In this document: piece by piece, positions 1-64,000 of the stretch
How the letters are laid out: each line of letters begins with the position of its first letter
Position numbering within the stretch: the first letter of the stretch is position 1
Virus record (IMG/VR): IMGVR_UViG_3300023435_000009
DNA length: 64,000 nucleotides
Source of the DNA: a virus
Taxonomy: Duplodnaviria > Caudoviricetes
Reading direction: 5' to 3' (one strand)
Notes under the pieces: model-generated
What the model saw: only the letters and a program-made list of their open reading frames with translations
Database searches by the model: none
What the model was told of the DNA's origin: nothing
Translations under genes and position numbers: made by a program

Positions 1-2
1 AT

Positions 3-488
3 CAAATCGTTTTGGATGCTGGCATTTTGGCTGCCCGACTTTTCAAAAACAGCACGGACCCAAGCCCGGCCCAGAACAACGGGCTGGTGATGCTGGGGGT
101 GGGCACCGGGGCGACAGGCAACATCCTCTCACCCGACGCCCCGCAGACGGGGCAGCGAGAACTGAACGCCGAGATCGGACGGAAGGCTTTTGCCTCTACT
201 CAGTTCAGGAATGCCAACGGGGTGGCGGTTTCCTACCCAACGAACGTCGTGGATTTCACTACGACCTTCGGGGAGGCCGAGGCGGTCGGGCCGTTGAACG
301 AGATGGGCCTGATGAGCACGGCGTCATTGAACCCGCTCATCACGAACCCGATCCAGAACGGCCCGACTGACTATGACCCGACGATTGATGTGACTGGCAA
401 AGACCTGATGGCTAACTATTTAACCTTCAGTTGTCTTTCAAAGCCGTCGACTGCGGTGCTGACCATTACGTGGAGACTTTCCTTTTGA
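3..488 (+). CDS. Phage tail/baseplate-associated structural protein, 5' truncated by window edge
   Basis: Frame is open to the window start (QIVLDAGILAARLF...). The pattern GVGTG...L..EIGRK...FTTTFGEAEAVGPLNEMGL...TF..LSK.....LTITWRLSF is typical of small phage tail-region proteins. First gene of the structural operon. Confidence 0.6.
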   Translation, partial: QIVLDAGILAARLFKNSTDPSPAQNNGLVMLGVGTGATGNILSPDAPQTGQRELNAEIGRKAFASTQFRNANGVAVSYPTNVVDFTTTFGEAEAVGPLNEMGLMSTASLNPLITNPIQNGPTDYDPTIDVTGKDLMANYLTFSCLSKPSTAVLTITWRLSF

Positions 489-1495
489 TGTCCGAACCAA
501 CAATGAGCTTAGAGAATGTAGACATGGTGATTTGTAAGAACCATCTCCATGTTGTGGTGTGTCAAATCTGTGGTGTAGAACGACGACGGTTGGGGGCACA
601 CATCAAAGCGACACATGCTATGACAGTTGAGGAATACAAAACGAAATATCCAGATGCCTTAACAGAGGTGCCGGGTTCCCGAAAACGATCTCCTGAATGT
701 CGAGCCAAACAATCTGTAGCAGCATTCAAACGATGGGCAAACCCTGATGAACGGGCTGCACAATCAGTTCGGCTTAAAAAGGCCGCTCCCTGGAAGGGTA
801 AAAAATTCACCGATGAGCACAAACGTGCTATCAGTAGGGGTGGCCGTGGCATTTCGCACAAGTTGACTGATGAGTCGAGACAAGCGCAGGGGGACCGGGG
901 TCGGCGTGTGCTGTCTGAGATCCGTAATGATCCACAGGTCCGTTTGAAGATAGGAGCAGCAACCAGGCGTCGGTTCCAACAGGGGGAACAATTTGGGTTT
1001 CGGAGTCCCGGCGTTTTTGATAGGATTATGGCCTCAAAGGTACGAAACGGAACTGTGGTGTCCGCAAACGCTGGACGGGGTATTACTGGCTTCCGTGTTG
1101 GTATTCCACACTATTGTCGAAGTACCCTTGAAGCCAATTTCGCTAGAGTACTTATATCGGAGAACATCCCATATGAGTACGAGCCAAAGGTGTTCCTTTT
1201 GCCTAACGGTCAGCGATGGACACCTGATTTCCTGCTGGCTCGGTCGTTGGGAAACCTTGTACCTGCGGGTTGGGTCGAACTGAAGGGGTGGCGAAATAAG
1301 GATGGGACTTTGCCCGGTGCTGCGGACAGCAAAATCAAAGCTTTTGAATCTATGACGGGCGAACATATGACTGTAGTTACCCAGGATAGTACCCTGTGGG
1401 GCGTAATTGAGAAACGTTACGCTGGTAAGGGGGCCTGGGAAACTGGTCGCCGGAACAGACGGACCCATCCAGAAGTGTTCGGACGGACAAAATAG
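488..1495 (+). CDS. Free-standing homing endonuclease: Zn finger (CQICG..HIKATH) + NUMOD3-like basic repeats + PD-(D/E)xK nuclease
   Basis: ATG overlaps the upstream TGA (TGATG at 486-490). Motifs WKGKKFTDEHKRAIS (NUMOD3-like) and RSTLEANFAR...YEYEP...WTPDF...WVELKGW (PD-(D/E)xK). AT-richer than flanking genes. Confidence 0.75.
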   Translation: MSEPTMSLENVDMVICKNHLHVVVCQICGVERRRLGAHIKATHAMTVEEYKTKYPDALTEVPGSRKRSPECRAKQSVAAFKRWANPDERAAQSVRLKKAAPWKGKKFTDEHKRAISRGGRGISHKLTDESRQAQGDRGRRVLSEIRNDPQVRLKIGAATRRRFQQGEQFGFRSPGVFDRIMASKVRNGTVVSANAGRGITGFRVGIPHYCRSTLEANFARVLISENIPYEYEPKVFLLPNGQRWTPDFLLARSLGNLVPAGWVELKGWRNKDGTLPGAADSKIKAFESMTGEHMTVVTQDSTLWGVIEKRYAGKGAWETGRRNRRTHPEVFGRTK

Positions 1496-1506
1496 GGGTA
1501 GGGGAG

Positions 1507-4500
1507 ATGGCCGTGAAAGATTACACCAAGCATTACGACGGATTGAGAGATCCGCTGGGTGCTACGCCGACCCCAAATACTGTGTCTCGAAACATCGAGG
1601 TCGGAGAGCGGGCACTTACGACTGTCGTATGGCAGTCCGGCAAGGCCGTCCTCGATTCTGAGTTGCAGTGTGGCCAGGATGCAGCCTGGTGGGATACCTT
1701 CACGTTCAGGCGGTGGCAGGTGCCTTCCGGCTGGTTGCGGGGGCAGACTCACTACGACGTCCTGCACGATTACACCCTCCAACTCGCTCCGGCAGTGGTC
1801 GTGGACGACATCGAAGACTATGGTGGATCGTACGGGTCCATTGGGCCAGGTGATGCCGGGATCCTCCCCGATCGAACGATGATCAACTGTTTCCTACTTC
1901 CTCGGTTGGAGTGTGTGGTGGCAGGACGGCCCATCGTCGTAGAGTACACCTACACCCGAACGCCGGGTTGGAACCTGATCCCCTTGTCACCTCCTCAGAC
2001 ATATGACGGGACTGAGGGGACAGTGAAGCGCACGGACTTCCTGTTCCTTGAAGTTTGGCAGGCGCTTGTTGCCCCCAGCCCGAAGGCTTCGGGTCAGCTT
2101 CAGGTGGCCGACGCTGCTGTCCTGGTTGCTGGTGACCTCGTAACAATTGCGGGGATGAATCTTACGGCAGTCGCCATTCCCGGTGGGGTGGACACATTCC
2201 TCATTGGTGTGGACGAGGCAGCCACCGCTGCCAACATCGCCCAGGCCCTCAATGACCCTGCCAACTCCTTCGCCACCACGGTGGCGGCTTCAGTTTCCTT
2301 TGACACAGTCACGGTCGAAGGTGTAGTGCCCGGAGCGGGGGATGTTGGGCCTCCCCCGACAGGGAACTTCATCACCCTTGCTGTAACGACGATGGTGGTC
2401 GGAGCGATGGTGGTCTCAGGACCGCTGCTGATAGGTGGAGCCGACCGTTTCGCCAAACCTGCTACGGATCAGGATGCCCTCTATCGCCATGGAAACGTGC
2501 TGTCTCCGTGGCCTGTGTGGCTCGAAGACGAGATCGTGGACCCGATAGTGAACGCTGAGACGAGTCAGCGGGTGCAACTTCAGTACCGTATCCGTCACAC
2601 GGACACACACCAGGGCGTGGGCTACAAGAAGCACCCGGACGCCTTCAGCAACACCACGGCGGCACCGGGGCCAGCACCCACCATCTACGCCCAGGGGGGC
2701 ACCCCTGCCCCTGTCAGCCCCTATCCCTTTGTCCCGGCGGATCGCACGTCCGTATGGATGAGTTCCTCTGCTGTTGCCTACGATGTAGAGGACACGGGAC
2801 TCTGGGTGGCGGGTGACGGTTCTGAGGCCGCAGCGATGGCCCTTGGGTCACTGGATGGGTACGTTTATGCCATTCCCCTCTGTTTCGTTCATAGGCATAA
2901 TGACGTCTCCAGCAGCATGGCGGGCTTTAAGGGTTTCGACCCCGTGTCCAATGCCAACGGAGCGCCCACCTATCAGCATCTAGGATACAATGGACCCCTG
3001 GGGGCGATTCCCGCTGGGGCCTCTGACCGTCCTGACTCCCACTACTGCGACGTCATCGACCCGACCCGTATCCTGGATCTCCGGCGACATATTCTGTTGC
3101 CCGGTGGCTTGGACACGGCCTCTGAGTTGCAGTATCAGTTCCAGTCCCTCATGGACGGCTCGAACCACACTTGGTCCGTGGACACATCCAGCAAACAGGA
3201 TCTGGGCGGGGATAGCGGGGACGTGTCCTCCCAGTTCCTCATCTGCAACGAGGTGGGGCGGAGTTCCGCACACCACGGCAACAACGTGACCTCTGGGGAC
3301 ACGCAACGAGGCGTTTTCATTAGAGATTTCGACCATGTCGCCCGGCGTTTCGGGGATCAGCCCGTAGTCGAACGGCTCGTGATCGCTTTCTATCCCGGTG
3401 ACCGGGAGGTTGGTCCTGTGGTTGCACCGGGCCTGATAAACCCCGGCAAGTATGTGGACCCCGTGGTAGGAGGGACGACGACCATCTGGTCTGAGGGCGA
3501 CGTTTTGAACCTGAACCTGGAGGAATTGGATGCCACGACTCTTGGTGGCATCTTCCAGGGCACAGCAGATGGGGGCGGTTCATTCATTCCAGGCGGTTTC
3601 ACTCCCTCGGTAGCTGAATTCGCTCCTTTGGGGACGGTTATCACGGACGTCCTGAGCATCTACCACGATGATGGAGACTGGAACGGCCCGGTGGATCAGA
3701 CCGTCCAGGCGTCCCTCGTCACGGGTTTGGGCACAATGCATCTCCAGGTCACGTTGGATGGCAATCCCACCCAAGTGACTGGGGGTCTCGATGTCGCTAC
3801 CTATGACATGGTTGAGGACTTGGTTGCACCCGCAGACGGGTCACCCCGTAGGATCTTCCTTGAAGTCGAGATCACCTATCCGCTGGGGACGGGGACTACG
3901 GATACCCCGGACCTCCTGATCACTCCTGATGGTGACGTGTACGACGGGTCGAAGGCCTTCGGAGAAGCTCCCGGTCCCGGTCCGATCATTGAGAACGACG
4001 CCGGACAGAGGCCAAACGATTTCGAGGCGCTCCTGGCCCCTGAGTACCGGGACACCTACCGAGAGGTGCATCTGGAGTATATCGCCAACGACACGACCAG
4101 CCATGCAGTGCCCCCGAGTGCGGGTGTTCCGGTGCCCGACACCGTCGTGAGCCGGGACCGGGACACCCTGTACCCGCCACGTCGATTGTACGGTAGTAGG
4201 ACCAAGCTGATCACTGTCGTTGATGCCCAAACGGCGGCTCCCATGGTCGTTGATACGGCTACGACCGAGTACGGAAGTAGTAGCCGGAAGCTGGACGTAA
4301 CAACGAACCTCTCGGGTGTTGGGCACACCCTCTGCGACATCACCTATTTCCCACTGGACCCGATCTCCAACTACGGTGTCAACGGTGGTGGCTATCAGGT
4401 GAGTGCCTACTTCCGGTCGAATGCACCGCAGACGGCTGGGGTCAAAGAGGGGGACATCAAGTCAACGGGGGATGGGGTCATTCCCACCATCCTTAACGTA

Positions 4501-5121
4501 GAACCTCTCCTGATGGGGCCAACTGTGTGGTCCGGGCAGATCGGTTCCGGTTCCCAGGATAGGGGTTACCCCTACGGGATGGCACTGGATCAGATCCCCA
4601 TCAACGATGATGGTGCCGTACCCCTCACCAGGGAGTGGTATTTCTGCGCCACGGCCAACATCGCAGTGTCGGATTTCAACTCGGACACGGGGCTGCTCAA
4701 TCTCCATCCCTTCGTTCCGGCGGACACACAGAACATCCTTCAGTTCGGGGGTCTGGCAGCGGACGAGTCCCCTCTGGTAGATGGCGAATTCAGGGCCTTC
4801 TACCCCTTCGCCGCTGACTGGGTTTACAGGCCGACTGTCCTGTCCCAGCCGTTGTACGGAGCGACACGCCACAAGGTCATGCATCCCTTCCTGGCCAGGA
4901 TCGTGGAAGAGGTTCATGCTGTAGATGGGAACGGGATCCTGTTCCGTAAAAACGAGGTTGTCCTTGTTGTTCTGAGCCGTTTTGCCGAACTGGATGACGA
5001 AAACAACGTGCGCTTCACGGACACGGACAATGCAACGTGCGCTGGTCTGTACCGCACGAGAAATATGCTGCTTATCGTAGGCGACAGGTCCTATCCTGTT
5101 CCGTCTGCGCCTGCACCGTAA
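1507..5121 (+). CDS. Large virion structural protein (baseplate/tail), paralog of 17707-24021
   Basis: 1204 aa, GGGGAG RBS, Gly/Pro/Val/Thr-rich. N-terminal VVWQSGKAVLDSEL motif shared with the 17707 protein. Confidence 0.65.
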   Translation: MAVKDYTKHYDGLRDPLGATPTPNTVSRNIEVGERALTTVVWQSGKAVLDSELQCGQDAAWWDTFTFRRWQVPSGWLRGQTHYDVLHDYTLQLAPAVVVDDIEDYGGSYGSIGPGDAGILPDRTMINCFLLPRLECVVAGRPIVVEYTYTRTPGWNLIPLSPPQTYDGTEGTVKRTDFLFLEVWQALVAPSPKASGQLQVADAAVLVAGDLVTIAGMNLTAVAIPGGVDTFLIGVDEAATAANIAQALNDPANSFATTVAASVSFDTVTVEGVVPGAGDVGPPPTGNFITLAVTTMVVGAMVVSGPLLIGGADRFAKPATDQDALYRHGNVLSPWPVWLEDEIVDPIVNAETSQRVQLQYRIRHTDTHQGVGYKKHPDAFSNTTAAPGPAPTIYAQGGTPAPVSPYPFVPADRTSVWMSSSAVAYDVEDTGLWVAGDGSEAAAMALGSLDGYVYAIPLCFVHRHNDVSSSMAGFKGFDPVSNANGAPTYQHLGYNGPLGAIPAGASDRPDSHYCDVIDPTRILDLRRHILLPGGLDTASELQYQFQSLMDGSNHTWSVDTSSKQDLGGDSGDVSSQFLICNEVGRSSAHHGNNVTSGDTQRGVFIRDFDHVARRFGDQPVVERLVIAFYPGDREVGPVVAPGLINPGKYVDPVVGGTTTIWSEGDVLNLNLEELDATTLGGIFQGTADGGGSFIPGGFTPSVAEFAPLGTVITDVLSIYHDDGDWNGPVDQTVQASLVTGLGTMHLQVTLDGNPTQVTGGLDVATYDMVEDLVAPADGSPRRIFLEVEITYPLGTGTTDTPDLLITPDGDVYDGSKAFGEAPGPGPIIENDAGQRPNDFEALLAPEYRDTYREVHLEYIANDTTSHAVPPSAGVPVPDTVVSRDRDTLYPPRRLYGSRTKLITVVDAQTAAPMVVDTATTEYGSSSRKLDVTTNLSGVGHTLCDITYFPLDPISNYGVNGGGYQVSAYFRSNAPQTAGVKEGDIKSTGDGVIPTILNVEPLLMGPTVWSGQIGSGSQDRGYPYGMALDQIPINDDGAVPLTREWYFCATANIAVSDFNSDTGLLNLHPFVPADTQNILQFGGLAADESPLVDGEFRAFYPFAADWVYRPTVLSQPLYGATRHKVMHPFLARIVEEVHAVDGNGILFRKNEVVLVVLSRFAELDDENNVRFTDTDNATCAGLYRTRNMLLIVGDRSYPVPSAPAP

Positions 5122-5135
5122 TAGGGGGAACGGAG

Positions 5136-8100
5136 ATGCCGAGACCGACTAACCCTGGAAGCATCAAGACAGGTCCAGGCAAGACCACTCCGGGCCAGAC
5201 GGATGAGTATGCTCTTGTCGGCGCTGGGATGGTCGGGCTGCCCCCGAACATTGGGGAGCCTGGTTTCATCCCACCCGGAGGAATCGTTCCTGAAGCCGGG
5301 TACCCCATGCCTCCGCTGGGCGGCGTGGCCGGAACTGGTGCTGTCCTTCTGACTCATCTGAATGACCCTAGTGGGGCACATTCGGCCATCGCTATCAGCA
5401 TCGACGGGCATCCCCCGTTGATCTTCTCGGAGAACGTCGAAGGAGCCTTGGACGAACTCATGGGTGCTATCGCCCCCGAGCCCCCGAAACTTGGTGAGTG
5501 GCTCGCACATATTACCCCACAGTTCGACTGCGTCCCCGACTGGGGTGAGGCTCGGATGGACGACGGTCCTGTTCCTCATGAGGAACCCCCAGGGAACACG
5601 GAGACTGGCGAGGAGGTCTACCCCTGCTACTGGACGGCCCCGACTCCGGTGGGGGATGTGTCCTTCCTGTCCTATGGTCTCCCTGGTGAGGATCCCTACA
5701 CGGACCCCATCTGGAATCACATCCCAAGCAGTCTTGGGGTGGGACTGGTCGAGGTCTGCCCCATCGCTGGGGGCTACACAGACCCCGTTACCGATGGTGT
5801 CGTGCGGACACGCCTCTTCACGCCCCTTGCGGCCCTTCCGTGGGCCACGGAGGACGCTCCTGTCATCAACCTATCGGGTGCTCTTCACCCGGCAGACAGA
5901 GGTGTTCTGGCGCTTGTTCATTTCCCGTCCCTGGACTCGGGGACCGCCTTCCTTGACCAGACGTTGGAGGAGAGGTGCTGGGCGGCTCTCCTGCTGGGCC
6001 AGGGGCTGTACCAGAATCCGGGGTGCATCGCCAGTCCTACCCCAACGAGTTGCGATGGGGATGTAGGGGGCATTTTCGCCCCCGGTGAAGACGCTGACGG
6101 CAACTACGATCCCTTTGCTTATCCGGGCAGGGCCTCAGGGCAGTATGATCTGGAGGAAATGCACACAGGACTGTCAGGTATCGATGGGTCAGCCCTTCCG
6201 GCGGCGGGGGCACCGAGAGTCAAGGACGCTATAATTCCCGGAGCCGGTCAGGTTCGACTGGGTACGGACCCTGACGCTGGTGAGATTGACCCCACGGACT
6301 ACGGCATCCCAATCCTGGGGGCGAGCGTTGCAGCGTACAGCCCTGTCGTACTCAACAACGCCAGTTTCATCCCTCCGACTCCCACGTTGGGTCGGACGGT
6401 AGTGGCACCAGACAACTTTTTCCGATACCGCCTGCCCTATCTGGATGATTACAGCCAGAGCACAGGACTGAAGTACACCCCGAGAGGGGAGACCCCTATT
6501 GGCACACGGGAGACGGGGCGCTACTTCGAGGTGGCTCTTCCTTACAACACGATTGCTGGCCTGGTGGAGACAGTAGGGGGTGCCGACCGACTAGTAAACG
6601 CTGGAGCCTATGGGGGTTTCGATCAGGACTATTGGACCTGGCAGCTTGCCCGGTACAAGCAGTTCTTCTTCCAGTCCGAAGCTGTTGTAGCTGGCCGACG
6701 CATCGGGACCAACGTCTTGATCCATTTCAAGACCGAAGCGGACTTCGAAACCTGCGTCCGAGATGGTGTGATGCCCTGGGATGCGGCGGACGGATACGAG
6801 ACCTATGGGGTGACTCCTCAGGTGGATCCGCTCGTTGGTGTCCCGGACACCTATGCCGATCTGGTGAACCGTAAGGTGGTTGGGGACATTCCGCCGACGT
6901 ATGGCTACGAGGGCAACGCTTACAACGTCCTGCGGGAGAACATGTTCCTGGCGGATACCGTCACGACCCCGACGCCGGACGTCGCATCCGAGTGGAGCTA
7001 CGATGTCAGCGTCCCACCACTTGACTACATGTATGTCAGCGGGGTGGCCTACATGGTCCCGCTGCACATCGACGGCACGACCAACTTCCGCATTGCCACG
7101 TTGTACGCTGAGTTCGCCAACGCTTGGGACGATGGTTACAGGGTGGATGACAACCCGATGACGGGTGATCCTTCGGCAGAGCCCTCCTCGGTCTCCAGTG
7201 CCAACCCGGCGCTCCTGTCCCTGTCCCACTTTGCTTACGACACGGTGGCGGGTACTCCGACCTACAACATCCCTGGTGGTACCACGGATGCACGGGGCGA
7301 GCGACGACAGCGGGTGGAGTTCCCCTTCACCTTCACAGGTCTCTTCACGGAAAATCTGGGGCCAACGGCTGCGGATGCCCTCGTGATTCAGTTCCAAACC
7401 GCTGCGACCCTCGACGGGGATGTTCTACCTGCCTTTGCAACGAATGCTGCCCCCCGAGTGTTTGTGAGGCGTCCCACGACGCCTCCGATGCAGCCCGTTT
7501 CGGCTGATGGACTTGGGTATAAACTGCCCCTGAGTGGAGCACTCACCGATCAGGTGCTCTTCCACTCCACTGGTTTCCACCTTGCGGCTGGTGTCGGAGT
7601 GGGTTCATCCTTCGGCAACTTTGTCGATGCTACTCCCCGAGCTTGGGGTATCCTTTCGGATGCAACGAAGGATGTGTCCGAACGGTTCCTGGATGAGGTG
7701 TACCGGATCAAGCAAGACCTCCCGATTGTTGGTTGGCCCGCAGCCAAGATAGCGGCTCTTGTTGGACCTGGAATGGGCACCTGGGCTGGTGGTCCCGCCC
7801 CCGTGCCCGTTCAGATCGGGAACACGGCATACATCCCGGCTCCCGCTCAGGCGGTATGGGATCCGGCGTCATGGCTCCAGGAGCAGGACTACTTGACCTC
7901 CGTCGCTCTGGTGCCTGAGCTTCAGGCGGCAGGACAGCCCGACAGAAACCCGCCGCCCGAAAACTGGATACGAAATCCGTTCGCTTCCGCTGGGGTGCTG
8001 TTGTACCCCCAGACGGACTACACGACGAACTTCCGTCCGGCGGTGGGGGAATTATCCGGTGCTGACACACAGTTCGATTACAGTGCAGCCGCCGGACTGC

Positions 8101-8750
8101 GAGAGTACATCCGTGCCTTCGATGCAGCCTTCTCCCGTGATGCGACGCTTCACTGGGATGCCGCTGGTCAGGCCACAGTGACCTTCCGCATCGACGGGCT
8201 GGTCCTGGGTGATTTCGCCTTTACAGGTGTCGGTCCGGGAGCTTTGGCCATCGCTGGTCAGGACATTGCCATCATGATCAAGGTGCCGGGTTTGACGACC
8301 TGGATGGACGTTGGTCGCCGTGACGGTGATGGACCCAGCAAGCAGGATGCTTTCTCGGACGGGGCTGGTTGTCAGGTAGTCGGGCCTTATACCTTCACGG
8401 GCGTAGACCCGGACACAGGGGCCGTTTTCAGCCAGATCCGTATCCATGTTGGTCCAGTGGCAACACTGGCCGCAGGGTACTCTATCGGTGGGGGTACCCC
8501 ACGGGATGAGGTTCCCGTTTTGGTGAAGGTCATGGCAGGCCCAGACTTCACGAACTACGACCTCACGATGAAGGCCACGGTGCCCGGCACCTTCCTCCCG
8601 GCTGTTGCCGATCCCGCAGTGTGGGCGCATCGGGTTCGGGGCATCCAGGAACTTTCGCTGGTACACCCCGACAACGTGCTGGCCCCGACTGCGGCGGAAT
8701 TGAGTGCTTGGGAAGCGTACATGGACCCGGCGACTGGTCCTGGGGCCTGA
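5136..8750 (+). CDS. Large virion structural protein
   Basis: About 1204 aa from ATG 5136 (MPRPTNPGSIK) with a GGAG RBS. Composition and position within the structural operon. Confidence 0.55.
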   Translation: MPRPTNPGSIKTGPGKTTPGQTDEYALVGAGMVGLPPNIGEPGFIPPGGIVPEAGYPMPPLGGVAGTGAVLLTHLNDPSGAHSAIAISIDGHPPLIFSENVEGALDELMGAIAPEPPKLGEWLAHITPQFDCVPDWGEARMDDGPVPHEEPPGNTETGEEVYPCYWTAPTPVGDVSFLSYGLPGEDPYTDPIWNHIPSSLGVGLVEVCPIAGGYTDPVTDGVVRTRLFTPLAALPWATEDAPVINLSGALHPADRGVLALVHFPSLDSGTAFLDQTLEERCWAALLLGQGLYQNPGCIASPTPTSCDGDVGGIFAPGEDADGNYDPFAYPGRASGQYDLEEMHTGLSGIDGSALPAAGAPRVKDAIIPGAGQVRLGTDPDAGEIDPTDYGIPILGASVAAYSPVVLNNASFIPPTPTLGRTVVAPDNFFRYRLPYLDDYSQSTGLKYTPRGETPIGTRETGRYFEVALPYNTIAGLVETVGGADRLVNAGAYGGFDQDYWTWQLARYKQFFFQSEAVVAGRRIGTNVLIHFKTEADFETCVRDGVMPWDAADGYETYGVTPQVDPLVGVPDTYADLVNRKVVGDIPPTYGYEGNAYNVLRENMFLADTVTTPTPDVASEWSYDVSVPPLDYMYVSGVAYMVPLHIDGTTNFRIATLYAEFANAWDDGYRVDDNPMTGDPSAEPSSVSSANPALLSLSHFAYDTVAGTPTYNIPGGTTDARGERRQRVEFPFTFTGLFTENLGPTAADALVIQFQTAATLDGDVLPAFATNAAPRVFVRRPTTPPMQPVSADGLGYKLPLSGALTDQVLFHSTGFHLAAGVGVGSSFGNFVDATPRAWGILSDATKDVSERFLDEVYRIKQDLPIVGWPAAKIAALVGPGMGTWAGGPAPVPVQIGNTAYIPAPAQAVWDPASWLQEQDYLTSVALVPELQAAGQPDRNPPPENWIRNPFASAGVLLYPQTDYTTNFRPAVGELSGADTQFDYSAAAGLREYIRAFDAAFSRDATLHWDAAGQATVTFRIDGLVLGDFAFTGVGPGALAIAGQDIAIMIKVPGLTTWMDVGRRDGDGPSKQDAFSDGAGCQVVGPYTFTGVDPDTGAVFSQIRIHVGPVATLAAGYSIGGGTPRDEVPVLVKVMAGPDFTNYDLTMKATVPGTFLPAVADPAVWAHRVRGIQELSLVHPDNVLAPTAAELSAWEAYMDPATGPGA

Positions 8751-8820
8751 TCGGTGAGTTGGTTATAAGGATCCCTGGTTAGGCGTAGCATGGAGGACAA
8801 ATAGGCATTTGGCTTTTTAT

Positions 8821-10256
8821 TTGAAGACACCCTCACTAGGACGTGACGGGGGGGAAATACAGACTAGATGAAGGTTACCCGAATACTCTTTTCCAAAAAC
8901 CTCAATGCAGGTAAATTCACTGCCTTAGAGGAACAAGCGCACCGATTAGGGGAACTTCGTTCAGAAATATGGCAACGATTCGGATCTGTAAATGGGGTGG
9001 GAAAATCGGATAGGGAAATCCGGGACGAATGGCTGCAACAGAAGAAAGAGTTTGATGTTCCAGCCAACGCCTGGAAAGAAACCCTAAGGGATACTGTTTC
9101 TGACATCAAGACCTCTAGGGAAGCAGCAAAGGTCAAAGCAAGAAAAGCGGTTTGCCGCCACACAACTGACGTTGCTGAAAGAAAGTGTCTGTATACGCTT
9201 CTTAAGTCAGATAATTGGACCACCGATCCTTATTTGACTCGTATCATGCGAAAGTACTGGAAGCGAGGACACAACCACACCCATAATCAGATCATCGTTC
9301 GTACTGACAACTACAGGACTTTTGAACTCGACGGTAGCGTTTGGCTTAAGATACCAGGGTTAACACCACGAAAAAGGATCTCGATTCCCTTAGACACTAA
9401 CGTACACCCAACAGGTACTCTCCGACTGATCCTTCGAGGTGGTAAGGTTGAGATCCATTATCAAATCGAGGTCAAAAAGGAAAACCGTCACGGAGACAAA
9501 ACACTTGGGGTGGACAAAGGTTACACGGAAGTCCTTGTAGATTCTGACGGAGACCACCATGGGGAAGGATTGGGGAAACTGTTGTCCTCAGAGTCCGGTT
9601 ACCTGAAGGTCAAATACCAACGACGAAACAAACTCAAGGCAATTGCTAGGAACAAGCCTCATAAAAGGGTGGACATCGAACGAAACAATCTTGGTCGAAA
9701 GAAACTTGATCGACGAGATCGGGTTGTAAAGGTTTGTGTTCGAGACAAGGTTTTCAAAGCTGCTCATGCTGTTGTTGATAAAGCAGCAGTAGTGGTTGCT
9801 GAGGATTTAACCTCACCTATTCCTTCGAAAAGATCTTATGGGAGGAATATGAACCGGCGACTTTCCGCTTGGACCAAGGGTGTCATTGCGGAGAGTCTTG
9901 ATTCCGTATCTCAGCGTAGAGGTTCTACGCTTGCGCTCGTTAATTGTGCATATACATCGCAAGTGGATTCTCGTTATGGTGTTCTTCGTGGACGTCGTAA
10001 GGGGGATTCGTTTTACTGTTTTGATGGGGTTGTTTTGCACTCTGATGAGAATGCTGCACGAAACGTTTTGGCAAGACATTACGACTTTGAGATAGGTCGT
10101 TGGACTCCGTACCGGAAAGTTCGGGGTATTTTGCTTGAGCGGACTAAATGCCATCGGTTGGGACTGCTCAACCTGGACACCAGTTGCAGACCGGAGGGTC
10201 TATCAACGGTGAGCGAATTACCTTTGCAAGGTAAGGGGCAATTATGCCATGCCTAA
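8821..10256 (+). mobile_element. Non-autonomous TnpB element (ends approximate)
   Basis: TTTAT at 8816-8820 followed by a hairpin (ccctcac-taggac-gtgacggg, ~8830-8850) as a possible left end. TCAA at 10203-10206 and a hairpin ttacct-ttgca-aggtaa (~10218-10234) near the 3' end. End positions are inferred, not proven. Confidence 0.4.
8868..10256 (+). CDS. tnpB: TnpB-family RNA-guided endonuclease (IS200/IS605/IS607 superfamily), no transposase adjacent
   Basis: RuvC-I LGVDKGYT, RuvC-II VVAEDL, RuvC-III HSDENAARNVL, and NCAYTSQ preceding the Zn-finger region. AT-richer than flanks. Confidence 0.88.
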   Translation: MKVTRILFSKNLNAGKFTALEEQAHRLGELRSEIWQRFGSVNGVGKSDREIRDEWLQQKKEFDVPANAWKETLRDTVSDIKTSREAAKVKARKAVCRHTTDVAERKCLYTLLKSDNWTTDPYLTRIMRKYWKRGHNHTHNQIIVRTDNYRTFELDGSVWLKIPGLTPRKRISIPLDTNVHPTGTLRLILRGGKVEIHYQIEVKKENRHGDKTLGVDKGYTEVLVDSDGDHHGEGLGKLLSSESGYLKVKYQRRNKLKAIARNKPHKRVDIERNNLGRKKLDRRDRVVKVCVRDKVFKAAHAVVDKAAVVVAEDLTSPIPSKRSYGRNMNRRLSAWTKGVIAESLDSVSQRRGSTLALVNCAYTSQVDSRYGVLRGRRKGDSFYCFDGVVLHSDENAARNVLARHYDFEIGRWTPYRKVRGILLERTKCHRLGLLNLDTSCRPEGLSTVSELPLQGKGQLCHA

Positions 10257-10270
10257 AGGAACAGTGACGG

Positions 10271-13200
10271 ATGAGCACAAATAACATCCCCCTTGATCCC
10301 TGGCAGGAACCATTGGCCAACCTGACCACCGTTCCGGCCACCAAGGTTCTGGAAGCCTCTGAGATTCTTCAGGGGTTCATTGGTTCCTGGGCCGGATCCT
10401 ACGCTTTCGATACGGGTACTTCTGGGGACATCTCGTCCGCTGACATAAGTACCCCTAACCCCCGGCGGATCAAAAAGTCCAAGATTGGGGATCCGGGACA
10501 CCCCGAGATCAACTTCGCTCCTTACAACTTCCGCACGAATAGGTTCGGACCGAAGGGTGGATCCCTGATTGGACATCCCATCTCGTTTGAGCCGGTGGGT
10601 CCGACGCTCAAGGCGCCTGATTCAGACTCCTACTACTGGGTTCTCCAGCAGGGCACAGGGACTACGGGGGATACGTTTACGCTCGCCGGTGGTAGCTTCA
10701 CGGCGATGCTAGACATTTTTGGGATTGACATCCTTGACCGTTTTCCGGGGGGGCTCTACGTTTTCATTAACCAGACGGGCGACGAAGGACCCTTTACTGG
10801 CGGCGGTGTGGGTGATGGGAACAGCATGGTCCCGGACCTGACTCCGAACAGTGCCTCCAGCAAAGGTGAAATCTTCCGAGTAGTTGCCGTCCGTGCTTCT
10901 GAGCTGACACTGGACTACACCAAGCGTGTTGGCACCTACTTTACGGCAGCGGCTAATCCCTGTTCCGTGCGGGGGGTTACGATTGTTCAGCCCCGTGCGA
11001 CTCGCATGACAGCTATCCCTGAGCCGGGCGTGGCTAAAGGACATGAAAAGACTTTTGCCGTTGTGTCGCCCGTTAGGGCGCTCAACACGGACGAGCAGTA
11101 TCCCTATAAGGACTGGCTGGCAGGGTTCACAGAGTACTGGCTGGCTAACGGTGGTTCTACCATGCCGGTGGGGCTTCCCTTTGACTACCGCAACAAGCCC
11201 TCCCTGCCCGTCCCCCGTCCGAAGGGGCACACGGCAGCACGTCTGTACGGGGGTGTCCCTGTCGTACTCCAGGCGGGGTGGATGAGGTTGTTGGAGGCCG
11301 CTGCTGAGTTGGTTGTTGGGGACATCATCAGGGTGTTCGACATCAAGATCGTCGGGAATGCCGGGCTGACAACCAACGTGGCCACCGGGAAGAGGGCTTC
11401 GTTGGACGTCCTCCTGGGATGGTTCGAGGTGATGGCGACTCCCGGTGGTGGTGAGACCTGGGTCCGCCGGATGGAAGAGTGTAATCCCACCACGGGTGCC
11501 ACCTTCTTTGGCACCCCCGAACTCCTCACCCAGGAAATTGCGGTCACACCAACTGACTACATAGAACTGGTCTGCACGGTACACAGTCCGGTCACCACGC
11601 TTTGGAACAATGCCGTGACTGGCAACTATTTCGACGTTGACGCCGTGGATTCCGCTCGGTTGACCAACATCATCAACCCGGACTGGGTTGAGAGTACGAT
11701 GAAGTCCATGGGTGTCGAAGACGCTGGGATCAACCCTGGCCGAGCCGACCGTGCGGTCTTCGACACGAAAGGGCCGGGTACTCCTGGGAACAATGTCAAT
11801 CCTGGCAATTTGTTGGACCTGGGCTTCCGCATGGTCTTGTTCCCGGCGATGGAACACCTTGTGGATGACCCGGCGGGCGCTCCACTGTCCCTGAGTGTTA
11901 CTGGTCCAGACTGGAGCCGTCCTATCACATCCAACGAGGTGGTGCTCGATCCTTCGAAGCTGGATGAGAAGCAGTTCATCACGGTAGACTATTCTAACGG
12001 ACTGGTGCGGCTGTCCCATGCCCCACAGACGGGTTCAGATCTCGACGCTACCAGTTACGGTGCTGATAATCCCAGAGAAGAGTTGGTTCTGTTTGCCTGC
12101 TGCGTACCCTACTCGATGGAGGAGGGTCAGCTTGGCAGCGGTGTGCGTGTCACAGGCTCCGATGCCCTGCCTGTCACAGGCGCTTGTGTTGCTGACCCCA
12201 CGGGGTCTCCTGAGCACGCTGATGTGTACAGTAATCGTTTTTTTGCGGCCCTCTCTACTCAGGTGATTAACAGTAGCCGGGGCGCAGGAACGACAATCAC
12301 ACTACAAGGTTGGGTTGCCGATCAGATCCCTCCCGGTGGTTTCGTAGAACTGGTTTGGGGTGAGACGCCCTATGGTGACCCACTGTTCAGTGTGGGAGTT
12401 TCAGGCTTGAGAGGTTCCATTTTCGGTTATGCAGGAGTGGTTGAAGCTGTTGTAGGTCCCGACAATGTCACGAACTTGACGGGTTGCTACGGCGGGGGGA
12501 TTCTAGCTACGGCTGCTACAGTGGACTCGACGCACCCCGCTAGTGCCGTGTTCAGGCGAGAGTTCCTGACACCCCAGACCGCCACGGGCACCATAGGGGT
12601 GGAGTACCAGTACGACACGACCTACGGGTCTGCCAAGCGGGCCAACGCCCTCCGGTTCGAGTACTCGGGAACGAGGGTCAACACCGATGGGTCTGTCTCG
12701 GTCATCGACCAGAATCCCACGACGGGAGACCAAACTCATCTGTTCGATGACTTGTTCAGTTCTTGGCTGATCCGAGATGGGGCACTGACAACCAACATTG
12801 TAGGGGCAGACATCACCTGTACCGTGGCACCAGCCACGATCATCAAAGAGGGTGTGCGTCAGAGTCCTCCTGCTTTGTCTATGATGATCACTCCAGTAGG
12901 GCTTGGTGTTCACTACCTGTACTACACGTCGCTGCCTGGTGACTGTGTGACCCTGGCTGTGGCCACGACTCTTCCGCTGCCCTCTCCCGAGGACATCCTG
13001 TTGTGGAAGGTTGAGGTGTTGGGCATTGGTCCCATTACCATTACCACAACAGACCTCAGGGCACCCCTCCAGGATGTGGACAAACGGGTCGACCTCTATG
13101 TGGGAGAGAGGGCTCCCCTGGGAGAGGCTGGAGATTGGTTGGCCTACCGCCCGAACTTCGCCACCTTGAGCGAGGCCATCGGCTACGCCAACGAGATCGG

Positions 13201-15571
13201 CAACCCTGATGGGGGCGAGGGTGTGGCACAGATCAGGATCTTCGTGGTGGGTCCGACCTGGGAACAGGACGGAACGTACCCCATCCAGATCAAAACCGAT
13301 GGTATCATCATTGAGTCGGCAGCGAAAGAATCGACAGCCATACCATACACAGAGATTTGTTGGGGGGATGAAGCAGCAGCGACCGCCCGTGAGCCGCTTC
13401 TGGATCTTAACGGGCATTCCAACATCGTGATCCGGGGGGTGGCCTTCCGGTATCTGTGGCAAGGAGGGGCACTCCCGACCGATGCTGACCCTCTGGGAGC
13501 CTTCGTCCTGACCAACAAGGCGGCAGGATCCACCTGTACCAACATCACGTTGGAGAACTGTCGCTTGGCCGAGGGGGATGGGTTCTTCACGGTGAATTTA
13601 GGCGACTGCGTCAACCTTCAGATCAAGAAGAACGTCGGTCTGACCCTGTACACATCCGGTGTCCATGTCCGGTTGGCTTCGGGACTCAAGCAGTGTGTGA
13701 TTAAGGATAACACCTTCTGGGGGATTGCCGCTCAGTCAGGATGGCCCCTGGCGGACGTTACCTCGGGCATCCAAATCGAAGGGATCGGTCCGGTGCTCTC
13801 AGCGGGTCGGGATATCACAATCGACCGGAATGACATCCGTCGTTTCAACCATGGCATTTTTGCCAGTGCCTCAGGCTCTGGGATTGCCACCCCCTCATCG
13901 GACATTGGGGGGATCAACGTCAGGCACAACCGGATCTGGGACACAAGGGGTCCGGGCGCTTTGATTATAGGTCTGGTCGGGGAGGTGGCCTACAACTTCC
14001 TCTACAACGTCCACCTGGACATCCCCCCCGTGACAGTACCGAGAACGTGGCGAGCCGGGATGAAGATTTCGACCCTATTGGTCAACTACTCGATGCAGGG
14101 TTTCGAGGTGATGGGCAATAGCATCTACATGGCCTCGGACTTTGACACGGCGATCCCTGGGGCTGCCCTGTATGTGACGACCGAGATGGCCGTGACTAAG
14201 GCTGCACCCGGAATCATCCGTAGGAATGACTCCCATGTGGTGGGGGCGGTGGGTATTCATATAGCACCTGTTTCTGTCCTTGCAGGTACGGGTTGTGTTC
14301 TGGAAAGTCACTCGGACAACTGGATCGTGGTAGGGCAAGGGAATAGCATTGTTCACAACTCGATGCCCCGTATCTTCGTCAACTATGACCATTACGGGTG
14401 GTTCGTTGAGACGACCTACACACCAGAGACTTTCATCGACATCTACGAGTCGAACTACGTTGCCCACAACACGTTCGAATTTACCGTTTCCCCAGATGGG
14501 ACGTTAACGGTGTTTGGTGTGAAGACTGTGTTGGAAGGGAACCGGATCGAAGGGACGGGGACACTTGGCATCGGTTGTTATGTGAATGACGACTGCCGCT
14601 TGGTAGACAACTACATCGAGCACCTGAAGACACCCTATTTCTGGCCTGATCCTGTTACGCCTACTTTACGTAAAGCAAATGATTTGCTGATGATGGGTAA
14701 CACTGTCATCCACGTAGGGGAGGATGTCGCAGGAACAGAGGATGGTGGTTTGTTTGGAAAGGCTCAAGTCTGGGAATCCAACATAATCAGGGCAACGGGC
14801 CTGGCTTTATCCGAGGCCCAAGTCCTTTTTACGGGCAACAGATTTGATGCTACCTCCAGTGTTACCCTTTTGGTGGGCGAAACAGCCGTTGTCAACAGTA
14901 ATGAGTTTCTTTCTGTCGGGGACATAATTGTTACGGTAACCTCCGGTACCATTGTGGGTAACGTTGTTCAGTCCTTTAATGGTGATGTCACTGTCCTCTG
15001 TGGTACGGATGACAGTGCCACCGTAGTAGGCGACAATAAGGTAAGTACTGTAAAGTCTGGGGGAGCCGCAAGTCTTGAGGTGCAGGGTACCTTGTGTACT
15101 GTGTCAGGAAACAGGGTTAGCCATCTTCTCGTGTCAGCAGAAAGGACCACTGTTCAGGGAAACAACGTAGGACCAACTATTGATCCCTATTACGCCTTGG
15201 ATATTGGCGGCACGAAATGTACCGTGACAGGTAACTATGTAATGGGAACGTTGCGGGTAATTTGGAATAACGCAACCCCTATTATTGATGACGTGACCAT
15301 CCAGGGGAACAGGGTAGAAACGAGCGGGGCGGGGGACATCCGCATCGAGTGTAATTCCAACCTTACCATTTACCCTAATTTCCTGGTACTGGGTAACTGG
15401 GTTGAGAATGACATTGTTCTTTACGATGTGTTTGCGTTCGCCTCAGTGGCTCCTCCGGGGACAGTTCACTATGTGTGTCAGGGGAATAGGGCAACGAACG
15501 TGCTGACACTGAATCCGAACCCCACACAGTACCCAATTCCCGCTCTGGTGGATGACTACAATATTGATTAG
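10271..15571 (+). CDS. Giant tail fibre/tailspike-like protein with C-terminal right-handed parallel beta-helix
   Basis: 1766 aa. From about aa 980 there are repeated I.DN/V.GN/I.GN turns (NIVIRGVAF, NITLENC, IKDNTF, IDRNDI, VRHNRI, TVSGNRV, TVTGNYV) typical of pectate-lyase-like beta-helices. Confidence 0.7.
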   Translation: MSTNNIPLDPWQEPLANLTTVPATKVLEASEILQGFIGSWAGSYAFDTGTSGDISSADISTPNPRRIKKSKIGDPGHPEINFAPYNFRTNRFGPKGGSLIGHPISFEPVGPTLKAPDSDSYYWVLQQGTGTTGDTFTLAGGSFTAMLDIFGIDILDRFPGGLYVFINQTGDEGPFTGGGVGDGNSMVPDLTPNSASSKGEIFRVVAVRASELTLDYTKRVGTYFTAAANPCSVRGVTIVQPRATRMTAIPEPGVAKGHEKTFAVVSPVRALNTDEQYPYKDWLAGFTEYWLANGGSTMPVGLPFDYRNKPSLPVPRPKGHTAARLYGGVPVVLQAGWMRLLEAAAELVVGDIIRVFDIKIVGNAGLTTNVATGKRASLDVLLGWFEVMATPGGGETWVRRMEECNPTTGATFFGTPELLTQEIAVTPTDYIELVCTVHSPVTTLWNNAVTGNYFDVDAVDSARLTNIINPDWVESTMKSMGVEDAGINPGRADRAVFDTKGPGTPGNNVNPGNLLDLGFRMVLFPAMEHLVDDPAGAPLSLSVTGPDWSRPITSNEVVLDPSKLDEKQFITVDYSNGLVRLSHAPQTGSDLDATSYGADNPREELVLFACCVPYSMEEGQLGSGVRVTGSDALPVTGACVADPTGSPEHADVYSNRFFAALSTQVINSSRGAGTTITLQGWVADQIPPGGFVELVWGETPYGDPLFSVGVSGLRGSIFGYAGVVEAVVGPDNVTNLTGCYGGGILATAATVDSTHPASAVFRREFLTPQTATGTIGVEYQYDTTYGSAKRANALRFEYSGTRVNTDGSVSVIDQNPTTGDQTHLFDDLFSSWLIRDGALTTNIVGADITCTVAPATIIKEGVRQSPPALSMMITPVGLGVHYLYYTSLPGDCVTLAVATTLPLPSPEDILLWKVEVLGIGPITITTTDLRAPLQDVDKRVDLYVGERAPLGEAGDWLAYRPNFATLSEAIGYANEIGNPDGGEGVAQIRIFVVGPTWEQDGTYPIQIKTDGIIIESAAKESTAIPYTEICWGDEAAATAREPLLDLNGHSNIVIRGVAFRYLWQGGALPTDADPLGAFVLTNKAAGSTCTNITLENCRLAEGDGFFTVNLGDCVNLQIKKNVGLTLYTSGVHVRLASGLKQCVIKDNTFWGIAAQSGWPLADVTSGIQIEGIGPVLSAGRDITIDRNDIRRFNHGIFASASGSGIATPSSDIGGINVRHNRIWDTRGPGALIIGLVGEVAYNFLYNVHLDIPPVTVPRTWRAGMKISTLLVNYSMQGFEVMGNSIYMASDFDTAIPGAALYVTTEMAVTKAAPGIIRRNDSHVVGAVGIHIAPVSVLAGTGCVLESHSDNWIVVGQGNSIVHNSMPRIFVNYDHYGWFVETTYTPETFIDIYESNYVAHNTFEFTVSPDGTLTVFGVKTVLEGNRIEGTGTLGIGCYVNDDCRLVDNYIEHLKTPYFWPDPVTPTLRKANDLLMMGNTVIHVGEDVAGTEDGGLFGKAQVWESNIIRATGLALSEAQVLFTGNRFDATSSVTLLVGETAVVNSNEFLSVGDIIVTVTSGTIVGNVVQSFNGDVTVLCGTDDSATVVGDNKVSTVKSGGAASLEVQGTLCTVSGNRVSHLLVSAERTTVQGNNVGPTIDPYYALDIGGTKCTVTGNYVMGTLRVIWNNATPIIDDVTIQGNRVETSGAGDIRIECNSNLTIYPNFLVLGNWVENDIVLYDVFAFASVAPPGTVHYVCQGNRATNVLTLNPNPTQYPIPALVDDYNID

Positions 15572-15580
15572 AGGTGACCG

Positions 15581-16372
15581 ATGAGGGTACTCGTAGATCT
15601 TGGCAGCCACGTTGGAGGCGTCCCCGCTATCACACAGGTGGAGCGGGTTCCTGACGCTGGCGTTGGCGTGCCCATCAACGGGAAGTACGTCCTGCCCATC
15701 TTCCCAGGTGCGGAGTTCCCGATCACGGCGGACTCCTATGTGTTGGACGGGGGCGGAGACGTTGACGGTGAGGATGTTTCCAGCATCTCTTTCGCTCATC
15801 TTCTTGCGGCATATCCGCAGTTCGGGAACATCTACTTCAACCCGCTCCTTACGGCAGCCAACGTAGGGGAACTGGACCCGACCCTGGCGTTCCATGATCC
15901 CATCCTCGGTGTGGATGTCACCCCCAGATATCAGTCAGGACGAGGTCCTGGGCTCAATGATGGGCAGATGCCTACACACACGGCGCTCCTCGGGCAAAAC
16001 TTCCTTACGACCCCCGTCCGTCCTGGCCTCCTGATCTCGGACAACATCGACATCAGCCCCTATGCGGCGGCTGGTGCTGATGAGTTCATGGTCTACTGGA
16101 AGATTTTGGAGTTCAGCGTCACCGAGGACATCTGTGCTGATTTCGGTGTGTTGGCGGGACAGAACACTCCTGCCATCCGTACCGTAGAGGAAACAGACCA
16201 GGAACCGACCGGGTTATCCTTTTATATTTCCCCAGATAATGGAATGCACTGGTGTGAAACAGGATTTTTGGAACCAGTGGCCTTCTGTGCGAAGACGACC
16301 GCTTTCCGGGTTGCCTTCCGCAGTTCCTCACTGGACAAGATTTACCTGGCGCACTTTGCAGTGCTGTTCTAA
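15581..16372 (+). CDS. Putative structural protein
   Basis: 263 aa, GAGG RBS, directly downstream of the tailspike-like gene. Confidence 0.5.
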   Translation: MRVLVDLGSHVGGVPAITQVERVPDAGVGVPINGKYVLPIFPGAEFPITADSYVLDGGGDVDGEDVSSISFAHLLAAYPQFGNIYFNPLLTAANVGELDPTLAFHDPILGVDVTPRYQSGRGPGLNDGQMPTHTALLGQNFLTTPVRPGLLISDNIDISPYAAAGADEFMVYWKILEFSVTEDICADFGVLAGQNTPAIRTVEETDQEPTGLSFYISPDNGMHWCETGFLEPVAFCAKTTAFRVAFRSSSLDKIYLAHFAVLF

Positions 16373-16382
16373 GGAGATAGAG

Positions 16383-16658
16383 ATGCGGATCACAATGGAC
16401 GACCTGGCCAACAGCACGAACCTGATCAGGGTTCTAGATGCTGAAGGTAACCAGATGGGCTGCTTGCACTGGGTGAACCTCGTAACCCATGAGTGCGGAC
16501 AGGCTGTTTTGGGGGAGCCCCAGTTGATCCAGGCAGGAACGTCTGAGTTTCCTGTGTCCACTAATGAGCGCCGGGTCCTGACCAATCCCGATGGTACTGT
16601 GAAGACGCAGGTCGTGAAGTACAGTCGGATCGAGATTACCGCCCGACAGGCACAGTAG
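16383..16658 (+). CDS. Hypothetical protein (91 aa)
   Basis: AAGGAG RBS before ATG 16383 (MRITMDDL...). Confidence 0.6.
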   Translation: MRITMDDLANSTNLIRVLDAEGNQMGCLHWVNLVTHECGQAVLGEPQLIQAGTSEFPVSTNERRVLTNPDGTVKTQVVKYSRIEITARQAQ

Positions 16659-16667
16659 GGGTAGTGC

Positions 16668-17705
16668 ATGACTCAGGCATCCACAGTTCAGACACTGCAC
16701 AAATGTTCCAAATGCGGGGGGTCCGGTGAGTGCCGTCCGGGGTTTCAGCATTGCCGAGACTGTGAACGGAAATACGGACGTGAACGGTATCAAAAGCAGA
16801 AGGCTAGATGGGCAAAGTACAGGGAGGAGAATAGGGAGCACTACCGGGCACTGAACCTTGTGATCTCACGCAGGCGAAAAGCTGAGAGGCAGCAGGAGAT
16901 TGATCGTTTGAAGAGTGTTCCCTGTAAGGATTGTGGTATGAGTTACCCTCCTTATGTGATGGATTTTGATCATCTGGATCCAAGCACAAAGTTGTGGAAC
17001 ATCAACCATCTCATACACAAAACGGCTGCTCCTTGGAGCAGGCTTTTGACTGAAATCAACAAGTGTGACGTGGTTTGTGTGCGTTGCCACAGACTAAGAA
17101 CTTGGCACCCTCCCAAGCAGAGTAGCACACGCACCAGGTTGGTTCAGTCGTTGAAGGCTGTCCCTTGTATTGACTGTGGGGATACATTCCACTACAGCCA
17201 GATGGACTTTGACCATGTCCGTGGGAAAAAGCTGTGCTGTGTTCCACATGCCGGTTCAAAGGCAGCCATTCGGACAGAGGCTGCCAAGTGCGACGTGGTT
17301 TGTGCCAACTGTCACCGGGAACGGACACAGCGGAAACTGATTAACCCCAGGCGGAACAACACGGGTTTGGAACTGAGATGGCAACGAAAAACGACGGGGC
17401 CACAAACGCTATTTGCTCCTGCCCCTCCTGTGCCGGAACGGCATAGAAGTTGGCATGCTCTGGTTGGTACAATGTCTGACGTAGCAGTAGCTAAAGAAGG
17501 GGGTGTGACCCCTGCTGCAGTTTGTGTTTACAGGAAAAAGATCGGGGTGCCCGTTTTTTGTCTGGACATTGCCCAACGGTATCCATGGCATCCCCTTGCA
17601 GGTACGGTGTCTGATGGGGTGCTTGCCTCACAATGGGGCCTGACAAGAAAAACTGTTGGGAGACACCGGCAATTATACGGACTTCCCGTTTATCGGAGGA
17701 AATAG
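16668..17705 (+). CDS. HNH homing endonuclease with two tandem HNH/Zn domains and two C-terminal HTH-like repeats
   Basis: CKDCG...MDFDH...KCDVVCVRCHRLRT and CIDCG...MDFDH...KCDVVCANCHRERT. C-terminal repeats LVGTMSDVAVAKEGGVTPAAVCVYRKKIG and LAGTVSDGVLASQWGLTRKTVGRHRQLYG. Confidence 0.8.
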   Translation: MTQASTVQTLHKCSKCGGSGECRPGFQHCRDCERKYGRERYQKQKARWAKYREENREHYRALNLVISRRRKAERQQEIDRLKSVPCKDCGMSYPPYVMDFDHLDPSTKLWNINHLIHKTAAPWSRLLTEINKCDVVCVRCHRLRTWHPPKQSSTRTRLVQSLKAVPCIDCGDTFHYSQMDFDHVRGKKLCCVPHAGSKAAIRTEAAKCDVVCANCHRERTQRKLINPRRNNTGLELRWQRKTTGPQTLFAPAPPVPERHRSWHALVGTMSDVAVAKEGGVTPAAVCVYRKKIGVPVFCLDIAQRYPWHPLAGTVSDGVLASQWGLTRKTVGRHRQLYGLPVYRRK

Positions 17706-17706
17706 A

Positions 17707-20700
17707 ATGGCTAATAAGGACTATGGCAGCGGGGTTTCCCGGACACTGGATGCTTACAGGCGGCAGTTCCGGCATGTCGTTTGGCAGAAAGGTCGCCCCC
17801 CACTCGATTCTGAGTTATCGCTTCAGGACGACATTTCCTCCGAGATGTCTAAGGAACTTGTCAGCACGATGCTCCCTTCTGGGTTTTTCATGGACCCGAC
17901 CAGGACTGTGCAGGACTACCAGACGGATCCCCTGTGGGCAAACCAGATTAAGCTGGGCAACCCTCGGGTACCCTTTGGTTCCGGCGAGGCTGCGGAGCAG
18001 GATCCGGTTCTGTGGGCGAACGTCAATGGCTGGGTCATTCCTGTTTGTGGGTCCACCACGGTCGAGGGTGACCTTGCCAACATCATCAAGTTGTATCCGC
18101 CGCCCGAAAGTGACACACGGATAGACTTCATTTTCCTTGAGGCATGGGCCACTCGGGTAGACGCCAACCCTTCCACGGTGAACAAGCCATCCGCTTCTAC
18201 CATCTGGAAGTTCGGAAACACCAAGTACGGCGGCACCAATCTGGCTGACGATCTTGAGGATCCCACCATCGGTTACGAAACCACGGCTCGGGTCCAGATC
18301 CAGTACAGGCTCAGGGTTCACGGACAGGGCACCGGCCTCGGGGCTTCGGTGGCACTGGACGTTTATCCCGAGGGTTTGGATGACCCCAACGTGCTCGGAC
18401 AGGGCACGGCAGCCCTTCCGGTCGGTGGTGACAACTTCGTCAATATGCGTGAGGCGCTGGGTGACCCCAGCCTCTGGCGTGCAGGTTCAGGGGATCCTAA
18501 CAACTCTCTCGGCACGATCGATGGCTACACCTATGCTGTCCCGGTCTGTGCCATCTTCCGCCGTTGCTCCAACGTCTATATGGCGGTCAACACGGCAGGT
18601 AATCCGAACCACAACGGTGCGTTCAACAGGACGCCCAGCAGCAAGTTCCTCCCGGACCCCCTCTTGGGAGCACGAGTGCTGTTGCAGGCAACCCTCACCA
18701 ACGACCTGTCCCCGACTGACGCTTTGGACCCCGCCGGGGCCGATGCGATGGTGAACGTCACGAACTTGAACGGTTGTGGCTTGGAGGACACGCACCACGT
18801 CCTTACCAGCGTCTTCCTGGTGCTGGAGAACGAGATCGTTGGGATTAGCGCACTGGACCTTGTAGCCGGTACGATCACCATCCCTGCCGGTGGTAGGGGT
18901 CGGTACGGAACGGCGGCTGTGGGGCACGCAGCGGCCACTGAGGTAGGGTTTTTCAACACCCGCCCGGATGGGTTGTACTCGGACCAGGTCGCTGCCCAGG
19001 ACATTATGGACATGCGCCATGCTGTCAATCCCAACGACTGGGACTTTGGCAGGCTCCTGGAGCACAACGTCGCTGCACTCCTCAAGGGAGACTTGCACGC
19101 CACCTGGAAACACGCTGCGGCAGGCAACACCCAGGGGCCTGAAACCCACGAGATCACCTACCTCTATGGGGACGGTTCCATTGCTGTTCCGAACCACACT
19201 GAGGCTGCGGATGGCCCGGACGGGATCCGTACCATCTGGTCGGACGCAGCGACCATCCAGCCGGACGTGACGGTCCTTCTGAATAACGAGGCGATCCAGG
19301 ACGGCGGGAACGTCGGACTGACCAACGCCAACACCTTCACCTCCGGGGCGGGTTTCGCCTGGGACGTGGGAGCCGGGTTCTACCCCAGTGGCTTCATGAA
19401 TGTGTTCGGACAGCCTGCGACCGATGTCTTCTGTAACGGCACCACCCTCTTGCTCTTTACAGGTGGACTGGCCGGATCGGGAGGTGCTCGGGCAACCTTC
19501 AGGGACGGGGACACCAGGGCTGTGCGGGCCGTGACCCCCAAGGAGTACTGGAAGTCAGGGTACCCCATTGTGGACCCGGCCAACGGCAATCAGCACCCAG
19601 TCACGTTGCGTTTCCTGGAGGAGCGGGCCAACGAACAGCCTCCGACCGCTCTCAGCAGCGACGCACGGAAGGCTCGTCACGTTGGACCCTTCTCCCCCTA
19701 CCGGGAAACGAACTTCGAGAAGCCCTTCATCGTACTCGGTGGGATGTTGCGCCCGGAGATGCGTATCACGGCGGTGGCCACTGCGGATATGACAACGGTG
19801 GGTACCGTTAGTACCATCGACGTGGGTATCGATTTTGATGCGCTGGGTGATTACTACTCCTTGGACGCTGCTGGAAACATCGCCAACGATCCGACTGCTG
19901 TTTCCAGTCCTCTGCTTCGGGGCAAACGCACTCTCTACGGGATGCTTACGGCGGATGGGACGGACTACTCGGGGTACTCTTCCGAGGTCTACGTTGTCAT
20001 TTATGGTGACAACGCCAGCAACCAGAACAATGGTTGCTGGAAGGTGATTGGTGCTGGAACGGTGCCCTACACGGCGTCCACACCCTCCGCAGCCACCGAG
20101 ATCCGGGTTGTTTCCGTGTGTGCAGAGTTCACGGCGTTCGACAGTGCCACGGGCAACACCGTAACGGTGGAGTTCCGGTCCCAGGAGACCAACGCTGACG
20201 ACGTGTCAAGCTACAACACGAAGGTCGCTGATATGGCCATCGTGCTGACGGACATCGGTGGTCTGACCGAGCATCCGTGGAAGCGGGAGTACCTCGGCCA
20301 CGGCTACAACTACGACATCTCGATGCCGTTCGTAGCGGCTCGTGCAGCGGTCGAGTCACAGCTTCTGATCAGCATGGCGCTGCTCTACCATCCGGGTCGG
20401 GGTGGTATGGTGCGTATCCCAGACGAACTGGTCCGCTTCTCCATGAAGGGGGGCACCACGGACACGAACGGGGCCTACCTCCGGCAGAGCCCTGCATCCC
20501 TTGACACGACCTTCAGTGCGGTGGGGACACCCACGGACGAGACCAACTGGCAACCCAGCCACGTCCAGCTTTGGAACCGTCTGCCGGGTCTCGGTTGGAA
20601 TGCCCCCCTCGCCCCCAACTACGGTGGGGAGGTGATCGGGTACACCGAGCAGGATCGGGAGAACGAACTGTTCTTCGACCGGGGTTCCAAGACCGTCCTG

Positions 20701-23700
20701 TTCCGTCCCTTCCGGGATCGCCGGATGACCCTCCAGGAACAGTCCTTCGTGGACGTCATCGCTCCCGTACCGATTCCGGCGAACAGGTGCCTGTTCGGGG
20801 AGTACACCTACAACCTGACGAGTGTGGCGAAGGACGCTTTGCTGATCTGGACGGGGGCGGCTGGTTCCCAGGACAGCACGGGCAAAAAGATGGGTTTCCC
20901 CGTCCCTTACGAATTCATGCCCCGGTTCGGTCGGCAGGACATCCCTTACTACGTAGACCAGGCGAGTGGGACCGGCCCCTTCCTGAGCGGGATCAATCAC
21001 CTGTTTAAGGATGAGGCAGATACGACCAGCCCGGTATTCAACATCATCGGTGGGCACCCCACGGCTGCGAGTGTCCCGGCGGTCTACTCAATGTTCTTCG
21101 CCACGGGCAACATCCCGGACGGTGGCGGTGGCGTCCTCCCCTGGGAGTATGGGCGCAGCGGAACGATGCCTGCGTACATGCAGACGCTGCCCTTCATTTG
21201 GGCACGGCGGGCACCCGAGGACATCAACACGGTCAACCCCTTTGCTCAGGGCGTCGTGAACAAATTGGCTGCGGTCAACTCCTCGGATTTCGGTAAGGGT
21301 CTCAAGGGCATTCAGCTTCCGCCCTACTACGGGATTGCACGCCTTTACGGTGTGTACGATGTCAGGGACTTCGATGCGAAGGGTGGCCGGAGCTTCCAGG
21401 CCAACCGGATTGACCCTGAGACGGATCCGGTCCCGAACCTTCTCAGGCAGGATGCCACCCAGCAGACGCTGTTCATCCTCCAGGGTGGGGCTAAGGACTT
21501 TGGCGAGAGCGACGGAGACCATACTTACCTGATTCCCTTCAACGCCCTTGATATCACACGTGCTGTGGGTTACATCGACGGGGACGTGCCGGAGGACTAT
21601 CACTACGTTGTGGAATGCTCGACGTTTGGTTTCGCTCGGGGCTTCATCGACCAGAACAACCTGGTCACCGTGAGGAAGTTTGGTGGCACGGGCCTCGGCC
21701 TTGATGGTACTCCGGGCGGCAACGTAGACGGAGATGACCTGGAGATCCGGGGGGTCCACATGGTCCTCCCCTGCCCGGCTGCGTACCACGATCAGTTCTA
21801 CGCAGCGTACAACCGCACGGTCTACCAGGGCGACCCCTACATGAGCCGTGGTGGTGCGAAGACCGAGTCCGACTACGAGACTCGCTATGGACAGCTTTCG
21901 GTGGGCGCTCAGTATGCGATGCGGATGCCTATCGAGCAGTACGACGCCAATGGGGATTTCGTTCCTGAGATCCCGAATGCTCATGCGTTCGAGGTGCTGG
22001 CGTCCCTGGACTTCTACACGACGATGGGTACCGGCAAGATCGGTGGCCAACTCTATCCGGGCACACCCCTGGATGTGGGTTTCACCGAAGCCAACGCTAA
22101 GTCTGCTCATCGGTACATGGATGAGGTGGACGTTCCCTTCCGGGTTCTCCCCCGTGCCTTCACCGAGGGACAGAAGACCAATACGTCCAGGGCGTCCCTC
22201 GACTTGTACTTGCTCTACAATGCTGGACTGAACCCCACGGCAACGGACTATTTCACGCTTCGGATCGGACTCTTGGACGGCACAGCGGTGGACCTGTGGG
22301 CCGCTACCGACGCCAACGCCATCATCCTTCAGGCAGCCCCCTGGAATATCCCAGCCGAGGACATTTTCACAGTAAACGAGACCAGGACGATTCGAGAGGT
22401 CGGTACGGGGAGCCTTAGTTTCCCCAACCCCACGGAGATTGCACCGGGACAGGTCATCACGGACACTGTCACGGTGGCGGGTGCCTCCCTCATGGCAGAT
22501 TCTGTGCTCGTCAGCACGGACACGTCACCTCTGGTGAAGGTCCGGGGTTGGGTGTCGGCAGCGGACACAGTGACCCTCCAGTACTTCAATATCTGGACAC
22601 CGGCTGCCTTCCTTTCTGATCCGGGGGGGGATCCCTCGGTTGCTGATGTTGCTGGGGTGACGCTTCCCGTTGTAGGAGCAGGAGCGATGCTTCCCGTTGT
22701 CGCCCTCACGGCACTCCCAGGGGCAGCCCCGACGCAGAAACTGGTGGTGCATTACAGCACCGTTGCCGCTGAGACTGGTCTTCTGTTTACCGCAGAGGTG
22801 ACAGCACCGGGCACAGTTCAGGTGTTCGTACACAACCCCACGGTTGGTCCCCTCGGTGGTGGTGCCCCCGTGACACTGCGCTTCGGCATGCTCGACCCCA
22901 TGGACCTGACCCTCTACACCTATGACATGGGTGGGGAGACGACCTTCGTGCGGGTCTTGAAGACGGACATCACGGGGGGGCTGGCTGAAAGGACTGTCGT
23001 GTCGTTGGCTGATAGGATCAATGGACACTCCAAGCTGAAGCAGACGATCTCGGCTACGCCGCAGGAGCAGATGTCCTTTGGGGGCAACAAGGTCCGCATC
23101 GAAGCGATTCCCACGGGGAAGGCCGGGCGAGGTGTCACCGTTGCGATGCGTGGTGTGGGAGCCGTCAACCCGCAGTCGATTGCTCGGATGGAGATCCCCC
23201 ACGACAACACGGTTGTCCGAGTCCAGGGCCAGTCAATGTCCCCGCTGTTGGGTGGGGACAACCTTCCGATGAATGCGGGGGACGGGACGAGCCAGATCAA
23301 CATCACAGGAATGACGGAGAGGCTCCCGATGGGTGCCCTCCTCCAGGATAGCGACTTCCTGTGTGAGAACCCCTTGAACGATACCGCTTCTGCGGTCAAG
23401 ACCAGTCCGACTGGTCCGAGGCCCATCCAGACGGTGATGCCCTTGACTTCCGAGGGCGGCGAGTACACTCGCTTCTTTGGTGAGCCTGGGGAACTCCTGG
23501 CCCTGGCTGACGGGTCCATTTCGGTGACGAGTTTCGGTGCCTGGCGTCAGACCAGCGAAGGTGGTGGTGGACCCACGGGTTCCCGCCGGTTCCGTTTGTA
23601 TCGGGGTGGTGGATCAGCCTTCACCCTCAGCGGGGACTACCCTGGCGCTCCCATTGACTGGGTGTCCGACACCTTCCCCAGTGCTTTTGAGCCTGTCCTC

Positions 23701-24021
23701 AAGGGCGGGATCCTGGGGTGCCGTGCAATGCTCGTGCGGAACTACCGTGAGGACGTGACTCCCTCGGGCAGCACCTACAAGGTGACGGACGGGGACGAGA
23801 TCCAGATGGTGGTGATCACCAACGGCATCCTGGGTGATGGTCAGTCACGGACTGAGGGTGTCAACCTGGGTGGGAGCATCTCACCTTCGGGCTATGGTGA
23901 GGGCTGGGCAGCAGCCGACCGCTTCCGTATCGACGGGAAGCCTATGTTCAAGGGTTACAGCAGAGCCGTTCCGAATCCTGCTGACGTTGAGCTTGTAGTG
24001 TACCCTGACGAGCAGAGGTAA
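17707..24021 (+). CDS. Giant virion structural protein (baseplate/tail), paralog of 1507-5121
   Basis: About 2104 aa from ATG 17707 (MANKDYGSGVSR) with a GGAGG RBS. Shares several motifs with the 1507 protein. Confidence 0.65.
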   Translation: MANKDYGSGVSRTLDAYRRQFRHVVWQKGRPPLDSELSLQDDISSEMSKELVSTMLPSGFFMDPTRTVQDYQTDPLWANQIKLGNPRVPFGSGEAAEQDPVLWANVNGWVIPVCGSTTVEGDLANIIKLYPPPESDTRIDFIFLEAWATRVDANPSTVNKPSASTIWKFGNTKYGGTNLADDLEDPTIGYETTARVQIQYRLRVHGQGTGLGASVALDVYPEGLDDPNVLGQGTAALPVGGDNFVNMREALGDPSLWRAGSGDPNNSLGTIDGYTYAVPVCAIFRRCSNVYMAVNTAGNPNHNGAFNRTPSSKFLPDPLLGARVLLQATLTNDLSPTDALDPAGADAMVNVTNLNGCGLEDTHHVLTSVFLVLENEIVGISALDLVAGTITIPAGGRGRYGTAAVGHAAATEVGFFNTRPDGLYSDQVAAQDIMDMRHAVNPNDWDFGRLLEHNVAALLKGDLHATWKHAAAGNTQGPETHEITYLYGDGSIAVPNHTEAADGPDGIRTIWSDAATIQPDVTVLLNNEAIQDGGNVGLTNANTFTSGAGFAWDVGAGFYPSGFMNVFGQPATDVFCNGTTLLLFTGGLAGSGGARATFRDGDTRAVRAVTPKEYWKSGYPIVDPANGNQHPVTLRFLEERANEQPPTALSSDARKARHVGPFSPYRETNFEKPFIVLGGMLRPEMRITAVATADMTTVGTVSTIDVGIDFDALGDYYSLDAAGNIANDPTAVSSPLLRGKRTLYGMLTADGTDYSGYSSEVYVVIYGDNASNQNNGCWKVIGAGTVPYTASTPSAATEIRVVSVCAEFTAFDSATGNTVTVEFRSQETNADDVSSYNTKVADMAIVLTDIGGLTEHPWKREYLGHGYNYDISMPFVAARAAVESQLLISMALLYHPGRGGMVRIPDELVRFSMKGGTTDTNGAYLRQSPASLDTTFSAVGTPTDETNWQPSHVQLWNRLPGLGWNAPLAPNYGGEVIGYTEQDRENELFFDRGSKTVLFRPFRDRRMTLQEQSFVDVIAPVPIPANRCLFGEYTYNLTSVAKDALLIWTGAAGSQDSTGKKMGFPVPYEFMPRFGRQDIPYYVDQASGTGPFLSGINHLFKDEADTTSPVFNIIGGHPTAASVPAVYSMFFATGNIPDGGGGVLPWEYGRSGTMPAYMQTLPFIWARRAPEDINTVNPFAQGVVNKLAAVNSSDFGKGLKGIQLPPYYGIARLYGVYDVRDFDAKGGRSFQANRIDPETDPVPNLLRQDATQQTLFILQGGAKDFGESDGDHTYLIPFNALDITRAVGYIDGDVPEDYHYVVECSTFGFARGFIDQNNLVTVRKFGGTGLGLDGTPGGNVDGDDLEIRGVHMVLPCPAAYHDQFYAAYNRTVYQGDPYMSRGGAKTESDYETRYGQLSVGAQYAMRMPIEQYDANGDFVPEIPNAHAFEVLASLDFYTTMGTGKIGGQLYPGTPLDVGFTEANAKSAHRYMDEVDVPFRVLPRAFTEGQKTNTSRASLDLYLLYNAGLNPTATDYFTLRIGLLDGTAVDLWAATDANAIILQAAPWNIPAEDIFTVNETRTIREVGTGSLSFPNPTEIAPGQVITDTVTVAGASLMADSVLVSTDTSPLVKVRGWVSAADTVTLQYFNIWTPAAFLSDPGGDPSVADVAGVTLPVVGAGAMLPVVALTALPGAAPTQKLVVHYSTVAAETGLLFTAEVTAPGTVQVFVHNPTVGPLGGGAPVTLRFGMLDPMDLTLYTYDMGGETTFVRVLKTDITGGLAERTVVSLADRINGHSKLKQTISATPQEQMSFGGNKVRIEAIPTGKAGRGVTVAMRGVGAVNPQSIARMEIPHDNTVVRVQGQSMSPLLGGDNLPMNAGDGTSQINITGMTERLPMGALLQDSDFLCENPLNDTASAVKTSPTGPRPIQTVMPLTSEGGEYTRFFGEPGELLALADGSISVTSFGAWRQTSEGGGGPTGSRRFRLYRGGGSAFTLSGDYPGAPIDWVSDTFPSAFEPVLKGGILGCRAMLVRNYREDVTPSGSTYKVTDGDEIQMVVITNGILGDGQSRTEGVNLGGSISPSGYGEGWAAADRFRIDGKPMFKGYSRAVPNPADVELVVYPDEQR

Positions 24022-24023
24022 CA

Positions 24024-24440
24024 ATGAGCAATCGAGCACAAGCCTTGGCGAAGAAATACCTAACCGCTGAGACCACACGGCAGGCGGGTTACGGTGTGGC
24101 CCCCAAGGTCTACGCCATGGTCGACGCCCACACCCTGGTTCTGTGGACGAGTTTCGCCAGTTTCGGGCGAGCACACCACCTCATTTCGCAGCTTAATTGG
24201 TGGGACAGTGCGTTGTACAAGGTGGGGCGTGCAGCACGGCTCATCTTGGAGGACAACAGCATACCCAGCAAGTTCGGTCGCGAAGTGTTTTTCGAGCCGG
24301 ACAAGCACCAGCCCCGAGAGATGCAGGCGTACGTCAGGCTGCGCCCCCAGACGGGAAGCTGGGATAGGGATCAGATTGACTTGATCAAGTCCGTTGTCCA
24401 TCACCCTTCGGTAGCAGATGGCCTGAGGGATATGTTCTGA
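24024..24440 (+). CDS. Hypothetical protein (138 aa)
   Basis: GAGG RBS. Stop overlaps the next start (TGATG). Confidence 0.6.
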   Translation: MSNRAQALAKKYLTAETTRQAGYGVAPKVYAMVDAHTLVLWTSFASFGRAHHLISQLNWWDSALYKVGRAARLILEDNSIPSKFGREVFFEPDKHQPREMQAYVRLRPQTGSWDRDQIDLIKSVVHHPSVADGLRDMF

Positions 24441-24793
24441 TGCCCTTCATCTGCAGAGACAAGATCAACCCCGCTGTGCGTAAACCCTATGAGGGAGCGT
24501 ACAAGGGACAGCTTCGGCAGGCTCTGACCAATCCCGGTCTCACTGCCGAACAACGAGAACGCATCAAGGATCAACTGGCCGAGGTGGGACAACCGAAGGT
24601 TTACCGGGTGGACACGCCTCCAAAGCCCGGTGCCATCTCATTCGAAGAACCCCTCCCTCCCAGGAAAATCCTTGAGACGTTGAAGAGGGTCGATTTGCTG
24701 GTCATCGCTCGTAAGCTGCAGATCCCGACGAACGGGACGAAGGCTGCGATCATTGAACGGTTGATATTGGCCACACACAATGGAGCTTCATGA
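24440..24793 (+). CDS. Hypothetical protein with C-terminal SAP/HeH-like helix-extension-helix motif
   Basis: LETLKRVDLLVIARKLQIPTNGTKAAIIERLI resembles SAP/Rho-N motifs. Confidence 0.5.
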   Translation: MPFICRDKINPAVRKPYEGAYKGQLRQALTNPGLTAEQRERIKDQLAEVGQPKVYRVDTPPKPGAISFEEPLPPRKILETLKRVDLLVIARKLQIPTNGTKAAIIERLILATHNGAS

Positions 24794-24844
24794 AAGGCGA
24801 ACAAAACCGAACATGCGGCTTCGAGGCTAAGGAGGAGTGTTAAG

Positions 24845-25057
24845 GTGAACCACCAGAATAAAAATGGTGGAACTGAAGGTGAGACTCCTATGTTCTCCGG
24901 GTTGTCTTTAAGGACAGCTACCCTGAGATTGGTCCAGTCTCAGGCTCTAGCAGTATCGAAGGACGAAACAAGACCTGAAATGGTTGGTAACATCTTCGAT
25001 ACAACCAGAGGCCCGGAAACTTTGCCGAGGACAACAATTTCCCTTCGGGAGGTGTCT
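24845..25057 (+). ncRNA. IscB omegaRNA scaffold, copy 1 (guide position 24823-24844)
   Basis: Immediately 5' of iscB and starts GTGAACCACC like known omegaRNAs. Stems CCACCA/TGGTGG, GGTGAAC/GTTCTCC, CCTGAGA/TCTCAGG and GTATCGAAG/CTTCGATAC. Repeated at 31341 and 63868. Confidence 0.8.
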
Positions 25058-25060
25058 TAA

Positions 25061-26251
25061 ATGACACAGAAAATCTTTGTGATTGACGCTGACGGGAAGC
25101 AGCTACTTCCCACTCACCCAGCACGCTCTAGAAAATTGTTGCGAGCTGGTCGTGCCCAGGTACACCAAGTGGTGCCGTTTACGATTCAATTGAGCCGTGT
25201 TGTTGAGAATCCTGTTGGAGCCTTCACTGTTGGTATCGATGATGGAGCGAAACACGTTGGTATTGCAGTTGTAAACAGGCATCAGAAAGAAGTTGTTTTC
25301 CGAGGCACAATTCGTTTGAGACAAGACGTTTCGAGGAAAATGACACAACGGGCAGCGTATCGACGAACGAGGAGAAGTCGGTTACGCTTTCGGGCACCGA
25401 GATTCAGGAACAGGGGTAGAAGGGGCTTTCTGCCCCCAACGATCCGACAGAAGAAAGAATCCATTTTGAGAGTGCTTGTCGATCTCAAAAAGAGGTTGAA
25501 CATCATCGAGGCTACGATTGAAGAAGGTCAGTTTGACACAAGTAGTTTGGTTGCAGGACGAAAATTGACAGGGGCAGAATTTCAGAAATCTGAATACAGT
25601 AAGGGGGGTTTTCGAGCTAAGGTGCTGTGGCGAGACAAATACAAGTGTCAACATTGTGGTACCTCTGATCGCCTTCAAGCCCACCACATTCAGTTTAAGA
25701 GTCGAGGTGGTGGGGATTCCCCTCAAAATGGGCTTACTCTTTGTGGGACATGTCATGCGGATCTTCATGAAGGATTGTGGGTGCTGACAAAGAAGCCTCG
25801 TCCTTTTAGGTATCCTGCTCATCTACAAGCAGGTAAGAATTACCTGAGGGAGCTTCTTCATGGGATTGGCTTAAGAATCGAGGTTTGTTTCGGGTGGATG
25901 ACTGCCAAGTGGCGGAAATGTCTTGAGTTGGAGAAAGCACATGACTTAGATGCCGTTGCTATGGTTTGTCGGGGCTGCAAGCCCTACTTGTGTCTAAGGT
26001 CTTTTTTGGTTATCCCGAAGAGAACGAAGGTATGGGAAAACAATCCCACGAAAAAGCGTTTTGAGTTTCGGGGTTTTAGACATTGGGATTTGGTGAAGGC
26101 TCGTCATCGTACTCGTGGTGTAGTTGTTGGGTCCATAAGGAGTCTAAAGAAGACTACCCTTACTTTACGAACGAATTGGGACAGTAACTTTCCTGTTTCG
26201 TATAACAAATCCCAAGTTTTGTGGCGCTTTGGGGGTCTTGTTTATGTCTGA
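25061..26251 (+). CDS. iscB: IscB OMEGA nuclease, copy 1
   Basis: N-terminal PLMP-like (KQLLPTHPARSRKLL), RuvC-I VGIDDGAKHVG, Arg-rich bridge helix RAAYRRTRRSR, RuvC-II IEEGQFD, HNH (RDKYKCQHCG..QAHHI..N..TLC..CH), RuvC-III AHDLDA. Confidence 0.92.
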   Translation: MTQKIFVIDADGKQLLPTHPARSRKLLRAGRAQVHQVVPFTIQLSRVVENPVGAFTVGIDDGAKHVGIAVVNRHQKEVVFRGTIRLRQDVSRKMTQRAAYRRTRRSRLRFRAPRFRNRGRRGFLPPTIRQKKESILRVLVDLKKRLNIIEATIEEGQFDTSSLVAGRKLTGAEFQKSEYSKGGFRAKVLWRDKYKCQHCGTSDRLQAHHIQFKSRGGGDSPQNGLTLCGTCHADLHEGLWVLTKKPRPFRYPAHLQAGKNYLRELLHGIGLRIEVCFGWMTAKWRKCLELEKAHDLDAVAMVCRGCKPYLCLRSFLVIPKRTKVWENNPTKKRFEFRGFRHWDLVKARHRTRGVVVGSIRSLKKTTLTLRTNWDSNFPVSYNKSQVLWRFGGLVYV

Positions 26252-26271
26252 CAGTGTTGAGCACTGTCTTT
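26250..26271 (+). terminator. Hairpin at the iscB1 3' end (terminator or element-end hairpin)
   Basis: gacagtg-ttgag-cactgtc followed by ttt. Confidence 0.45.
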
Positions 26272-26286
26272 GAAGGAGGATAGAAA

Positions 26287-27012
26287 ATGAGCAACGTTCG
26301 GAAACTGGCGCTTTTTGCTCTCATCTGTTTTGGCTCCATGGTACTCATGGGTCAGGCACCTTCCGTTGAGGAACTTCCGGTTCCGGCGGCGGAGATTGCA
26401 GAGAATGCGCCCGCAACTCCGGCGGAAGCTGCCCATGAGGTTGCTCCTGTCGATGTCCCCGTGATTGAGGAGGCTCCTATTGCAGAGGAGGCTCCGGTTT
26501 TGGTGGTGGTCGAGGAAACCCCTGAGGCTGCTCAGGTAGCCGAGGAGGAAGCATCCGCAGAGGAGACCCCGGAGGAAGCCCCCGTAATGGCGGAGGAAAC
26601 CTCTGAGATCGTCCTTGTGGCTGAAGAGGAAGCACCCGCAGCAGAAGAGAAGGAAGCATCGGCGGAGATCGTCGTACCTCCCGAGACCGATGCGGAAGCG
26701 GGGGAAGCTATCGGGACGGCAATTGATTTGGCAGCGCACGGTGCTTGGACGGCATTTATCGGCTTCATCCTGATGCTGGTCGTCTGGTTTCTGCGGCGGA
26801 TCAAGATTCTGGCGAAGATCCCGAAGAAGGCTGTCCCGTGGGTGACTGTTATATTGGGGTGCCTGACAGCGGTCGGACTGGTATTGGCTGGTGGCCAGTC
26901 CTGGGTCGTGGCTCTCACGCAGGGTATTGGAGGCGGCTTGGCTGCTCCGGCAATGTGGGAGTTGGGTTTCAAACACTTGTCTGCGGGGGCCTCTAAGGTC
27001 GAGTCGGCCTGA
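26287..27012 (+). CDS. Membrane protein: signal peptide, long Glu/Ala/Pro-rich linker, ~3 C-terminal TM helices (holin-like C-terminus)
   Basis: GGAGGA RBS. Hydrophobic N-terminus, EEAP repeats, and TM segments WTAFIGFILMLVVWFL, VPWVTVILGCLTAVGLVLA and GIGGGLAAPAMWELG. Confidence 0.6.
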   Translation: MSNVRKLALFALICFGSMVLMGQAPSVEELPVPAAEIAENAPATPAEAAHEVAPVDVPVIEEAPIAEEAPVLVVVEETPEAAQVAEEEASAEETPEEAPVMAEETSEIVLVAEEEAPAAEEKEASAEIVVPPETDAEAGEAIGTAIDLAAHGAWTAFIGFILMLVVWFLRRIKILAKIPKKAVPWVTVILGCLTAVGLVLAGGQSWVVALTQGIGGGLAAPAMWELGFKHLSAGASKVESA

Positions 27013-27063
27013 CGGAACTACAGGGACGAACCTGGAGGCGGGTAAGTCCTTTTCCTTGATATG

Positions 27064-28071
27064 CTACGGGGTGGTCGCGCTCGATACGGGAGTGGCCACC
27101 CCGTAGCTCTCTTTAATTATCTTTAGCACAATGTCTTTGTAGATGGCAGACACCTCCCAGTACCGCTGTGTTCGTTCCCAAGCCCGATGGCGATAGGGAA
27201 CCTGGAGTTTGAGCTGGGCAATGAAGGAGTCGTTGTAAGGTGTCACTATTCGCAATTTCCCATCCGTTCCCTCGGTTACGAAGACCGGATCCCATGCCAG
27301 GATGACCTTGAGCAGATTCATTTCCAACTGAACGGGTAGGCGGGGTTTCGGGTCAGCGGGTTTGGTTTTGTGCCGGAACTTCATGAGGTCGGACCAGCGG
27401 CGGTAGGGGACTTCGTAGAGGCCCTTCGTTCCGCACACCAGGGACCGGGGCATATTGACACCCAGGACACACAGGAAGTGCTCCTCCTCGGATTTGGGTA
27501 CCCACCAGCCGACTTTGTGGCCCCGCTTGATCCGGGTCTTGGTGACGTTCCCGATCAGACCGATTTCCTCATCGATCAGGTGTTTGGCTCCCTCGATGAA
27601 ACTCATATCCCTGCGGATTTTGCCCTTGTCCGAGATGAACGCTTCGAGATGGTCCCCTTTGTCTAGGATCATCGCCTCGGTACGATCCACCTCCAGCTTG
27701 TCTGCCAGTTCCGTGTACCCGAGGGACCGGATCAGGGCGCAGCACTTGAAGACCTCGTCCCGGTCGGCGTAGTGGGCTGACGCCCAGTAGACCAGGAGGT
27801 TGCTGGCTTTGCGGGCGTTGGTGTGATCGTTGTTCACCAGGGTCAGGAAGGCATCGATGAGGTGGTCCGGCAGGTTGGACACGGCGAGCAGGCCGAGAGT
27901 GTCCATCACCTGTGCCTCGGTCGGAACGTGAACGGGGTCGTAGTATCTGCGACTACACACGGGTCCGATGCCCCGTTCTACCGATTCAGCGTCGGTCAGG
28001 TGGGCACGGCACACGCAGCAGTGTGAAGCCGTGACCTGTGCGAGAACGTGGTGGGAAAGGGTGGAGTCCAT
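27064..28071 (-). CDS. DUF6011-like Zn-finger protein with C-terminal HARP-like segment
   Basis: AGGAGG RBS before ATG 28071. CCVCRAHLTDAESVERGIGPVC matches the DUF6011 pattern. C-terminal TPYNDSFIAQLK...RAWERTQRYWEV. Confidence 0.65.
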   Translation of the reverse strand: MDSTLSHHVLAQVTASHCCVCRAHLTDAESVERGIGPVCSRRYYDPVHVPTEAQVMDTLGLLAVSNLPDHLIDAFLTLVNNDHTNARKASNLLVYWASAHYADRDEVFKCCALIRSLGYTELADKLEVDRTEAMILDKGDHLEAFISDKGKIRRDMSFIEGAKHLIDEEIGLIGNVTKTRIKRGHKVGWWVPKSEEEHFLCVLGVNMPRSLVCGTKGLYEVPYRRWSDLMKFRHKTKPADPKPRLPVQLEMNLLKVILAWDPVFVTEGTDGKLRIVTPYNDSFIAQLKLQVPYRHRAWERTQRYWEVSAIYKDIVLKIIKESYGVATPVSSATTP

Positions 28072-28081
28072 CTCAGACCTC

Positions 28082-28420
28082 CTAAAAGCTGTAGTCGAAG
28101 AACCGGCTCCGGTACCCAATGTAGAAGAGCTGGGTGCCGCCGACCTGTCGCCAGTCGCCGTTCTTGCGGCGACTCAGAGTGACCTTGCGGCCCTCATGAT
28201 TCGGCTCGTAGTCGTAGTCCTGGCAGTCGGACATCCCGTTGTCGTCAGTGCGGATGGATCGGTCGGCCTGCACCACGCAGCGCCTGCCATTCGGACTGAC
28301 CTCGACCACTGTGTAGGGCTCACGGTCGGACCCTATGATCATGGTGGCCCCCATTCCGATCTTGGGGTTTGGGTTGTTTCCCCGGTACATACTGTGGACG
28401 TTGGCGGTGTCGATGCTCAT
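28082..28420 (-). CDS. Conserved phage-type hypothetical protein (112 aa)
   Basis: AAGGAG RBS. PKIGMGAT..IGSDREPYTVVEV...Y.Y...G......R.NG.W pattern. Confidence 0.65.
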   Translation of the reverse strand: MSIDTANVHSMYRGNNPNPKIGMGATMIIGSDREPYTVVEVSPNGRRCVVQADRSIRTDDNGMSDCQDYDYEPNHEGRKVTLSRRKNGDWRQVGGTQLFYIGYRSRFFDYSF

Positions 28421-28446
28421 TGGGTGCTCCTTGATCAGGGTCCTTT

Positions 28447-28487
28447 CCCCTCACATTAGCTACTCTGAGGGTCGGTCAGATGATCCC
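28447..28487 (-). promoter_or_regulatory. Bipartite motif GGGATCATC-N12-AGAGTAG-N4-TGTGAGGGG (leftward)
   Basis: Exact inverted copy of the motif at 28526-28566. Lies about 40 bp upstream of the 28420 gene. Confidence 0.6.
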
Positions 28488-28525
28488 ACGCTGGCGCTCT
28501 CTTTTAAGGATGGTAGGATCATTGT

Positions 28526-28566
28526 GGGATCATCGTCGCCGGGACCAGAGTAGACAGTGTGAGGGG
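28526..28566 (+). promoter_or_regulatory. Bipartite motif GGGATCATC-N12-AGAGTAG-N4-TGTGAGGGG (rightward)
   Basis: Upstream of the WGR gene. The boxes are identical to the leftward copy while the spacers differ. Confidence 0.6.
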
Positions 28567-28588
28567 CAAATGACCCCGTAGGAGAAAC

Positions 28589-29218
28589 GTGATGGCCAAG
28601 TTGACGTTGCAGGAAGCGGAGCAGATCGCAGGGCGGGGACGCCCGTGGACAATCCGCCTGGAGTTTGTCGGGGCAAATCTGGCCAACGCCAGCGGCGTAT
28701 CCTCCAAGTACTGGTTCGCCACGGGGCGGGGCATCAACGAGGCGGTCGAGATCGGGTACGGGGCCATCGGCTCTTCCCCGCAGTACCGGCTCATCGACTG
28801 GGACAAGTTGCGGCAGCGGGTGGCGGACAAGACTTCCGAGGGGTACGTTTACGCCCATACCCCCTATGTACGGATGAGCGCAGTCAACTTCGCCAAGGTC
28901 ACGGGGAACCCGGTAGCAACGTTCCCGACCGCCAAGGCGGTGAGTTCGGCTCCGACCTCGGTACTCACCCAGCCCCCGGTGGCTCCCGCTCCGGTGACAC
29001 CACCGCCCGCCCCTGTGGTGGCTCCCAGGGTGTTCAGCACGGCACAGCAGGCCCTGGGTGCTCCATACAGCCTGATCGCAACAATGAAGATCCTGCGACA
29101 GGGTCTGACCATCACGGGATACTCGGCTCGGGATGCGAGTGATGACGAGCTGATGGTGCTCGACCCCACGGACGCCGTGGACTTCGCTCGGGACTATGAC
29201 ATCGACATCGTTTTCTAG
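28589..29218 (+). CDS. WGR-domain-like protein
   Basis: SSKYWFATG...VEIGYGAIGSSPQ...KTSEGY matches the WGR fold pattern (S.KFW...YGRIG..GQ...K..KGY). Pro/Ala linker follows. AGGAG RBS. Confidence 0.65.
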   Translation: MMAKLTLQEAEQIAGRGRPWTIRLEFVGANLANASGVSSKYWFATGRGINEAVEIGYGAIGSSPQYRLIDWDKLRQRVADKTSEGYVYAHTPYVRMSAVNFAKVTGNPVATFPTAKAVSSAPTSVLTQPPVAPAPVTPPPAPVVAPRVFSTAQQALGAPYSLIATMKILRQGLTITGYSARDASDDELMVLDPTDAVDFARDYDIDIVF

Positions 29219-29227
29219 GAGGGAGCA

Positions 29228-30136
29228 ATGAGACACATCATCGGGTTGCTGGTGGCTTTGGCGGTAGGGTTGACAGGTTGCGGAACCGGCTTTGACATCG
29301 AGGATCCTACCATGTGGGTAGAAGGCGACGAGTACCAAGGAGGTGGTGAGGACACCATCACTAGGGAGGACGTCCCGATTGAGGATGTGGAACCTGGGGA
29401 GGACACCTTCCTGCCGGGAGAGGATACGGTGTTTGACAGGGTCTCTGACGAAACTGGAGATGCTGATTTGCAGGATGCCGAGACCGGGGATGACACCGAA
29501 GATCTGGACGTAGAGAGTTCTGACACGCCGGTCGGGGAGGACACGGATTTCGACATCTTTGATGCGGATACGACGGAACCTGAAAAACCCCTTATTCGAG
29601 TGACCTTCAAGACGGTGGGGTCATTCGGTGGGCTTACGATGGCTCTGAAATACCCCGGACCCATATCAGCGTTTGCATGTAACCACGAGACATCCATCTG
29701 GTTTTTCAACCCGCTTGCTACTGGTTGTTTTGTGGCGTCAGATGCTGAATCTCTGTGTTACAACCTTGCTGACGAACTCATTCCTGAGATCACATCAATG
29801 ACAGATGAGGACGGGGCGTGGATCGTGACGTTGGATATTTCCAAGGTGGTACCTCCTCCGCCACCACCACAGGGTTATGGTTTCGCCTACGTTCTAATGG
29901 TGTTTTTAACATACGAGGCCGGTGTCTCCCAGACGACCGAGATCACAGTGGAGGTTCCCGATGTCCCATTCGGTATGGATAAGCAAACGACGACTTTGGA
30001 TCAGAGCTATATGTCTGGGGTACGTTATGCCCTTCAAGTGATCGTTGACAACGACACGGGCTACCCCAAAATAATTAGTAATAATAACGGGGGTCTCGGT
30101 GGTACGTATTGTGAGAACGTGTCGGAGGGGGAGTAG
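29228..30136 (+). CDS. Lipoprotein with acidic low-complexity N-terminal region
   Basis: Lipobox LTGC after a hydrophobic signal (MRHIIGLLVALAVGLTG-C). Asp/Glu/Thr-rich stretch. Confidence 0.65.
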   Translation: MRHIIGLLVALAVGLTGCGTGFDIEDPTMWVEGDEYQGGGEDTITREDVPIEDVEPGEDTFLPGEDTVFDRVSDETGDADLQDAETGDDTEDLDVESSDTPVGEDTDFDIFDADTTEPEKPLIRVTFKTVGSFGGLTMALKYPGPISAFACNHETSIWFFNPLATGCFVASDAESLCYNLADELIPEITSMTDEDGAWIVTLDISKVVPPPPPPQGYGFAYVLMVFLTYEAGVSQTTEITVEVPDVPFGMDKQTTTLDQSYMSGVRYALQVIVDNDTGYPKIISNNNGGLGGTYCENVSEGE

Positions 30137-30139
30137 TTG

Positions 30140-30790
30140 ATGGCATTCACACTGATCTACCGTAGGAAGGGCAAGGGCAAACGGCCAGCGCCCGCCGAGG
30201 GTGACCCTACAAACATCAGGGTAGGGGATTCCATCTCCTATTGGGATCCGGTGTCCGCCTTTTCCGCTGGGACAGTCGAAAAGATCAACACGCTGGCTGG
30301 GGTACTTCGTATCGGTGCTCTGATGTACGGGGACGTGATACTTCGCCCTCCCCGAAGGCTCTCCTTCTCGGAAATCATCAAGGCGGAACGACCCAGCAAC
30401 ATCCCGGTACCTGTGGACAGCCCCACGGACGCCGACGTGGCCGAAATCAACGCCACCCCCACTCCCATGCTGCTCTCGGACGAAAACGCCTCTGAGGCAT
30501 CCCCTACCCCTACAGAGACCCCTGCAGAGCCTGTCCCGGAGATCCTCCCCGAGGAAGGTACTCCCGCCGAAGTTGCACCCCCGAAACCCAAGCCGAAGAA
30601 GCGAGACCCCAAGGTGATCGCTGTGGGCACCGTTATCGAGAGGCGCTACGGGGGAAGCATGATCAAGGTGCTGGTGAAGGAAGAGGGTTTCGAGTGTAGG
30701 GGGGTGACCTATCCGAACCTGGATAAGGTAGCGGAGTCCCTCACGGGCACCAGCACCAACGGACGATCGTTCTTCGGTGTAAAAGGCTAG
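30140..30790 (+). CDS. Protein with C-terminal DUF2924-like domain
   Basis: GTVIERRYGG...VLVKEEGFECRGVTYPNLDKVAESLTGTSTNGRSFFG matches the DUF2924 pattern. Pro/Glu linker. Confidence 0.65.
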   Translation: MAFTLIYRRKGKGKRPAPAEGDPTNIRVGDSISYWDPVSAFSAGTVEKINTLAGVLRIGALMYGDVILRPPRRLSFSEIIKAERPSNIPVPVDSPTDADVAEINATPTPMLLSDENASEASPTPTETPAEPVPEILPEEGTPAEVAPPKPKPKKRDPKVIAVGTVIERRYGGSMIKVLVKEEGFECRGVTYPNLDKVAESLTGTSTNGRSFFGVKG

Positions 30791-30904
30791 ATCCTGTACC
30801 TCTGAAAGCCCCCTTTGATCACAGCGATCTGTCAGTTTAACAACGTCTCAACTCAGGTTTTCCATAGCTTCTCTATTGCCCGCCCCTTGTAAGGGGGTTC
30901 CCCC

Positions 30905-31339
30905 ATGAAGATGGCTATCCTGTTCCATGAGGGGTGTGTGATCGACAAACGCCTTATTGAAAGGCTACTCCGACGAGTGGTCCGTAAAGACCCCCCCAAG
31001 GTACTCCTCACGGACGCCAAAATGCCGGAATCCTCCTGTGTGCGGAGTTGTGGCAAACGGCTTGGGCTGGAGGTATGGGACTCTGAGGAGCTTAGAGGAG
31101 AACCCACTTTCGGGGGGCGGATCCGAGATTGGATTTGGGGTAGAGTCTCCAGCAGGCAATTGCTGATTCAGTCTTGTGACGTTGCGGTGGTGTTTTGGGA
31201 TGGGTCGATCAGCGTGAAAAGCCTGGTCTTGGAGATCCTTGCGGCAGACCGAAAGGTCATCCGTGTGAACGGCCTCGGTCACCTTTCCGGCCAAACAGCC
31301 GGTGCAATGATCGAGGTTGAGGCTAAGGAGGAGTGTTAA
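30905..31339 (+). CDS. SLOG/YspA-like (DUF2493-like) protein
   Basis: SRQLLIQSCDVAVVFWDGS...KVIRV resembles the SLOG C-terminal strands. Its last codons run into the IscB leader. Confidence 0.45.
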   Translation: MKMAILFHEGCVIDKRLIERLLRRVVRKDPPKVLLTDAKMPESSCVRSCGKRLGLEVWDSEELRGEPTFGGRIRDWIWGRVSSRQLLIQSCDVAVVFWDGSISVKSLVLEILAADRKVIRVNGLGHLSGQTAGAMIEVEAKEEC

Positions 31340-31340
31340 G

Positions 31341-31553
31341 GTGAACCACCAGAATAAAAATGGTGGAACTAAGGGTGAGACTCCTATGTTCTCCGGGTTG
31401 TCTTTAAGGACAGCTACCCTGAGATTGGTCCAGTCTCAGGCTCTAGCAGTATCGAAGGACGAAACAAGACCTGAAATGGTTGGTAACATCTTCGATACAA
31501 CCAGAGGCCCGGAAACTTTGCCGAGGACAACAATTTCCCTTCGGGAGGTGTCT
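31341..31553 (+). ncRNA. IscB omegaRNA scaffold, copy 2 (guide position 31319-31340)
   Basis: Near-identical to copy 1 (visible difference ctgaagg vs ctaaggg). Directly upstream of iscB2. Confidence 0.8.
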
Positions 31554-31556
31554 TAA

Positions 31557-32768
31557 ATGACACAGAAAATCTTTGTGATTGACGCTGACGGGAAGCAGTT
31601 ACTCCCCACTCACCCAGCACGCTCTAGAAAACTACTACGAGCTGGTCGTGCCCAGGTACATCAAGTGGTGCCCTTTACGATCCAACTGGTCCGTGTTGTT
31701 GAGAATCCGGTTGGAGCCTTCACTGTTGGTATCGATGATGGAGCGAAACACGTTGGCATAGCGATGGTAAACGAGCACACCAAGGAAGTAGTCTTCAGGG
31801 GTACTGTTCGGTTACGTCAGGATGTTAAGCGAAAAATGACACAACGGGCAGCGTATCGACGAACAAGAAGAAATCGGAAGCTCCGACATCGCCCAGCCAA
31901 GTTTTTGAACCGAGGAAGGAAGGGTTTCCTGCCCCCAACTATTCGACAGAAGAAGGATAGCATACTTCGGGTAGTTAAGGACTTAGGAAAAGTTCTCTGC
32001 ATCACTAAGGCTGTTGTTGAAGAGGGGCAATTCGACCTCAGCAGCATGGCGGCGGGCAGGAAGTTGGTTGGCATAGAGTTCCAACAGTCAGAGTACGAGG
32101 GTCGGAACTTTCGAGCTAAGGTACTCTGGCGGGACCGTTACAAATGCACACGTTGTGGTTTTACCGAGTGGCTCCAGGCGCATCACATCAAACCAAAGAG
32201 TGTGGGTGGGGGAAACTCCCCGAGCAATGGTATTACCTTGTGTAGAACTTGTCATAAGGAATTTCACGATGGGTTGTGGGCACTGATTGTCAGACCCAAG
32301 CGGTTCCTCTACCCTGCTCATTTACAAGCAGGAAAGAAGTACCTGCGTGAGGGACTGCGTTCATGTGGCCTTGCCGTGAGCACCTGTTGTGGGTGGATGA
32401 CTAAGTTATGGCGTAATACCATAGGCATACCCAAGGCGCACGATTTCGATGCTGTGGCGATGGTGTGCCGGAGCTACAGACCGACAATTACGAAAACGGC
32501 ATACATAGTTATCCCTCGTCGAACCAAGGTGTGGGAGAACCATCCGACGAAGAAGTGCAATGAGCGTAAGGGATTTCGACATTGGGATTTGGTGCGTGCC
32601 AAGCACCGAACTCGTAGAGTTGTTATAGGGTCCGTGCAAAGCCTGAAGGAGCATTGCCTGACGCTACGTACAGGATGGGATTCCGCTTTCCCTGTGGCTT
32701 ACAGCAAAACCCGGTTGCTCTGGCGACCGAAAGGTTTGGTGTACATAAGCGCACTTGGACACGTTTGA
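31557..32768 (+). CDS. iscB: IscB OMEGA nuclease, copy 2
   Basis: Same motifs as copy 1: GIDDGAKHVG, RAAYRRTRRNR, VEEGQFD, HNH QAHHI..N..TLC..CH, AHDFDA. Confidence 0.92.
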   Translation: MTQKIFVIDADGKQLLPTHPARSRKLLRAGRAQVHQVVPFTIQLVRVVENPVGAFTVGIDDGAKHVGIAMVNEHTKEVVFRGTVRLRQDVKRKMTQRAAYRRTRRNRKLRHRPAKFLNRGRKGFLPPTIRQKKDSILRVVKDLGKVLCITKAVVEEGQFDLSSMAAGRKLVGIEFQQSEYEGRNFRAKVLWRDRYKCTRCGFTEWLQAHHIKPKSVGGGNSPSNGITLCRTCHKEFHDGLWALIVRPKRFLYPAHLQAGKKYLREGLRSCGLAVSTCCGWMTKLWRNTIGIPKAHDFDAVAMVCRSYRPTITKTAYIVIPRRTKVWENHPTKKCNERKGFRHWDLVRAKHRTRRVVIGSVQSLKEHCLTLRTGWDSAFPVAYSKTRLLWRPKGLVYISALGHV

Positions 32769-32845
32769 CCAAGTGTTTCGTGGGGGATACTCTAGGACTG
32801 TGGCCGAAACGATAACCAAGGCCGTGTGAACGTAGGTGGGCACTA

Positions 32846-33607
32846 ATGTACCGAAAGAAACTGGTCAATTTCCGGGGTCACCTGAAAACCCAGGATACTG
32901 TGGAAGCGTTGGAAAGGCTTCTCGTACAACTGGATGAGAACAAATGGAAACCTGTTCTCATCCGTCCGTCCGCCGACATCCCCTGGGAGGCGGCATCCCT
33001 TGCTCCTGCGGGGCGGGAGGTGCAACTCAGGGTTGAGCATCCTGAGGCGGACGATCAGACCTGCCTGGAGGCCCTCTGGGGTCATGCCGTACCTATGGGT
33101 TTTACCCCCTGGCTTCGGTACCCCCAACAAGGGGAAGGTGCCGCTGTGTTCCACTACTTTGGACCCTGGCAGGTTCTCTTTGATAACCTCCTGGAAGCGG
33201 GACGTGGACACCTGGCATGGCCCTCTCTTTGTGCAGCCGCACAGTGCGACATTGGGACGTGGAAAGGGGACAAGGCTGACAACAGGTTCCTTCAGGCCCA
33301 GCTTCACCGAGTAGGCTTCTCGTGCGGACCTGTAGACGGGGTAGTGGGACCGATGACGCTCCGGGCGGTCACCGCTGCGGGGTTGAAGTCAATGTCCTCC
33401 CAACAGATGCTTGAACATCTCAGTCGAATGGAGCCACCCCAGGCACCCCGTCAAGCCCGTCAGATAGGCCACCTGGCCCTTCCAGGTCGTAAGCTGGTCA
33501 TCCACACCACCGGGAGCGTCAAGGCCACACAAACAACGCAGGGGGCCTCCCTGGCTGTGGATGGTGCAGGCCAACTTATCGTTGAGATCGGAGAACGTAA
33601 TGACTGA
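32846..33607 (+). CDS. Peptidoglycan-binding-domain protein with degenerate M15/VanY-like N-terminal region
   Basis: PGBD motif LQAQLHRVGF..GPVDGVVGPMTLRAV. GF...RYP......VFHYFG resembles the M15B C-terminal motif, but the S.H..G.A.D Zn ligands are absent. Confidence 0.5.
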   Translation: MYRKKLVNFRGHLKTQDTVEALERLLVQLDENKWKPVLIRPSADIPWEAASLAPAGREVQLRVEHPEADDQTCLEALWGHAVPMGFTPWLRYPQQGEGAAVFHYFGPWQVLFDNLLEAGRGHLAWPSLCAAAQCDIGTWKGDKADNRFLQAQLHRVGFSCGPVDGVVGPMTLRAVTAAGLKSMSSQQMLEHLSRMEPPQAPRQARQIGHLALPGRKLVIHTTGSVKATQTTQGASLAVDGAGQLIVEIGERND

Positions 33608-34199
33608 GCGAAACGCATCGGTAAACTGGGATAGAGTGTATGAGCTTTTGTATGGGCACCCGGCAGACAAGCCAAGGCCCAAGTACCTGGATACCATGTC
33701 GGGCCTGGCCAAGGACATCAACAAGGCATTGCTACACCGAAGCAAAGAGATCATTCGTCAGGTGACACTAGAGGCAGGCAAAGTAGGACTCATTCCCTAT
33801 TTGCAGTACGTGTTTTTTATCCTAATGGAACGGTCACGGGAATGGCCATCAATGTCCCGTGACAAAAGGGAAGCGCTGGAGGTGCTCCGCAGCATCCTTT
33901 CCCGATCAGGGAACACACCGACCTACACTGATGGTCTAAAAACGCCCCCCTCGCCTGCGGAACAGAACCTGGACAAGTTGCTCCTTCAGTTGGCTACCTG
34001 GGGGAGCACGGTTTTCCGGACATCCCTGAAGAAGGAGTACCTCAAGTTGGTACAGAATCACACGGCGGCAGTTCTCAGGGCAACACCGGGATTGGATGAA
34101 CGGATGGTCAGTGCGGTCTTTGAAATGGCGATCCGTAAGTACCCAAACGCTTTCCCCGATGGTCATTTCCTTTTACAGGTGTTTTCTACCCTCCTCTAG
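33600..34199 (+). CDS. Hypothetical alpha-helical protein
   Basis: GGAG RBS before ATG 33600. Overlaps the upstream stop. Confidence 0.55.
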   Translation: MTERNASVNWDRVYELLYGHPADKPRPKYLDTMSGLAKDINKALLHRSKEIIRQVTLEAGKVGLIPYLQYVFFILMERSREWPSMSRDKREALEVLRSILSRSGNTPTYTDGLKTPPSPAEQNLDKLLLQLATWGSTVFRTSLKKEYLKLVQNHTAAVLRATPGLDERMVSAVFEMAIRKYPNAFPDGHFLLQVFSTLL

Positions 34200-34237
34200 C
34201 TCCTTTTTCGTTCCCGGTTGAGTAGTACAGGAGGGAG

Positions 34238-37200
34238 GTGCCGATGGCGACGTCTGTGGCAAAAAAATCCCCGTACCAGTTGCTCCAGAAGATTCGCACC
34301 CGGACGGATCTGAAGCTCAAACCTCTGAAACATCTGAAGCCTACTTTCACGGACTTCAATGGGCAGGAACGGCCCTTAGTTGTCCGGTATTATCAAATAC
34401 AAGGAATCGCACATCTTGTTGCTATGAGGCAATTCCTGCTTGGTGACGACACGGGCTTGGGCAAGTGTAAAACGCTAGACTCCAGGGTGCTCACGAACAG
34501 GGGGTTGTTAGAGTTGGGTGCTCTTGCTCCTAAGGGGGACCTTCTGCCGGACAGCTTTTACCCGTTGGACCAACCCACAAGAGTTTGGACTGGACGTGCA
34601 TGGGCACCCGTGTCAAAGTTCTATTGCGGGGGGATCAAACCAATCAAACGGATTAAAACCCGTCGAGGATATGAAACAACAGGTTCGCTAGTACATCCGG
34701 TGTGGGTCCGGCATCCTGATGGGACGGAGGGTTTCGTTGAGATGAGGCACCTTCAGGTAGGGGACCAGTGCTGTTTAGACAGGTCCTCTTCTGAGTTCCC
34801 TTCATCTGAACCGTCAGTGCCAGTACCGACAGCAGATCAGTTTACTTCAAACACGACAGTCTATACTGTACCTGATAGGCTCTCACCTGAACTGGCCTGT
34901 TTGTTAGCCTACATAGTAGCTGAGGGGTGGACTAACTCTAGAATGGGTTTCAATGTATCGCAGAATAGGATGTTAAATCCAGAAACTCATGAGCACATCC
35001 GACAGCTTTGCCGGGATGTTCTGGGTTGGGACGGCAATGGGGGGGCCAAGAACAAGGATAGGGAGATTCAAATTAGTAGTGTTTATTTGCGGGCATACCT
35101 GGAGGGGGTAGGGGTTGTACAGGGTCGGTCGGCAGTAAAACAGGTGCCCTGGCCGATCTTTCAGGGAACCCAAAGTTCCGTGTGTGCCTTCCTCAGAGCC
35201 TATTTTGACAGTGAGGGTTTTGTTTCAAAGGAGGGGGTCATTGAAGTTAGTAGTGCTTCTCAAAAGTTACTTCAAGATGTCCAACTCCTCCTTCTCCGTT
35301 TCGGAATTCTAGCCTCCCGGTGTCCAAAACGAGTCAAAGGTTACGAGCACACCTATTGGCGATTGACTCTCTGTGGGAAGGATGCCCAATTGTTTGGGAC
35401 CGCCATTGGATTCCTGACCCCTCGAAAACAAGCAGCGTTGAAAGGGCAGTCGGATGTTTCCCCCAACGTCAATCTTGATGTTGTTCCCCATGCTCGGAAG
35501 CTGATAGAGGAACTCAAGCAAGAGATCCTAGCTCGTGTGACTGTGTCAGGAAGCAATGCCTCTCGACGGGGCAGTGGGATCAGACAGTTTGGAGTGTCTT
35601 TCGAAAAAACCCTGAACAACATACGCAATGGGGGACGGAGTCCTACTTACGAATTCATGGGCCGACTGTTGGAGGTGTCCCGCCAGGTGGGTGCCAAGAC
35701 CACCAAAGCGCATCATCAAACAAAGGCAGTTTGTGACCGGCATCTGTTTTACGACCCGGTGGAAACCATTGAGGAAGACGTTCAGATGGTGGCGGACATT
35801 GCTGTAGATGATCCGAGTCACGCCTTTGTGGCAGATGGCTTTATTAATCACAACACAATAGAGGCAATAGGTGCTCTTTGTTACCTTTGGGGGTCAGACC
35901 CTAATCTCAAGTCAATGGTGTTAACTACGAAGAGTTCCGCCCCACAGTGGGTCCGGGAGTTCTCAAAGTTCACCACGGGAATCAAGGTTGTCTTGTGTCA
36001 GGGCACCCCGGCGCAACGGGAAAAGGCTCGGAAGACGTTCGAGGAGTCCGATGGTCCCACCGTGATCGTGATGGGTTACCGGAGTGCCTTACAGGATTTT
36101 CGGCACATCCAGGATTGGGAGAAATACATCCTAATTGCGGACGAGTGTTTTGACTATTTCACCCCAATACAGTTGGCGGATGGGACCACTGAACTGATAG
36201 GTAGAGTCGTCACCAAAAGGATGCCAGTGACTGTTCTTTCTGAGAACCCCGACACAGGGGAGGTAGAACCGAAACGAGTTGTAGCTTGGCATCAAGTTCC
36301 CATCTGCAAGGGAAAACGGAAAGCTCTCGTCAAATTACAATTTCGGTTTTCCAAAAGTGTTCGGGTAACCCCAAACCATGAAGTGTATATTCCTGGGGGG
36401 CACACGAGATCAGTACAGCACTTAAGGGTGGGTCATTCCGTTAGACATCTCTGTTGTAAGACACCCACGGAGTTCCAGAAGCAGGTGATTTTAGGTGGCC
36501 TGTTAGGTGACGCTAGTATTTCATTCCCGAAAAGAAAATTGTGGGGTGTGGTTTTCGTTCAGTCAGCGTCTAGAGGAAGGTATCTGCGATTTAAAAGAGA
36601 TGTGCTTTCCTCATTAGGGGTTTCTAAGATTGATGACACCACCGCTGGGTATCAGCCCAAAACAGGAGTAAAAACTCCTGTTGAGCGCTTTCGTGTCAAT
36701 GGGAATGCAGCAGTCACATCTCTCCTGGTACAAGGTCGGGTTTGGAGAGAGGGAAAGAAACGAGTTACCAAGGATTGGTTGACTCATGTTGGTCCTTTGG
36801 GTTTAGCTGTTTGGTATGCTGATGACGGAAGTATTCAGACCTATCTGTGTAAGGACGGACAGACGACCCACACGATCACCTTACACACACAAGGTTTTTC
36901 TAGGGACGAACAGGAACTTCTGGCTGGGTGGTTATATTGGCGATGGGGTGTGAAGGCTGAGATTAAAACAACAAAGGAACGCTCTGACCGTAAGTCGGGG
37001 ATTCGTAAAAGTTACCCCTATCTGTATCTGCCAAAAGACGAGGCACAGAAATTCTTGGATCTACTACCCGGTTCCTTACCTGATGTGGAGTACAAGTTCC
37101 CAGGAAAAAGTCCTTTACAGTGGGCAGAAACGGAATTAACTCCAACTAAGAGTGTCGTGACTGACTGGATTACAGCCAAAGAAAGTTGGTCTCCTAAAAA

Positions 37201-38419
37201 CCCACACATTAAATACGTTTATGATATTGAGGTAGAGGACCACCACCGATACTTTGCTGGTGGGGGTGTGTTAGTTTCGAATTGTACGGTGTTTAAAAAC
37301 CCGGCCACCCAGGTTCATCGGATGTGCCGTCATCTGTCCACAAAGTCAGCCAGGATCTGGGCTCTTACAGCAACCCTGATCAAAAACAATCTGATGGAGG
37401 GCTATGGCATCTATCAGATTGTGGCTCCCGGTTTGTTTCAGTCCGGGGGCAGGATGATGAGCAAAAATCAGTTCATGCTCTATTTCTGCATTACCCGGAT
37501 GCAACAGATCCCCCGGTCCAACCGACAAATCCCCGTTATCGTGGGGTACCACAAGGACAAGATCAAGGAGTTCCGGGATCTCATTGATCCCGTGTTCCTG
37601 GGGCGTCCGAAACATGCCGTGGCCAAGGATCTCCCGGTTGTGGTGATGCGTAACATTGAGGTCGATCTAACAACGGCCCAAGAGGACAAATATATAGAGG
37701 CAAAGGGAGATCTTCTTCTGATTGGGGAGGGCACCAAGGTCACCGAGAAAGAGACGTCCAAGCTCACGGCCCTGATCTACCACCAGGAGATCGTGAACGA
37801 CCTGGGCCTCATCGGCATCACGGGCGAGTCCCCGAAGCTGGATGCCCTTGTGGACCTCCTGATCGAGGGGGACCTTGCAGACGAGAAGGTGATCGTTTAC
37901 AGCCGCTTCAAAAAGTTCGTGGACATCATCGTTGCCCGTCTCAGGAAGCACAAAATCAACACGGTGCGGATCACAGGGGACGAGAACACCGCCCAGCGTG
38001 ATGACGCTATGCAGGAGTTCCAGAACCCCGACTCGGATGTGCGTGTGGTGTGTTTGACGGCTGCGGGGGCGGAATCGATCAACCTTCAGGCAGCCAAGGC
38101 CCTTATTTGTATGGATACGCCCTGGTCAGCGGGCGATTTCCTCCAGCTTATCGGACGGATGATCCGTATCGGATCGACCCACGACCGTTGTTATGTGATC
38201 CACATGCTGGCCCGTGCAAAAGGCTTCGGGGAAACCGATACTATTGACCACGCCGTGATGAAAACACTCCACCGGAAAATGGTTCTCATCGAAGCGGTGC
38301 TCGGGAAGCGGCTGAAGGGAGTAGATGATGACGAGTTCGTGATCTCGGCGGACAACGACATCTCGGACCTTTTCACAGAGTTGAAGTCTACTCTTCAGGG
38401 TGGCGGAGGACCTGCATGA
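34238..38419 (+). CDS. SNF2/SWI2-family helicase with two inteins
   Basis: After intein removal: motif I LGDDTGLGK|T, motif II LIADE|CTVFKN, motif III WALTATLIKN, KVIVYSRF, RITGD, AGAESINLQAA, PWSAGDFLQLIGRMIRIGS. Confidence 0.9.
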   Translation: MPMATSVAKKSPYQLLQKIRTRTDLKLKPLKHLKPTFTDFNGQERPLVVRYYQIQGIAHLVAMRQFLLGDDTGLGKCKTLDSRVLTNRGLLELGALAPKGDLLPDSFYPLDQPTRVWTGRAWAPVSKFYCGGIKPIKRIKTRRGYETTGSLVHPVWVRHPDGTEGFVEMRHLQVGDQCCLDRSSSEFPSSEPSVPVPTADQFTSNTTVYTVPDRLSPELACLLAYIVAEGWTNSRMGFNVSQNRMLNPETHEHIRQLCRDVLGWDGNGGAKNKDREIQISSVYLRAYLEGVGVVQGRSAVKQVPWPIFQGTQSSVCAFLRAYFDSEGFVSKEGVIEVSSASQKLLQDVQLLLLRFGILASRCPKRVKGYEHTYWRLTLCGKDAQLFGTAIGFLTPRKQAALKGQSDVSPNVNLDVVPHARKLIEELKQEILARVTVSGSNASRRGSGIRQFGVSFEKTLNNIRNGGRSPTYEFMGRLLEVSRQVGAKTTKAHHQTKAVCDRHLFYDPVETIEEDVQMVADIAVDDPSHAFVADGFINHNTIEAIGALCYLWGSDPNLKSMVLTTKSSAPQWVREFSKFTTGIKVVLCQGTPAQREKARKTFEESDGPTVIVMGYRSALQDFRHIQDWEKYILIADECFDYFTPIQLADGTTELIGRVVTKRMPVTVLSENPDTGEVEPKRVVAWHQVPICKGKRKALVKLQFRFSKSVRVTPNHEVYIPGGHTRSVQHLRVGHSVRHLCCKTPTEFQKQVILGGLLGDASISFPKRKLWGVVFVQSASRGRYLRFKRDVLSSLGVSKIDDTTAGYQPKTGVKTPVERFRVNGNAAVTSLLVQGRVWREGKKRVTKDWLTHVGPLGLAVWYADDGSIQTYLCKDGQTTHTITLHTQGFSRDEQELLAGWLYWRWGVKAEIKTTKERSDRKSGIRKSYPYLYLPKDEAQKFLDLLPGSLPDVEYKFPGKSPLQWAETELTPTKSVVTDWITAKESWSPKNPHIKYVYDIEVEDHHRYFAGGGVLVSNCTVFKNPATQVHRMCRHLSTKSARIWALTATLIKNNLMEGYGIYQIVAPGLFQSGGRMMSKNQFMLYFCITRMQQIPRSNRQIPVIVGYHKDKIKEFRDLIDPVFLGRPKHAVAKDLPVVVMRNIEVDLTTAQEDKYIEAKGDLLLIGEGTKVTEKETSKLTALIYHQEIVNDLGLIGITGESPKLDALVDLLIEGDLADEKVIVYSRFKKFVDIIVARLRKHKINTVRITGDENTAQRDDAMQEFQNPDSDVRVVCLTAAGAESINLQAAKALICMDTPWSAGDFLQLIGRMIRIGSTHDRCYVIHMLARAKGFGETDTIDHAVMKTLHRKMVLIEAVLGKRLKGVDDDEFVISADNDISDLFTELKSTLQGGGGPA
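34466..35854 (+). mobile_element. Intein 1 (LAGLIDADG), 463 aa, in SNF2 Walker A
   Basis: Starts CKTLDS after GLGK, ends FVADGFINHN followed by Thr. Contains LLAYIVAEG and FLRAYFDSEG blocks. Confidence 0.9.
36146..37282 (+). mobile_element. Intein 2 (LAGLIDADG), 379 aa, in SNF2 Walker B
   Basis: Starts CFDYFTPI after ADE, ends YFAGGGVLVSN followed by Cys. Contains ILGGLLGDAS and LAVWYADDGS blocks. Confidence 0.88.
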
Positions 38420-39336
38420 CGGATTACCCACAGGGGGATGGAACTCCTGATTGCCCAATTTGCAAAGGGCGTGGAGTAATCCCTCTGTCTATGGGATTGG
38501 ATCATCCCATAGACAGGACACAACCGTGCCCCTGCGTGATGGTGCGGGATGTAGCTCGGAACATTAACAGGGGGTGGAAGGGCCTCCTGTCCGCTGACCC
38601 CGTAGACCAGTCCCCTCTTCGAGGTGACGACCTTACCGAAAGCAACCTCAAGATCACAGGATCTCGCCCTACTTTCCGCAGTCACATGAAACATGTCGCT
38701 GCTCGAATGCCCCCGACCTGGGGTTTTCTCGTGGTGTCCGATGCGGATCTGATGGATGCCTGGTTGTCCTACAAGCTGGATGTCAAGGACGCTGACGTGG
38801 ATCAGATGCGACAGCGGGCTGATATCCAACGATATGATGCCTTGGTAGATCTTGTGGAACCCCCGGTCCTTCTGGTCCTTGTGTGCGGGGTCAAGGCTGC
38901 TCGGAACGAGGCGATGCCCGAGGTGTTGTTGGAGGCCCTGCGGCACCGGGAGCACCTCAACAAGGTGACCTGGGTGGTTGACTCGCCCTCGTATCCCCTG
39001 CAGGAAGGGCACATTTCGTACAGTCATTCAGTGGGGGAATTCCTGAGCGAGTGGGACAATCTGACATTGCCTGAGAAGACGGATGCGGCCTTCCCTGTGG
39101 TTCCCGGCGTCCCCTCTGGGGTAGTACCAACGACGAGGTCCCCATCCCGGACGAAACGCCCACCCATGCAGGAGGTGGCAGACGAGACGGCAGCAGCCTT
39201 TGAGGAGGAAGTTGCGGGGGGGTCACCTGTTAAGGTGGTTGGTCCCAGCCCCTTAGCAAATGGGACGTTCAGTATGCTGGATGGTACGGAGGGGGATGCC
39301 CCGGAGAAGAAGAACAAGTGGGGTAAAAAGCGATGA
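38416..39336 (+). CDS. DnaC/IstB-like helicase-loader homolog with degenerate ATPase motifs
   Basis: N-terminal CPICKGRG...PCPC Zn site. LLVL strand followed by ..EALRHREH..KVTWV, as in DnaC. Walker A/B not recognisable. Coupled (ATGA) to both neighbours. Confidence 0.55.
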   Translation: MTDYPQGDGTPDCPICKGRGVIPLSMGLDHPIDRTQPCPCVMVRDVARNINRGWKGLLSADPVDQSPLRGDDLTESNLKITGSRPTFRSHMKHVAARMPPTWGFLVVSDADLMDAWLSYKLDVKDADVDQMRQRADIQRYDALVDLVEPPVLLVLVCGVKAARNEAMPEVLLEALRHREHLNKVTWVVDSPSYPLQEGHISYSHSVGEFLSEWDNLTLPEKTDAAFPVVPGVPSGVVPTTRSPSRTKRPPMQEVADETAAAFEEEVAGGSPVKVVGPSPLANGTFSMLDGTEGDAPEKKNKWGKKR

Positions 39337-42300
39337 AGGTTCTTCTCCGTTCCTGTTTTATGGTCGGTTCTGGCGACCCTAGAAAAGAATTGTACGATAA
39401 CTACTTCGTACTCCGCTCCTCAGGGTTGGAATTCAATACCAACGAAGATCAGGTGCTGTGGCGGCACGTCCAAGACTTTGTCAGGATGCACAACCACGTA
39501 CCGGACAACCTTTCAGTCCGCCATCACTTTGAACAGCTTCGGGAGGACGAGATCGTCAAGAGGCTGGCTCACCTGAGCAGTCTCCAGGTGATCACCCGAG
39601 GGGATTTCATCACCAGGGTGACGGATCTGGCCGAGGAACGTCGGATCCGTTTGGTCGGAGAAGTGCTCCAGGATGCTGCGGATATTGTCCGTGTAGGACG
39701 GGAGTTTCGTTCTGGTAAAGAAGTCCTCAAGCTCAAAGGCCCCGCCGCTGCCATCAAGTACATCCTGGACAAGAGCCACGACATCGTGGCCCCCACGTTG
39801 GGTGGGAAACTCAGCGGGGAGGTCACCAGGGACGGTACAGATTTCCAGGCCGAGTACAAAAAGATCGCTGAGAATCCTCGTGCGGGAGTTGGCCAGCATA
39901 CAGGCATCTTCCAGATGGATACGGCACTGAATGGAGCCAAGCGGCACGAGTTGTGGGTTCACGCCGCTTTTACAGGCGGGCTCAAGTGTGTAGCGGGAGA
40001 CACCCGTATTTTTGATCTTGCCACAGGAAAACTTCATACCGTTTTTGATCTGTATACCTTGGGACACGCCCCCCTTGTGCATACTCTGGATGAGAAAAGC
40101 TGGGAAATAACACGAGGACAAGCAAGTACCGTTGTTCAAAGTGGTGTGCGACCCATTTTTCGGATCACATCCAAATCGGGTAGGCAAATCAGGGTTTCCG
40201 GGAATCACCCGTTCCTGACACCTGAGGGTTGGATTAACGCTGAGGATCTCCAACCGGGTTCTTGGGTTGCAATGCCGGGGGGGATGCCGGGGTGCACTCT
40301 GCTGTCACCCTTCTCGGATGAAGAGATCGCACTCATTGGTTATTTGTTAGGGGATGGGCACATCAAGGATGACATTTCCTTTACTAATGGGAACCCTGAG
40401 ATACTGGATGACTTTGTTCGGTGTCTAAAGGCACTTGGTTACAAGGAGTATGCTGGGACTGTAAAGTCTAGGACTGCTAGTTTCCGTTTCATGGCTGATC
40501 GTCCGAGTAGTCGGATGATCCGGGTTTCAAAGTCTACCGGTAACAGTCCCAGACATCCTTGGACGTCTCCTCTTAGACTGACACTAGAAAGATTGGGGTT
40601 ATGGGGTTGCACATCAGGGGACAAACATATCCCCCTCGAAATGTGGCAGATGACGGACAAACAGGTGTGGGTGCTTTTAGCTGCTTTATGGGCTGCAGAC
40701 GGGACAGTTAGGACTGAGACATCCGGCAGAGGAAGGCGTCCTAGACCGAAAGCACATTACACGACAAAAAGCAGACGACTCGCCTGGGACATCCAAGCTC
40801 TTTTGCAACGAGTGGGTGTGTCCTCGACCATCGCTCCGATCAATGTTCTCTATCAGGGGGAGTACCGAAGATATTGGACTCTGTTAGTGACTACCAATGA
40901 GGGTAAGAGACAATTTCTGTCTCATGTCAGGATAGCAGGGAAGGGAGCTTTTGTTAAAGAAGCTCTTGCAGCAGTTTCTTCCAATGAGGGGACAGATTGG
41001 GTACCCCCTGCATTGCTCTCTGAGATAGATGACTCGGTAAGAGCTAAAACCCGCCAAGGGGGGTGGCACTATGCTCGACATGCTAAACGCAAAGGAGCGA
41101 TTCAACGTGACACCGCTGTTCGTTTAGCTTTGGCGTCAGCAAATCCGATAGCGCTTAAAAAAGTTCAAAGCACTATCCATTGGGATCGTTTGGTGGAGAT
41201 TGTTCCTGATGGGGGGGAGATGACGTATGACCTCTCCGTACCTGGTACCGCAAACTTTGTGGCTAACGGCTTCATTGTGCACAACTCGACCCTGATGTTG
41301 AACTGGGCATACAATCAGGCAATCTGGTACAAATGGAACTCTCTGATCTTCTCCTTGGAGATGCCCTATCAGCAGTGTCGACGTCTCTTGTACTCGATGC
41401 ATTCCTTCCACAGGAAGTTCGATGCAATCAGACACAAGATGGGGTTGCAAAAGGATCCCACCTCCGCCGTGGGCCTCCCCTACGTCAACATTCGAGATGG
41501 CACACTGGCCGAGTGGCACCCTGAGGCTGAGAAATTCTTAGAGGACTTTGTGATCCCGGACATGAACGGGATCCCCGTGATCAAGACCAAAGACCCCGAA
41601 ACGGGGCAGCCCTGGTTTTGTGACTACGGGAGGATCCACATCGAGGTGGCGGACCCGGAAAAAAGCGACTTCACCGTGATCGACATGCGGCAGAAAGCGG
41701 AACTGCTGTTCAGCCAAGATCCCTTCAGCCTTGTTTTTGTAGACCACGCCGGACTGATGGCCCCACGCAAGTGGGTTTCCAGCACCACCGACCGGCTGAA
41801 CGAGGTGATCCGGGATCTCAAGCGGATGGCAATGTCCTTTAACAAGGGTCAGGGTCTGCCCGTAGTGGCCCTGTTCCAGATCAATCGTGAGGGCTATCGT
41901 TCTGCGATGAAATCCAAGGATAAGGGTGGTGTGGCCCGCTATGATCTGACTCATTTGTCATATAGCAATGAGTGTTGTAAGTCCCTGACATTACTACGCT
42001 TTGCCCGTGGGGCCTTTCCTATCCGTGAAGCTGTGGTGGGAGACCGGGTCTGGTCCAATACCGGGTGGAAGGATGTGTTGGGGGTCTATCCTCAGGGAGA
42101 TCGGCCCATCTGGTGTGTTCAAACCGACAGAGGTTCTAAATTAGAATGTACCGCTGACCATCGTGTGCGGGTGTTCCGTGAAGAGCAACTCGAATGGGAA
42201 CAGGTGGAAAACCTGAAACCAGGAGACTGGTTGCTTGGTTCTCGTGGGGGATCCTTCCCAGAGGTGACTCCTGTACTTCCTGAGTCTTGGGGTAATACCG

Positions 42301-43490
42301 TATCTCTGAGTGATGACCTGGCATATCTGCTTGGGGCTTGGCATGGGGATGGTTCTGTGAGACCCCATGGTGTTGCCTTCACGGAGAATCGAAAGGAAGT
42401 CACAATTGAAAGGTTGCTCATAAACTCGCTGGAAAGGGTGCATGGGGCAAAAAAGGTCGCCTGTTACCATTATGCCAGTCGGCCAGGGTCCTTTGACATG
42501 GAGTTGTACGACGCATCCTTTAAACGTTGGTTCGAGGACTTGGCGGAAAAAAGATGTGTTGCAGTACCTCGGATAGTGCGAGAAGCATCCCAACAGTCTG
42601 TCATTTTTTTCCTGAAAGGTCTTTTCGATACTGATGGTTGGATAAACAATCGGGGTATTATCGGAGTCTCCTCCAAAACGGATTCTCTCTTGCGACAGGT
42701 CCAACTGTTGTTCCAGGCCATGGGGATAGATTCGCATTTGTCGTCACGGCAACAGAAGCTGGAGGTAACGAATAAATCTTACACTGTATGGACTTTGCGG
42801 ATAAGGGGTTGGGAATCTTGTTGCTCCTTCGTTCGATTGGTGGGTTTCAGTGAGCCCTGGAAACAGGAACGAGCGATGAAGCGGTTGAATACCGTGCCGA
42901 AGAGGAAACGTTCGGATCAGGTCTACCCCTTCCCGAAGATGTTCCGGGCACTCGTAAAAAGGCATCTTCCGTATCGCTTGGTTAAGGATGGGACTGTTCG
43001 ACGGTCCTTATACAATCAGGTGCATCGTGTGAAACAAAGGGGTGTCGTTCCTGAGGACACCGTGCGGTACGTCCTGGACGTGTTACACCGTAGAGGTGTT
43101 CAGGATGAGGATGCAACCTTCCTCCAACAGATGTTGGACAACTGGCATGTGCTACAGGTTGTTGCGTGTGATCCTACGGGGGAGATTGCCCCTGTGTATG
43201 ACCTGGAGGTAGGGGGGGATCACGAGTACCAGACGGGGCCGTTGCTCTCCCACAACTGTGAGCGTTCCGCTGATGTGGTGACGGCATCTTGGATCGATGA
43301 GGAACTGTCAAAGGCTAACCGGGTGCAGTTCCAATGCCTCAAATCTCGTGACCAAAAGCCCTTCGAGATGTTCAACGCACGGGTAGAGTGGCCATGCCGG
43401 AGACTTCTCACAAGCAGCGATCCGGTTATGTCAGCGCAGCAGCAGGAATCGGTAGGGAATCAATTGGACAAGATTAAGAAACTGGACTGA
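39333..43490 (+). CDS. dnaB: DnaB-like replicative helicase with two inteins
   Basis: TGIFQMDTALNG.KRHELWVHAAFTGGLK|STLM, SLIFSLEMP, LVFVDHAGL, VVALFQINRE, SYSNE|CERSADVV, QCLKSRD. Confidence 0.85.
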   Translation: MKVLLRSCFMVGSGDPRKELYDNYFVLRSSGLEFNTNEDQVLWRHVQDFVRMHNHVPDNLSVRHHFEQLREDEIVKRLAHLSSLQVITRGDFITRVTDLAEERRIRLVGEVLQDAADIVRVGREFRSGKEVLKLKGPAAAIKYILDKSHDIVAPTLGGKLSGEVTRDGTDFQAEYKKIAENPRAGVGQHTGIFQMDTALNGAKRHELWVHAAFTGGLKCVAGDTRIFDLATGKLHTVFDLYTLGHAPLVHTLDEKSWEITRGQASTVVQSGVRPIFRITSKSGRQIRVSGNHPFLTPEGWINAEDLQPGSWVAMPGGMPGCTLLSPFSDEEIALIGYLLGDGHIKDDISFTNGNPEILDDFVRCLKALGYKEYAGTVKSRTASFRFMADRPSSRMIRVSKSTGNSPRHPWTSPLRLTLERLGLWGCTSGDKHIPLEMWQMTDKQVWVLLAALWAADGTVRTETSGRGRRPRPKAHYTTKSRRLAWDIQALLQRVGVSSTIAPINVLYQGEYRRYWTLLVTTNEGKRQFLSHVRIAGKGAFVKEALAAVSSNEGTDWVPPALLSEIDDSVRAKTRQGGWHYARHAKRKGAIQRDTAVRLALASANPIALKKVQSTIHWDRLVEIVPDGGEMTYDLSVPGTANFVANGFIVHNSTLMLNWAYNQAIWYKWNSLIFSLEMPYQQCRRLLYSMHSFHRKFDAIRHKMGLQKDPTSAVGLPYVNIRDGTLAEWHPEAEKFLEDFVIPDMNGIPVIKTKDPETGQPWFCDYGRIHIEVADPEKSDFTVIDMRQKAELLFSQDPFSLVFVDHAGLMAPRKWVSSTTDRLNEVIRDLKRMAMSFNKGQGLPVVALFQINREGYRSAMKSKDKGGVARYDLTHLSYSNECCKSLTLLRFARGAFPIREAVVGDRVWSNTGWKDVLGVYPQGDRPIWCVQTDRGSKLECTADHRVRVFREEQLEWEQVENLKPGDWLLGSRGGSFPEVTPVLPESWGNTVSLSDDLAYLLGAWHGDGSVRPHGVAFTENRKEVTIERLLINSLERVHGAKKVACYHYASRPGSFDMELYDASFKRWFEDLAEKRCVAVPRIVREASQQSVIFFLKGLFDTDGWINNRGIIGVSSKTDSLLRQVQLLFQAMGIDSHLSSRQQKLEVTNKSYTVWTLRIRGWESCCSFVRLVGFSEPWKQERAMKRLNTVPKRKRSDQVYPFPKMFRALVKRHLPYRLVKDGTVRRSLYNQVHRVKQRGVVPEDTVRYVLDVLHRRGVQDEDATFLQQMLDNWHVLQVVACDPTGEIAPVYDLEVGGDHEYQTGPLLSHNCERSADVVTASWIDEELSKANRVQFQCLKSRDQKPFEMFNARVEWPCRRLLTSSDPVMSAQQQESVGNQLDKIKKLD
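39987..41285 (+). mobile_element. Intein 3 (LAGLIDADG), 433 aa, in DnaB Walker A
   Basis: CVAGDTRI...FVANGFIVHN followed by Ser. Contains LIGYLLGDG and LAALWAADG. Confidence 0.9.
41973..43256 (+). mobile_element. Intein 4 (LAGLIDADG), 428 aa, in DnaB motif H4
   Basis: CCKSLTLL...YQTGPLLSHN followed by Cys. Contains LLGAWHGDG and FLKGLFDTDG. Confidence 0.88.
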
Positions 43491-43501
43491 CGAGGACTAC
43501 A

Positions 43502-44851
43502 ATGAAAGACCTTTTTGACTTCCTTACCCCCGAGACGGACACCCCAGCGGAGACTTCGGTCAAGACCTCGGTGGAAACATCACAGGAGTGTCTGTTAGTT
43601 ACCCCTGAGTCCACCGCAGAAGTAGAACTCCCCCCTGAGGAGACCCCGATCGAGACTCCTGTGGAAACTCCTGTTGAGATCCTGGAGGAGACTCCAGTAA
43701 AGGCTCCGACTCCTGCTGTTGCAACAGGATACGAATCCAAGGAGGATCTGCTGGGTACCTGTTTGCCGCCGCAGACGGAGCCATGGGGTATCGAGGACTT
43801 GATCGACCCTGTACCTCCCGTTCAGGCAACGGGTTGGACGCCTCCAGAGGAGAAGCGGGACTTCGATTGGTCTACTCCTGAGTCCACCGCAGAAGTAGAA
43901 CTCCCCCCATATGCTTCGGAAGGGTGGACACCCCCGGATGATCTGATCAGCTATTTGTTGACCTTGATCTCCCCGCCGGACGAGAAGGCCCTTTATCTTG
44001 AGGACTTAGCGCTTATCAAGTGGGCTGAATGGGCCAAGCGCCCAGACAACTCGCTGTGCGGGTTGATCACACGGGGGACGCCCACCGATGAGCAGTCGAA
44101 GGAGTTGCACCGAGTCTTGAAACCTGGGGCACATCTCCTGCTTATCGCTCCTGATGCAGAACCGTGGGGATCGACGGGTGCTTGCAGTGTAGAGGATTCC
44201 GGGTTCGAGATCAGGGACGCCATTGCCATTGCCCTGCCGTTGGATGAGTTGGCGAAGCTTCCCTCAGCGAGCACACCACCTTGTCATCCTTTCCACTACG
44301 TTCCCAAGGCCGACAGGGGCGAGCGGGAACTGGGCTGTGATGCCCTGGGTGGGAAGAGCGGAGCGGAGGCCGTAGGTCGGAAGGAGGGGGACGCTGGAAC
44401 CGCTCACGGTGCGGCGGGGGCCGGGCACGGTAACAGCAGAATTCGGAACTTTCATCCAACGGTAAAACCCGTTGATTTAATGGTAAAAATCCTCCATGAC
44501 GTGCCCAAGACCCCTGAGGATTTCGAGGTGCCTACCCCCACGGTGGACACTAAGGCGTCGGACGTGCTGGACCCCTATATGGTCCTCGATCCCTTCCTGG
44601 GTTCCGGGTCCACAGGGCTGGCGTGCATGGAGACAGGCCACAATTTCAGGGGGATGGAGCGGGAGGAACCCTATTTGGAGATCGCCACCGCTCGGGCCGA
44701 ACTGTGGCGCAGCAGGCTCGGAGCGAAGAAGGGTTCCGCAACCCTTCTCGGTGACGAGGGAAGTCGTCCCATCATCATTTCGGACGTGGGCACCACCCTG
44801 TTGGTCACGGAAGAGCCTCAGGAAGAGCCTGAACTCGATGTGTTTTTCTAG
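43502..44851 (+). CDS. MTase module C: SAM-binding subunit (motifs X-I-II), DPPY absent, acidic N-terminal tail
   Basis: NFHPTVKP, VLDPFLGSGSTG and GMEREEPY are present. The remnant catalytic half (ELHRVLKPG, GFEIRD) has LITRGTP where DPPY should be. Confidence 0.8.
   Translation: MKDLFDFLTPETDTPAETSVKTSVETSQECLLVTPESTAEVELPPEETPIETPVETPVEILEETPVKAPTPAVATGYESKEDLLGTCLPPQTEPWGIEDLIDPVPPVQATGWTPPEEKRDFDWSTPESTAEVELPPYASEGWTPPDDLISYLLTLISPPDEKALYLEDLALIKWAEWAKRPDNSLCGLITRGTPTDEQSKELHRVLKPGAHLLLIAPDAEPWGSTGACSVEDSGFEIRDAIAIALPLDELAKLPSASTPPCHPFHYVPKADRGERELGCDALGGKSGAEAVGRKEGDAGTAHGAAGAGHGNSRIRNFHPTVKPVDLMVKILHDVPKTPEDFEVPTPTVDTKASDVLDPYMVLDPFLGSGSTGLACMETGHNFRGMEREEPYLEIATARAELWRSRLGAKKGSATLLGDEGSRPIIISDVGTTLLVTEEPQEEPELDVFF
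43604..43908 (+). repeat. 32-bp exact direct repeat (43604-43635 and 43877-43908) encoding PESTAEVELPP
   Basis: cctgagtccaccgcagaagtagaactcccccc is present twice in the N-terminal tail of module C. Confidence 0.9.
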
Positions 44852-44860
44852 GGGGACATT

Positions 44861-45583
44861 GTGGGCGCTTACAGTTGCACACAGCTTCAACTTGGGGACT
44901 GCACAGTGCTGATGGATGCTCTCCCGGAGGGTTCCGTGGGGGCCATCGTTTGTGACCCACCTTACGGCTTGGAGTTCATGGCCCTTGACTGGGAGAAACT
45001 TGGAGACAAAGTCCCCAAGTCCATCAGGAACTTCAAGGGGTTCAAAGAAGGCGATGGTGCCCTTCGGTTACCCAAGTATTCATCCACCTCTCGGTACAGC
45101 ACTCCCAACAGAACGTGTTCAGTGTGTGGTGGGATGGAGCGGGGGACACGGCGCAAATGTCCCTGTGAGAGACCCCACGATCATTGGAAGCCTATTGGGA
45201 AGCGGCGCAAGCTGCCTGAGGACACCCCAGATGGTGTGACAGGTGGTGGGATGCAGGATCATCTCCTGGCCATTGGTCTGTGGCACACTCTCTGGTTGAA
45301 GAGCGCCCTGCGAGTACTCCAGCCAGGTGGGATTGCTAAGATTTTCAGCGGAACGAGAACGTTCCACAGGCTGGCTTGGGCGATGGGAGAGGCCGGGTTT
45401 GAGATCCTACGGATCGATGCCTGGACCTATGGTTCAGGCTGGCCCAAGTCCCTGGATGTTGGGCGGTCCATGCGGAAACGGTTGGGTCTCCCTGATGACA
45501 GTCCCGTCCTGTGCGACGGATATGGCACAGCATTGAAGTCCTGCTGGGAACCTTTCCTAGTAGGGAGGAAGGCATTGGTATGA
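44861..45583 (+). CDS. MTase module A1 (DPPY catalytic half, no motif I)
   Basis: LQLGDC, CDPPYGLEFM, LRVLQPGG, YGSGWPKS. Ends WEPFLVGRKALV*. Confidence 0.85.
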   Translation: MGAYSCTQLQLGDCTVLMDALPEGSVGAIVCDPPYGLEFMALDWEKLGDKVPKSIRNFKGFKEGDGALRLPKYSSTSRYSTPNRTCSVCGGMERGTRRKCPCERPHDHWKPIGKRRKLPEDTPDGVTGGGMQDHLLAIGLWHTLWLKSALRVLQPGGIAKIFSGTRTFHRLAWAMGEAGFEILRIDAWTYGSGWPKSLDVGRSMRKRLGLPDDSPVLCDGYGTALKSCWEPFLVGRKALV

Positions 45584-46200
45584 GAAAACTCCTTCAGTTA
45601 CAACTCGGAGACAGCGCCCGATTGATGCGGGATCTCCCGGAGGGGTGCATCGGAGCCGTCATCTGCGATCCTCCCTACGGACTGGAATTCATGGGGAAGA
45701 GCTGGGATGCCCCCTGGAAAGAAGTGGGCATGGAACCGGAGAACACTGAGGAATACACGGGGTGTGCCTCCGACAGCCGTGCCTTTCAGGAGTGGGCAAC
45801 GATCTGGTTGCGTGAGTGCCATCGTGTCTTGCAACCAGGGGGCCTCATCAAGGTTTTCGGTGGCACACGAAAATACCACCGGATGGGTGCGGCGATGGTT
45901 CAGGCAGGGTTCGAGATCGAACGCCTGGAAGCCTGGGTTTATGGTTCGGGTTTCCCGAAGAGCCTGGATGTCGCCAAGGCCCTGGACAAGTCGCTTGGTG
46001 CTGAACGGGAGGTTCTCTCCACCCGCAAGGGTCATGGGAACACCGGCTCCGGGTGTTACAACTGGAACAACCCGGATGACCTGACTGATCGTTCTGTGGT
46101 CCCTATCACGGAGCCTGCCTCGGACAGCGCCAAGAAATATAAGGGATATGGAACAACGCTGAAACCAGCGTGGGAGCCCTTCCTGGTGGGGCGAAAATGA
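45580..46200 (+). CDS. MTase module A2 (DPPY catalytic half)
   Basis: ATGA-coupled. CDPPYGLEFM...YGSGFPKS. Ends WEPFLVGRK*. Confidence 0.85.
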   Translation: MRKLLQLQLGDSARLMRDLPEGCIGAVICDPPYGLEFMGKSWDAPWKEVGMEPENTEEYTGCASDSRAFQEWATIWLRECHRVLQPGGLIKVFGGTRKYHRMGAAMVQAGFEIERLEAWVYGSGFPKSLDVAKALDKSLGAEREVLSTRKGHGNTGSGCYNWNNPDDLTDRSVVPITEPASDSAKKYKGYGTTLKPAWEPFLVGRK

Positions 46201-46628
46201 TCGTGATCACCGTCGCCAGGAAGCCTTTAGAAGGTTCCGTTGCCACTAACGTGCAACGATGGGGCACAGGCGCTTTGAACATCGATGCTTGTAGACTGGA
46301 AATTGGGGACACAGAACGGGCAGTTATAGACAGTCGTAGCGGAGGTACCTCTGTTGACTATGACTGGCAGGGTCCAGTGGTGATGAGATCGGTTGGGGAA
46401 CGGTACACCTCACATGTTGCCGGAAGGTGGCCCTCTAACTTCATCCTCCAGGGAGATTGCTCCGTCAGGGAGTTAAACAATCAGAGTGGCGTTACGAAGA
46501 ACGGCGGGTCAAACGCCAACAAGTTGGTCGTTGGGCTGGGGGTCGTTGGCTGGTGTACCGGGAGTGCCACGAACTATGCGGGTGACGTCGGTGGGGCATC
46601 CAGGTTCTTCAAACAGGTAACGAGATGA
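46197..46628 (+). CDS. MTase module B1 (TRD-like middle segment)
   Basis: Starts MIVITVARKPL. Contains GTGALNIDACR and GRWPSN. Ends ASRFFKQVTR*. Confidence 0.8.
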   Translation: MIVITVARKPLEGSVATNVQRWGTGALNIDACRLEIGDTERAVIDSRSGGTSVDYDWQGPVVMRSVGERYTSHVAGRWPSNFILQGDCSVRELNNQSGVTKNGGSNANKLVVGLGVVGWCTGSATNYAGDVGGASRFFKQVTR

Positions 46629-47392
46629 TAACCCAGTTTCAACTTGGGGACTGTGTTGCCCTGATGAAGTCAATGTCCGAGGGGTCCGTAGGCTCCATCG
46701 TCAGTGATCCTCCCTATGGGCTGGAGTTCATGGGGATGCAGTGGGACAAGCTCGACACGGGCGACAGCCACGTTGGGCAGATGAGCAACAGCGGGTTCTC
46801 CACCGGCACCGGACCCAACGCTGGGCGACCCAACTATGGGGCCAGCGCCAACCTCAAGTGTCGGACCTGTAACCGCTGGCTTTGGGATCAGGAGAAGCGG
46901 AAGTGCCAGTGTGCCATTCCCGACCTTCCTAACTTCAAAGCGATCCAGAACAGGACCATCCAACAGTGGCATGAGGGCTGGTTGTCTGAGGCTCTTCGTG
47001 TCCTGCGGCCCGGTGGGCTCATTAAGGCATTCAGCAGCCCCCGGCTGTTCCACAGGCTGGCGACAGCGATGACCAATGCCGGGTTCGAGGTGCTCCGCTT
47101 GGAGGCTTGGGTGTATGGCTCAGGGTTCCCCAAGAACCACAACATTTCCAGGGCCATTGACATGACCAAGGGGGTCTTTGACCAGCGGAAGGTCATAGGG
47201 CACAAAAGGGGCGTCATGGCACTAGACAGTCTCGGTTTCGGTGGGATCGCACGGGGGGTGGTAGGGGCGCACCAAAAGGCCACTGACGTGCCCGTGACGG
47301 TCCCAGCGTCTCCTGAGGGTCTCCGCTTCTGGGGCTACGGAACTGCCCTCAAGTCCTGTTGGGAGCCTTTCGTGGTGGGGAGGCGGGCGTGA
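46625..47392 (+). CDS. MTase module A3 (DPPY catalytic half)
   Basis: SDPPYGLEFM, CRTC...CQC insert. Ends WEPFVVGRRA*. Confidence 0.85.
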   Translation: MITQFQLGDCVALMKSMSEGSVGSIVSDPPYGLEFMGMQWDKLDTGDSHVGQMSNSGFSTGTGPNAGRPNYGASANLKCRTCNRWLWDQEKRKCQCAIPDLPNFKAIQNRTIQQWHEGWLSEALRVLRPGGLIKAFSSPRLFHRLATAMTNAGFEVLRLEAWVYGSGFPKNHNISRAIDMTKGVFDQRKVIGHKRGVMALDSLGFGGIARGVVGAHQKATDVPVTVPASPEGLRFWGYGTALKSCWEPFVVGRRA

Positions 47393-47841
47393 TCATCATC
47401 ACAGTCGCCAGGAAGCCCCTGGACGGGACAGTTGTTGCTACGGTTCTCACATGGAGTGCCGGGGGGCTGAACATCGACGGTTGTCGAGTTACTGGTGTTC
47501 CACCCTCCGTCCCACAATGGAACAGAGCGGCTGGAAATGCTCCCTTTGACGCAGACGGTAGAAACGGCAGGATGTCTCAACCATCACAGTTGGGACGTTG
47601 GCCTTCTAACTTGATCCTCTCCCATGCACCCGGTTGCGGAGTAGACTGTGAAGGAGGTTGTCCCGTGTCCGAGATGGCTCGCCAGGGAGACCTTGTGGGA
47701 AGCCACAGTGCAGGAAGTCAGAAGGCTCCGCAATATGGTCCGAGTCAGCATCCCGATTGGTTGTTCAATGGTTTCGGTGCAAATGCCCGCATAGGGGATA
47801 CAGGCTCTGCGGCTCGGTTCTTCAAACAGGTGAAGCGATGA
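47389..47841 (+). CDS. MTase module B2 (TRD-like)
   Basis: GTG start coupled to the A3 stop. IITVARKPL...LNIDGCR...GRWPSN...RFFKQVKR*. Confidence 0.8.
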   Translation: MIIITVARKPLDGTVVATVLTWSAGGLNIDGCRVTGVPPSVPQWNRAAGNAPFDADGRNGRMSQPSQLGRWPSNLILSHAPGCGVDCEGGCPVSEMARQGDLVGSHSAGSQKAPQYGPSQHPDWLFNGFGANARIGDTGSAARFFKQVKR

Positions 47842-48302
47842 TCGTGATCACCGTCGCCAGGAAGCCTTTAGAAGGTTCCGTTGCCACCAACGTGCAACGA
47901 TGGGGCACAGGCGCTTTGAACATCGATGCTTGTCGGGTCGGCTCGGAACCGATTACGGTCAACAGGTGGGATGACGGCTCTAAGCCCTTCGGCGGGGGTG
48001 CCGGGCACTCCTACCACCCCGAGACCTTCACGGGCCGCTGGCCTGCTAACCTGATCCTCTCCCATGCACCTGGCTGCGGAGTAGACTGTGAGGGGGATTG
48101 TCCCGTGCCTGAGATGTCCCACCAGGGGGCGCTTGTGGGTGCTCACAGTGCAGGAAGCCAAAGGGCACCTCAGTACGGTTTGAGTCAGCATCCCGATTGG
48201 TTGTTCAATGGTTTCGGCGCAAACGCCCGAGTAGGGGACACAGGCTCGGTGGCTCGGTTTTTCAAACAGGTGAGTGATTCCCATGCCAATGTACGAATAT
48301 AG
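47838..48302 (+). CDS. MTase module B3 (TRD-like; B1/B2 chimera)
   Basis: First 96 bp are nearly identical to B1. Last 222 bp are colinear with B2. Confidence 0.8.
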   Translation: MIVITVARKPLEGSVATNVQRWGTGALNIDACRVGSEPITVNRWDDGSKPFGGGAGHSYHPETFTGRWPANLILSHAPGCGVDCEGDCPVPEMSHQGALVGAHSAGSQRAPQYGLSQHPDWLFNGFGANARVGDTGSVARFFKQVSDSHANVRI

Positions 48303-48462
48303 CTGCCCTGATTGCGAGCATGATTTTGAACAGCTTGTCAAAGTAGACGACCCGACCCTTCCCTGTCCCAAGTGCGGGGGGGACCAGGTCCAGAAGAAGG
48401 TCTCCCAGTCCACCTTCAAGCTGGCAGGCGGCGGCTGGGCAAACGACGGATACTCCTCATGA
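48283..48462 (+). CDS. FmdB-family zinc-ribbon protein
   Basis: MPMYEYSCPDC...CPKCGG...KKVS...F...GGGW...Y is the canonical FmdB/CxxC_CxxC_SSSS pattern. Confidence 0.85.
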   Translation: MPMYEYSCPDCEHDFEQLVKVDDPTLPCPKCGGDQVQKKVSQSTFKLAGGGWANDGYSS

Positions 48463-49130
48463 TCGTACAGCTTCAACTGGGGGACTGTGTAGAGCGGATG
48501 AAGACCCTCCCAGATTGCTCCATCGGGGCGGTGGTCAGCGATCCTCCTTATGGGCTGGAGTTCATGGGTGAGGACTGGGACAAGTTAGACATGCGGGGGA
48601 GCGCTTCCCGTCCGAACACATCCGAGTCCTCCACCTCTCGTTCTACGAGGGGGATGAATCACGGCATCCATGCGGGCAAACCTGCGTTGGATCTGACGTT
48701 GGATTCCCAGCGGGCGATGCAGGCGTGGCACCTTCAGTGGCTCCAGCAAGTCCACCGCATCCTTCAGCCAGGAGGGATCGCCAAGATATTCAGTGCCACC
48801 CGGACCTTCCACAGGCTCGCTGGAGCGATGACCGAGGCTGGATTGGAGATCCTCCGTCTGGAGATCTGGGACTATGGTTCAGGTTTCCCGAAGGGCCTCG
48901 ACGTGCCCCGTGCCTTGGATAAGCATCTTGGGGTTGAGCGCACTGTAGTGGCGGTAGGGCAACGCAAAGGTCGCTGTCCCCAGCCGATGTGGTGGGAGCA
49001 GGAAGACACTGTCGGTCAGCAGTGGGACATCACGGCCCCGACCTCCCCCCAGGCCCAGAGCTATGCTGGGTACAACACAGCGCTCAAGCCTGCGTGGGAA
49101 CCCTTCCTGGTAGGGAGAAAACCGCTGTGA
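48459..49130 (+). CDS. MTase module A4 (DPPY catalytic half)
   Basis: ATGA-coupled. SDPPYGLEFM. Ends WEPFLVGRKPL*. Confidence 0.85.
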   Translation: MIVQLQLGDCVERMKTLPDCSIGAVVSDPPYGLEFMGEDWDKLDMRGSASRPNTSESSTSRSTRGMNHGIHAGKPALDLTLDSQRAMQAWHLQWLQQVHRILQPGGIAKIFSATRTFHRLAGAMTEAGLEILRLEIWDYGSGFPKGLDVPRALDKHLGVERTVVAVGQRKGRCPQPMWWEQEDTVGQQWDITAPTSPQAQSYAGYNTALKPAWEPFLVGRKPL

Positions 49131-49756
49131 TCATCCAATACCAACTCGGGGACTGCGTTACTCTGATGCAGGAGCTTCCTGACGAGTCTGTGGGGGTTGT
49201 GGTCTGTGATCCACCTTACGGCCTTGGTTTTTTGAATCAGGAGTGGGATCACTTCCGAGACGGGACACAGGGATGGCACTCACAGTGGTTAGGGGAGGCA
49301 TTTAGGGTGCTCCAACCGGGGGGTCTCATCAAGGTGTTCACTGCCCCTAAGCTGATGCATCATTTGATAGTTGCGATGTCCTTTCAGTCCTTTGAGATCC
49401 TACATGTGGAGGCCTGGCTATATGGTAGCGGTTTCCCCAAATCACTGAGTGTCTCCAAGGCTGTAGACTCAGAGGTGTTGACGGGAAAAAGCAACTCGGT
49501 GGCTCTGGCTGTCAGCGAAAAAACTCGTCCTGTCGTAGGCCACAACCGTCGGGTCATTTCTGCGGGTCGGACGAAAGAGAATGAGGGATTACACGGGGGA
49601 GCAGCCTATTGGGAGCGTTGGAACAACTACCACCAGGGGGACGTTCCAGTCACGGTTGCTCGGAGCGATATAGCCCGGACCTTTGACGGTTACGGTACAT
49701 CTCTTCGTCCGGCCTGGGAGTCGTTGGTTGTAGCAAGGAGACAGGCATGTCTCTAG
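49127..49756 (+). CDS. MTase module A5 (DPPY catalytic half)
   Basis: GTGA-coupled. CDPPYGLGFL. Ends WESLVVARRQACL*. Confidence 0.85.
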   Translation: MIIQYQLGDCVTLMQELPDESVGVVVCDPPYGLGFLNQEWDHFRDGTQGWHSQWLGEAFRVLQPGGLIKVFTAPKLMHHLIVAMSFQSFEILHVEAWLYGSGFPKSLSVSKAVDSEVLTGKSNSVALAVSEKTRPVVGHNRRVISAGRTKENEGLHGGAAYWERWNNYHQGDVPVTVARSDIARTFDGYGTSLRPAWESLVVARRQACL

Positions 49757-50556
49757 TGCAACTTCAACTCGGGGACTGTGTAGAGAGGATGAGGGCTCTT
49801 CCTGATTGTTCCATCGGGACGCTCGTCAGTGACCCCCCCTATGGCTTGGAGTTCATGGGTCGGGAGTGGGACAAGCTCGAACCCCGCCGCAATCAGCAGC
49901 GCTGGAAAGGCACGGAACGGAAACTCATCGGGGACGGGTCCGGCGTCGGCGGTGACTTCGGGGCCAGGATGGGTGAGCTACCCTCCTACATCCCGAAGCG
50001 GAATGATCACTGCACCAAGTGCGGACACTACAAGTTCAGCGGGAACCCCTGCGTGTGTCCCACGCCCGAGTGGGAGAACCGGACGCTAGAGCACGTCGCC
50101 GCAATGCAAGCGTGGCACGAGGAGTGGCTTCAGGAGGTCTACAGAATCCTTCATCCCGGCGGGATCGCTAAGATCTTCAGTGGGTCTCGGACGTTCCATC
50201 GGTTGGCCGCAGCGATGGTTGCCGTGGGATTCGAGATGCTGCGGATCGAAGCGTGGGTTTATGGATCCGGCTTCCCGAAGTCCCACGACGTCTCACGGGC
50301 CTTGGACAAACACCACGGAGCGACACGAGCGATGGTTCGGATCGTGGGTAGTGGTGCCGGTCGGAACCCGAAGAGTATCGCCGGGGGCGAGGACATAGAG
50401 GGTGGGGATCGACCCTGGATGAGGCTCGCTCGGGAGCAGGGGTACTATGACAAAGAGGGTGGCGTCCCTGTGACTTCTGACGCCATCCGATGGGTGGGTA
50501 GGGGTACAGCCCTAAAACCCGCCTGGGAGCCCTTCCTGGTTGCAAGGAGGCCATGA
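49747..50556 (+). CDS. MTase module A6 (DPPY catalytic half)
   Basis: SDPPYGLEFM, CTKC...CVC insert. Ends WEPFLVARRP*. Confidence 0.85.
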   Translation: MSLVQLQLGDCVERMRALPDCSIGTLVSDPPYGLEFMGREWDKLEPRRNQQRWKGTERKLIGDGSGVGGDFGARMGELPSYIPKRNDHCTKCGHYKFSGNPCVCPTPEWENRTLEHVAAMQAWHEEWLQEVYRILHPGGIAKIFSGSRTFHRLAAAMVAVGFEMLRIEAWVYGSGFPKSHDVSRALDKHHGATRAMVRIVGSGAGRNPKSIAGGEDIEGGDRPWMRLAREQGYYDKEGGVPVTSDAIRWVGRGTALKPAWEPFLVARRP

Positions 50557-50843
50557 TGCCAGATCTTAGTGACATGGAGTGGGTCGTTTCCTATACGTCC
50601 CGAGGTTCAGAACTCGTCCACGAGACGGCTGCGGAATGGGACCAGCAGATCAAATCGCTCCCAACCTTTGCCCCACTAGACGACATCTACGCCGAGTTAG
50701 GACGACTCGGACGACCGGACATGGTTGACATTTTGAAGAAGGCCAGCATCGGGTTGGACGGAAAGGAACTCAACGCCTTGGTGGAGCTAATCCGGGCGGG
50801 AGTCTACTGGCAAGAAGGTCAGATGGAGTACAAACACCGATGA
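50553..50843 (+). CDS. Hypothetical protein (96 aa) inside the MTase array
   Basis: ATGA-coupled on both sides. Confidence 0.6.
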   Translation: MMPDLSDMEWVVSYTSRGSELVHETAAEWDQQIKSLPTFAPLDDIYAELGRLGRPDMVDILKKASIGLDGKELNALVELIRAGVYWQEGQMEYKHR

Positions 50844-51496
50844 TTATCATCACCGTAGCCCGTAAACCTCTGAGTGGTACTGTAGCCCAAACTGTGCAGG
50901 AGCATGGAACGGGCGCACTGAACATTGACGGTTGCCGCATCTCTACCGAGGGCGAGTCATTCGTGACCCCGTTGATCTCCTCTGTGGACAACCGGACGGG
51001 AGGAGACCGAGACCTGACCTTCTGGAGTCGGTCCAATGATGAGAGGTTTAAACAAGCCCAGCGGGAGAGCATCGAGCGGACTCGTTCACTGGGTCGGTGG
51101 CCCGCCAACCTGATCATCCAACATTCAGTGGATTGTACTTGCCGGGGCCAAAAGAGGGTAAAGGGGACCAACAATGCTTCTCTCGTCAATACGGTCGCCG
51201 GATCTCTCCCAACGAAGGTGGGGGCAGTAGGATTGAAAAGAGACGCTCCCGGAATCTATGGGTATTCCGACGCAGAGGGCATGGAGACGGTTCCTGACTG
51301 GCATTGTGATCTAGGGTGCCCCGTTTTGATGTTGGATGCCCAGAGCGGTGTTCACAAGTCTCCTCCTGTAGATCGTGGGGCGGATCGGGACAAGATCTCA
51401 GGGGGCACGGGTGCCTGCTACTGCTTCGCTGGACAGTCCCCAGGGTATGGTGACGTCGGTGGGGCATCCAGGTTCTTCAAACAGGTGAAGCGATGA
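50840..51496 (+). CDS. MTase module B4 (TRD-like)
   Basis: MIIITVARKPL...LNIDGCR...GRWPAN...WHCDLGCPV...ASRFFKQVKR*. Confidence 0.8.
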   Translation: MIIITVARKPLSGTVAQTVQEHGTGALNIDGCRISTEGESFVTPLISSVDNRTGGDRDLTFWSRSNDERFKQAQRESIERTRSLGRWPANLIIQHSVDCTCRGQKRVKGTNNASLVNTVAGSLPTKVGAVGLKRDAPGIYGYSDAEGMETVPDWHCDLGCPVLMLDAQSGVHKSPPVDRGADRDKISGGTGACYCFAGQSPGYGDVGGASRFFKQVKR

Positions 51497-52092
51497 TCGT
51501 GATCACCGTTGCCAGGAAGCCCTTGGAGGGCACTGTGGCCCAAACTGTGATGGGATACGGAACGGGTGGTCTGAACATTGGTGCCTGTCGCCTCCGAACC
51601 ACTGAGGTGGGGAAGGAGCGGGAGTACAAGGACCGGGAAGATCGAGAGAACTGGCGGATCACTGGAGGCTCCACGGGGAGTGGGGCGACATCCTCTGCGG
51701 GACGTTGGCCTGCTAACCTGATCCTCCAGCATCACCCTGACTGCGTTCGGTTGGGGACGGTGATGGTGGATGGTTTCAAGGGGCACACGGTCAAGGAACA
51801 AGCGGATGGTCACATCCAGTTCAACCACAAACCTCCTGGTTACGAGAAGGTGAACCACACGGATGCGGATGGGAAGGAGCCGGTGGAGACGTGGCATTGT
51901 GCTCCGGGTTGCCCCGTTCAGGCCCTGGATGGACAGAGTGGTGTTTCCACGAGCCAGGTTAGAGTAGAAGAGGGGGCAGGGGAGCATCTTGATCCCTCCC
52001 GAGAGGACTGGCGCTTCAAGAGAGTCCCTGGCGGTTATGTGGATACCGGGGGAGCATCGAGATACTTCAAAAGGATCGGAGGTCGATCATGA
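51493..52092 (+). CDS. MTase module B5 (TRD-like)
   Basis: MIVITVARKPL...GRWPAN...WHCAPGCPV...ASRYFKRIGGRS*. Confidence 0.8.
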   Translation: MIVITVARKPLEGTVAQTVMGYGTGGLNIGACRLRTTEVGKEREYKDREDRENWRITGGSTGSGATSSAGRWPANLILQHHPDCVRLGTVMVDGFKGHTVKEQADGHIQFNHKPPGYEKVNHTDADGKEPVETWHCAPGCPVQALDGQSGVSTSQVRVEEGAGEHLDPSREDWRFKRVPGGYVDTGGASRYFKRIGGRS

Positions 52093-52640
52093 TCGTTATC
52101 CATGTTGCAAGAAAGCCCCTCATCGGGTCCGTGGCCAAGAACGTTCTGGCACATGGCACAGGAGGTCTGAACATCGACGGTTGTCGGATCGGTTCAGACG
52201 AAGCGGGCTGGGGTGGACGTGGGGGTGGCCTCAAGAACTGGAACGACAAGGGGGTCGGAATGAAGGAGGGTGCTGCTCGTCCCGTCGTTGGACGTTGGCC
52301 CGCCAACCTTGTGTTGGAGCACACCCCACAGTGCAAACTGAAGGGGCGTCGTCCGATGTCTACCCTTGACGTTGTAGAACAGGGCACCATCGTGGATAGT
52401 GCAGGTTATGTGGAGATCTGGGATTGTGTGGAGGGGTGTCCCGCCAAGGAGACCGTCACACAAGGTGGCAGTTCCGACTTCTTCTTCCAGGTCCAGGGTA
52501 TTGAAGACCCGCCGGAGTACAGCCACGCCGCTGGGGATGTCGTCTGTCAAACGTGTGGGAAGCCCTACAGCGAGCATCCCCTGGATGCCCGTTATGACTG
52601 GCTGAACGTATTGTGTGATGGGTCGCTGGTGAAACTCTAG
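52089..52640 (+). CDS. MTase module B6 (TRD-like) with extra C-terminal Cys/His domain
   Basis: MIVIHVARKPL...GRWPAN...WDCVEGCP...SSDFFFQV, then AAGDVVCQTCGKPYSEHP...LNVLCDG.LVKL. Confidence 0.75.
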   Translation: MIVIHVARKPLIGSVAKNVLAHGTGGLNIDGCRIGSDEAGWGGRGGGLKNWNDKGVGMKEGAARPVVGRWPANLVLEHTPQCKLKGRRPMSTLDVVEQGTIVDSAGYVEIWDCVEGCPAKETVTQGGSSDFFFQVQGIEDPPEYSHAAGDVVCQTCGKPYSEHPLDARYDWLNVLCDGSLVKL

Positions 52641-53596
52641 GAAACCTTCCTGATGATCCGTTTGACGTGGCGACCCTTGTCCAACGTCCCTGGTTCCACC
52701 AGAACTTTAGTCCCGATTTTCAACCGGAGTTCCCTGAGACAGGTGTTGCAGATCCACCGGGTTGTTCCATCATCCAGCCACACCTTAATCGAAGCGACAT
52801 TCCCACAGGCTTGGGCGCTGATGATATCTGCGAAGGCCCTGTTCCTTTTGTTCGTGGCGACGTCCTTTTTTCGCACCACCCCGCATTTGCCCTTATGCGG
52901 TTTCGGAGGAGCATATTCTTCGGTCCTTTGGTACTCGAAGATGTACCGCACGATCACCTGATCGGGTGAGTAGACGACATTCTCATCGTGTTTGAGCTTC
53001 CCACCCCAGCTTGAGGTATGGCCCGCCACCCCGGCTACCGAGTGGAACCCTTCGGCTTGTACCTTGTCCAGGGTGTACTTTGTCGGGGACGGGCACTCCA
53101 GCACTTTTCCCAGGGCCGCATCCACCTGGAGGATATAGCAGGCATCTCCGCCACGGTATCGCCAGCCCCAGCCCGTGTATCCGAAGGCCTTGGTGGGGGA
53201 TCCCATGTAGATGCCGGAACCGAACAGGCAACCGCCTCGGCCCGTCTGCAAGCCCTTTCGGGTGATGTCCCCGATGTTGCGCGAGGTGGTCCCGTGGTAA
53301 AGGGATCGGACGTTCCCGACTTCCTGTGTCACCTCCGCAAAGAGGGCCTCCTGTTCCTCGGTGTTCTTGACCACCCAGGCTGCGGAACAAATGTAGCCCC
53401 GGTACCGAGGAGCCAGACTCCGTCGTGCCTTCCCGATGGCCAGAGGTTTGCCCTTCTCTTTGAACTCGGCCAAGACCCGGATCTTCCCCAGTGGGATGGG
53501 TTTGGGCGGTGGTGGGTCCGGCGGGACAGTACGAGGATCGATCCTTTTGCTCTGGGGTCGGCTCTTCCCGCTGCTCCTGTTCTTTCGTTTGCCCAT
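52637..53596 (-). CDS. PARP-like (H-Y-E) ADP-ribosyltransferase
   Basis: LYHGTT, LFGSGIYMG..TKAFGY, ILQVDAALGK, FHSV and HDENVVYSPDQV..RY align by eye with the PARP signature HGS / FGKGIYF..SKS.NY / NEYIVYD..QV..KY. Confidence 0.8.
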   Translation of the reverse strand: MGKRKNRSSGKSRPQSKRIDPRTVPPDPPPPKPIPLGKIRVLAEFKEKGKPLAIGKARRSLAPRYRGYICSAAWVVKNTEEQEALFAEVTQEVGNVRSLYHGTTSRNIGDITRKGLQTGRGGCLFGSGIYMGSPTKAFGYTGWGWRYRGGDACYILQVDAALGKVLECPSPTKYTLDKVQAEGFHSVAGVAGHTSSWGGKLKHDENVVYSPDQVIVRYIFEYQRTEEYAPPKPHKGKCGVVRKKDVATNKRNRAFADIISAQACGNVASIKVWLDDGTTRWICNTCLRELRLKIGTKVLVEPGTLDKGRHVKRIIRKVS

Positions 53597-53616
53597 GCAC
53601 CTCTCCTACACCTTTT

Positions 53617-53644
53617 CTACTCTAACTAGAGGGCGGATGATCCC
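53617..53644 (-). promoter_or_regulatory. Third copy of GGGATCATC-N12-AGAGTAG, upstream of the PARP-like gene
   Basis: Reverse complement of ctactct-aactagagggcg-gatgatccc. About 20 bp upstream of the start, with an AGGAGAGG RBS between. Confidence 0.6.
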
Positions 53645-53664
53645 GTGATGGAGTAGGATAACAC

Positions 53665-54264
53665 ATGGCGACGTTGAGAGAACGCATCGACCGGATTCAT
53701 AAAGAGATTGACATCACTCAGGTGTTGTCGGATCTGGGGTATCCAGTACATATGGGAGGGGGCTATCGGGAGCAGCAGTTCCCGTGTGACTTGCACGGTG
53801 ATGGGCACGACAACAAACCTTCGGCTCGGGTGTATCCTGAGTCATCTTCTTGGTACTGTTTTGGCTGCTCTAAGGCAAGAGACGCTATTGATACAATACA
53901 GGCTAAGGAGGGAATCACCTTCCATGAAGCCATCCGCAAACTGGAGGCAGACTACAATCTCCCGTCGCTTCCCTGGGACGATGATCGCCCCCTTCCCCCT
54001 TCGGAAACGCTACGGGGGACTGTTAAAGCTTCCGTGGATCCTACCAGGACGTTGGCAGATGACCTGAAAACGATCCGGTCCACGTTAGGTTGGATCACTG
54101 AAGAACGGTTGTTGGGGATGGACAGAACGCTTACGTTTTGGGAGGCCGTAGATCAGGTGGCTTACAAGGTAGAGAACGAGTTGATGCCGGAACAGATGGG
54201 CCGTCAGGTTCTGACGGTTTTCCAAGAGCGGTTGGATGGGGCTATTCAGGGGGGCGAAGGATGA
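53665..54264 (+). CDS. Stand-alone CHC2 (DnaG-type) zinc-binding domain protein
   Basis: FPCDLHGDGHDNKPSARVY...WYCFGC....DAI......EGITFHEAIRKL. No TOPRIM domain follows. Confidence 0.75.
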   Translation: MATLRERIDRIHKEIDITQVLSDLGYPVHMGGGYREQQFPCDLHGDGHDNKPSARVYPESSSWYCFGCSKARDAIDTIQAKEGITFHEAIRKLEADYNLPSLPWDDDRPLPPSETLRGTVKASVDPTRTLADDLKTIRSTLGWITEERLLGMDRTLTFWEAVDQVAYKVENELMPEQMGRQVLTVFQERLDGAIQGGEG

Positions 54265-54704
54265 GGATCTTCCTGGAGTTCAAGCTGCAAACCGCTGAGT
54301 GGGGTGAGGTGCCAGTTTCCAGGATCCTCCCTACCCCAGATGAACCGCTGTGGGGCCGAGCGGCACCGCTGCGGGACACGCCGTGGGGGGGTGGGATCCA
54401 AACCGTGTCCGGCGAGGATTTCTCCAATGCCCTGCACGGACACGTCGTGCCGTTGGTTCGTTCGCTGGGTACCCCTCCGGCAGTCAGGTTGCGCCGTATC
54501 CCCGAGGGATGGCGCACCTGTGACATGTCGAATGGGTGCATCTCGTACAAGCCAGAAAACTGCCACCCCTGCAAGGATCTCCCGGACTGTTACGTTCCTC
54601 CTCAGGTGTCCTCGGACGCCCTGGCGTTGGCAACCCACGTTGTCCTCGCCTGGAGGGACGGATTTCATGTGGTTGTTGTGAAGGGCGGAGAGTTCACGCT
54701 GTAG
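54261..54704 (+). CDS. Hypothetical protein with Cys cluster
   Basis: ATGA-coupled. C..(M)..GC......CHPC...PDCY.P. Confidence 0.55.
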   Translation: MRIFLEFKLQTAEWGEVPVSRILPTPDEPLWGRAAPLRDTPWGGGIQTVSGEDFSNALHGHVVPLVRSLGTPPAVRLRRIPEGWRTCDMSNGCISYKPENCHPCKDLPDCYVPPQVSSDALALATHVVLAWRDGFHVVVVKGGEFTL

Positions 54705-54727
54705 AGTAGGACAAGGGTGGAGGAAAG

Positions 54728-57700
54728 ATGGATAAAGACAACGACGGTCTGGTAATGCTCATTCCCGGAGAGGAATCCCCCAAGGTCACCCCAAAGACCG
54801 AAGAACCCGTGACGGAGGACCCGGAGGCCATTGACGTCTTCAACTTTTTTGCGGACAACGACGAGTTGAACCCGCAGCGGCTCTGGAAACCCTGGATGGA
54901 CGAAAAGAAGTTCGTCCTCGGGACCGTGGACAACATCACTCAGATCATGGACGAGTGCATCGAATCAGGGCGGTATGCCCTTGATCTTGAGACCACGGGT
55001 TTGGACAATCGGCTCAAGAAGACGGCCAGCGGGCACTACTGCACCGTTGACCACATTGCTGGCGTTTGTCTGAGCGCCGATGGTGTCACAGGGTATTACA
55101 TTCCGATTCATCATGTGAAGGTGGGGGAGGACGGACTCAGGGAAGACCGAGCCTGCAACATCCCGATAGGCATCTTCGACCGGGAATTCCGGCGGCTCAT
55201 CAAAGCGACCGAGGATGGTCTCACCGTCGCAGACTTCCACAACGGTAAATTTGACCAGGAGTTCCTCCAGTTCAATGAGACAGGAATCCCCTGGGGTGAA
55301 TGGGACCGCCCCGCAATGTGGGACGACACCCTCATCGCCGCCTACATGCGGAACACCCGAGCCAGACGCCGGGGTCTTAAGGCATTGTCCGAAGCTCCCG
55401 TGGATTCTCCCCCGGAGAACACCGTGGGTGGTCCGGGTCTGGGCATGGAGATGATCGACCTCTACGAGTTGTGGGGGCACAAGAAGGAGCAGCGAGGTTT
55501 CAACTATGACTTCTCGGTCCTTGACCCGACCGAGGGGCCTGCCCTGTGGTACGGATGCAGCGACGCCATCTGCACCTGGCTGCTCGACCCGGTCCTGATG
55601 CCCTCTGCCAAGGAAAAGGACACGGATGGGATCAGCCAGGCGGCGATCTACAAGATCGAGAAGGTCTGCGTAGCAGCCACTCGTTGGATGGAGCGCAATC
55701 TCATCCACATCAACCGAGACAAGGTCCAAGAGTTGGTTTCGTTGGGCCAGCAGGAATGGTTCGACTCCATCGTAGAGGTCTACACGGAGGCGTCCAAGAT
55801 CTTGGGCCGGGACGTGATGCCTGATCTCTACAAGGAGGTCCAGCGGAACTTTGTGGCCAATGACCCTGACAACCTCCTGCGAACGCAGCTTGAGAAGGCG
55901 GACAGCCTCACGAAGCGCAATCCTGGCATGCCCCCCGTGTTGAAGGGGGAGGAGTCCTGGCCTGCAGTCTACGACGTGAACTCCCAGAAGCAGCTTGGGA
56001 CGATGTTCAATGAGATGGAGGTGCCGGGCCTCAAGTTCACGGAGAAGTCCGGTCAGGTCAAAACGTCCAAGGACGAGTTGAACAGGATCATTGAGGAAGC
56101 GGGCCAGAAGTTCCCGTTCATGGCGAAGATCAAACGCTTCCGGGAGGTGGCCAAGGCGCTGTCTACCTACCTGGAGTCGATGTTGCTGGCGAGTGACCCT
56201 GAAGATGACTCCATGCGGATCAACTTCAACGGGCACAAAGTGGATACGGGCCGCTTCAGCACCCCTGCGAAGGAGTCCGCAGGCGACAGGCGCAAAGGTC
56301 GGATGATCGGTTGGCCAGAGTTGAACGTCCAGTCAATGCCGAACCGTTACGATCCTGACCGCCCGGAGTGCATGAACAGATTGCGGGAATGTTTCGGTGT
56401 CAGGACTGTGCCCAAGGATGCACCACCCCGTTTCCTAGTGGCAATAGATTATGCTGGCGTGGAATTACGGTTGGCTACCAATATTTCGGGTGAGCCTAAA
56501 TGGTTGGCTGAGTTTTTCCATTGTTCTTCCTGTGACCGAACCTTCGAACGAACACCTCGCACAGGTGCTGACATAATAGCCACTATAACCCCCGTACCTC
56601 CTCCTGCACGGTGCCCGAACTGTGGTAGTGACAAGATAGGGGACTTGCACACCCTGACAGGACTCTCCATTTATGGGGCTGACGCTACGAGCAGGCCCGA
56701 TTGGAAGAACCTTCGTGGTCATTCGAAAGCAACCAACTTTGCATTGTCCTACGGTGGCGGAGGGAGCGCTGTGTGTCGGGCTACGGGAGTGGATCGGAAC
56801 GAGGGTCAGCGGATTAAGAACCAGTTCGACAACACCTACTACGGCCTGAAGCGGTGGTGGAACAGTCAGCATAAATACGCCAAAACATACGGTTACGTGC
56901 GGACAGCCTTCGGTCGGAAGTATCCTGTACCGGACATCTACAACGAAGACGGGGGTTTCCGGTCCAAGGCAGAGAGGAATAGTGTGAACGGACCCATTCA
57001 AGGTTGTATTCGATTTGATGAAAGGGTAGCTAGTAGTATAGGGTTGCTAGACATCCAGACGTTGTTCCAGAGGCAATTTCCAGGTCTTCTGTTTTGGACT
57101 GGTGTAAAATGGGTGGCTGGGCGTGTGCTGGCTTCAGGGGAAAAGCTCGATTGTTGTACGGAACTAAGCAATGGCAATACGTTACACACTAGTCCAGATC
57201 ATCAGTTTCGAGTACTGACGGAACAGGGGCTGGGGTGGGTGGCACAGAAAGAACTGTGTTCCGAAACTTGGGTAGTTACCAATGCAACATCTGTAACAAC
57301 GACGGATGTTCCCCATTACCAATGGGATAGAGCAAGAGATCCTCAACGAGGACACCTGTTTTCGAAAGGAATGACGTCGCACAATGCCAAACGTTTTCTG
57401 TTTGCTGGTAATTCCGCCGTACTATGGGAGTTTTTGGGTGCTATCTACGGGGACGGTTCAATCCAACAGAACGCCTTCATCTTGCACATTGGTGAGTCCA
57501 ACCTTTCAAAAATCCCAGCGGGGCAGCGGTCTTCAGAATGGATGCTGAAACTCAACACCCATTTGCAGGTGGAAGCAATAACAAGGAAGCAACGACGACG
57601 AGAAGACGACAACAGACAGGACATGTGGCAGGTTAAAGTACTGAACAAAGATTTCAGGACGTTTTGTCGTGACGTGCTCGGTGTGTTAGATCAAACAACA

Positions 57701-59083
57701 CACACAAAAAGATTTCCTGTTGCTTTGTGGAGCGAAACATCTGAAAACAGGGCGGCTTTTTTGCGAGGTTATTTTGATACTGACGGCACAGTGTCACCTC
57801 GAACCCCCAAAAAAGCGGATGCAGCGCCTGCTTTTCGTAGTGCCAATTTTGAACTTCTTTCAGACACCCAAAAATTACTCCATTCGTTAGGTATCCGGGC
57901 GTCCCTGCGACGACGGGGAATGTGGGTACGTGTGCTTGACAGAACACGTTTTCGGGATTTGGTCGGATCGTCTTTAGACTACAAACGGAAAAGGCTCGAC
58001 GATATGCGTGTGGGTTACTACCATAACCAGCGACATTGTCTTCCGCCTTTCCTGGTGAAAAAGATCGGGAGACTAGTCAAAACCTCTAGTGTTTACGCTC
58101 CTTTGCCTAGAGCTAAAAAGTCTGCGGTGCTAAGAATGGTCGCAGGAGCAGCAAGTAAAGAACAGTGTCTTGTTTATTTCAATCAACTTCCGATAGAGGA
58201 ACAACCGGAGGAGTTGCGGCGGTTGTTGCAGTATGACTATGAAAAAGCAGTTCTTACGGAACAGTCGGAACGAACCGTCCCAATGTACGATGTTGAGATC
58301 TTTGATGAAGACCATGCCTTCGTTTGCAACAATATCATCGTTCACAACAGTTCCGCTGACGTCACCAAAACTGCGATGGCTCTGATTTACAAGGAATGTA
58401 AGCGTCGGGGTTGGTTGGACAAGGTGGCCATGAACATCACTATGCATGATGAGCTTGTCTTTGAGGTAGATGCTGACGTGCTGGAAGAGGCTGTTCCTGT
58501 CCTGGTCGATTTAATGGTGGCCAACGATTACATTTTGGTCAAGAACTGGCCTGTACCGTTCACCACCGATGTCGAGATCGGTACTGACTGGACAGTTCCC
58601 TGGGACCTCAATGCGATGAGGTATGGGGAGGTGCGGTTCCACGAAGGCAAAAAGTATGGCAAAAAGAAGGATCTCCCGGAAGGTGTTGTTTGGGATGATC
58701 TCCCGTCTTGGCCTGAGGAGTTGGCCCCCTGGTTCAAGGAGGCCCAGGGCGCACCAGCCGCTGGGGTGTCTACGTCGCTTTCTGTGGCGTTCCCGAAGGG
58801 AGAGGCCCCCGAGGTGCCCAGTGTCGTCCCAGTGACGTCTCTCGCCCCCACAGCGGTTCCTGGGGAGGACTACTTCTTTCAGCTTCCTGGTCCGATGACG
58901 TACAAACTGGCGGGTCAGCTTGCAGAGATCATTGCCGAGTGTCACGGAAAAGGATCAAGTCCATTGCGCCTCAGGACAGTTGAGGGTATAGAGGTAGAAG
59001 GTTGGTTGGAGGGATTGAACCTCACGACGATCCGGGTGAGCCCTGTACAATTAGAAACCCTGATCCAGTACGTTTTCCGGTAG
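54728..59083 (+). CDS. polA: Family A DNA polymerase with 3'-5' exonuclease and one intein
   Basis: ExoI ALDLETTGLD, ExoII FHNGKFD, ExoIII YGCSDA, TGRFS, motif A AIDYAGVELR, motif B SKATNFALSYGG, NGPIQG|SSADVTK, motif C MHDELVFEV. Confidence 0.92.
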   Translation: MDKDNDGLVMLIPGEESPKVTPKTEEPVTEDPEAIDVFNFFADNDELNPQRLWKPWMDEKKFVLGTVDNITQIMDECIESGRYALDLETTGLDNRLKKTASGHYCTVDHIAGVCLSADGVTGYYIPIHHVKVGEDGLREDRACNIPIGIFDREFRRLIKATEDGLTVADFHNGKFDQEFLQFNETGIPWGEWDRPAMWDDTLIAAYMRNTRARRRGLKALSEAPVDSPPENTVGGPGLGMEMIDLYELWGHKKEQRGFNYDFSVLDPTEGPALWYGCSDAICTWLLDPVLMPSAKEKDTDGISQAAIYKIEKVCVAATRWMERNLIHINRDKVQELVSLGQQEWFDSIVEVYTEASKILGRDVMPDLYKEVQRNFVANDPDNLLRTQLEKADSLTKRNPGMPPVLKGEESWPAVYDVNSQKQLGTMFNEMEVPGLKFTEKSGQVKTSKDELNRIIEEAGQKFPFMAKIKRFREVAKALSTYLESMLLASDPEDDSMRINFNGHKVDTGRFSTPAKESAGDRRKGRMIGWPELNVQSMPNRYDPDRPECMNRLRECFGVRTVPKDAPPRFLVAIDYAGVELRLATNISGEPKWLAEFFHCSSCDRTFERTPRTGADIIATITPVPPPARCPNCGSDKIGDLHTLTGLSIYGADATSRPDWKNLRGHSKATNFALSYGGGGSAVCRATGVDRNEGQRIKNQFDNTYYGLKRWWNSQHKYAKTYGYVRTAFGRKYPVPDIYNEDGGFRSKAERNSVNGPIQGCIRFDERVASSIGLLDIQTLFQRQFPGLLFWTGVKWVAGRVLASGEKLDCCTELSNGNTLHTSPDHQFRVLTEQGLGWVAQKELCSETWVVTNATSVTTTDVPHYQWDRARDPQRGHLFSKGMTSHNAKRFLFAGNSAVLWEFLGAIYGDGSIQQNAFILHIGESNLSKIPAGQRSSEWMLKLNTHLQVEAITRKQRRREDDNRQDMWQVKVLNKDFRTFCRDVLGVLDQTTHTKRFPVALWSETSENRAAFLRGYFDTDGTVSPRTPKKADAAPAFRSANFELLSDTQKLLHSLGIRASLRRRGMWVRVLDRTRFRDLVGSSLDYKRKRLDDMRVGYYHNQRHCLPPFLVKKIGRLVKTSSVYAPLPRAKKSAVLRMVAGAASKEQCLVYFNQLPIEEQPEELRRLLQYDYEKAVLTEQSERTVPMYDVEIFDEDHAFVCNNIIVHNSSADVTKTAMALIYKECKRRGWLDKVAMNITMHDELVFEVDADVLEEAVPVLVDLMVANDYILVKNWPVPFTTDVEIGTDWTVPWDLNAMRYGEVRFHEGKKYGKKKDLPEGVVWDDLPSWPEELAPWFKEAQGAPAAGVSTSLSVAFPKGEAPEVPSVVPVTSLAPTAVPGEDYFFQLPGPMTYKLAGQLAEIIAECHGKGSSPLRLRTVEGIEVEGWLEGLNLTTIRVSPVQLETLIQYVFR
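57005..58348 (+). mobile_element. Intein 5 (LAGLIDADG), 448 aa, in PolA
   Basis: CIRFDERV...FVCNNIIVHN followed by Ser. Contains FLGAIYGDG and FLRGYFDTDG. Confidence 0.9.
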
Positions 59084-59115
59084 ATGGTGGGTAGGGTGTT
59101 CTCGGGGGTGTGCCG

Positions 59116-59487
59116 ATGAGAATATTACGTGCCGAGTTGGATGGGAAAAAGGTACAATTAGCCTGTGCTCATTGGCGGAGTTTTCCGCCTTTGGCAGCGG
59201 GCCGAAAGAAGTCCTCCGACGAGCTACGTTCCGAAGGCATCATCGATGACGCCGAGTATCAACGTTTCCAGATCTGGGAGAAGATTTGTGGCCTCATCAC
59301 AATGGACCCAGACAAGTGTCTCAAATGCCCCCATGTCCGTAAAGCCATGTTCCATAAACAACTTCCTTCGCTTGTTAGCCTAGACGGAAAAATCGTCACC
59401 CCCACTTTGGATCTGCCTTCTTTGGAAAGTTCCGCCCGGCATCGTAAATTCCTGGAGATGATTACCCCTCCAGGCGGAGGGAGATGA
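59116..59487 (+). CDS. Hypothetical protein
   Basis: Downstream of the polymerase and coupled to the next gene. CAHW...CG...CLKCPH. Confidence 0.5.
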   Translation: MRILRAELDGKKVQLACAHWRSFPPLAAGRKKSSDELRSEGIIDDAEYQRFQIWEKICGLITMDPDKCLKCPHVRKAMFHKQLPSLVSLDGKIVTPTLDLPSLESSARHRKFLEMITPPGGGR

Positions 59488-60179
59488 TGCAGGACTTGTT
59501 ACAGGGGTGCATGGCAGAGGATCGGGGCCTTGACGCTAAGAGTTTTCAGGAGATATTCTGTGCTCATTGCCGAAACCCAGGGTGCCGATTGGCAAAGTGG
59601 GGGGTGGACAGGTTCGGGGCCAGGGTTGCAGTCCAGGTGGACCGGATGCTCAACCCCCTCAGGGTTGATGCTCGGGACTATGCTGCACTGGCAGACTTTC
59701 CTGATATGTCCGAGTACGCCGAAGCAATTGCAGCGGCGGAACAGAAGGGGGATTGGTCTGTACCGGAAATCCCAATCAGGGATGGAAACACCGAGACCGC
59801 CACTCTGACTACCACCTCAGCGGTAGATGCCGCTGCCCAGGTGCTGGCCCGGAGTCGGGGTCAGGAGATGAACCTGGACCCGCCTGAACAGACTCCCGTC
59901 CCCACCGAATTCCCTGAGGACACTGAAGCGTTGATGGGGGGCACGCCTGTCCCGGAACCAGTCCCCGAGCCGGAACCCCCGGCACCGTCAAAGAAGGAAG
60001 CTCCGTCGCCTCATCCCCCAACGGGGAACACTGAGGCCCCCTCCGGTGGGTTGATGATAGATGAGGGACCTCCCCCAGCGTCGCCGCACATCCCGCAGGG
60101 GGATCCCTGGACAGCGAGTCCCGTGGTAGACAACTTGGTCAAGCCAGGGGCACGCATCCAGTTAGGGGGGAAGAAATGA
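59484..60179 (+). CDS. Hypothetical protein with N-terminal Cys motif and Pro-rich linker
   Basis: GGAGGG RBS, FCAHCRNPGC. Coupled to both neighbours. Confidence 0.55.
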   Translation: MMQDLLQGCMAEDRGLDAKSFQEIFCAHCRNPGCRLAKWGVDRFGARVAVQVDRMLNPLRVDARDYAALADFPDMSEYAEAIAAAEQKGDWSVPEIPIRDGNTETATLTTTSAVDAAAQVLARSRGQEMNLDPPEQTPVPTEFPEDTEALMGGTPVPEPVPEPEPPAPSKKEAPSPHPPTGNTEAPSGGLMIDEGPPPASPHIPQGDPWTASPVVDNLVKPGARIQLGGKK

Positions 60180-61207
60180 CCGAAGATCCAAGGACCCTTC
60201 TGGACGCCCTGGCCTCTCTGGAGAAGGAAGTCACGGAGGAGTCCCCTGCGTTGGGGCAGATCCTGGCTGACGCTCGTGACAAAAAGATTGAGGTAACGGA
60301 AGCCGTTCGTTGGATCATGCAGATCAGCGAGGAGGATCCGAAGGCCCGAGAGGCACTGGAGAAGGCCGCTGAGAAGCTGCCTGAACCTCAGCTTGAGACA
60401 CATAACCCGACCAACAAGCTCCCTCGGATCAATCCTCTGGTAGAAGCCGGACTGATTGAGCGTGCCCAGTTGGATGGTGACATGCCTGAGTTACGGTCAG
60501 GACCGATCCTCAAGGGGCAACTCCCTTCTGTCCCTGTGGACACCACTGCTAGGAACTCTGTGATGGTAGGTCGGATGCTTGCCGCTGCCGCATTGGAAAC
60601 CCAGACACAGTTGGACACCCACGAGAAGAAACGGCTTCAAGGTATTACAGCCGATCCCGCAGTCCTCAAAGTTATAGCCGACCATGGGAGGGCTGTTGTC
60701 AAACCGGACGTAGCCCTAGACATCGCCAAGTTCGGGTCTGCGGGAACGGATCTGTCAGGGTATCGCCGGGGGCAACTCCCGGCCCTGGCAAAAACGGCCA
60801 AACCTACTGGGGCGGAGTTGGCTGTGCTCAAAAAGAAGGAAACCCTGGAGGCCACCTGGGCAGCGGTGGCAACATCCCAGGGGCGGCGTTCTGTGTCGCC
60901 CGTGATCAGGGATGGGATCATCCAGGCTCTGGCCCGGTTGAGGTTCGATGTGACACCCCGAGATCCTGTGGAGGGAAATGAGACCCCCTGCGCCCTTGCA
61001 ACGTGGGCAGTGGACATCTCAGGTCGGGAATCCTTGTCCCCGAACTTTTCTTTTTTTGACATAGCAGCGATGGCCTTGGCCTCTGACCTTGTGGACAAGC
61101 TCCAGGACAAAACACCTAGACCCCTGATCCTTGAGGTTGCACCGATGCACCAGATCAATGAGAGGACGGTGGGTTGGTGCGGGCGCTTGTACGAGTCCTC
61201 ACCATGA
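60176..61207 (+). CDS. Hypothetical protein (343 aa)
   Basis: ATGA-coupled in the operon. Confidence 0.6.
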   Translation: MTEDPRTLLDALASLEKEVTEESPALGQILADARDKKIEVTEAVRWIMQISEEDPKAREALEKAAEKLPEPQLETHNPTNKLPRINPLVEAGLIERAQLDGDMPELRSGPILKGQLPSVPVDTTARNSVMVGRMLAAAALETQTQLDTHEKKRLQGITADPAVLKVIADHGRAVVKPDVALDIAKFGSAGTDLSGYRRGQLPALAKTAKPTGAELAVLKKKETLEATWAAVATSQGRRSVSPVIRDGIIQALARLRFDVTPRDPVEGNETPCALATWAVDISGRESLSPNFSFFDIAAMALASDLVDKLQDKTPRPLILEVAPMHQINERTVGWCGRLYESSP

Positions 61208-61512
61208 TCGTAGAACTGATCGCAGCCATCCAGAGTCTCCCTGCCAAGCCCGACTGGATCGTTTTTCTGTGCCCCACAGTTGAGTCCGCCCTCCAACATA
61301 GTCGGATGCTAGCGGTACTGTTACCTAAGGATGCAAAGTTCTCAGGGCGGACGGCGGTGTTGAGATCCCACAGGATCTCGGTGGCTGCTGTCTCCGAGGA
61401 GGTCTTTGTTCCCCCAGCGAGCCCCTTCCTTCTGAAGTTGTTCGGTTGGGACCAAACCTCTGCGGAGGAGACAACGGAATGGCAAACGAGATCAGCAGGG
61501 TGGCTCCCCTAA
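61204..61512 (+). CDS. Hypothetical protein
   Basis: ATGA overlap with the upstream stop. Confidence 0.5.
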   Translation: MIVELIAAIQSLPAKPDWIVFLCPTVESALQHSRMLAVLLPKDAKFSGRTAVLRSHRISVAAVSEEVFVPPASPFLLKLFGWDQTSAEETTEWQTRSAGWLP

Positions 61513-61784
61513 GGGTAGAGCCTTCCCGTGTTTGGACGCTGGTGATAACTGGCGGTAACTCCTTCATCATCGAGATGACCATGACACCGACCCTCCATCA
61601 TGACGGGGGGCGTACTGTGTGGAAGATGCACGGAACGGAGGAGGCTGTGATGGCCGTGGAGGAGTTGATCAAGGAACGGGCGGGCGTCCGAGTGGAAAGG
61701 CTCACCGAGATCCAGTCGGCATCTCAGAAGCGTGAGCGCATGGGGTTGCTGGGCCTGAACGAGGACACCGTTCTCCTAAACTGA
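61479..61784 (+). CDS. Hypothetical protein
   Basis: GGAGGAG RBS upstream of ATG 61479. Confidence 0.5.
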   Translation: MANEISRVAPLRVEPSRVWTLVITGGNSFIIEMTMTPTLHHDGGRTVWKMHGTEEAVMAVEELIKERAGVRVERLTEIQSASQKRERMGLLGLNEDTVLLN

Positions 61785-62134
61785 CCCAATCAAGGACACA
61801 CCCGATTGGTGTTAGGTTCCTGCTTCACAGAAGACAGTTTCACTTGATCTAGGACCAAGCCAGCGCTCCCCTCTCCACAGGCTGTCACCGTCGAACTGAC
61901 GGTCAAAAAACAATCGCAAAAGACATTAAGTCTCTCAACGATTTGGATTTTACGGTGAGATCTTTTCTCACCAACCACCGAATCCAAAATTCCAAAGAAC
62001 ACTTTGAAGAGCTTGGCTATCGCCCTTACGCCAATCACGATAAGAAGAAAGAGAAAAGAAGTCAAGGATTCTTGACCTCGCAAGGACTAATGTCCTATTA
62101 AAGGCTGTTTTAACCCACTGTTAGCAACCCCCTC

Positions 62135-62701
62135 TTAGCCCTTCCGGTTCCTCCAGCGCCACCACAGCCGTTTCCACCATCCAGCCCGGCACAGTGCGTT
62201 GTAGACTCGTAAAGCCCTGATAGCGCCGTTCTCGGCCCTGTGTGTAGCCTGCTCAGGTTCGATGCCCAGGAAAACGCAGACGTTGTGAAGGGAGGCACTC
62301 TCTAACCCGCAGAGGGGCAGGTGCTCCATGGCCAGCACTGAGGTGTCGATGTGTCGGTGGTCGATCCAGGCATCGATCTCTTCCCGTTTCAGGAGGGCCT
62401 TGATGAAGCCGATGTCGAAGCCGACGTTGTGTCCCACCAGGATGCAGTTGTCCAGCAACTTGCCGATCCTCTCAGCAGCATCCAGAGGGGCTAAAGCGTC
62501 TTTCCAGTCCTCCGGTTTGTAGCCGTTGACTTCCAGAGCCTTGGGACTGGCCGTCTCTATGTGCTGTGGTTTGATCCTGAACCCTTGGCCAACGGTCCCA
62601 TCCTGAAACACTGCTGCAAACTCGATCATCTCGTGAACAAAAGGATCGAGCCCAGTTGTTTCCGTGTCGATAAAGCAAAGTCTGCGATCTTTCAGTTTCA
62701 T
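62135..62701 (-). CDS. DEDDh (DnaQ-like) 3'-5' exonuclease
   Basis: FIDTETTGLD, LVGHNVGFD, IDT, HRAENG. GGAGG RBS. Confidence 0.8.
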   Translation of the reverse strand: MKLKDRRLCFIDTETTGLDPFVHEMIEFAAVFQDGTVGQGFRIKPQHIETASPKALEVNGYKPEDWKDALAPLDAAERIGKLLDNCILVGHNVGFDIGFIKALLKREEIDAWIDHRHIDTSVLAMEHLPLCGLESASLHNVCVFLGIEPEQATHRAENGAIRALRVYNALCRAGWWKRLWWRWRNRKG

Positions 62702-62817
62702 TGGTACCTCCGTCCTCTGACTCTACCCCAAATCCCTTGAAACTTTCTGAAAGGAAGGGAAACTAATGCCCTTTCCCCGCCCTGATGAGTAGATGAAGGT
62801 AAGGTACCGGAAAGGAG

Positions 62818-63411
62818 ATGCAGATGGATCGAAAAACATACAGGGAATCCCTGGACGGTCGTTGGGCGGAAGCACTACTGGCTGCTACAACGGAAGGGTC
62901 GGACGGTCCTTTGTATCAGCGTTTGTTGGCTGCTCGTGAACATCTTGAAACAGTTGTGGACGAGGCCAATGAAGCTCTGGCAGCCAACCCCCTGACTGAA
63001 ACGGTGGCGAAAGCAGCAGCCCAGAAGTCCAACAGGAAAGGCGTCTGTACCATCAAGGTTGACGCCCTCGGGATCGTTCAGTTGGAGGTTGCGGCGAACA
63101 CGGATGGGGACAAGAACTGGACGAGCACCCTCCCGTCGTTGGATGCTCTTCGGAAAGCTGCGAAGGAAGCTGGGATCGATCCTGAACCCTTTGGTAGAGG
63201 CAAACGTGCCCTGATGGAGGCGATTCAGGAGGCGACTGCGAAGCCCACCCCGAAACGTCGGATGGTTAAAACGGCCCCAGCACTTGGTCAGGCTATCATC
63301 GTCACTCTCCCCGAGTCCAACACCTCCGACATCGTGGGAAGACTTGAGGCCGATCCTACTGCAGATGGTCGGAACGACATCCTTCGTGATCCTCACGGGA
63401 ACAACTCCTAA
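62818..63411 (+). CDS. Hypothetical protein (197 aa)
   Basis: AAAGGAG RBS. Confidence 0.55.
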   Translation: MQMDRKTYRESLDGRWAEALLAATTEGSDGPLYQRLLAAREHLETVVDEANEALAANPLTETVAKAAAQKSNRKGVCTIKVDALGIVQLEVAANTDGDKNWTSTLPSLDALRKAAKEAGIDPEPFGRGKRALMEAIQEATAKPTPKRRMVKTAPALGQAIIVTLPESNTSDIVGRLEADPTADGRNDILRDPHGNNS

Positions 63412-63460
63412 TCTCGTTGATCTGCCTTTATAGATCCTGTCAGCAGGATGGGGGACTAGA

Positions 63461-63784
63461 ATGGCAGAGGACTTCTGGATAGACAATGTAGGGCAGAACA
63501 TGCTTAAAGGGGTTGATGGCGACGTCACCAACCCGTTGAGACTGAGCGACCACTACATCAATCAGTTTCTATTGCACATCCCCAGTGCCCGAGCCTCCTA
63601 CAATCGTCTTTACCCCAGTTTGTTACCGGAAGAGCAGGCCCGATTAGACAGGCTCACAGAGACTGCGGCTTCGGAAATGATCCTGGATGACGTGGTCGCA
63701 GCCGACCGTCTACAAAACGTAATGAATACGGCTGGTGTTCAACGTGGGGGCCGGTGGAAACCACCCCCCTACAAGGCACCTTGA
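63461..63784 (+). CDS. Hypothetical protein (107 aa)
   Basis: GGGGG(A) RBS before ATG. Confidence 0.55.
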   Translation: MAEDFWIDNVGQNMLKGVDGDVTNPLRLSDHYINQFLLHIPSARASYNRLYPSLLPEEQARLDRLTETAASEMILDDVVAADRLQNVMNTAGVQRGGRWKPPPYKAP

Positions 63785-63867
63785 TGGGTATGGTACAACG
63801 GACAGGAGCTTCGTGAAAGGTAGACAAAACTGGACATGCGGCTTTGAGGCTAAGGAGGAGTGTTAAG

Positions 63868-64000
63868 GTGAACCACCAGAATAAAAATGGTGGAACTAAG
63901 GGTGAGACTCCTACGTTCTCCGGGTTGTCCTTAAGGACAGCTACCCTGGAATGTGTCCAGTTCCAGGCTCTAGCGGTATCAAAGGACGAAACAAGACCTG
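63868..64000 (+). ncRNA. IscB omegaRNA scaffold, copy 3, truncated by window end (guide position 63846-63867)
   Basis: Colinear with copies 1 and 2, with compensatory stem changes (CTGAGA/TCTCAG to CTGGAA/TTCCAG). Confidence 0.8.

Follow-up and report, generated by a model that had tools for sequence, protein, structure and literature searches.

In the 64,000-nucleotide stretch of phage DNA analysed here (the window), a well-supported reading of the sequence is that the B genes of a split DNA methyltransferase array are mosaics, their paralogous direct repeats having undergone homologous recombination or gene conversion with breakpoints inside the conserved blocks. B3 reads as a B1-type 5′ block joined to a core of its own and a B2-type 3′ part. 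The initial annotation had proposed such mosaicism by homologous recombination or gene conversion, and third-position identity, exact shared tracts, the breakpoint in B3 and site patterns in a sister phage, L097, all bear it out.

The array is carried by a ~528-kb giant salt-lake phage, in an operon of 14 translationally coupled genes (43502–52640) whose modules all lie on the same strand (+) and whose junctions are nearly all ATGA/GTGA overlaps. By its gene content, the operon reads as a beta-class N6/N4 DNA methyltransferase in pieces, with one C, six A (A1–A6) and six B (B1–B6) genes. C (43502–44851, 449 aa) is the SAM-binding piece, with motif X (HPTVKP), motif I (DPFLGSGS) and a Pfam match to PF01555 at positions 156–220 (E 1.4e-11); upstream of these motifs it has a low-complexity N-terminus and a pseudo N-half without DPPY, RGTP standing at the equivalent place in an alignment of relatives. 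The A modules are catalytic N-halves: A1 (44861–45583), with DPPY, motifs IV–VIII and an orthologue in the relative L092 that is 78% identical in amino acids; A2 (45580–46200), matching PF01555 at positions 3–89; A3 (46625–47392), 99% identical in amino acids to the L097 copy; A4 (48459–49130), one residue different from that of L097; A5 (49127–49756), only 41% identical in amino acids to the module at the same place in L097; and A6 (49747–50556), 98% identical in amino acids to its L097 copy. The free-standing TRD-region modules are B1 (46197–46628, 143 aa), B2 (47389–47841, 150 aa), B3 (47838–48302, 154 aa), B4 (50840–51496, 218 aa), B5 (51493–52092, 199 aa) and B6 (52089–52640, 183 aa), the last with a different C-terminus and an L092 orthologue 59% identical in amino acids. 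Two further genes complete the operon: Z (48283–48462), a 59-aa zinc-ribbon protein (PF09723, phrog_1076) that overlaps the B3 tail and is 100% identical in L097, and X (50553–50843), a 96-aa protein without a family match that L097 lacks. In another relative, L095, a zinc-ribbon gene likewise comes after a B gene.

Pfam placed the N-half of PF01555 in the A genes and its C-half in C, and returned no match for the B genes. All three gene types tile a fused 515-aa homologue, P0003, at 36–37% identity: A2 covers residues 18–207, B5 residues 206–400 (with its own residues 8–192) and C residues 382–511, C additionally covering residues 69–111. DPPY of motif IV is invariant in 6 of 6 A modules and in relatives, and motifs I and X are present in C and in none of the A or B modules. 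The order IV–VIII, TRD, X–I–III is kept but spread over three gene types, and the array thus appears to act like a beta-class enzyme while not being a canonical single-chain member. Variability peaks in the B interval, from motif VIII to motif X: identity to L092 orthologues is 57–59% for B and 73–78% for A, and mean column identity in the B alignment is 34%. Stand-alone B-like proteins of similar length are found in metagenomes (1162, retrieved with B5), and L095 has a B–C fusion. Among solved structures, A2 is closest to CcrM (6PBD), and C to DpnA (5HEK) and CcrM; a solved relative of B, sought in the PDB by sequence and by fold, was not found. Because the B5 structure model is moderate (pLDDT 71) and without a PDB fold match, the TRD label rests on position and variability; it fits because B tiles the motif VIII–X interval of the fused homologue, and the naming given in the initial annotation can stand. 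The C-terminal strand of A (EPFLVGRK) recurs at the start of B (IVITVARKP).

Every B gene has three conserved blocks around variable cores, namely codons 1–32 (MIVITVARKPL...LNID.CR), a central GRWPANLIL and a C-terminal ASRFFKQV, in agreement with the earlier observation that conserved blocks flank hypervariable segments. A modelled complex of A2, C (residues 140–449) and B1 scored 0.88, the best among 3 controls reaching 0.46, against a mark that 58 of 80 solved complexes and 2 of 110 mismatched pairs reach and that split-enzyme pieces can also pass through likeness to solved whole enzymes. Contacts agreed at ≥83% between runs, partner pLDDT was ≥62, and with an unrelated protein in place of C the B score was still 0.46. 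The confident B1 contacts in the predicted complex (residues 1–12, 14–32, 77–89, 92–93, 96–97 and 134–143) are the conserved blocks. In light of this model, the conserved blocks most probably serve to dock B onto the methyltransferase core. DNA reading most likely falls to the variable cores. The activation of A, which has no SAM-binding half, is left unexplained by the split-enzyme model. B genes would be free-standing middle pieces of a methyltransferase made as separate polypeptides; because their docking blocks stay similar across paralogues, homology would be available for recombination between B genes, both within a genome and between co-infecting related phages. We regard this whole explanation, split-methyltransferase B pieces with docking ends that are recombined among B genes, as quite probable.

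The four shared blocks reported earlier were confirmed in every number. B1 and B3 share their first 96 bp (46197–46292 vs 47838–47933) with 1 mismatch, at 46247, and the borders are sharp, identity starting at the ATG and ending after codon 32. The last 222 bp of the B2/B3 similarity (47612–47833 vs 48052–48273) contain 34 mismatches (84.7% identity); a repeat search extends this block to 242 bp at 84%, running, again with sharp borders, from the GRWP block to the 3′ end of B2 (47592–47833, 84–85% identical to B3). B1, which shares its 5′ block with B3, also shares an exact 38-bp 3′ block with B4 (46581–46618 = 51449–51486), and the B2/B3 and B4/B5 junctions (47816–47866 vs 51471–51521) agree over 51 bp with 1 mismatch. 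This junction block crosses two genes, in the second case the end of B4 and the start of B5: a Shine-Dalgarno-like AGGTGA lies 5 nt ahead of the overlapping ATGA in the last ~20 nt of B2 and B4, and the first 29 nt of the B genes at the junction encode the invariant MIVITVARKP. Since these two features explain part of it, the junction block says least about recombination among the four. Few sites are available in the short 3′ and junction tracts, and constraint on the ribosome-binding site and start region explains them in part.

Across codons 1–33, third-codon-position identity is 94% for B1/B3 and 27–52% for every other B pair in the genome. When synonymous codons were resampled with the proteins kept (200 replicates), the longest exact tracts of B1/B3 (50 nt), B1/B4 (38 nt) and B2/B3 (36 nt) were never reached, and those of B2/B4 (26 nt) and B3/B5 (21 nt) were each reached in 1 of 200. 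No A-module pair stood out in the same resampling (lowest 7/200), exact tracts beyond the expectation from protein conservation occurring only among B genes. Along B3, 31 informative sites of B1 type are followed by a segment in which 78 of 94 are of B2 type (Fisher 7e-18; 0 of 10,000 permutations). Uniform identity along the modules, which the initial annotation had named as counting against mosaicism, was not what we observed: synonymous divergence (dS) between B2 and B3 reaches saturation in the core, against 1.87 for the 5′ block and 0.68 for the 3′ part. The three parts of B3 are a 5′ segment (47838–47933) that is B1-like (99%), a ‘beta’ core (~47934–48030) orthologous to that of the first B of L097 (87% nt), and a B2-like 3′ segment (48032–48273); its tail is identical to that of the second L097 B. 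A recent gene conversion has evidently copied the entire 5′ docking block between B1 and B3. Parsimony suggests B1 as donor and B3 as recipient; the sister contig is without the 5′ end of its B1 and so leaves the direction to this argument. Compared within each genome, the B genes of L092 and L095 contain no long exact tracts, so conversion appears to be sporadic.

The sister phage L097 adds a record of larger changes. A3, Z, A4 and A6 are 97–100% identical in nucleotides between the window and L097, and the differences lie in a rearranged B2/B3 region, the dissimilar A5, the absent X and a B4 that is 83% identical in amino acids. Synonymous divergence is 0.08–0.14 for A3, A4 and A6, 0.26 for B5 and B6, and an unusually high 0.51 (pS) for the B4 allele. 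The ‘alpha’ core of B2 matches the second L097 B (74% nt), and that of B3 the first. Among the four B2/B3-type genes, core sites favour ‘same core, other position’ over ‘same position’ by 35 to 2, and the last ~100 nt show the reverse, 0 to 7. Relative to L097, then, the site patterns indicate that the adjacent B2 and B3 cores exchanged places while the 3′ end and tail kept their position, and the gene comparisons indicate that whole modules (A5, X and the B4 allele) were exchanged. Such events would re-sort DNA-reading cores and docking ends and could alter the set of sites methylated for escape from restriction, making the diversified specificity proposed in the initial annotation a possible outcome. 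The core swap itself need not yield new specificity, because both cores were kept. The best-documented event, from B1 to B3, moves the docking segment and not the variable core.

Purifying selection on protein segments and on nucleotide signals at coupled junctions (the ribosome-binding site and start region) could in principle create shared blocks with no recombination. N- and C-terminal peptides are indeed common to all B genes, and AGGTGA with the MIVITVARKP start can account for some of the 51-bp block and some of the 38-bp one. Protein selection cannot, however, give the third-position identity of B1/B3 when other pairs, 62–75% identical in amino acids, stay in the far lower range given above; synonymous resampling never reached the exact tracts, and the B3 breakpoint is sharp. 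In addition, orthologous junctions of L097 (41/51 alike) are less similar than paralogous ones within the window (49/51). We consider this account unlikely overall and rejected selection alone for B1/B3 and B2/B3. Simple tandem duplication followed by uniform divergence, with fast core evolution mimicking uniqueness, seems very unlikely. It would suit the adjacency of B2 and B3, their 66% overall amino-acid identity and the ordinary character of their 3′ mismatches (25 transitions and 9 transversions, 22 of 34 at third codon positions), but it conflicts with the several-fold variation of B2/B3 synonymous divergence by segment, with a B3 5′ block nearly identical to that of the non-adjacent B1, and with the opposite placement of the cores in L097, whose flanking genes are almost unchanged.

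Recombination between paralogous B genes might also act as a high-frequency switch, an accordion or phase-variable array that gains, loses and swaps modules within the phage population. The direct repeats of 96–242 bp could support deletion and duplication, the ends of two JGI contigs (47889 and 47963) fall within the B1-like block of B3 or directly after it, and a single variant of the lineage, L098 from one sample, has a 9-bp deletion in B1 (46581–46589). Contigs are expected to end at repeats in short-read assemblies anyway, and module gain or loss was seen in none of the ~24 contigs that each look-up gave for this lineage, drawn from many samples (the look-up, by exact protein, merges places with mostly the same neighbours and could miss rare variants); seven fetched loci were 100% identical across the array. 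Inverted repeat pairs of ≥25 nt are absent from 42000–56000, no recombinase was noticed among the scanned operon genes, and, with modules on one strand, the array does not behave as a phase-variable hsdS shufflon. We hold such switching to be highly improbable. The accordion behaviour proposed earlier thus finds support between lineages, in the presence or absence of X, the replaced A5, the swapped B2/B3 cores and the differing array make-up of relatives (1 A and at least 3 B; 5 A and 6 B; 6 A and 6 B), and none within the population. An assembly chimera, joining reads of related phages or of repeats, has very little to recommend it: the genome is metagenome-assembled and related lineages such as L097 co-occur in the same sample series, yet identical sequence came from different assemblers and samples (JGI 3300025697, 3300005939 and 3300022890; ENA k141 assemblies ERZ27315763, ERZ27316532, ERZ27315495 and ERZ27315522), a two-copy direct repeat whose copies differ by one base allows one path only that uses all segments, and L097 carries a coherent mosaic of its own. 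Hypervariable segments between conserved scaffolds also recall a diversity-generating retroelement with targeted hypermutation, which we judge least probable of all, since the 34 B2/B3 mismatches are without adenine bias (B2: T10, C9, A9, G6; B3: T10, C10, G9, A5), the variable cores cannot be aligned as template and variable repeat pairs, and no reverse transcriptase was seen among the scanned operon genes.

Bacillus phages SPR, phi3T and rho11 encode multispecific C5 methyltransferases with several exchangeable target-recognising domains. The present array would likewise be a phage anti-restriction methyltransferase that owes several specificities to modular recognition domains exchangeable between enzymes; theirs are single polypeptides with tandem TRDs in one variable region, whereas here the parts are separate amino-methyltransferase genes. 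As in the naturally split C5 methyltransferases M.AquI and M.EcoHK31I, which comprise two polypeptides (PMC3404938, PMC2836561), the enzyme is divided in or beside the variable region and must assemble; those enzymes have two pieces, one of each, and are not known to have arrays of alternative pieces or mosaicism. Beta-class amino methyltransferases (PF01555; CcrM, M.RsrI, M1.HpyAVI/DpnA, M.EcoP15I Mod) share the order IV...VIII–TRD–X–I with the array and act as dimers, one subunit recognising the DNA while its partner methylates (PMC7544214), a mode that would suit heteromeric assembly. They differ from the array in that here the enzyme is in three polypeptides, one C partnering six A and six B, that C has a DPPY-less pseudo N-half, that the A-end strand is duplicated at the B start and that B has no solved relative.

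The closest parallel is DoMo (domain movement) of target recognition domains (TRDs) in Helicobacter pylori, where specificity genes of Type I and Type IIG systems are built as x-(variable recognition core)-y-x-(variable core)-y (Furuta et al. 2011, PMC3077401). One core occurs there at position 1 or position 2 in different alleles of a locus, a movement ascribed to recombination at conserved flanking repeats, which also change unit number (PMC3077401). Here, too, variable cores lie between conserved repeats and differ in position between the window and L097. Unlike in DoMo, where two halves of one S gene form the units, each unit here is a gene of its own, adjacent and translationally coupled to the other; the place of a Type I M2S complex is taken by a split Type II-like methyltransferase of the beta class; and the carrier is a phage in whose operon no restriction gene was seen. 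That TRDs are shuffled at flanking repeats was known already; new is the setting, among the free-standing TRD genes of a phage array.

A bolder reading, which we find doubtful, would make the B 5′ block an ‘address’, a detachable beta-strand and helix that slots into the incomplete sheet of C or of one specific A. Its gene conversion, as between B1 and B3, would then re-wire the pairing of DNA-reading cores with catalytic partners and edit a combinatorial methylation repertoire, and free-standing, strand-donating TRD subunits would form a general, undescribed class among the beta-class methyltransferases of huge phages. Homologues of B number >1000, and in some relatives a single A goes with several B. 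For phages, methyltransferases are one of the main ways around host restriction, and the means by which a phage acquires many specificities is of practical interest. In the array, recognition modules take the form of small individual genes whose docking ends are shared, and the comparison with L097 is a natural record of their conversion, position swap and replacement. If the cores set specificity, the array would be a natural kit for recombining DNA-reading and catalytic parts; if the explanation is true, the principle of TRD domain movement would reach from bacterial Type I systems to the split Type II-like enzymes of phages.

The array forms a 14-gene, same-strand operon at 43502-52640 of a ~528-kb phage recovered from salt-lake metagenomes (the identical B5 protein is found on contigs up to 528,282 bp). 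The operon runs in the order C, A1, A2, B1, A3, B2, B3, Z, A4, A5, A6, X, B4, B5, B6, with ATGA or GTGA stop/start overlaps at nearly all junctions. A DnaB helicase gene with inteins lies upstream (39333-43490), and on the other side come a PARP-like gene, a primase and a family-A polymerase. The coupled operon also includes two small non-methyltransferase genes: Z (48283-48462), a 59-aa FmdB-like zinc ribbon that is 100% identical in amino acids in the close sister phage L097 and has similar genes in the relatives L095 and L099, and X (50553-50843), a 96-aa protein with no family match that is absent from L097. The PARP-domain protein directly after the array (319 aa, 52637-53596, minus strand; PF00644, E 5e-10) has a C-terminal zinc-ribbon-like region, and its position is kept in the relatives L092 and L097 and not in L095. 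Further on, PolA (54728-59083) carries an intein with a LAGLIDADG endonuclease, a ~1.35-kb insertion at 57004-58348 that is missing from the otherwise ~92% identical L097 polymerase gene (1006 aa versus 1451 aa in the window). The polymerases of L092, L095 and L099 are likewise short; the intein is a presence/absence polymorphism between close lineages.

Pfam assigned the N-terminal half of the N6_N4 DNA methylase family PF01555 (profile positions ~3-90, with DPPY) to six genes, the catalytic pieces A1-A6, and its C-terminal half (with motifs X and I, positions 156-220) to the first gene only, the SAM-binding piece C, while B1-B6 gave no Pfam match. The three kinds of piece together tile a fused 515-aa methyltransferase from an uncultured huge phage (LR745208.1), with A2 corresponding to residues 18-207, B5 to 206-400 and C to 382-511. 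This tiling therefore places B in the interval from motif VIII to motif X, where the TRD of beta-class enzymes lies (PMC7544214), and on the basis of position and variability it appears reasonable to call B a putative TRD module. Searching PDB sequences with the B profile found no solved relative (E up to 1), and Foldseek matched an AlphaFold2 model of B5 (pLDDT 71, pTM 0.49) to nothing in the PDB at E ≤ 0.001. The operon had no megablast match among GenBank phages, and B5, C and X, each scanned singly against IMG/VR, turned up no relatives. Scanning with the B alignment gave 80 loci, ordinary fused methyltransferases of ~50-kb phages that are uninformative on the array. A 520-kb phage (L093) has a single B-like gene in a neighbourhood unrelated to the array.

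At the A|B junctions (for example 46171-46225), the last A strand (..KPAWEPFLVGRK) and the first B strand (MIVITVARKP) are copies of one segment, present once in the fused homologue as WWMFRKP, and the FHYVPKA segment of C recurs at the B end (ASRFFKQV). Connector segments are duplicated on the split pieces. The A pieces come without the SAM-binding half and end in their own copy of the strand that opens B. Beta-class enzymes are dimers of a recognition subunit and a catalytic subunit (PMC7544214), and by analogy this division of labour would leave room for a heteromeric solution to A-piece activation. The N-terminal 140 residues of C are low-complexity and Pro/Glu/Thr-rich, with a 36-nt direct repeat (97%; 43600-43635 and 43873-43908) that codes for TPESTAEVELPP two times; this region is missing in L092 and replaced by a B module in L095.

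The initial annotation described four repeats between B genes, and a direct recount confirmed each description: 96 bp with 1 mismatch at the 5' ends of B1 and B3, 222 bp in the 3' parts of B2 and B3 (84.7% identical; 242 bp at 84% when extended), an exact 38 bp at the 3' ends of B1 and B4, and 51 bp with 1 mismatch between the B2|B3 and B4|B5 junctions. The B1/B3 identity has sharp borders, running from the start codon through codon 32. All B proteins have in common an N-terminal MIVITVARKPL..G.V...V....G.G.LNI..CR, a central GRWPANLIL and a C-terminal ASRFFKQV, so some nucleotide similarity is expected. The 51-bp junction block is the weakest of the four items. It takes in the ten invariant codons at the gene start and, 5 nt ahead of the overlapping ATG, an SD-like AGGTGA; paralogous junctions within the window agree at 49/51 sites versus 45-46/51 for orthologous ones, a contrast that few sites underlie.

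Nucleotide identity between B genes goes beyond protein conservation in three tests. Over codons 1-33, B1 and B3 agree at 94% of third positions, and the other B pairs in the window, whose proteins are 62-75% identical, agree at 27-52%. In synonymous resampling that kept the proteins and the array codon usage, none of 200 replicates reached the longest exact tracts of B1/B3 (50 nt), B1/B4 (38 nt) or B2/B3 (36 nt); tracts in B2/B4 (26 nt) and B3/B5 (21 nt) were each reached once in 200, and no A-module pair was unusual. In a triplet test of B3, 31 consecutive informative sites are B1-type, after which 78 of 94 are B2-type (best breakpoint, Fisher p = 7e-18; 0 of 10,000 shuffles as deviant).

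We weighed these patterns against other origins of a repetitive array. Simple duplication followed by uniform divergence would leave even identity along the modules, set beforehand as an outcome that speaks against recombination. Instead, the synonymous divergence of B2 from B3 varies by segment, from 1.87 in the 5' block through saturation in the core (the variable middle of the gene) to 0.68 in the 3' part; there are therefore at least three histories in one gene pair, which rules this origin out. The B2/B3 mismatches form an ordinary spectrum (25 transitions and 9 transversions, with 22 of 34 at third positions) that lacks adenine bias and so rules out DGR-type mutagenesis, and an inverting shufflon is ruled out because 42000-56000 has no inverted repeats of 25 nt or more and the modules are all on one strand.

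Assembly artefact is ruled out by the recovery of an identical array from separate JGI and ENA pipelines: seven fetched loci are 100% identical to the window over the array. Two JGI contigs terminate at 47889 and 47963, in or just past the block of B3 that resembles B1, which is how short-read assemblies break at a 96-bp repeat. Exact-protein look-ups with B5, B3 and B1 each covered 24 contigs from many samples, with ~15 collection blocks representing contigs >200 kb, and the gene neighbourhood was identical at all places shown. Because such a look-up demands the exact protein and merges places with mostly the same neighbours, rare structural variants may escape it. A homology search with B1 found a 98% variant in L098 alone, a 7.6-kb contig of the same lineage. 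It carries the sole lineage variant found, a 9-bp deletion of 46581-46589 between GGTG microrepeats in JGI sample 3300025736 (L098:1444-1866), and is otherwise identical to the window. The deletion drops Gly-Asp-Val from the C-terminal conserved block of B1, exactly where the 38-bp block that B1 shares with B4 begins.

Comparison with L097, an 11-kb contig reached through 83% and 72% homologues of B3, brought out exchange between lineages. A3, A4 and A6 are each 97-100% identical in nucleotides (99% aa, one residue different and 98% aa; pS 0.14, 0.08 and 0.10, respectively), and another module stands in the place of A5 (41% aa). B4 is 83% identical in amino acids (pS 0.51), B5 96% and B6 97% (pS 0.26 each), and the B2/B3 region is rearranged. 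The first L097 B gene after A3 has the core of window B3 (87% nt), and the second has the core of window B2 (74% nt) joined to the 3' part and odd 9-residue tail of window B3 (94-100%). Among the four B2/B3-type genes, core sites support 'same core, other position' over 'same position' by 35 to 2, and the last ~100 nt give 0 to 7. The variable cores have therefore swapped positions with respect to their flanks, through crossovers located in conserved blocks. The GRWP-proximal 150 nt show mixed patterns (8, 5 and 5), a patchwork of short tracts. Since window B3 matches either L097 gene at only 73-76% in its 5' block and at 87% in its core, the B1/B3 near-identity postdates the lineage split. 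B1 is the parsimonious candidate donor to B3, short of proof because the L097 contig begins at the 3' end of its B1. Third positions, resampling, the B3 breakpoint and the L097 comparison agree with the initial proposal of mosaic modules: that recombination and gene conversion at conserved blocks produced mosaic recognition modules is well supported, and the direct comparison between phages strengthens it.

In syntenic relatives, the array likewise follows DnaB and precedes primase and PolA, and its contents differ. A 536-kb phage (L095/L096) has one A and three B genes, one of the latter fused to the N-terminus of C; the fusion (L095:8080-9390) consists of B, a DPPY-less pseudo N-half and motifs X and I, followed downstream by a single A, a B, a zinc-ribbon gene, a 69-aa gene and another B. 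The layout combines one catalytic piece with several putative recognition pieces. The more distant relative L099 has one A and, going by the sizes of called genes only, apparently at least three B genes, and L092 has C, two A, an uncalled B, three A and five B. A orthologues in L092 (73-78% aa) pair one-to-one with those of the window, and among the B genes only B5 and B6 have clear orthologues (57-59%), indicating faster turnover of B than of A genes. Long exact tracts between B genes are absent from L092 and L095, and L097 has one, of 35 nt; conversion is therefore sporadic, not continuous. The expansion and contraction of the array that had been proposed is thus borne out between lineages, and within the population, with its constant neighbourhood and seven identical loci, it did not appear.

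A predicted complex suggests why the exchange borders fall where they do. Modelled together with an alignment for each, A2, residues 140-449 of C and B1 scored 0.88 against 0.46 for the best of three controls, with at least 83% of contacts agreeing between runs and partner pLDDT of at least 62; 58 of 80 solved complexes attain that mark, as do 2 of 110 mismatched pairs. The prediction supports binding, although pieces of a split enzyme can pass through likeness to solved whole enzymes. Confident predicted B1 contacts (residues 1-12, 14-32, 77-89, 92-93, 96-97 and 134-143) coincide with the three conserved blocks, and the variable segments 33-76 and 98-133 fall outside the predicted interface. 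The tightest are between the N-terminal strand of B (residues 3-9) and C residues 206-216 and 234-247, within its DPPY-less pseudo N-half, and the natural B-C fusion in L095 independently links B to C. The conserved blocks are probably docking elements that selection keeps similar and that, as a by-product, would supply homology for recombination, so that exchanges would start and stop at the borders between docking block and core.

The closest precedent is DoMo in the Type I and IIG specificity genes of Helicobacter pylori, which are arranged as x-(TRD1)-y-x-(TRD2)-y; a given TRD can sit at one position in one allele and at the other in another, and TRD number also changes through recombination at these flanking repeats (PMC3077401). 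The core swap between the window and L097 follows the same pattern, but the units here are neighbouring genes in their own right, the methyltransferase is a split one of the beta class and a huge phage carries it. We infer an effect of this recombination on specificity. A literature search, of incomplete coverage, found no description of a split phage methyltransferase or of free-standing TRD genes of the beta class. The split array is the more unusual aspect of this system, more so than the recombination mechanism.
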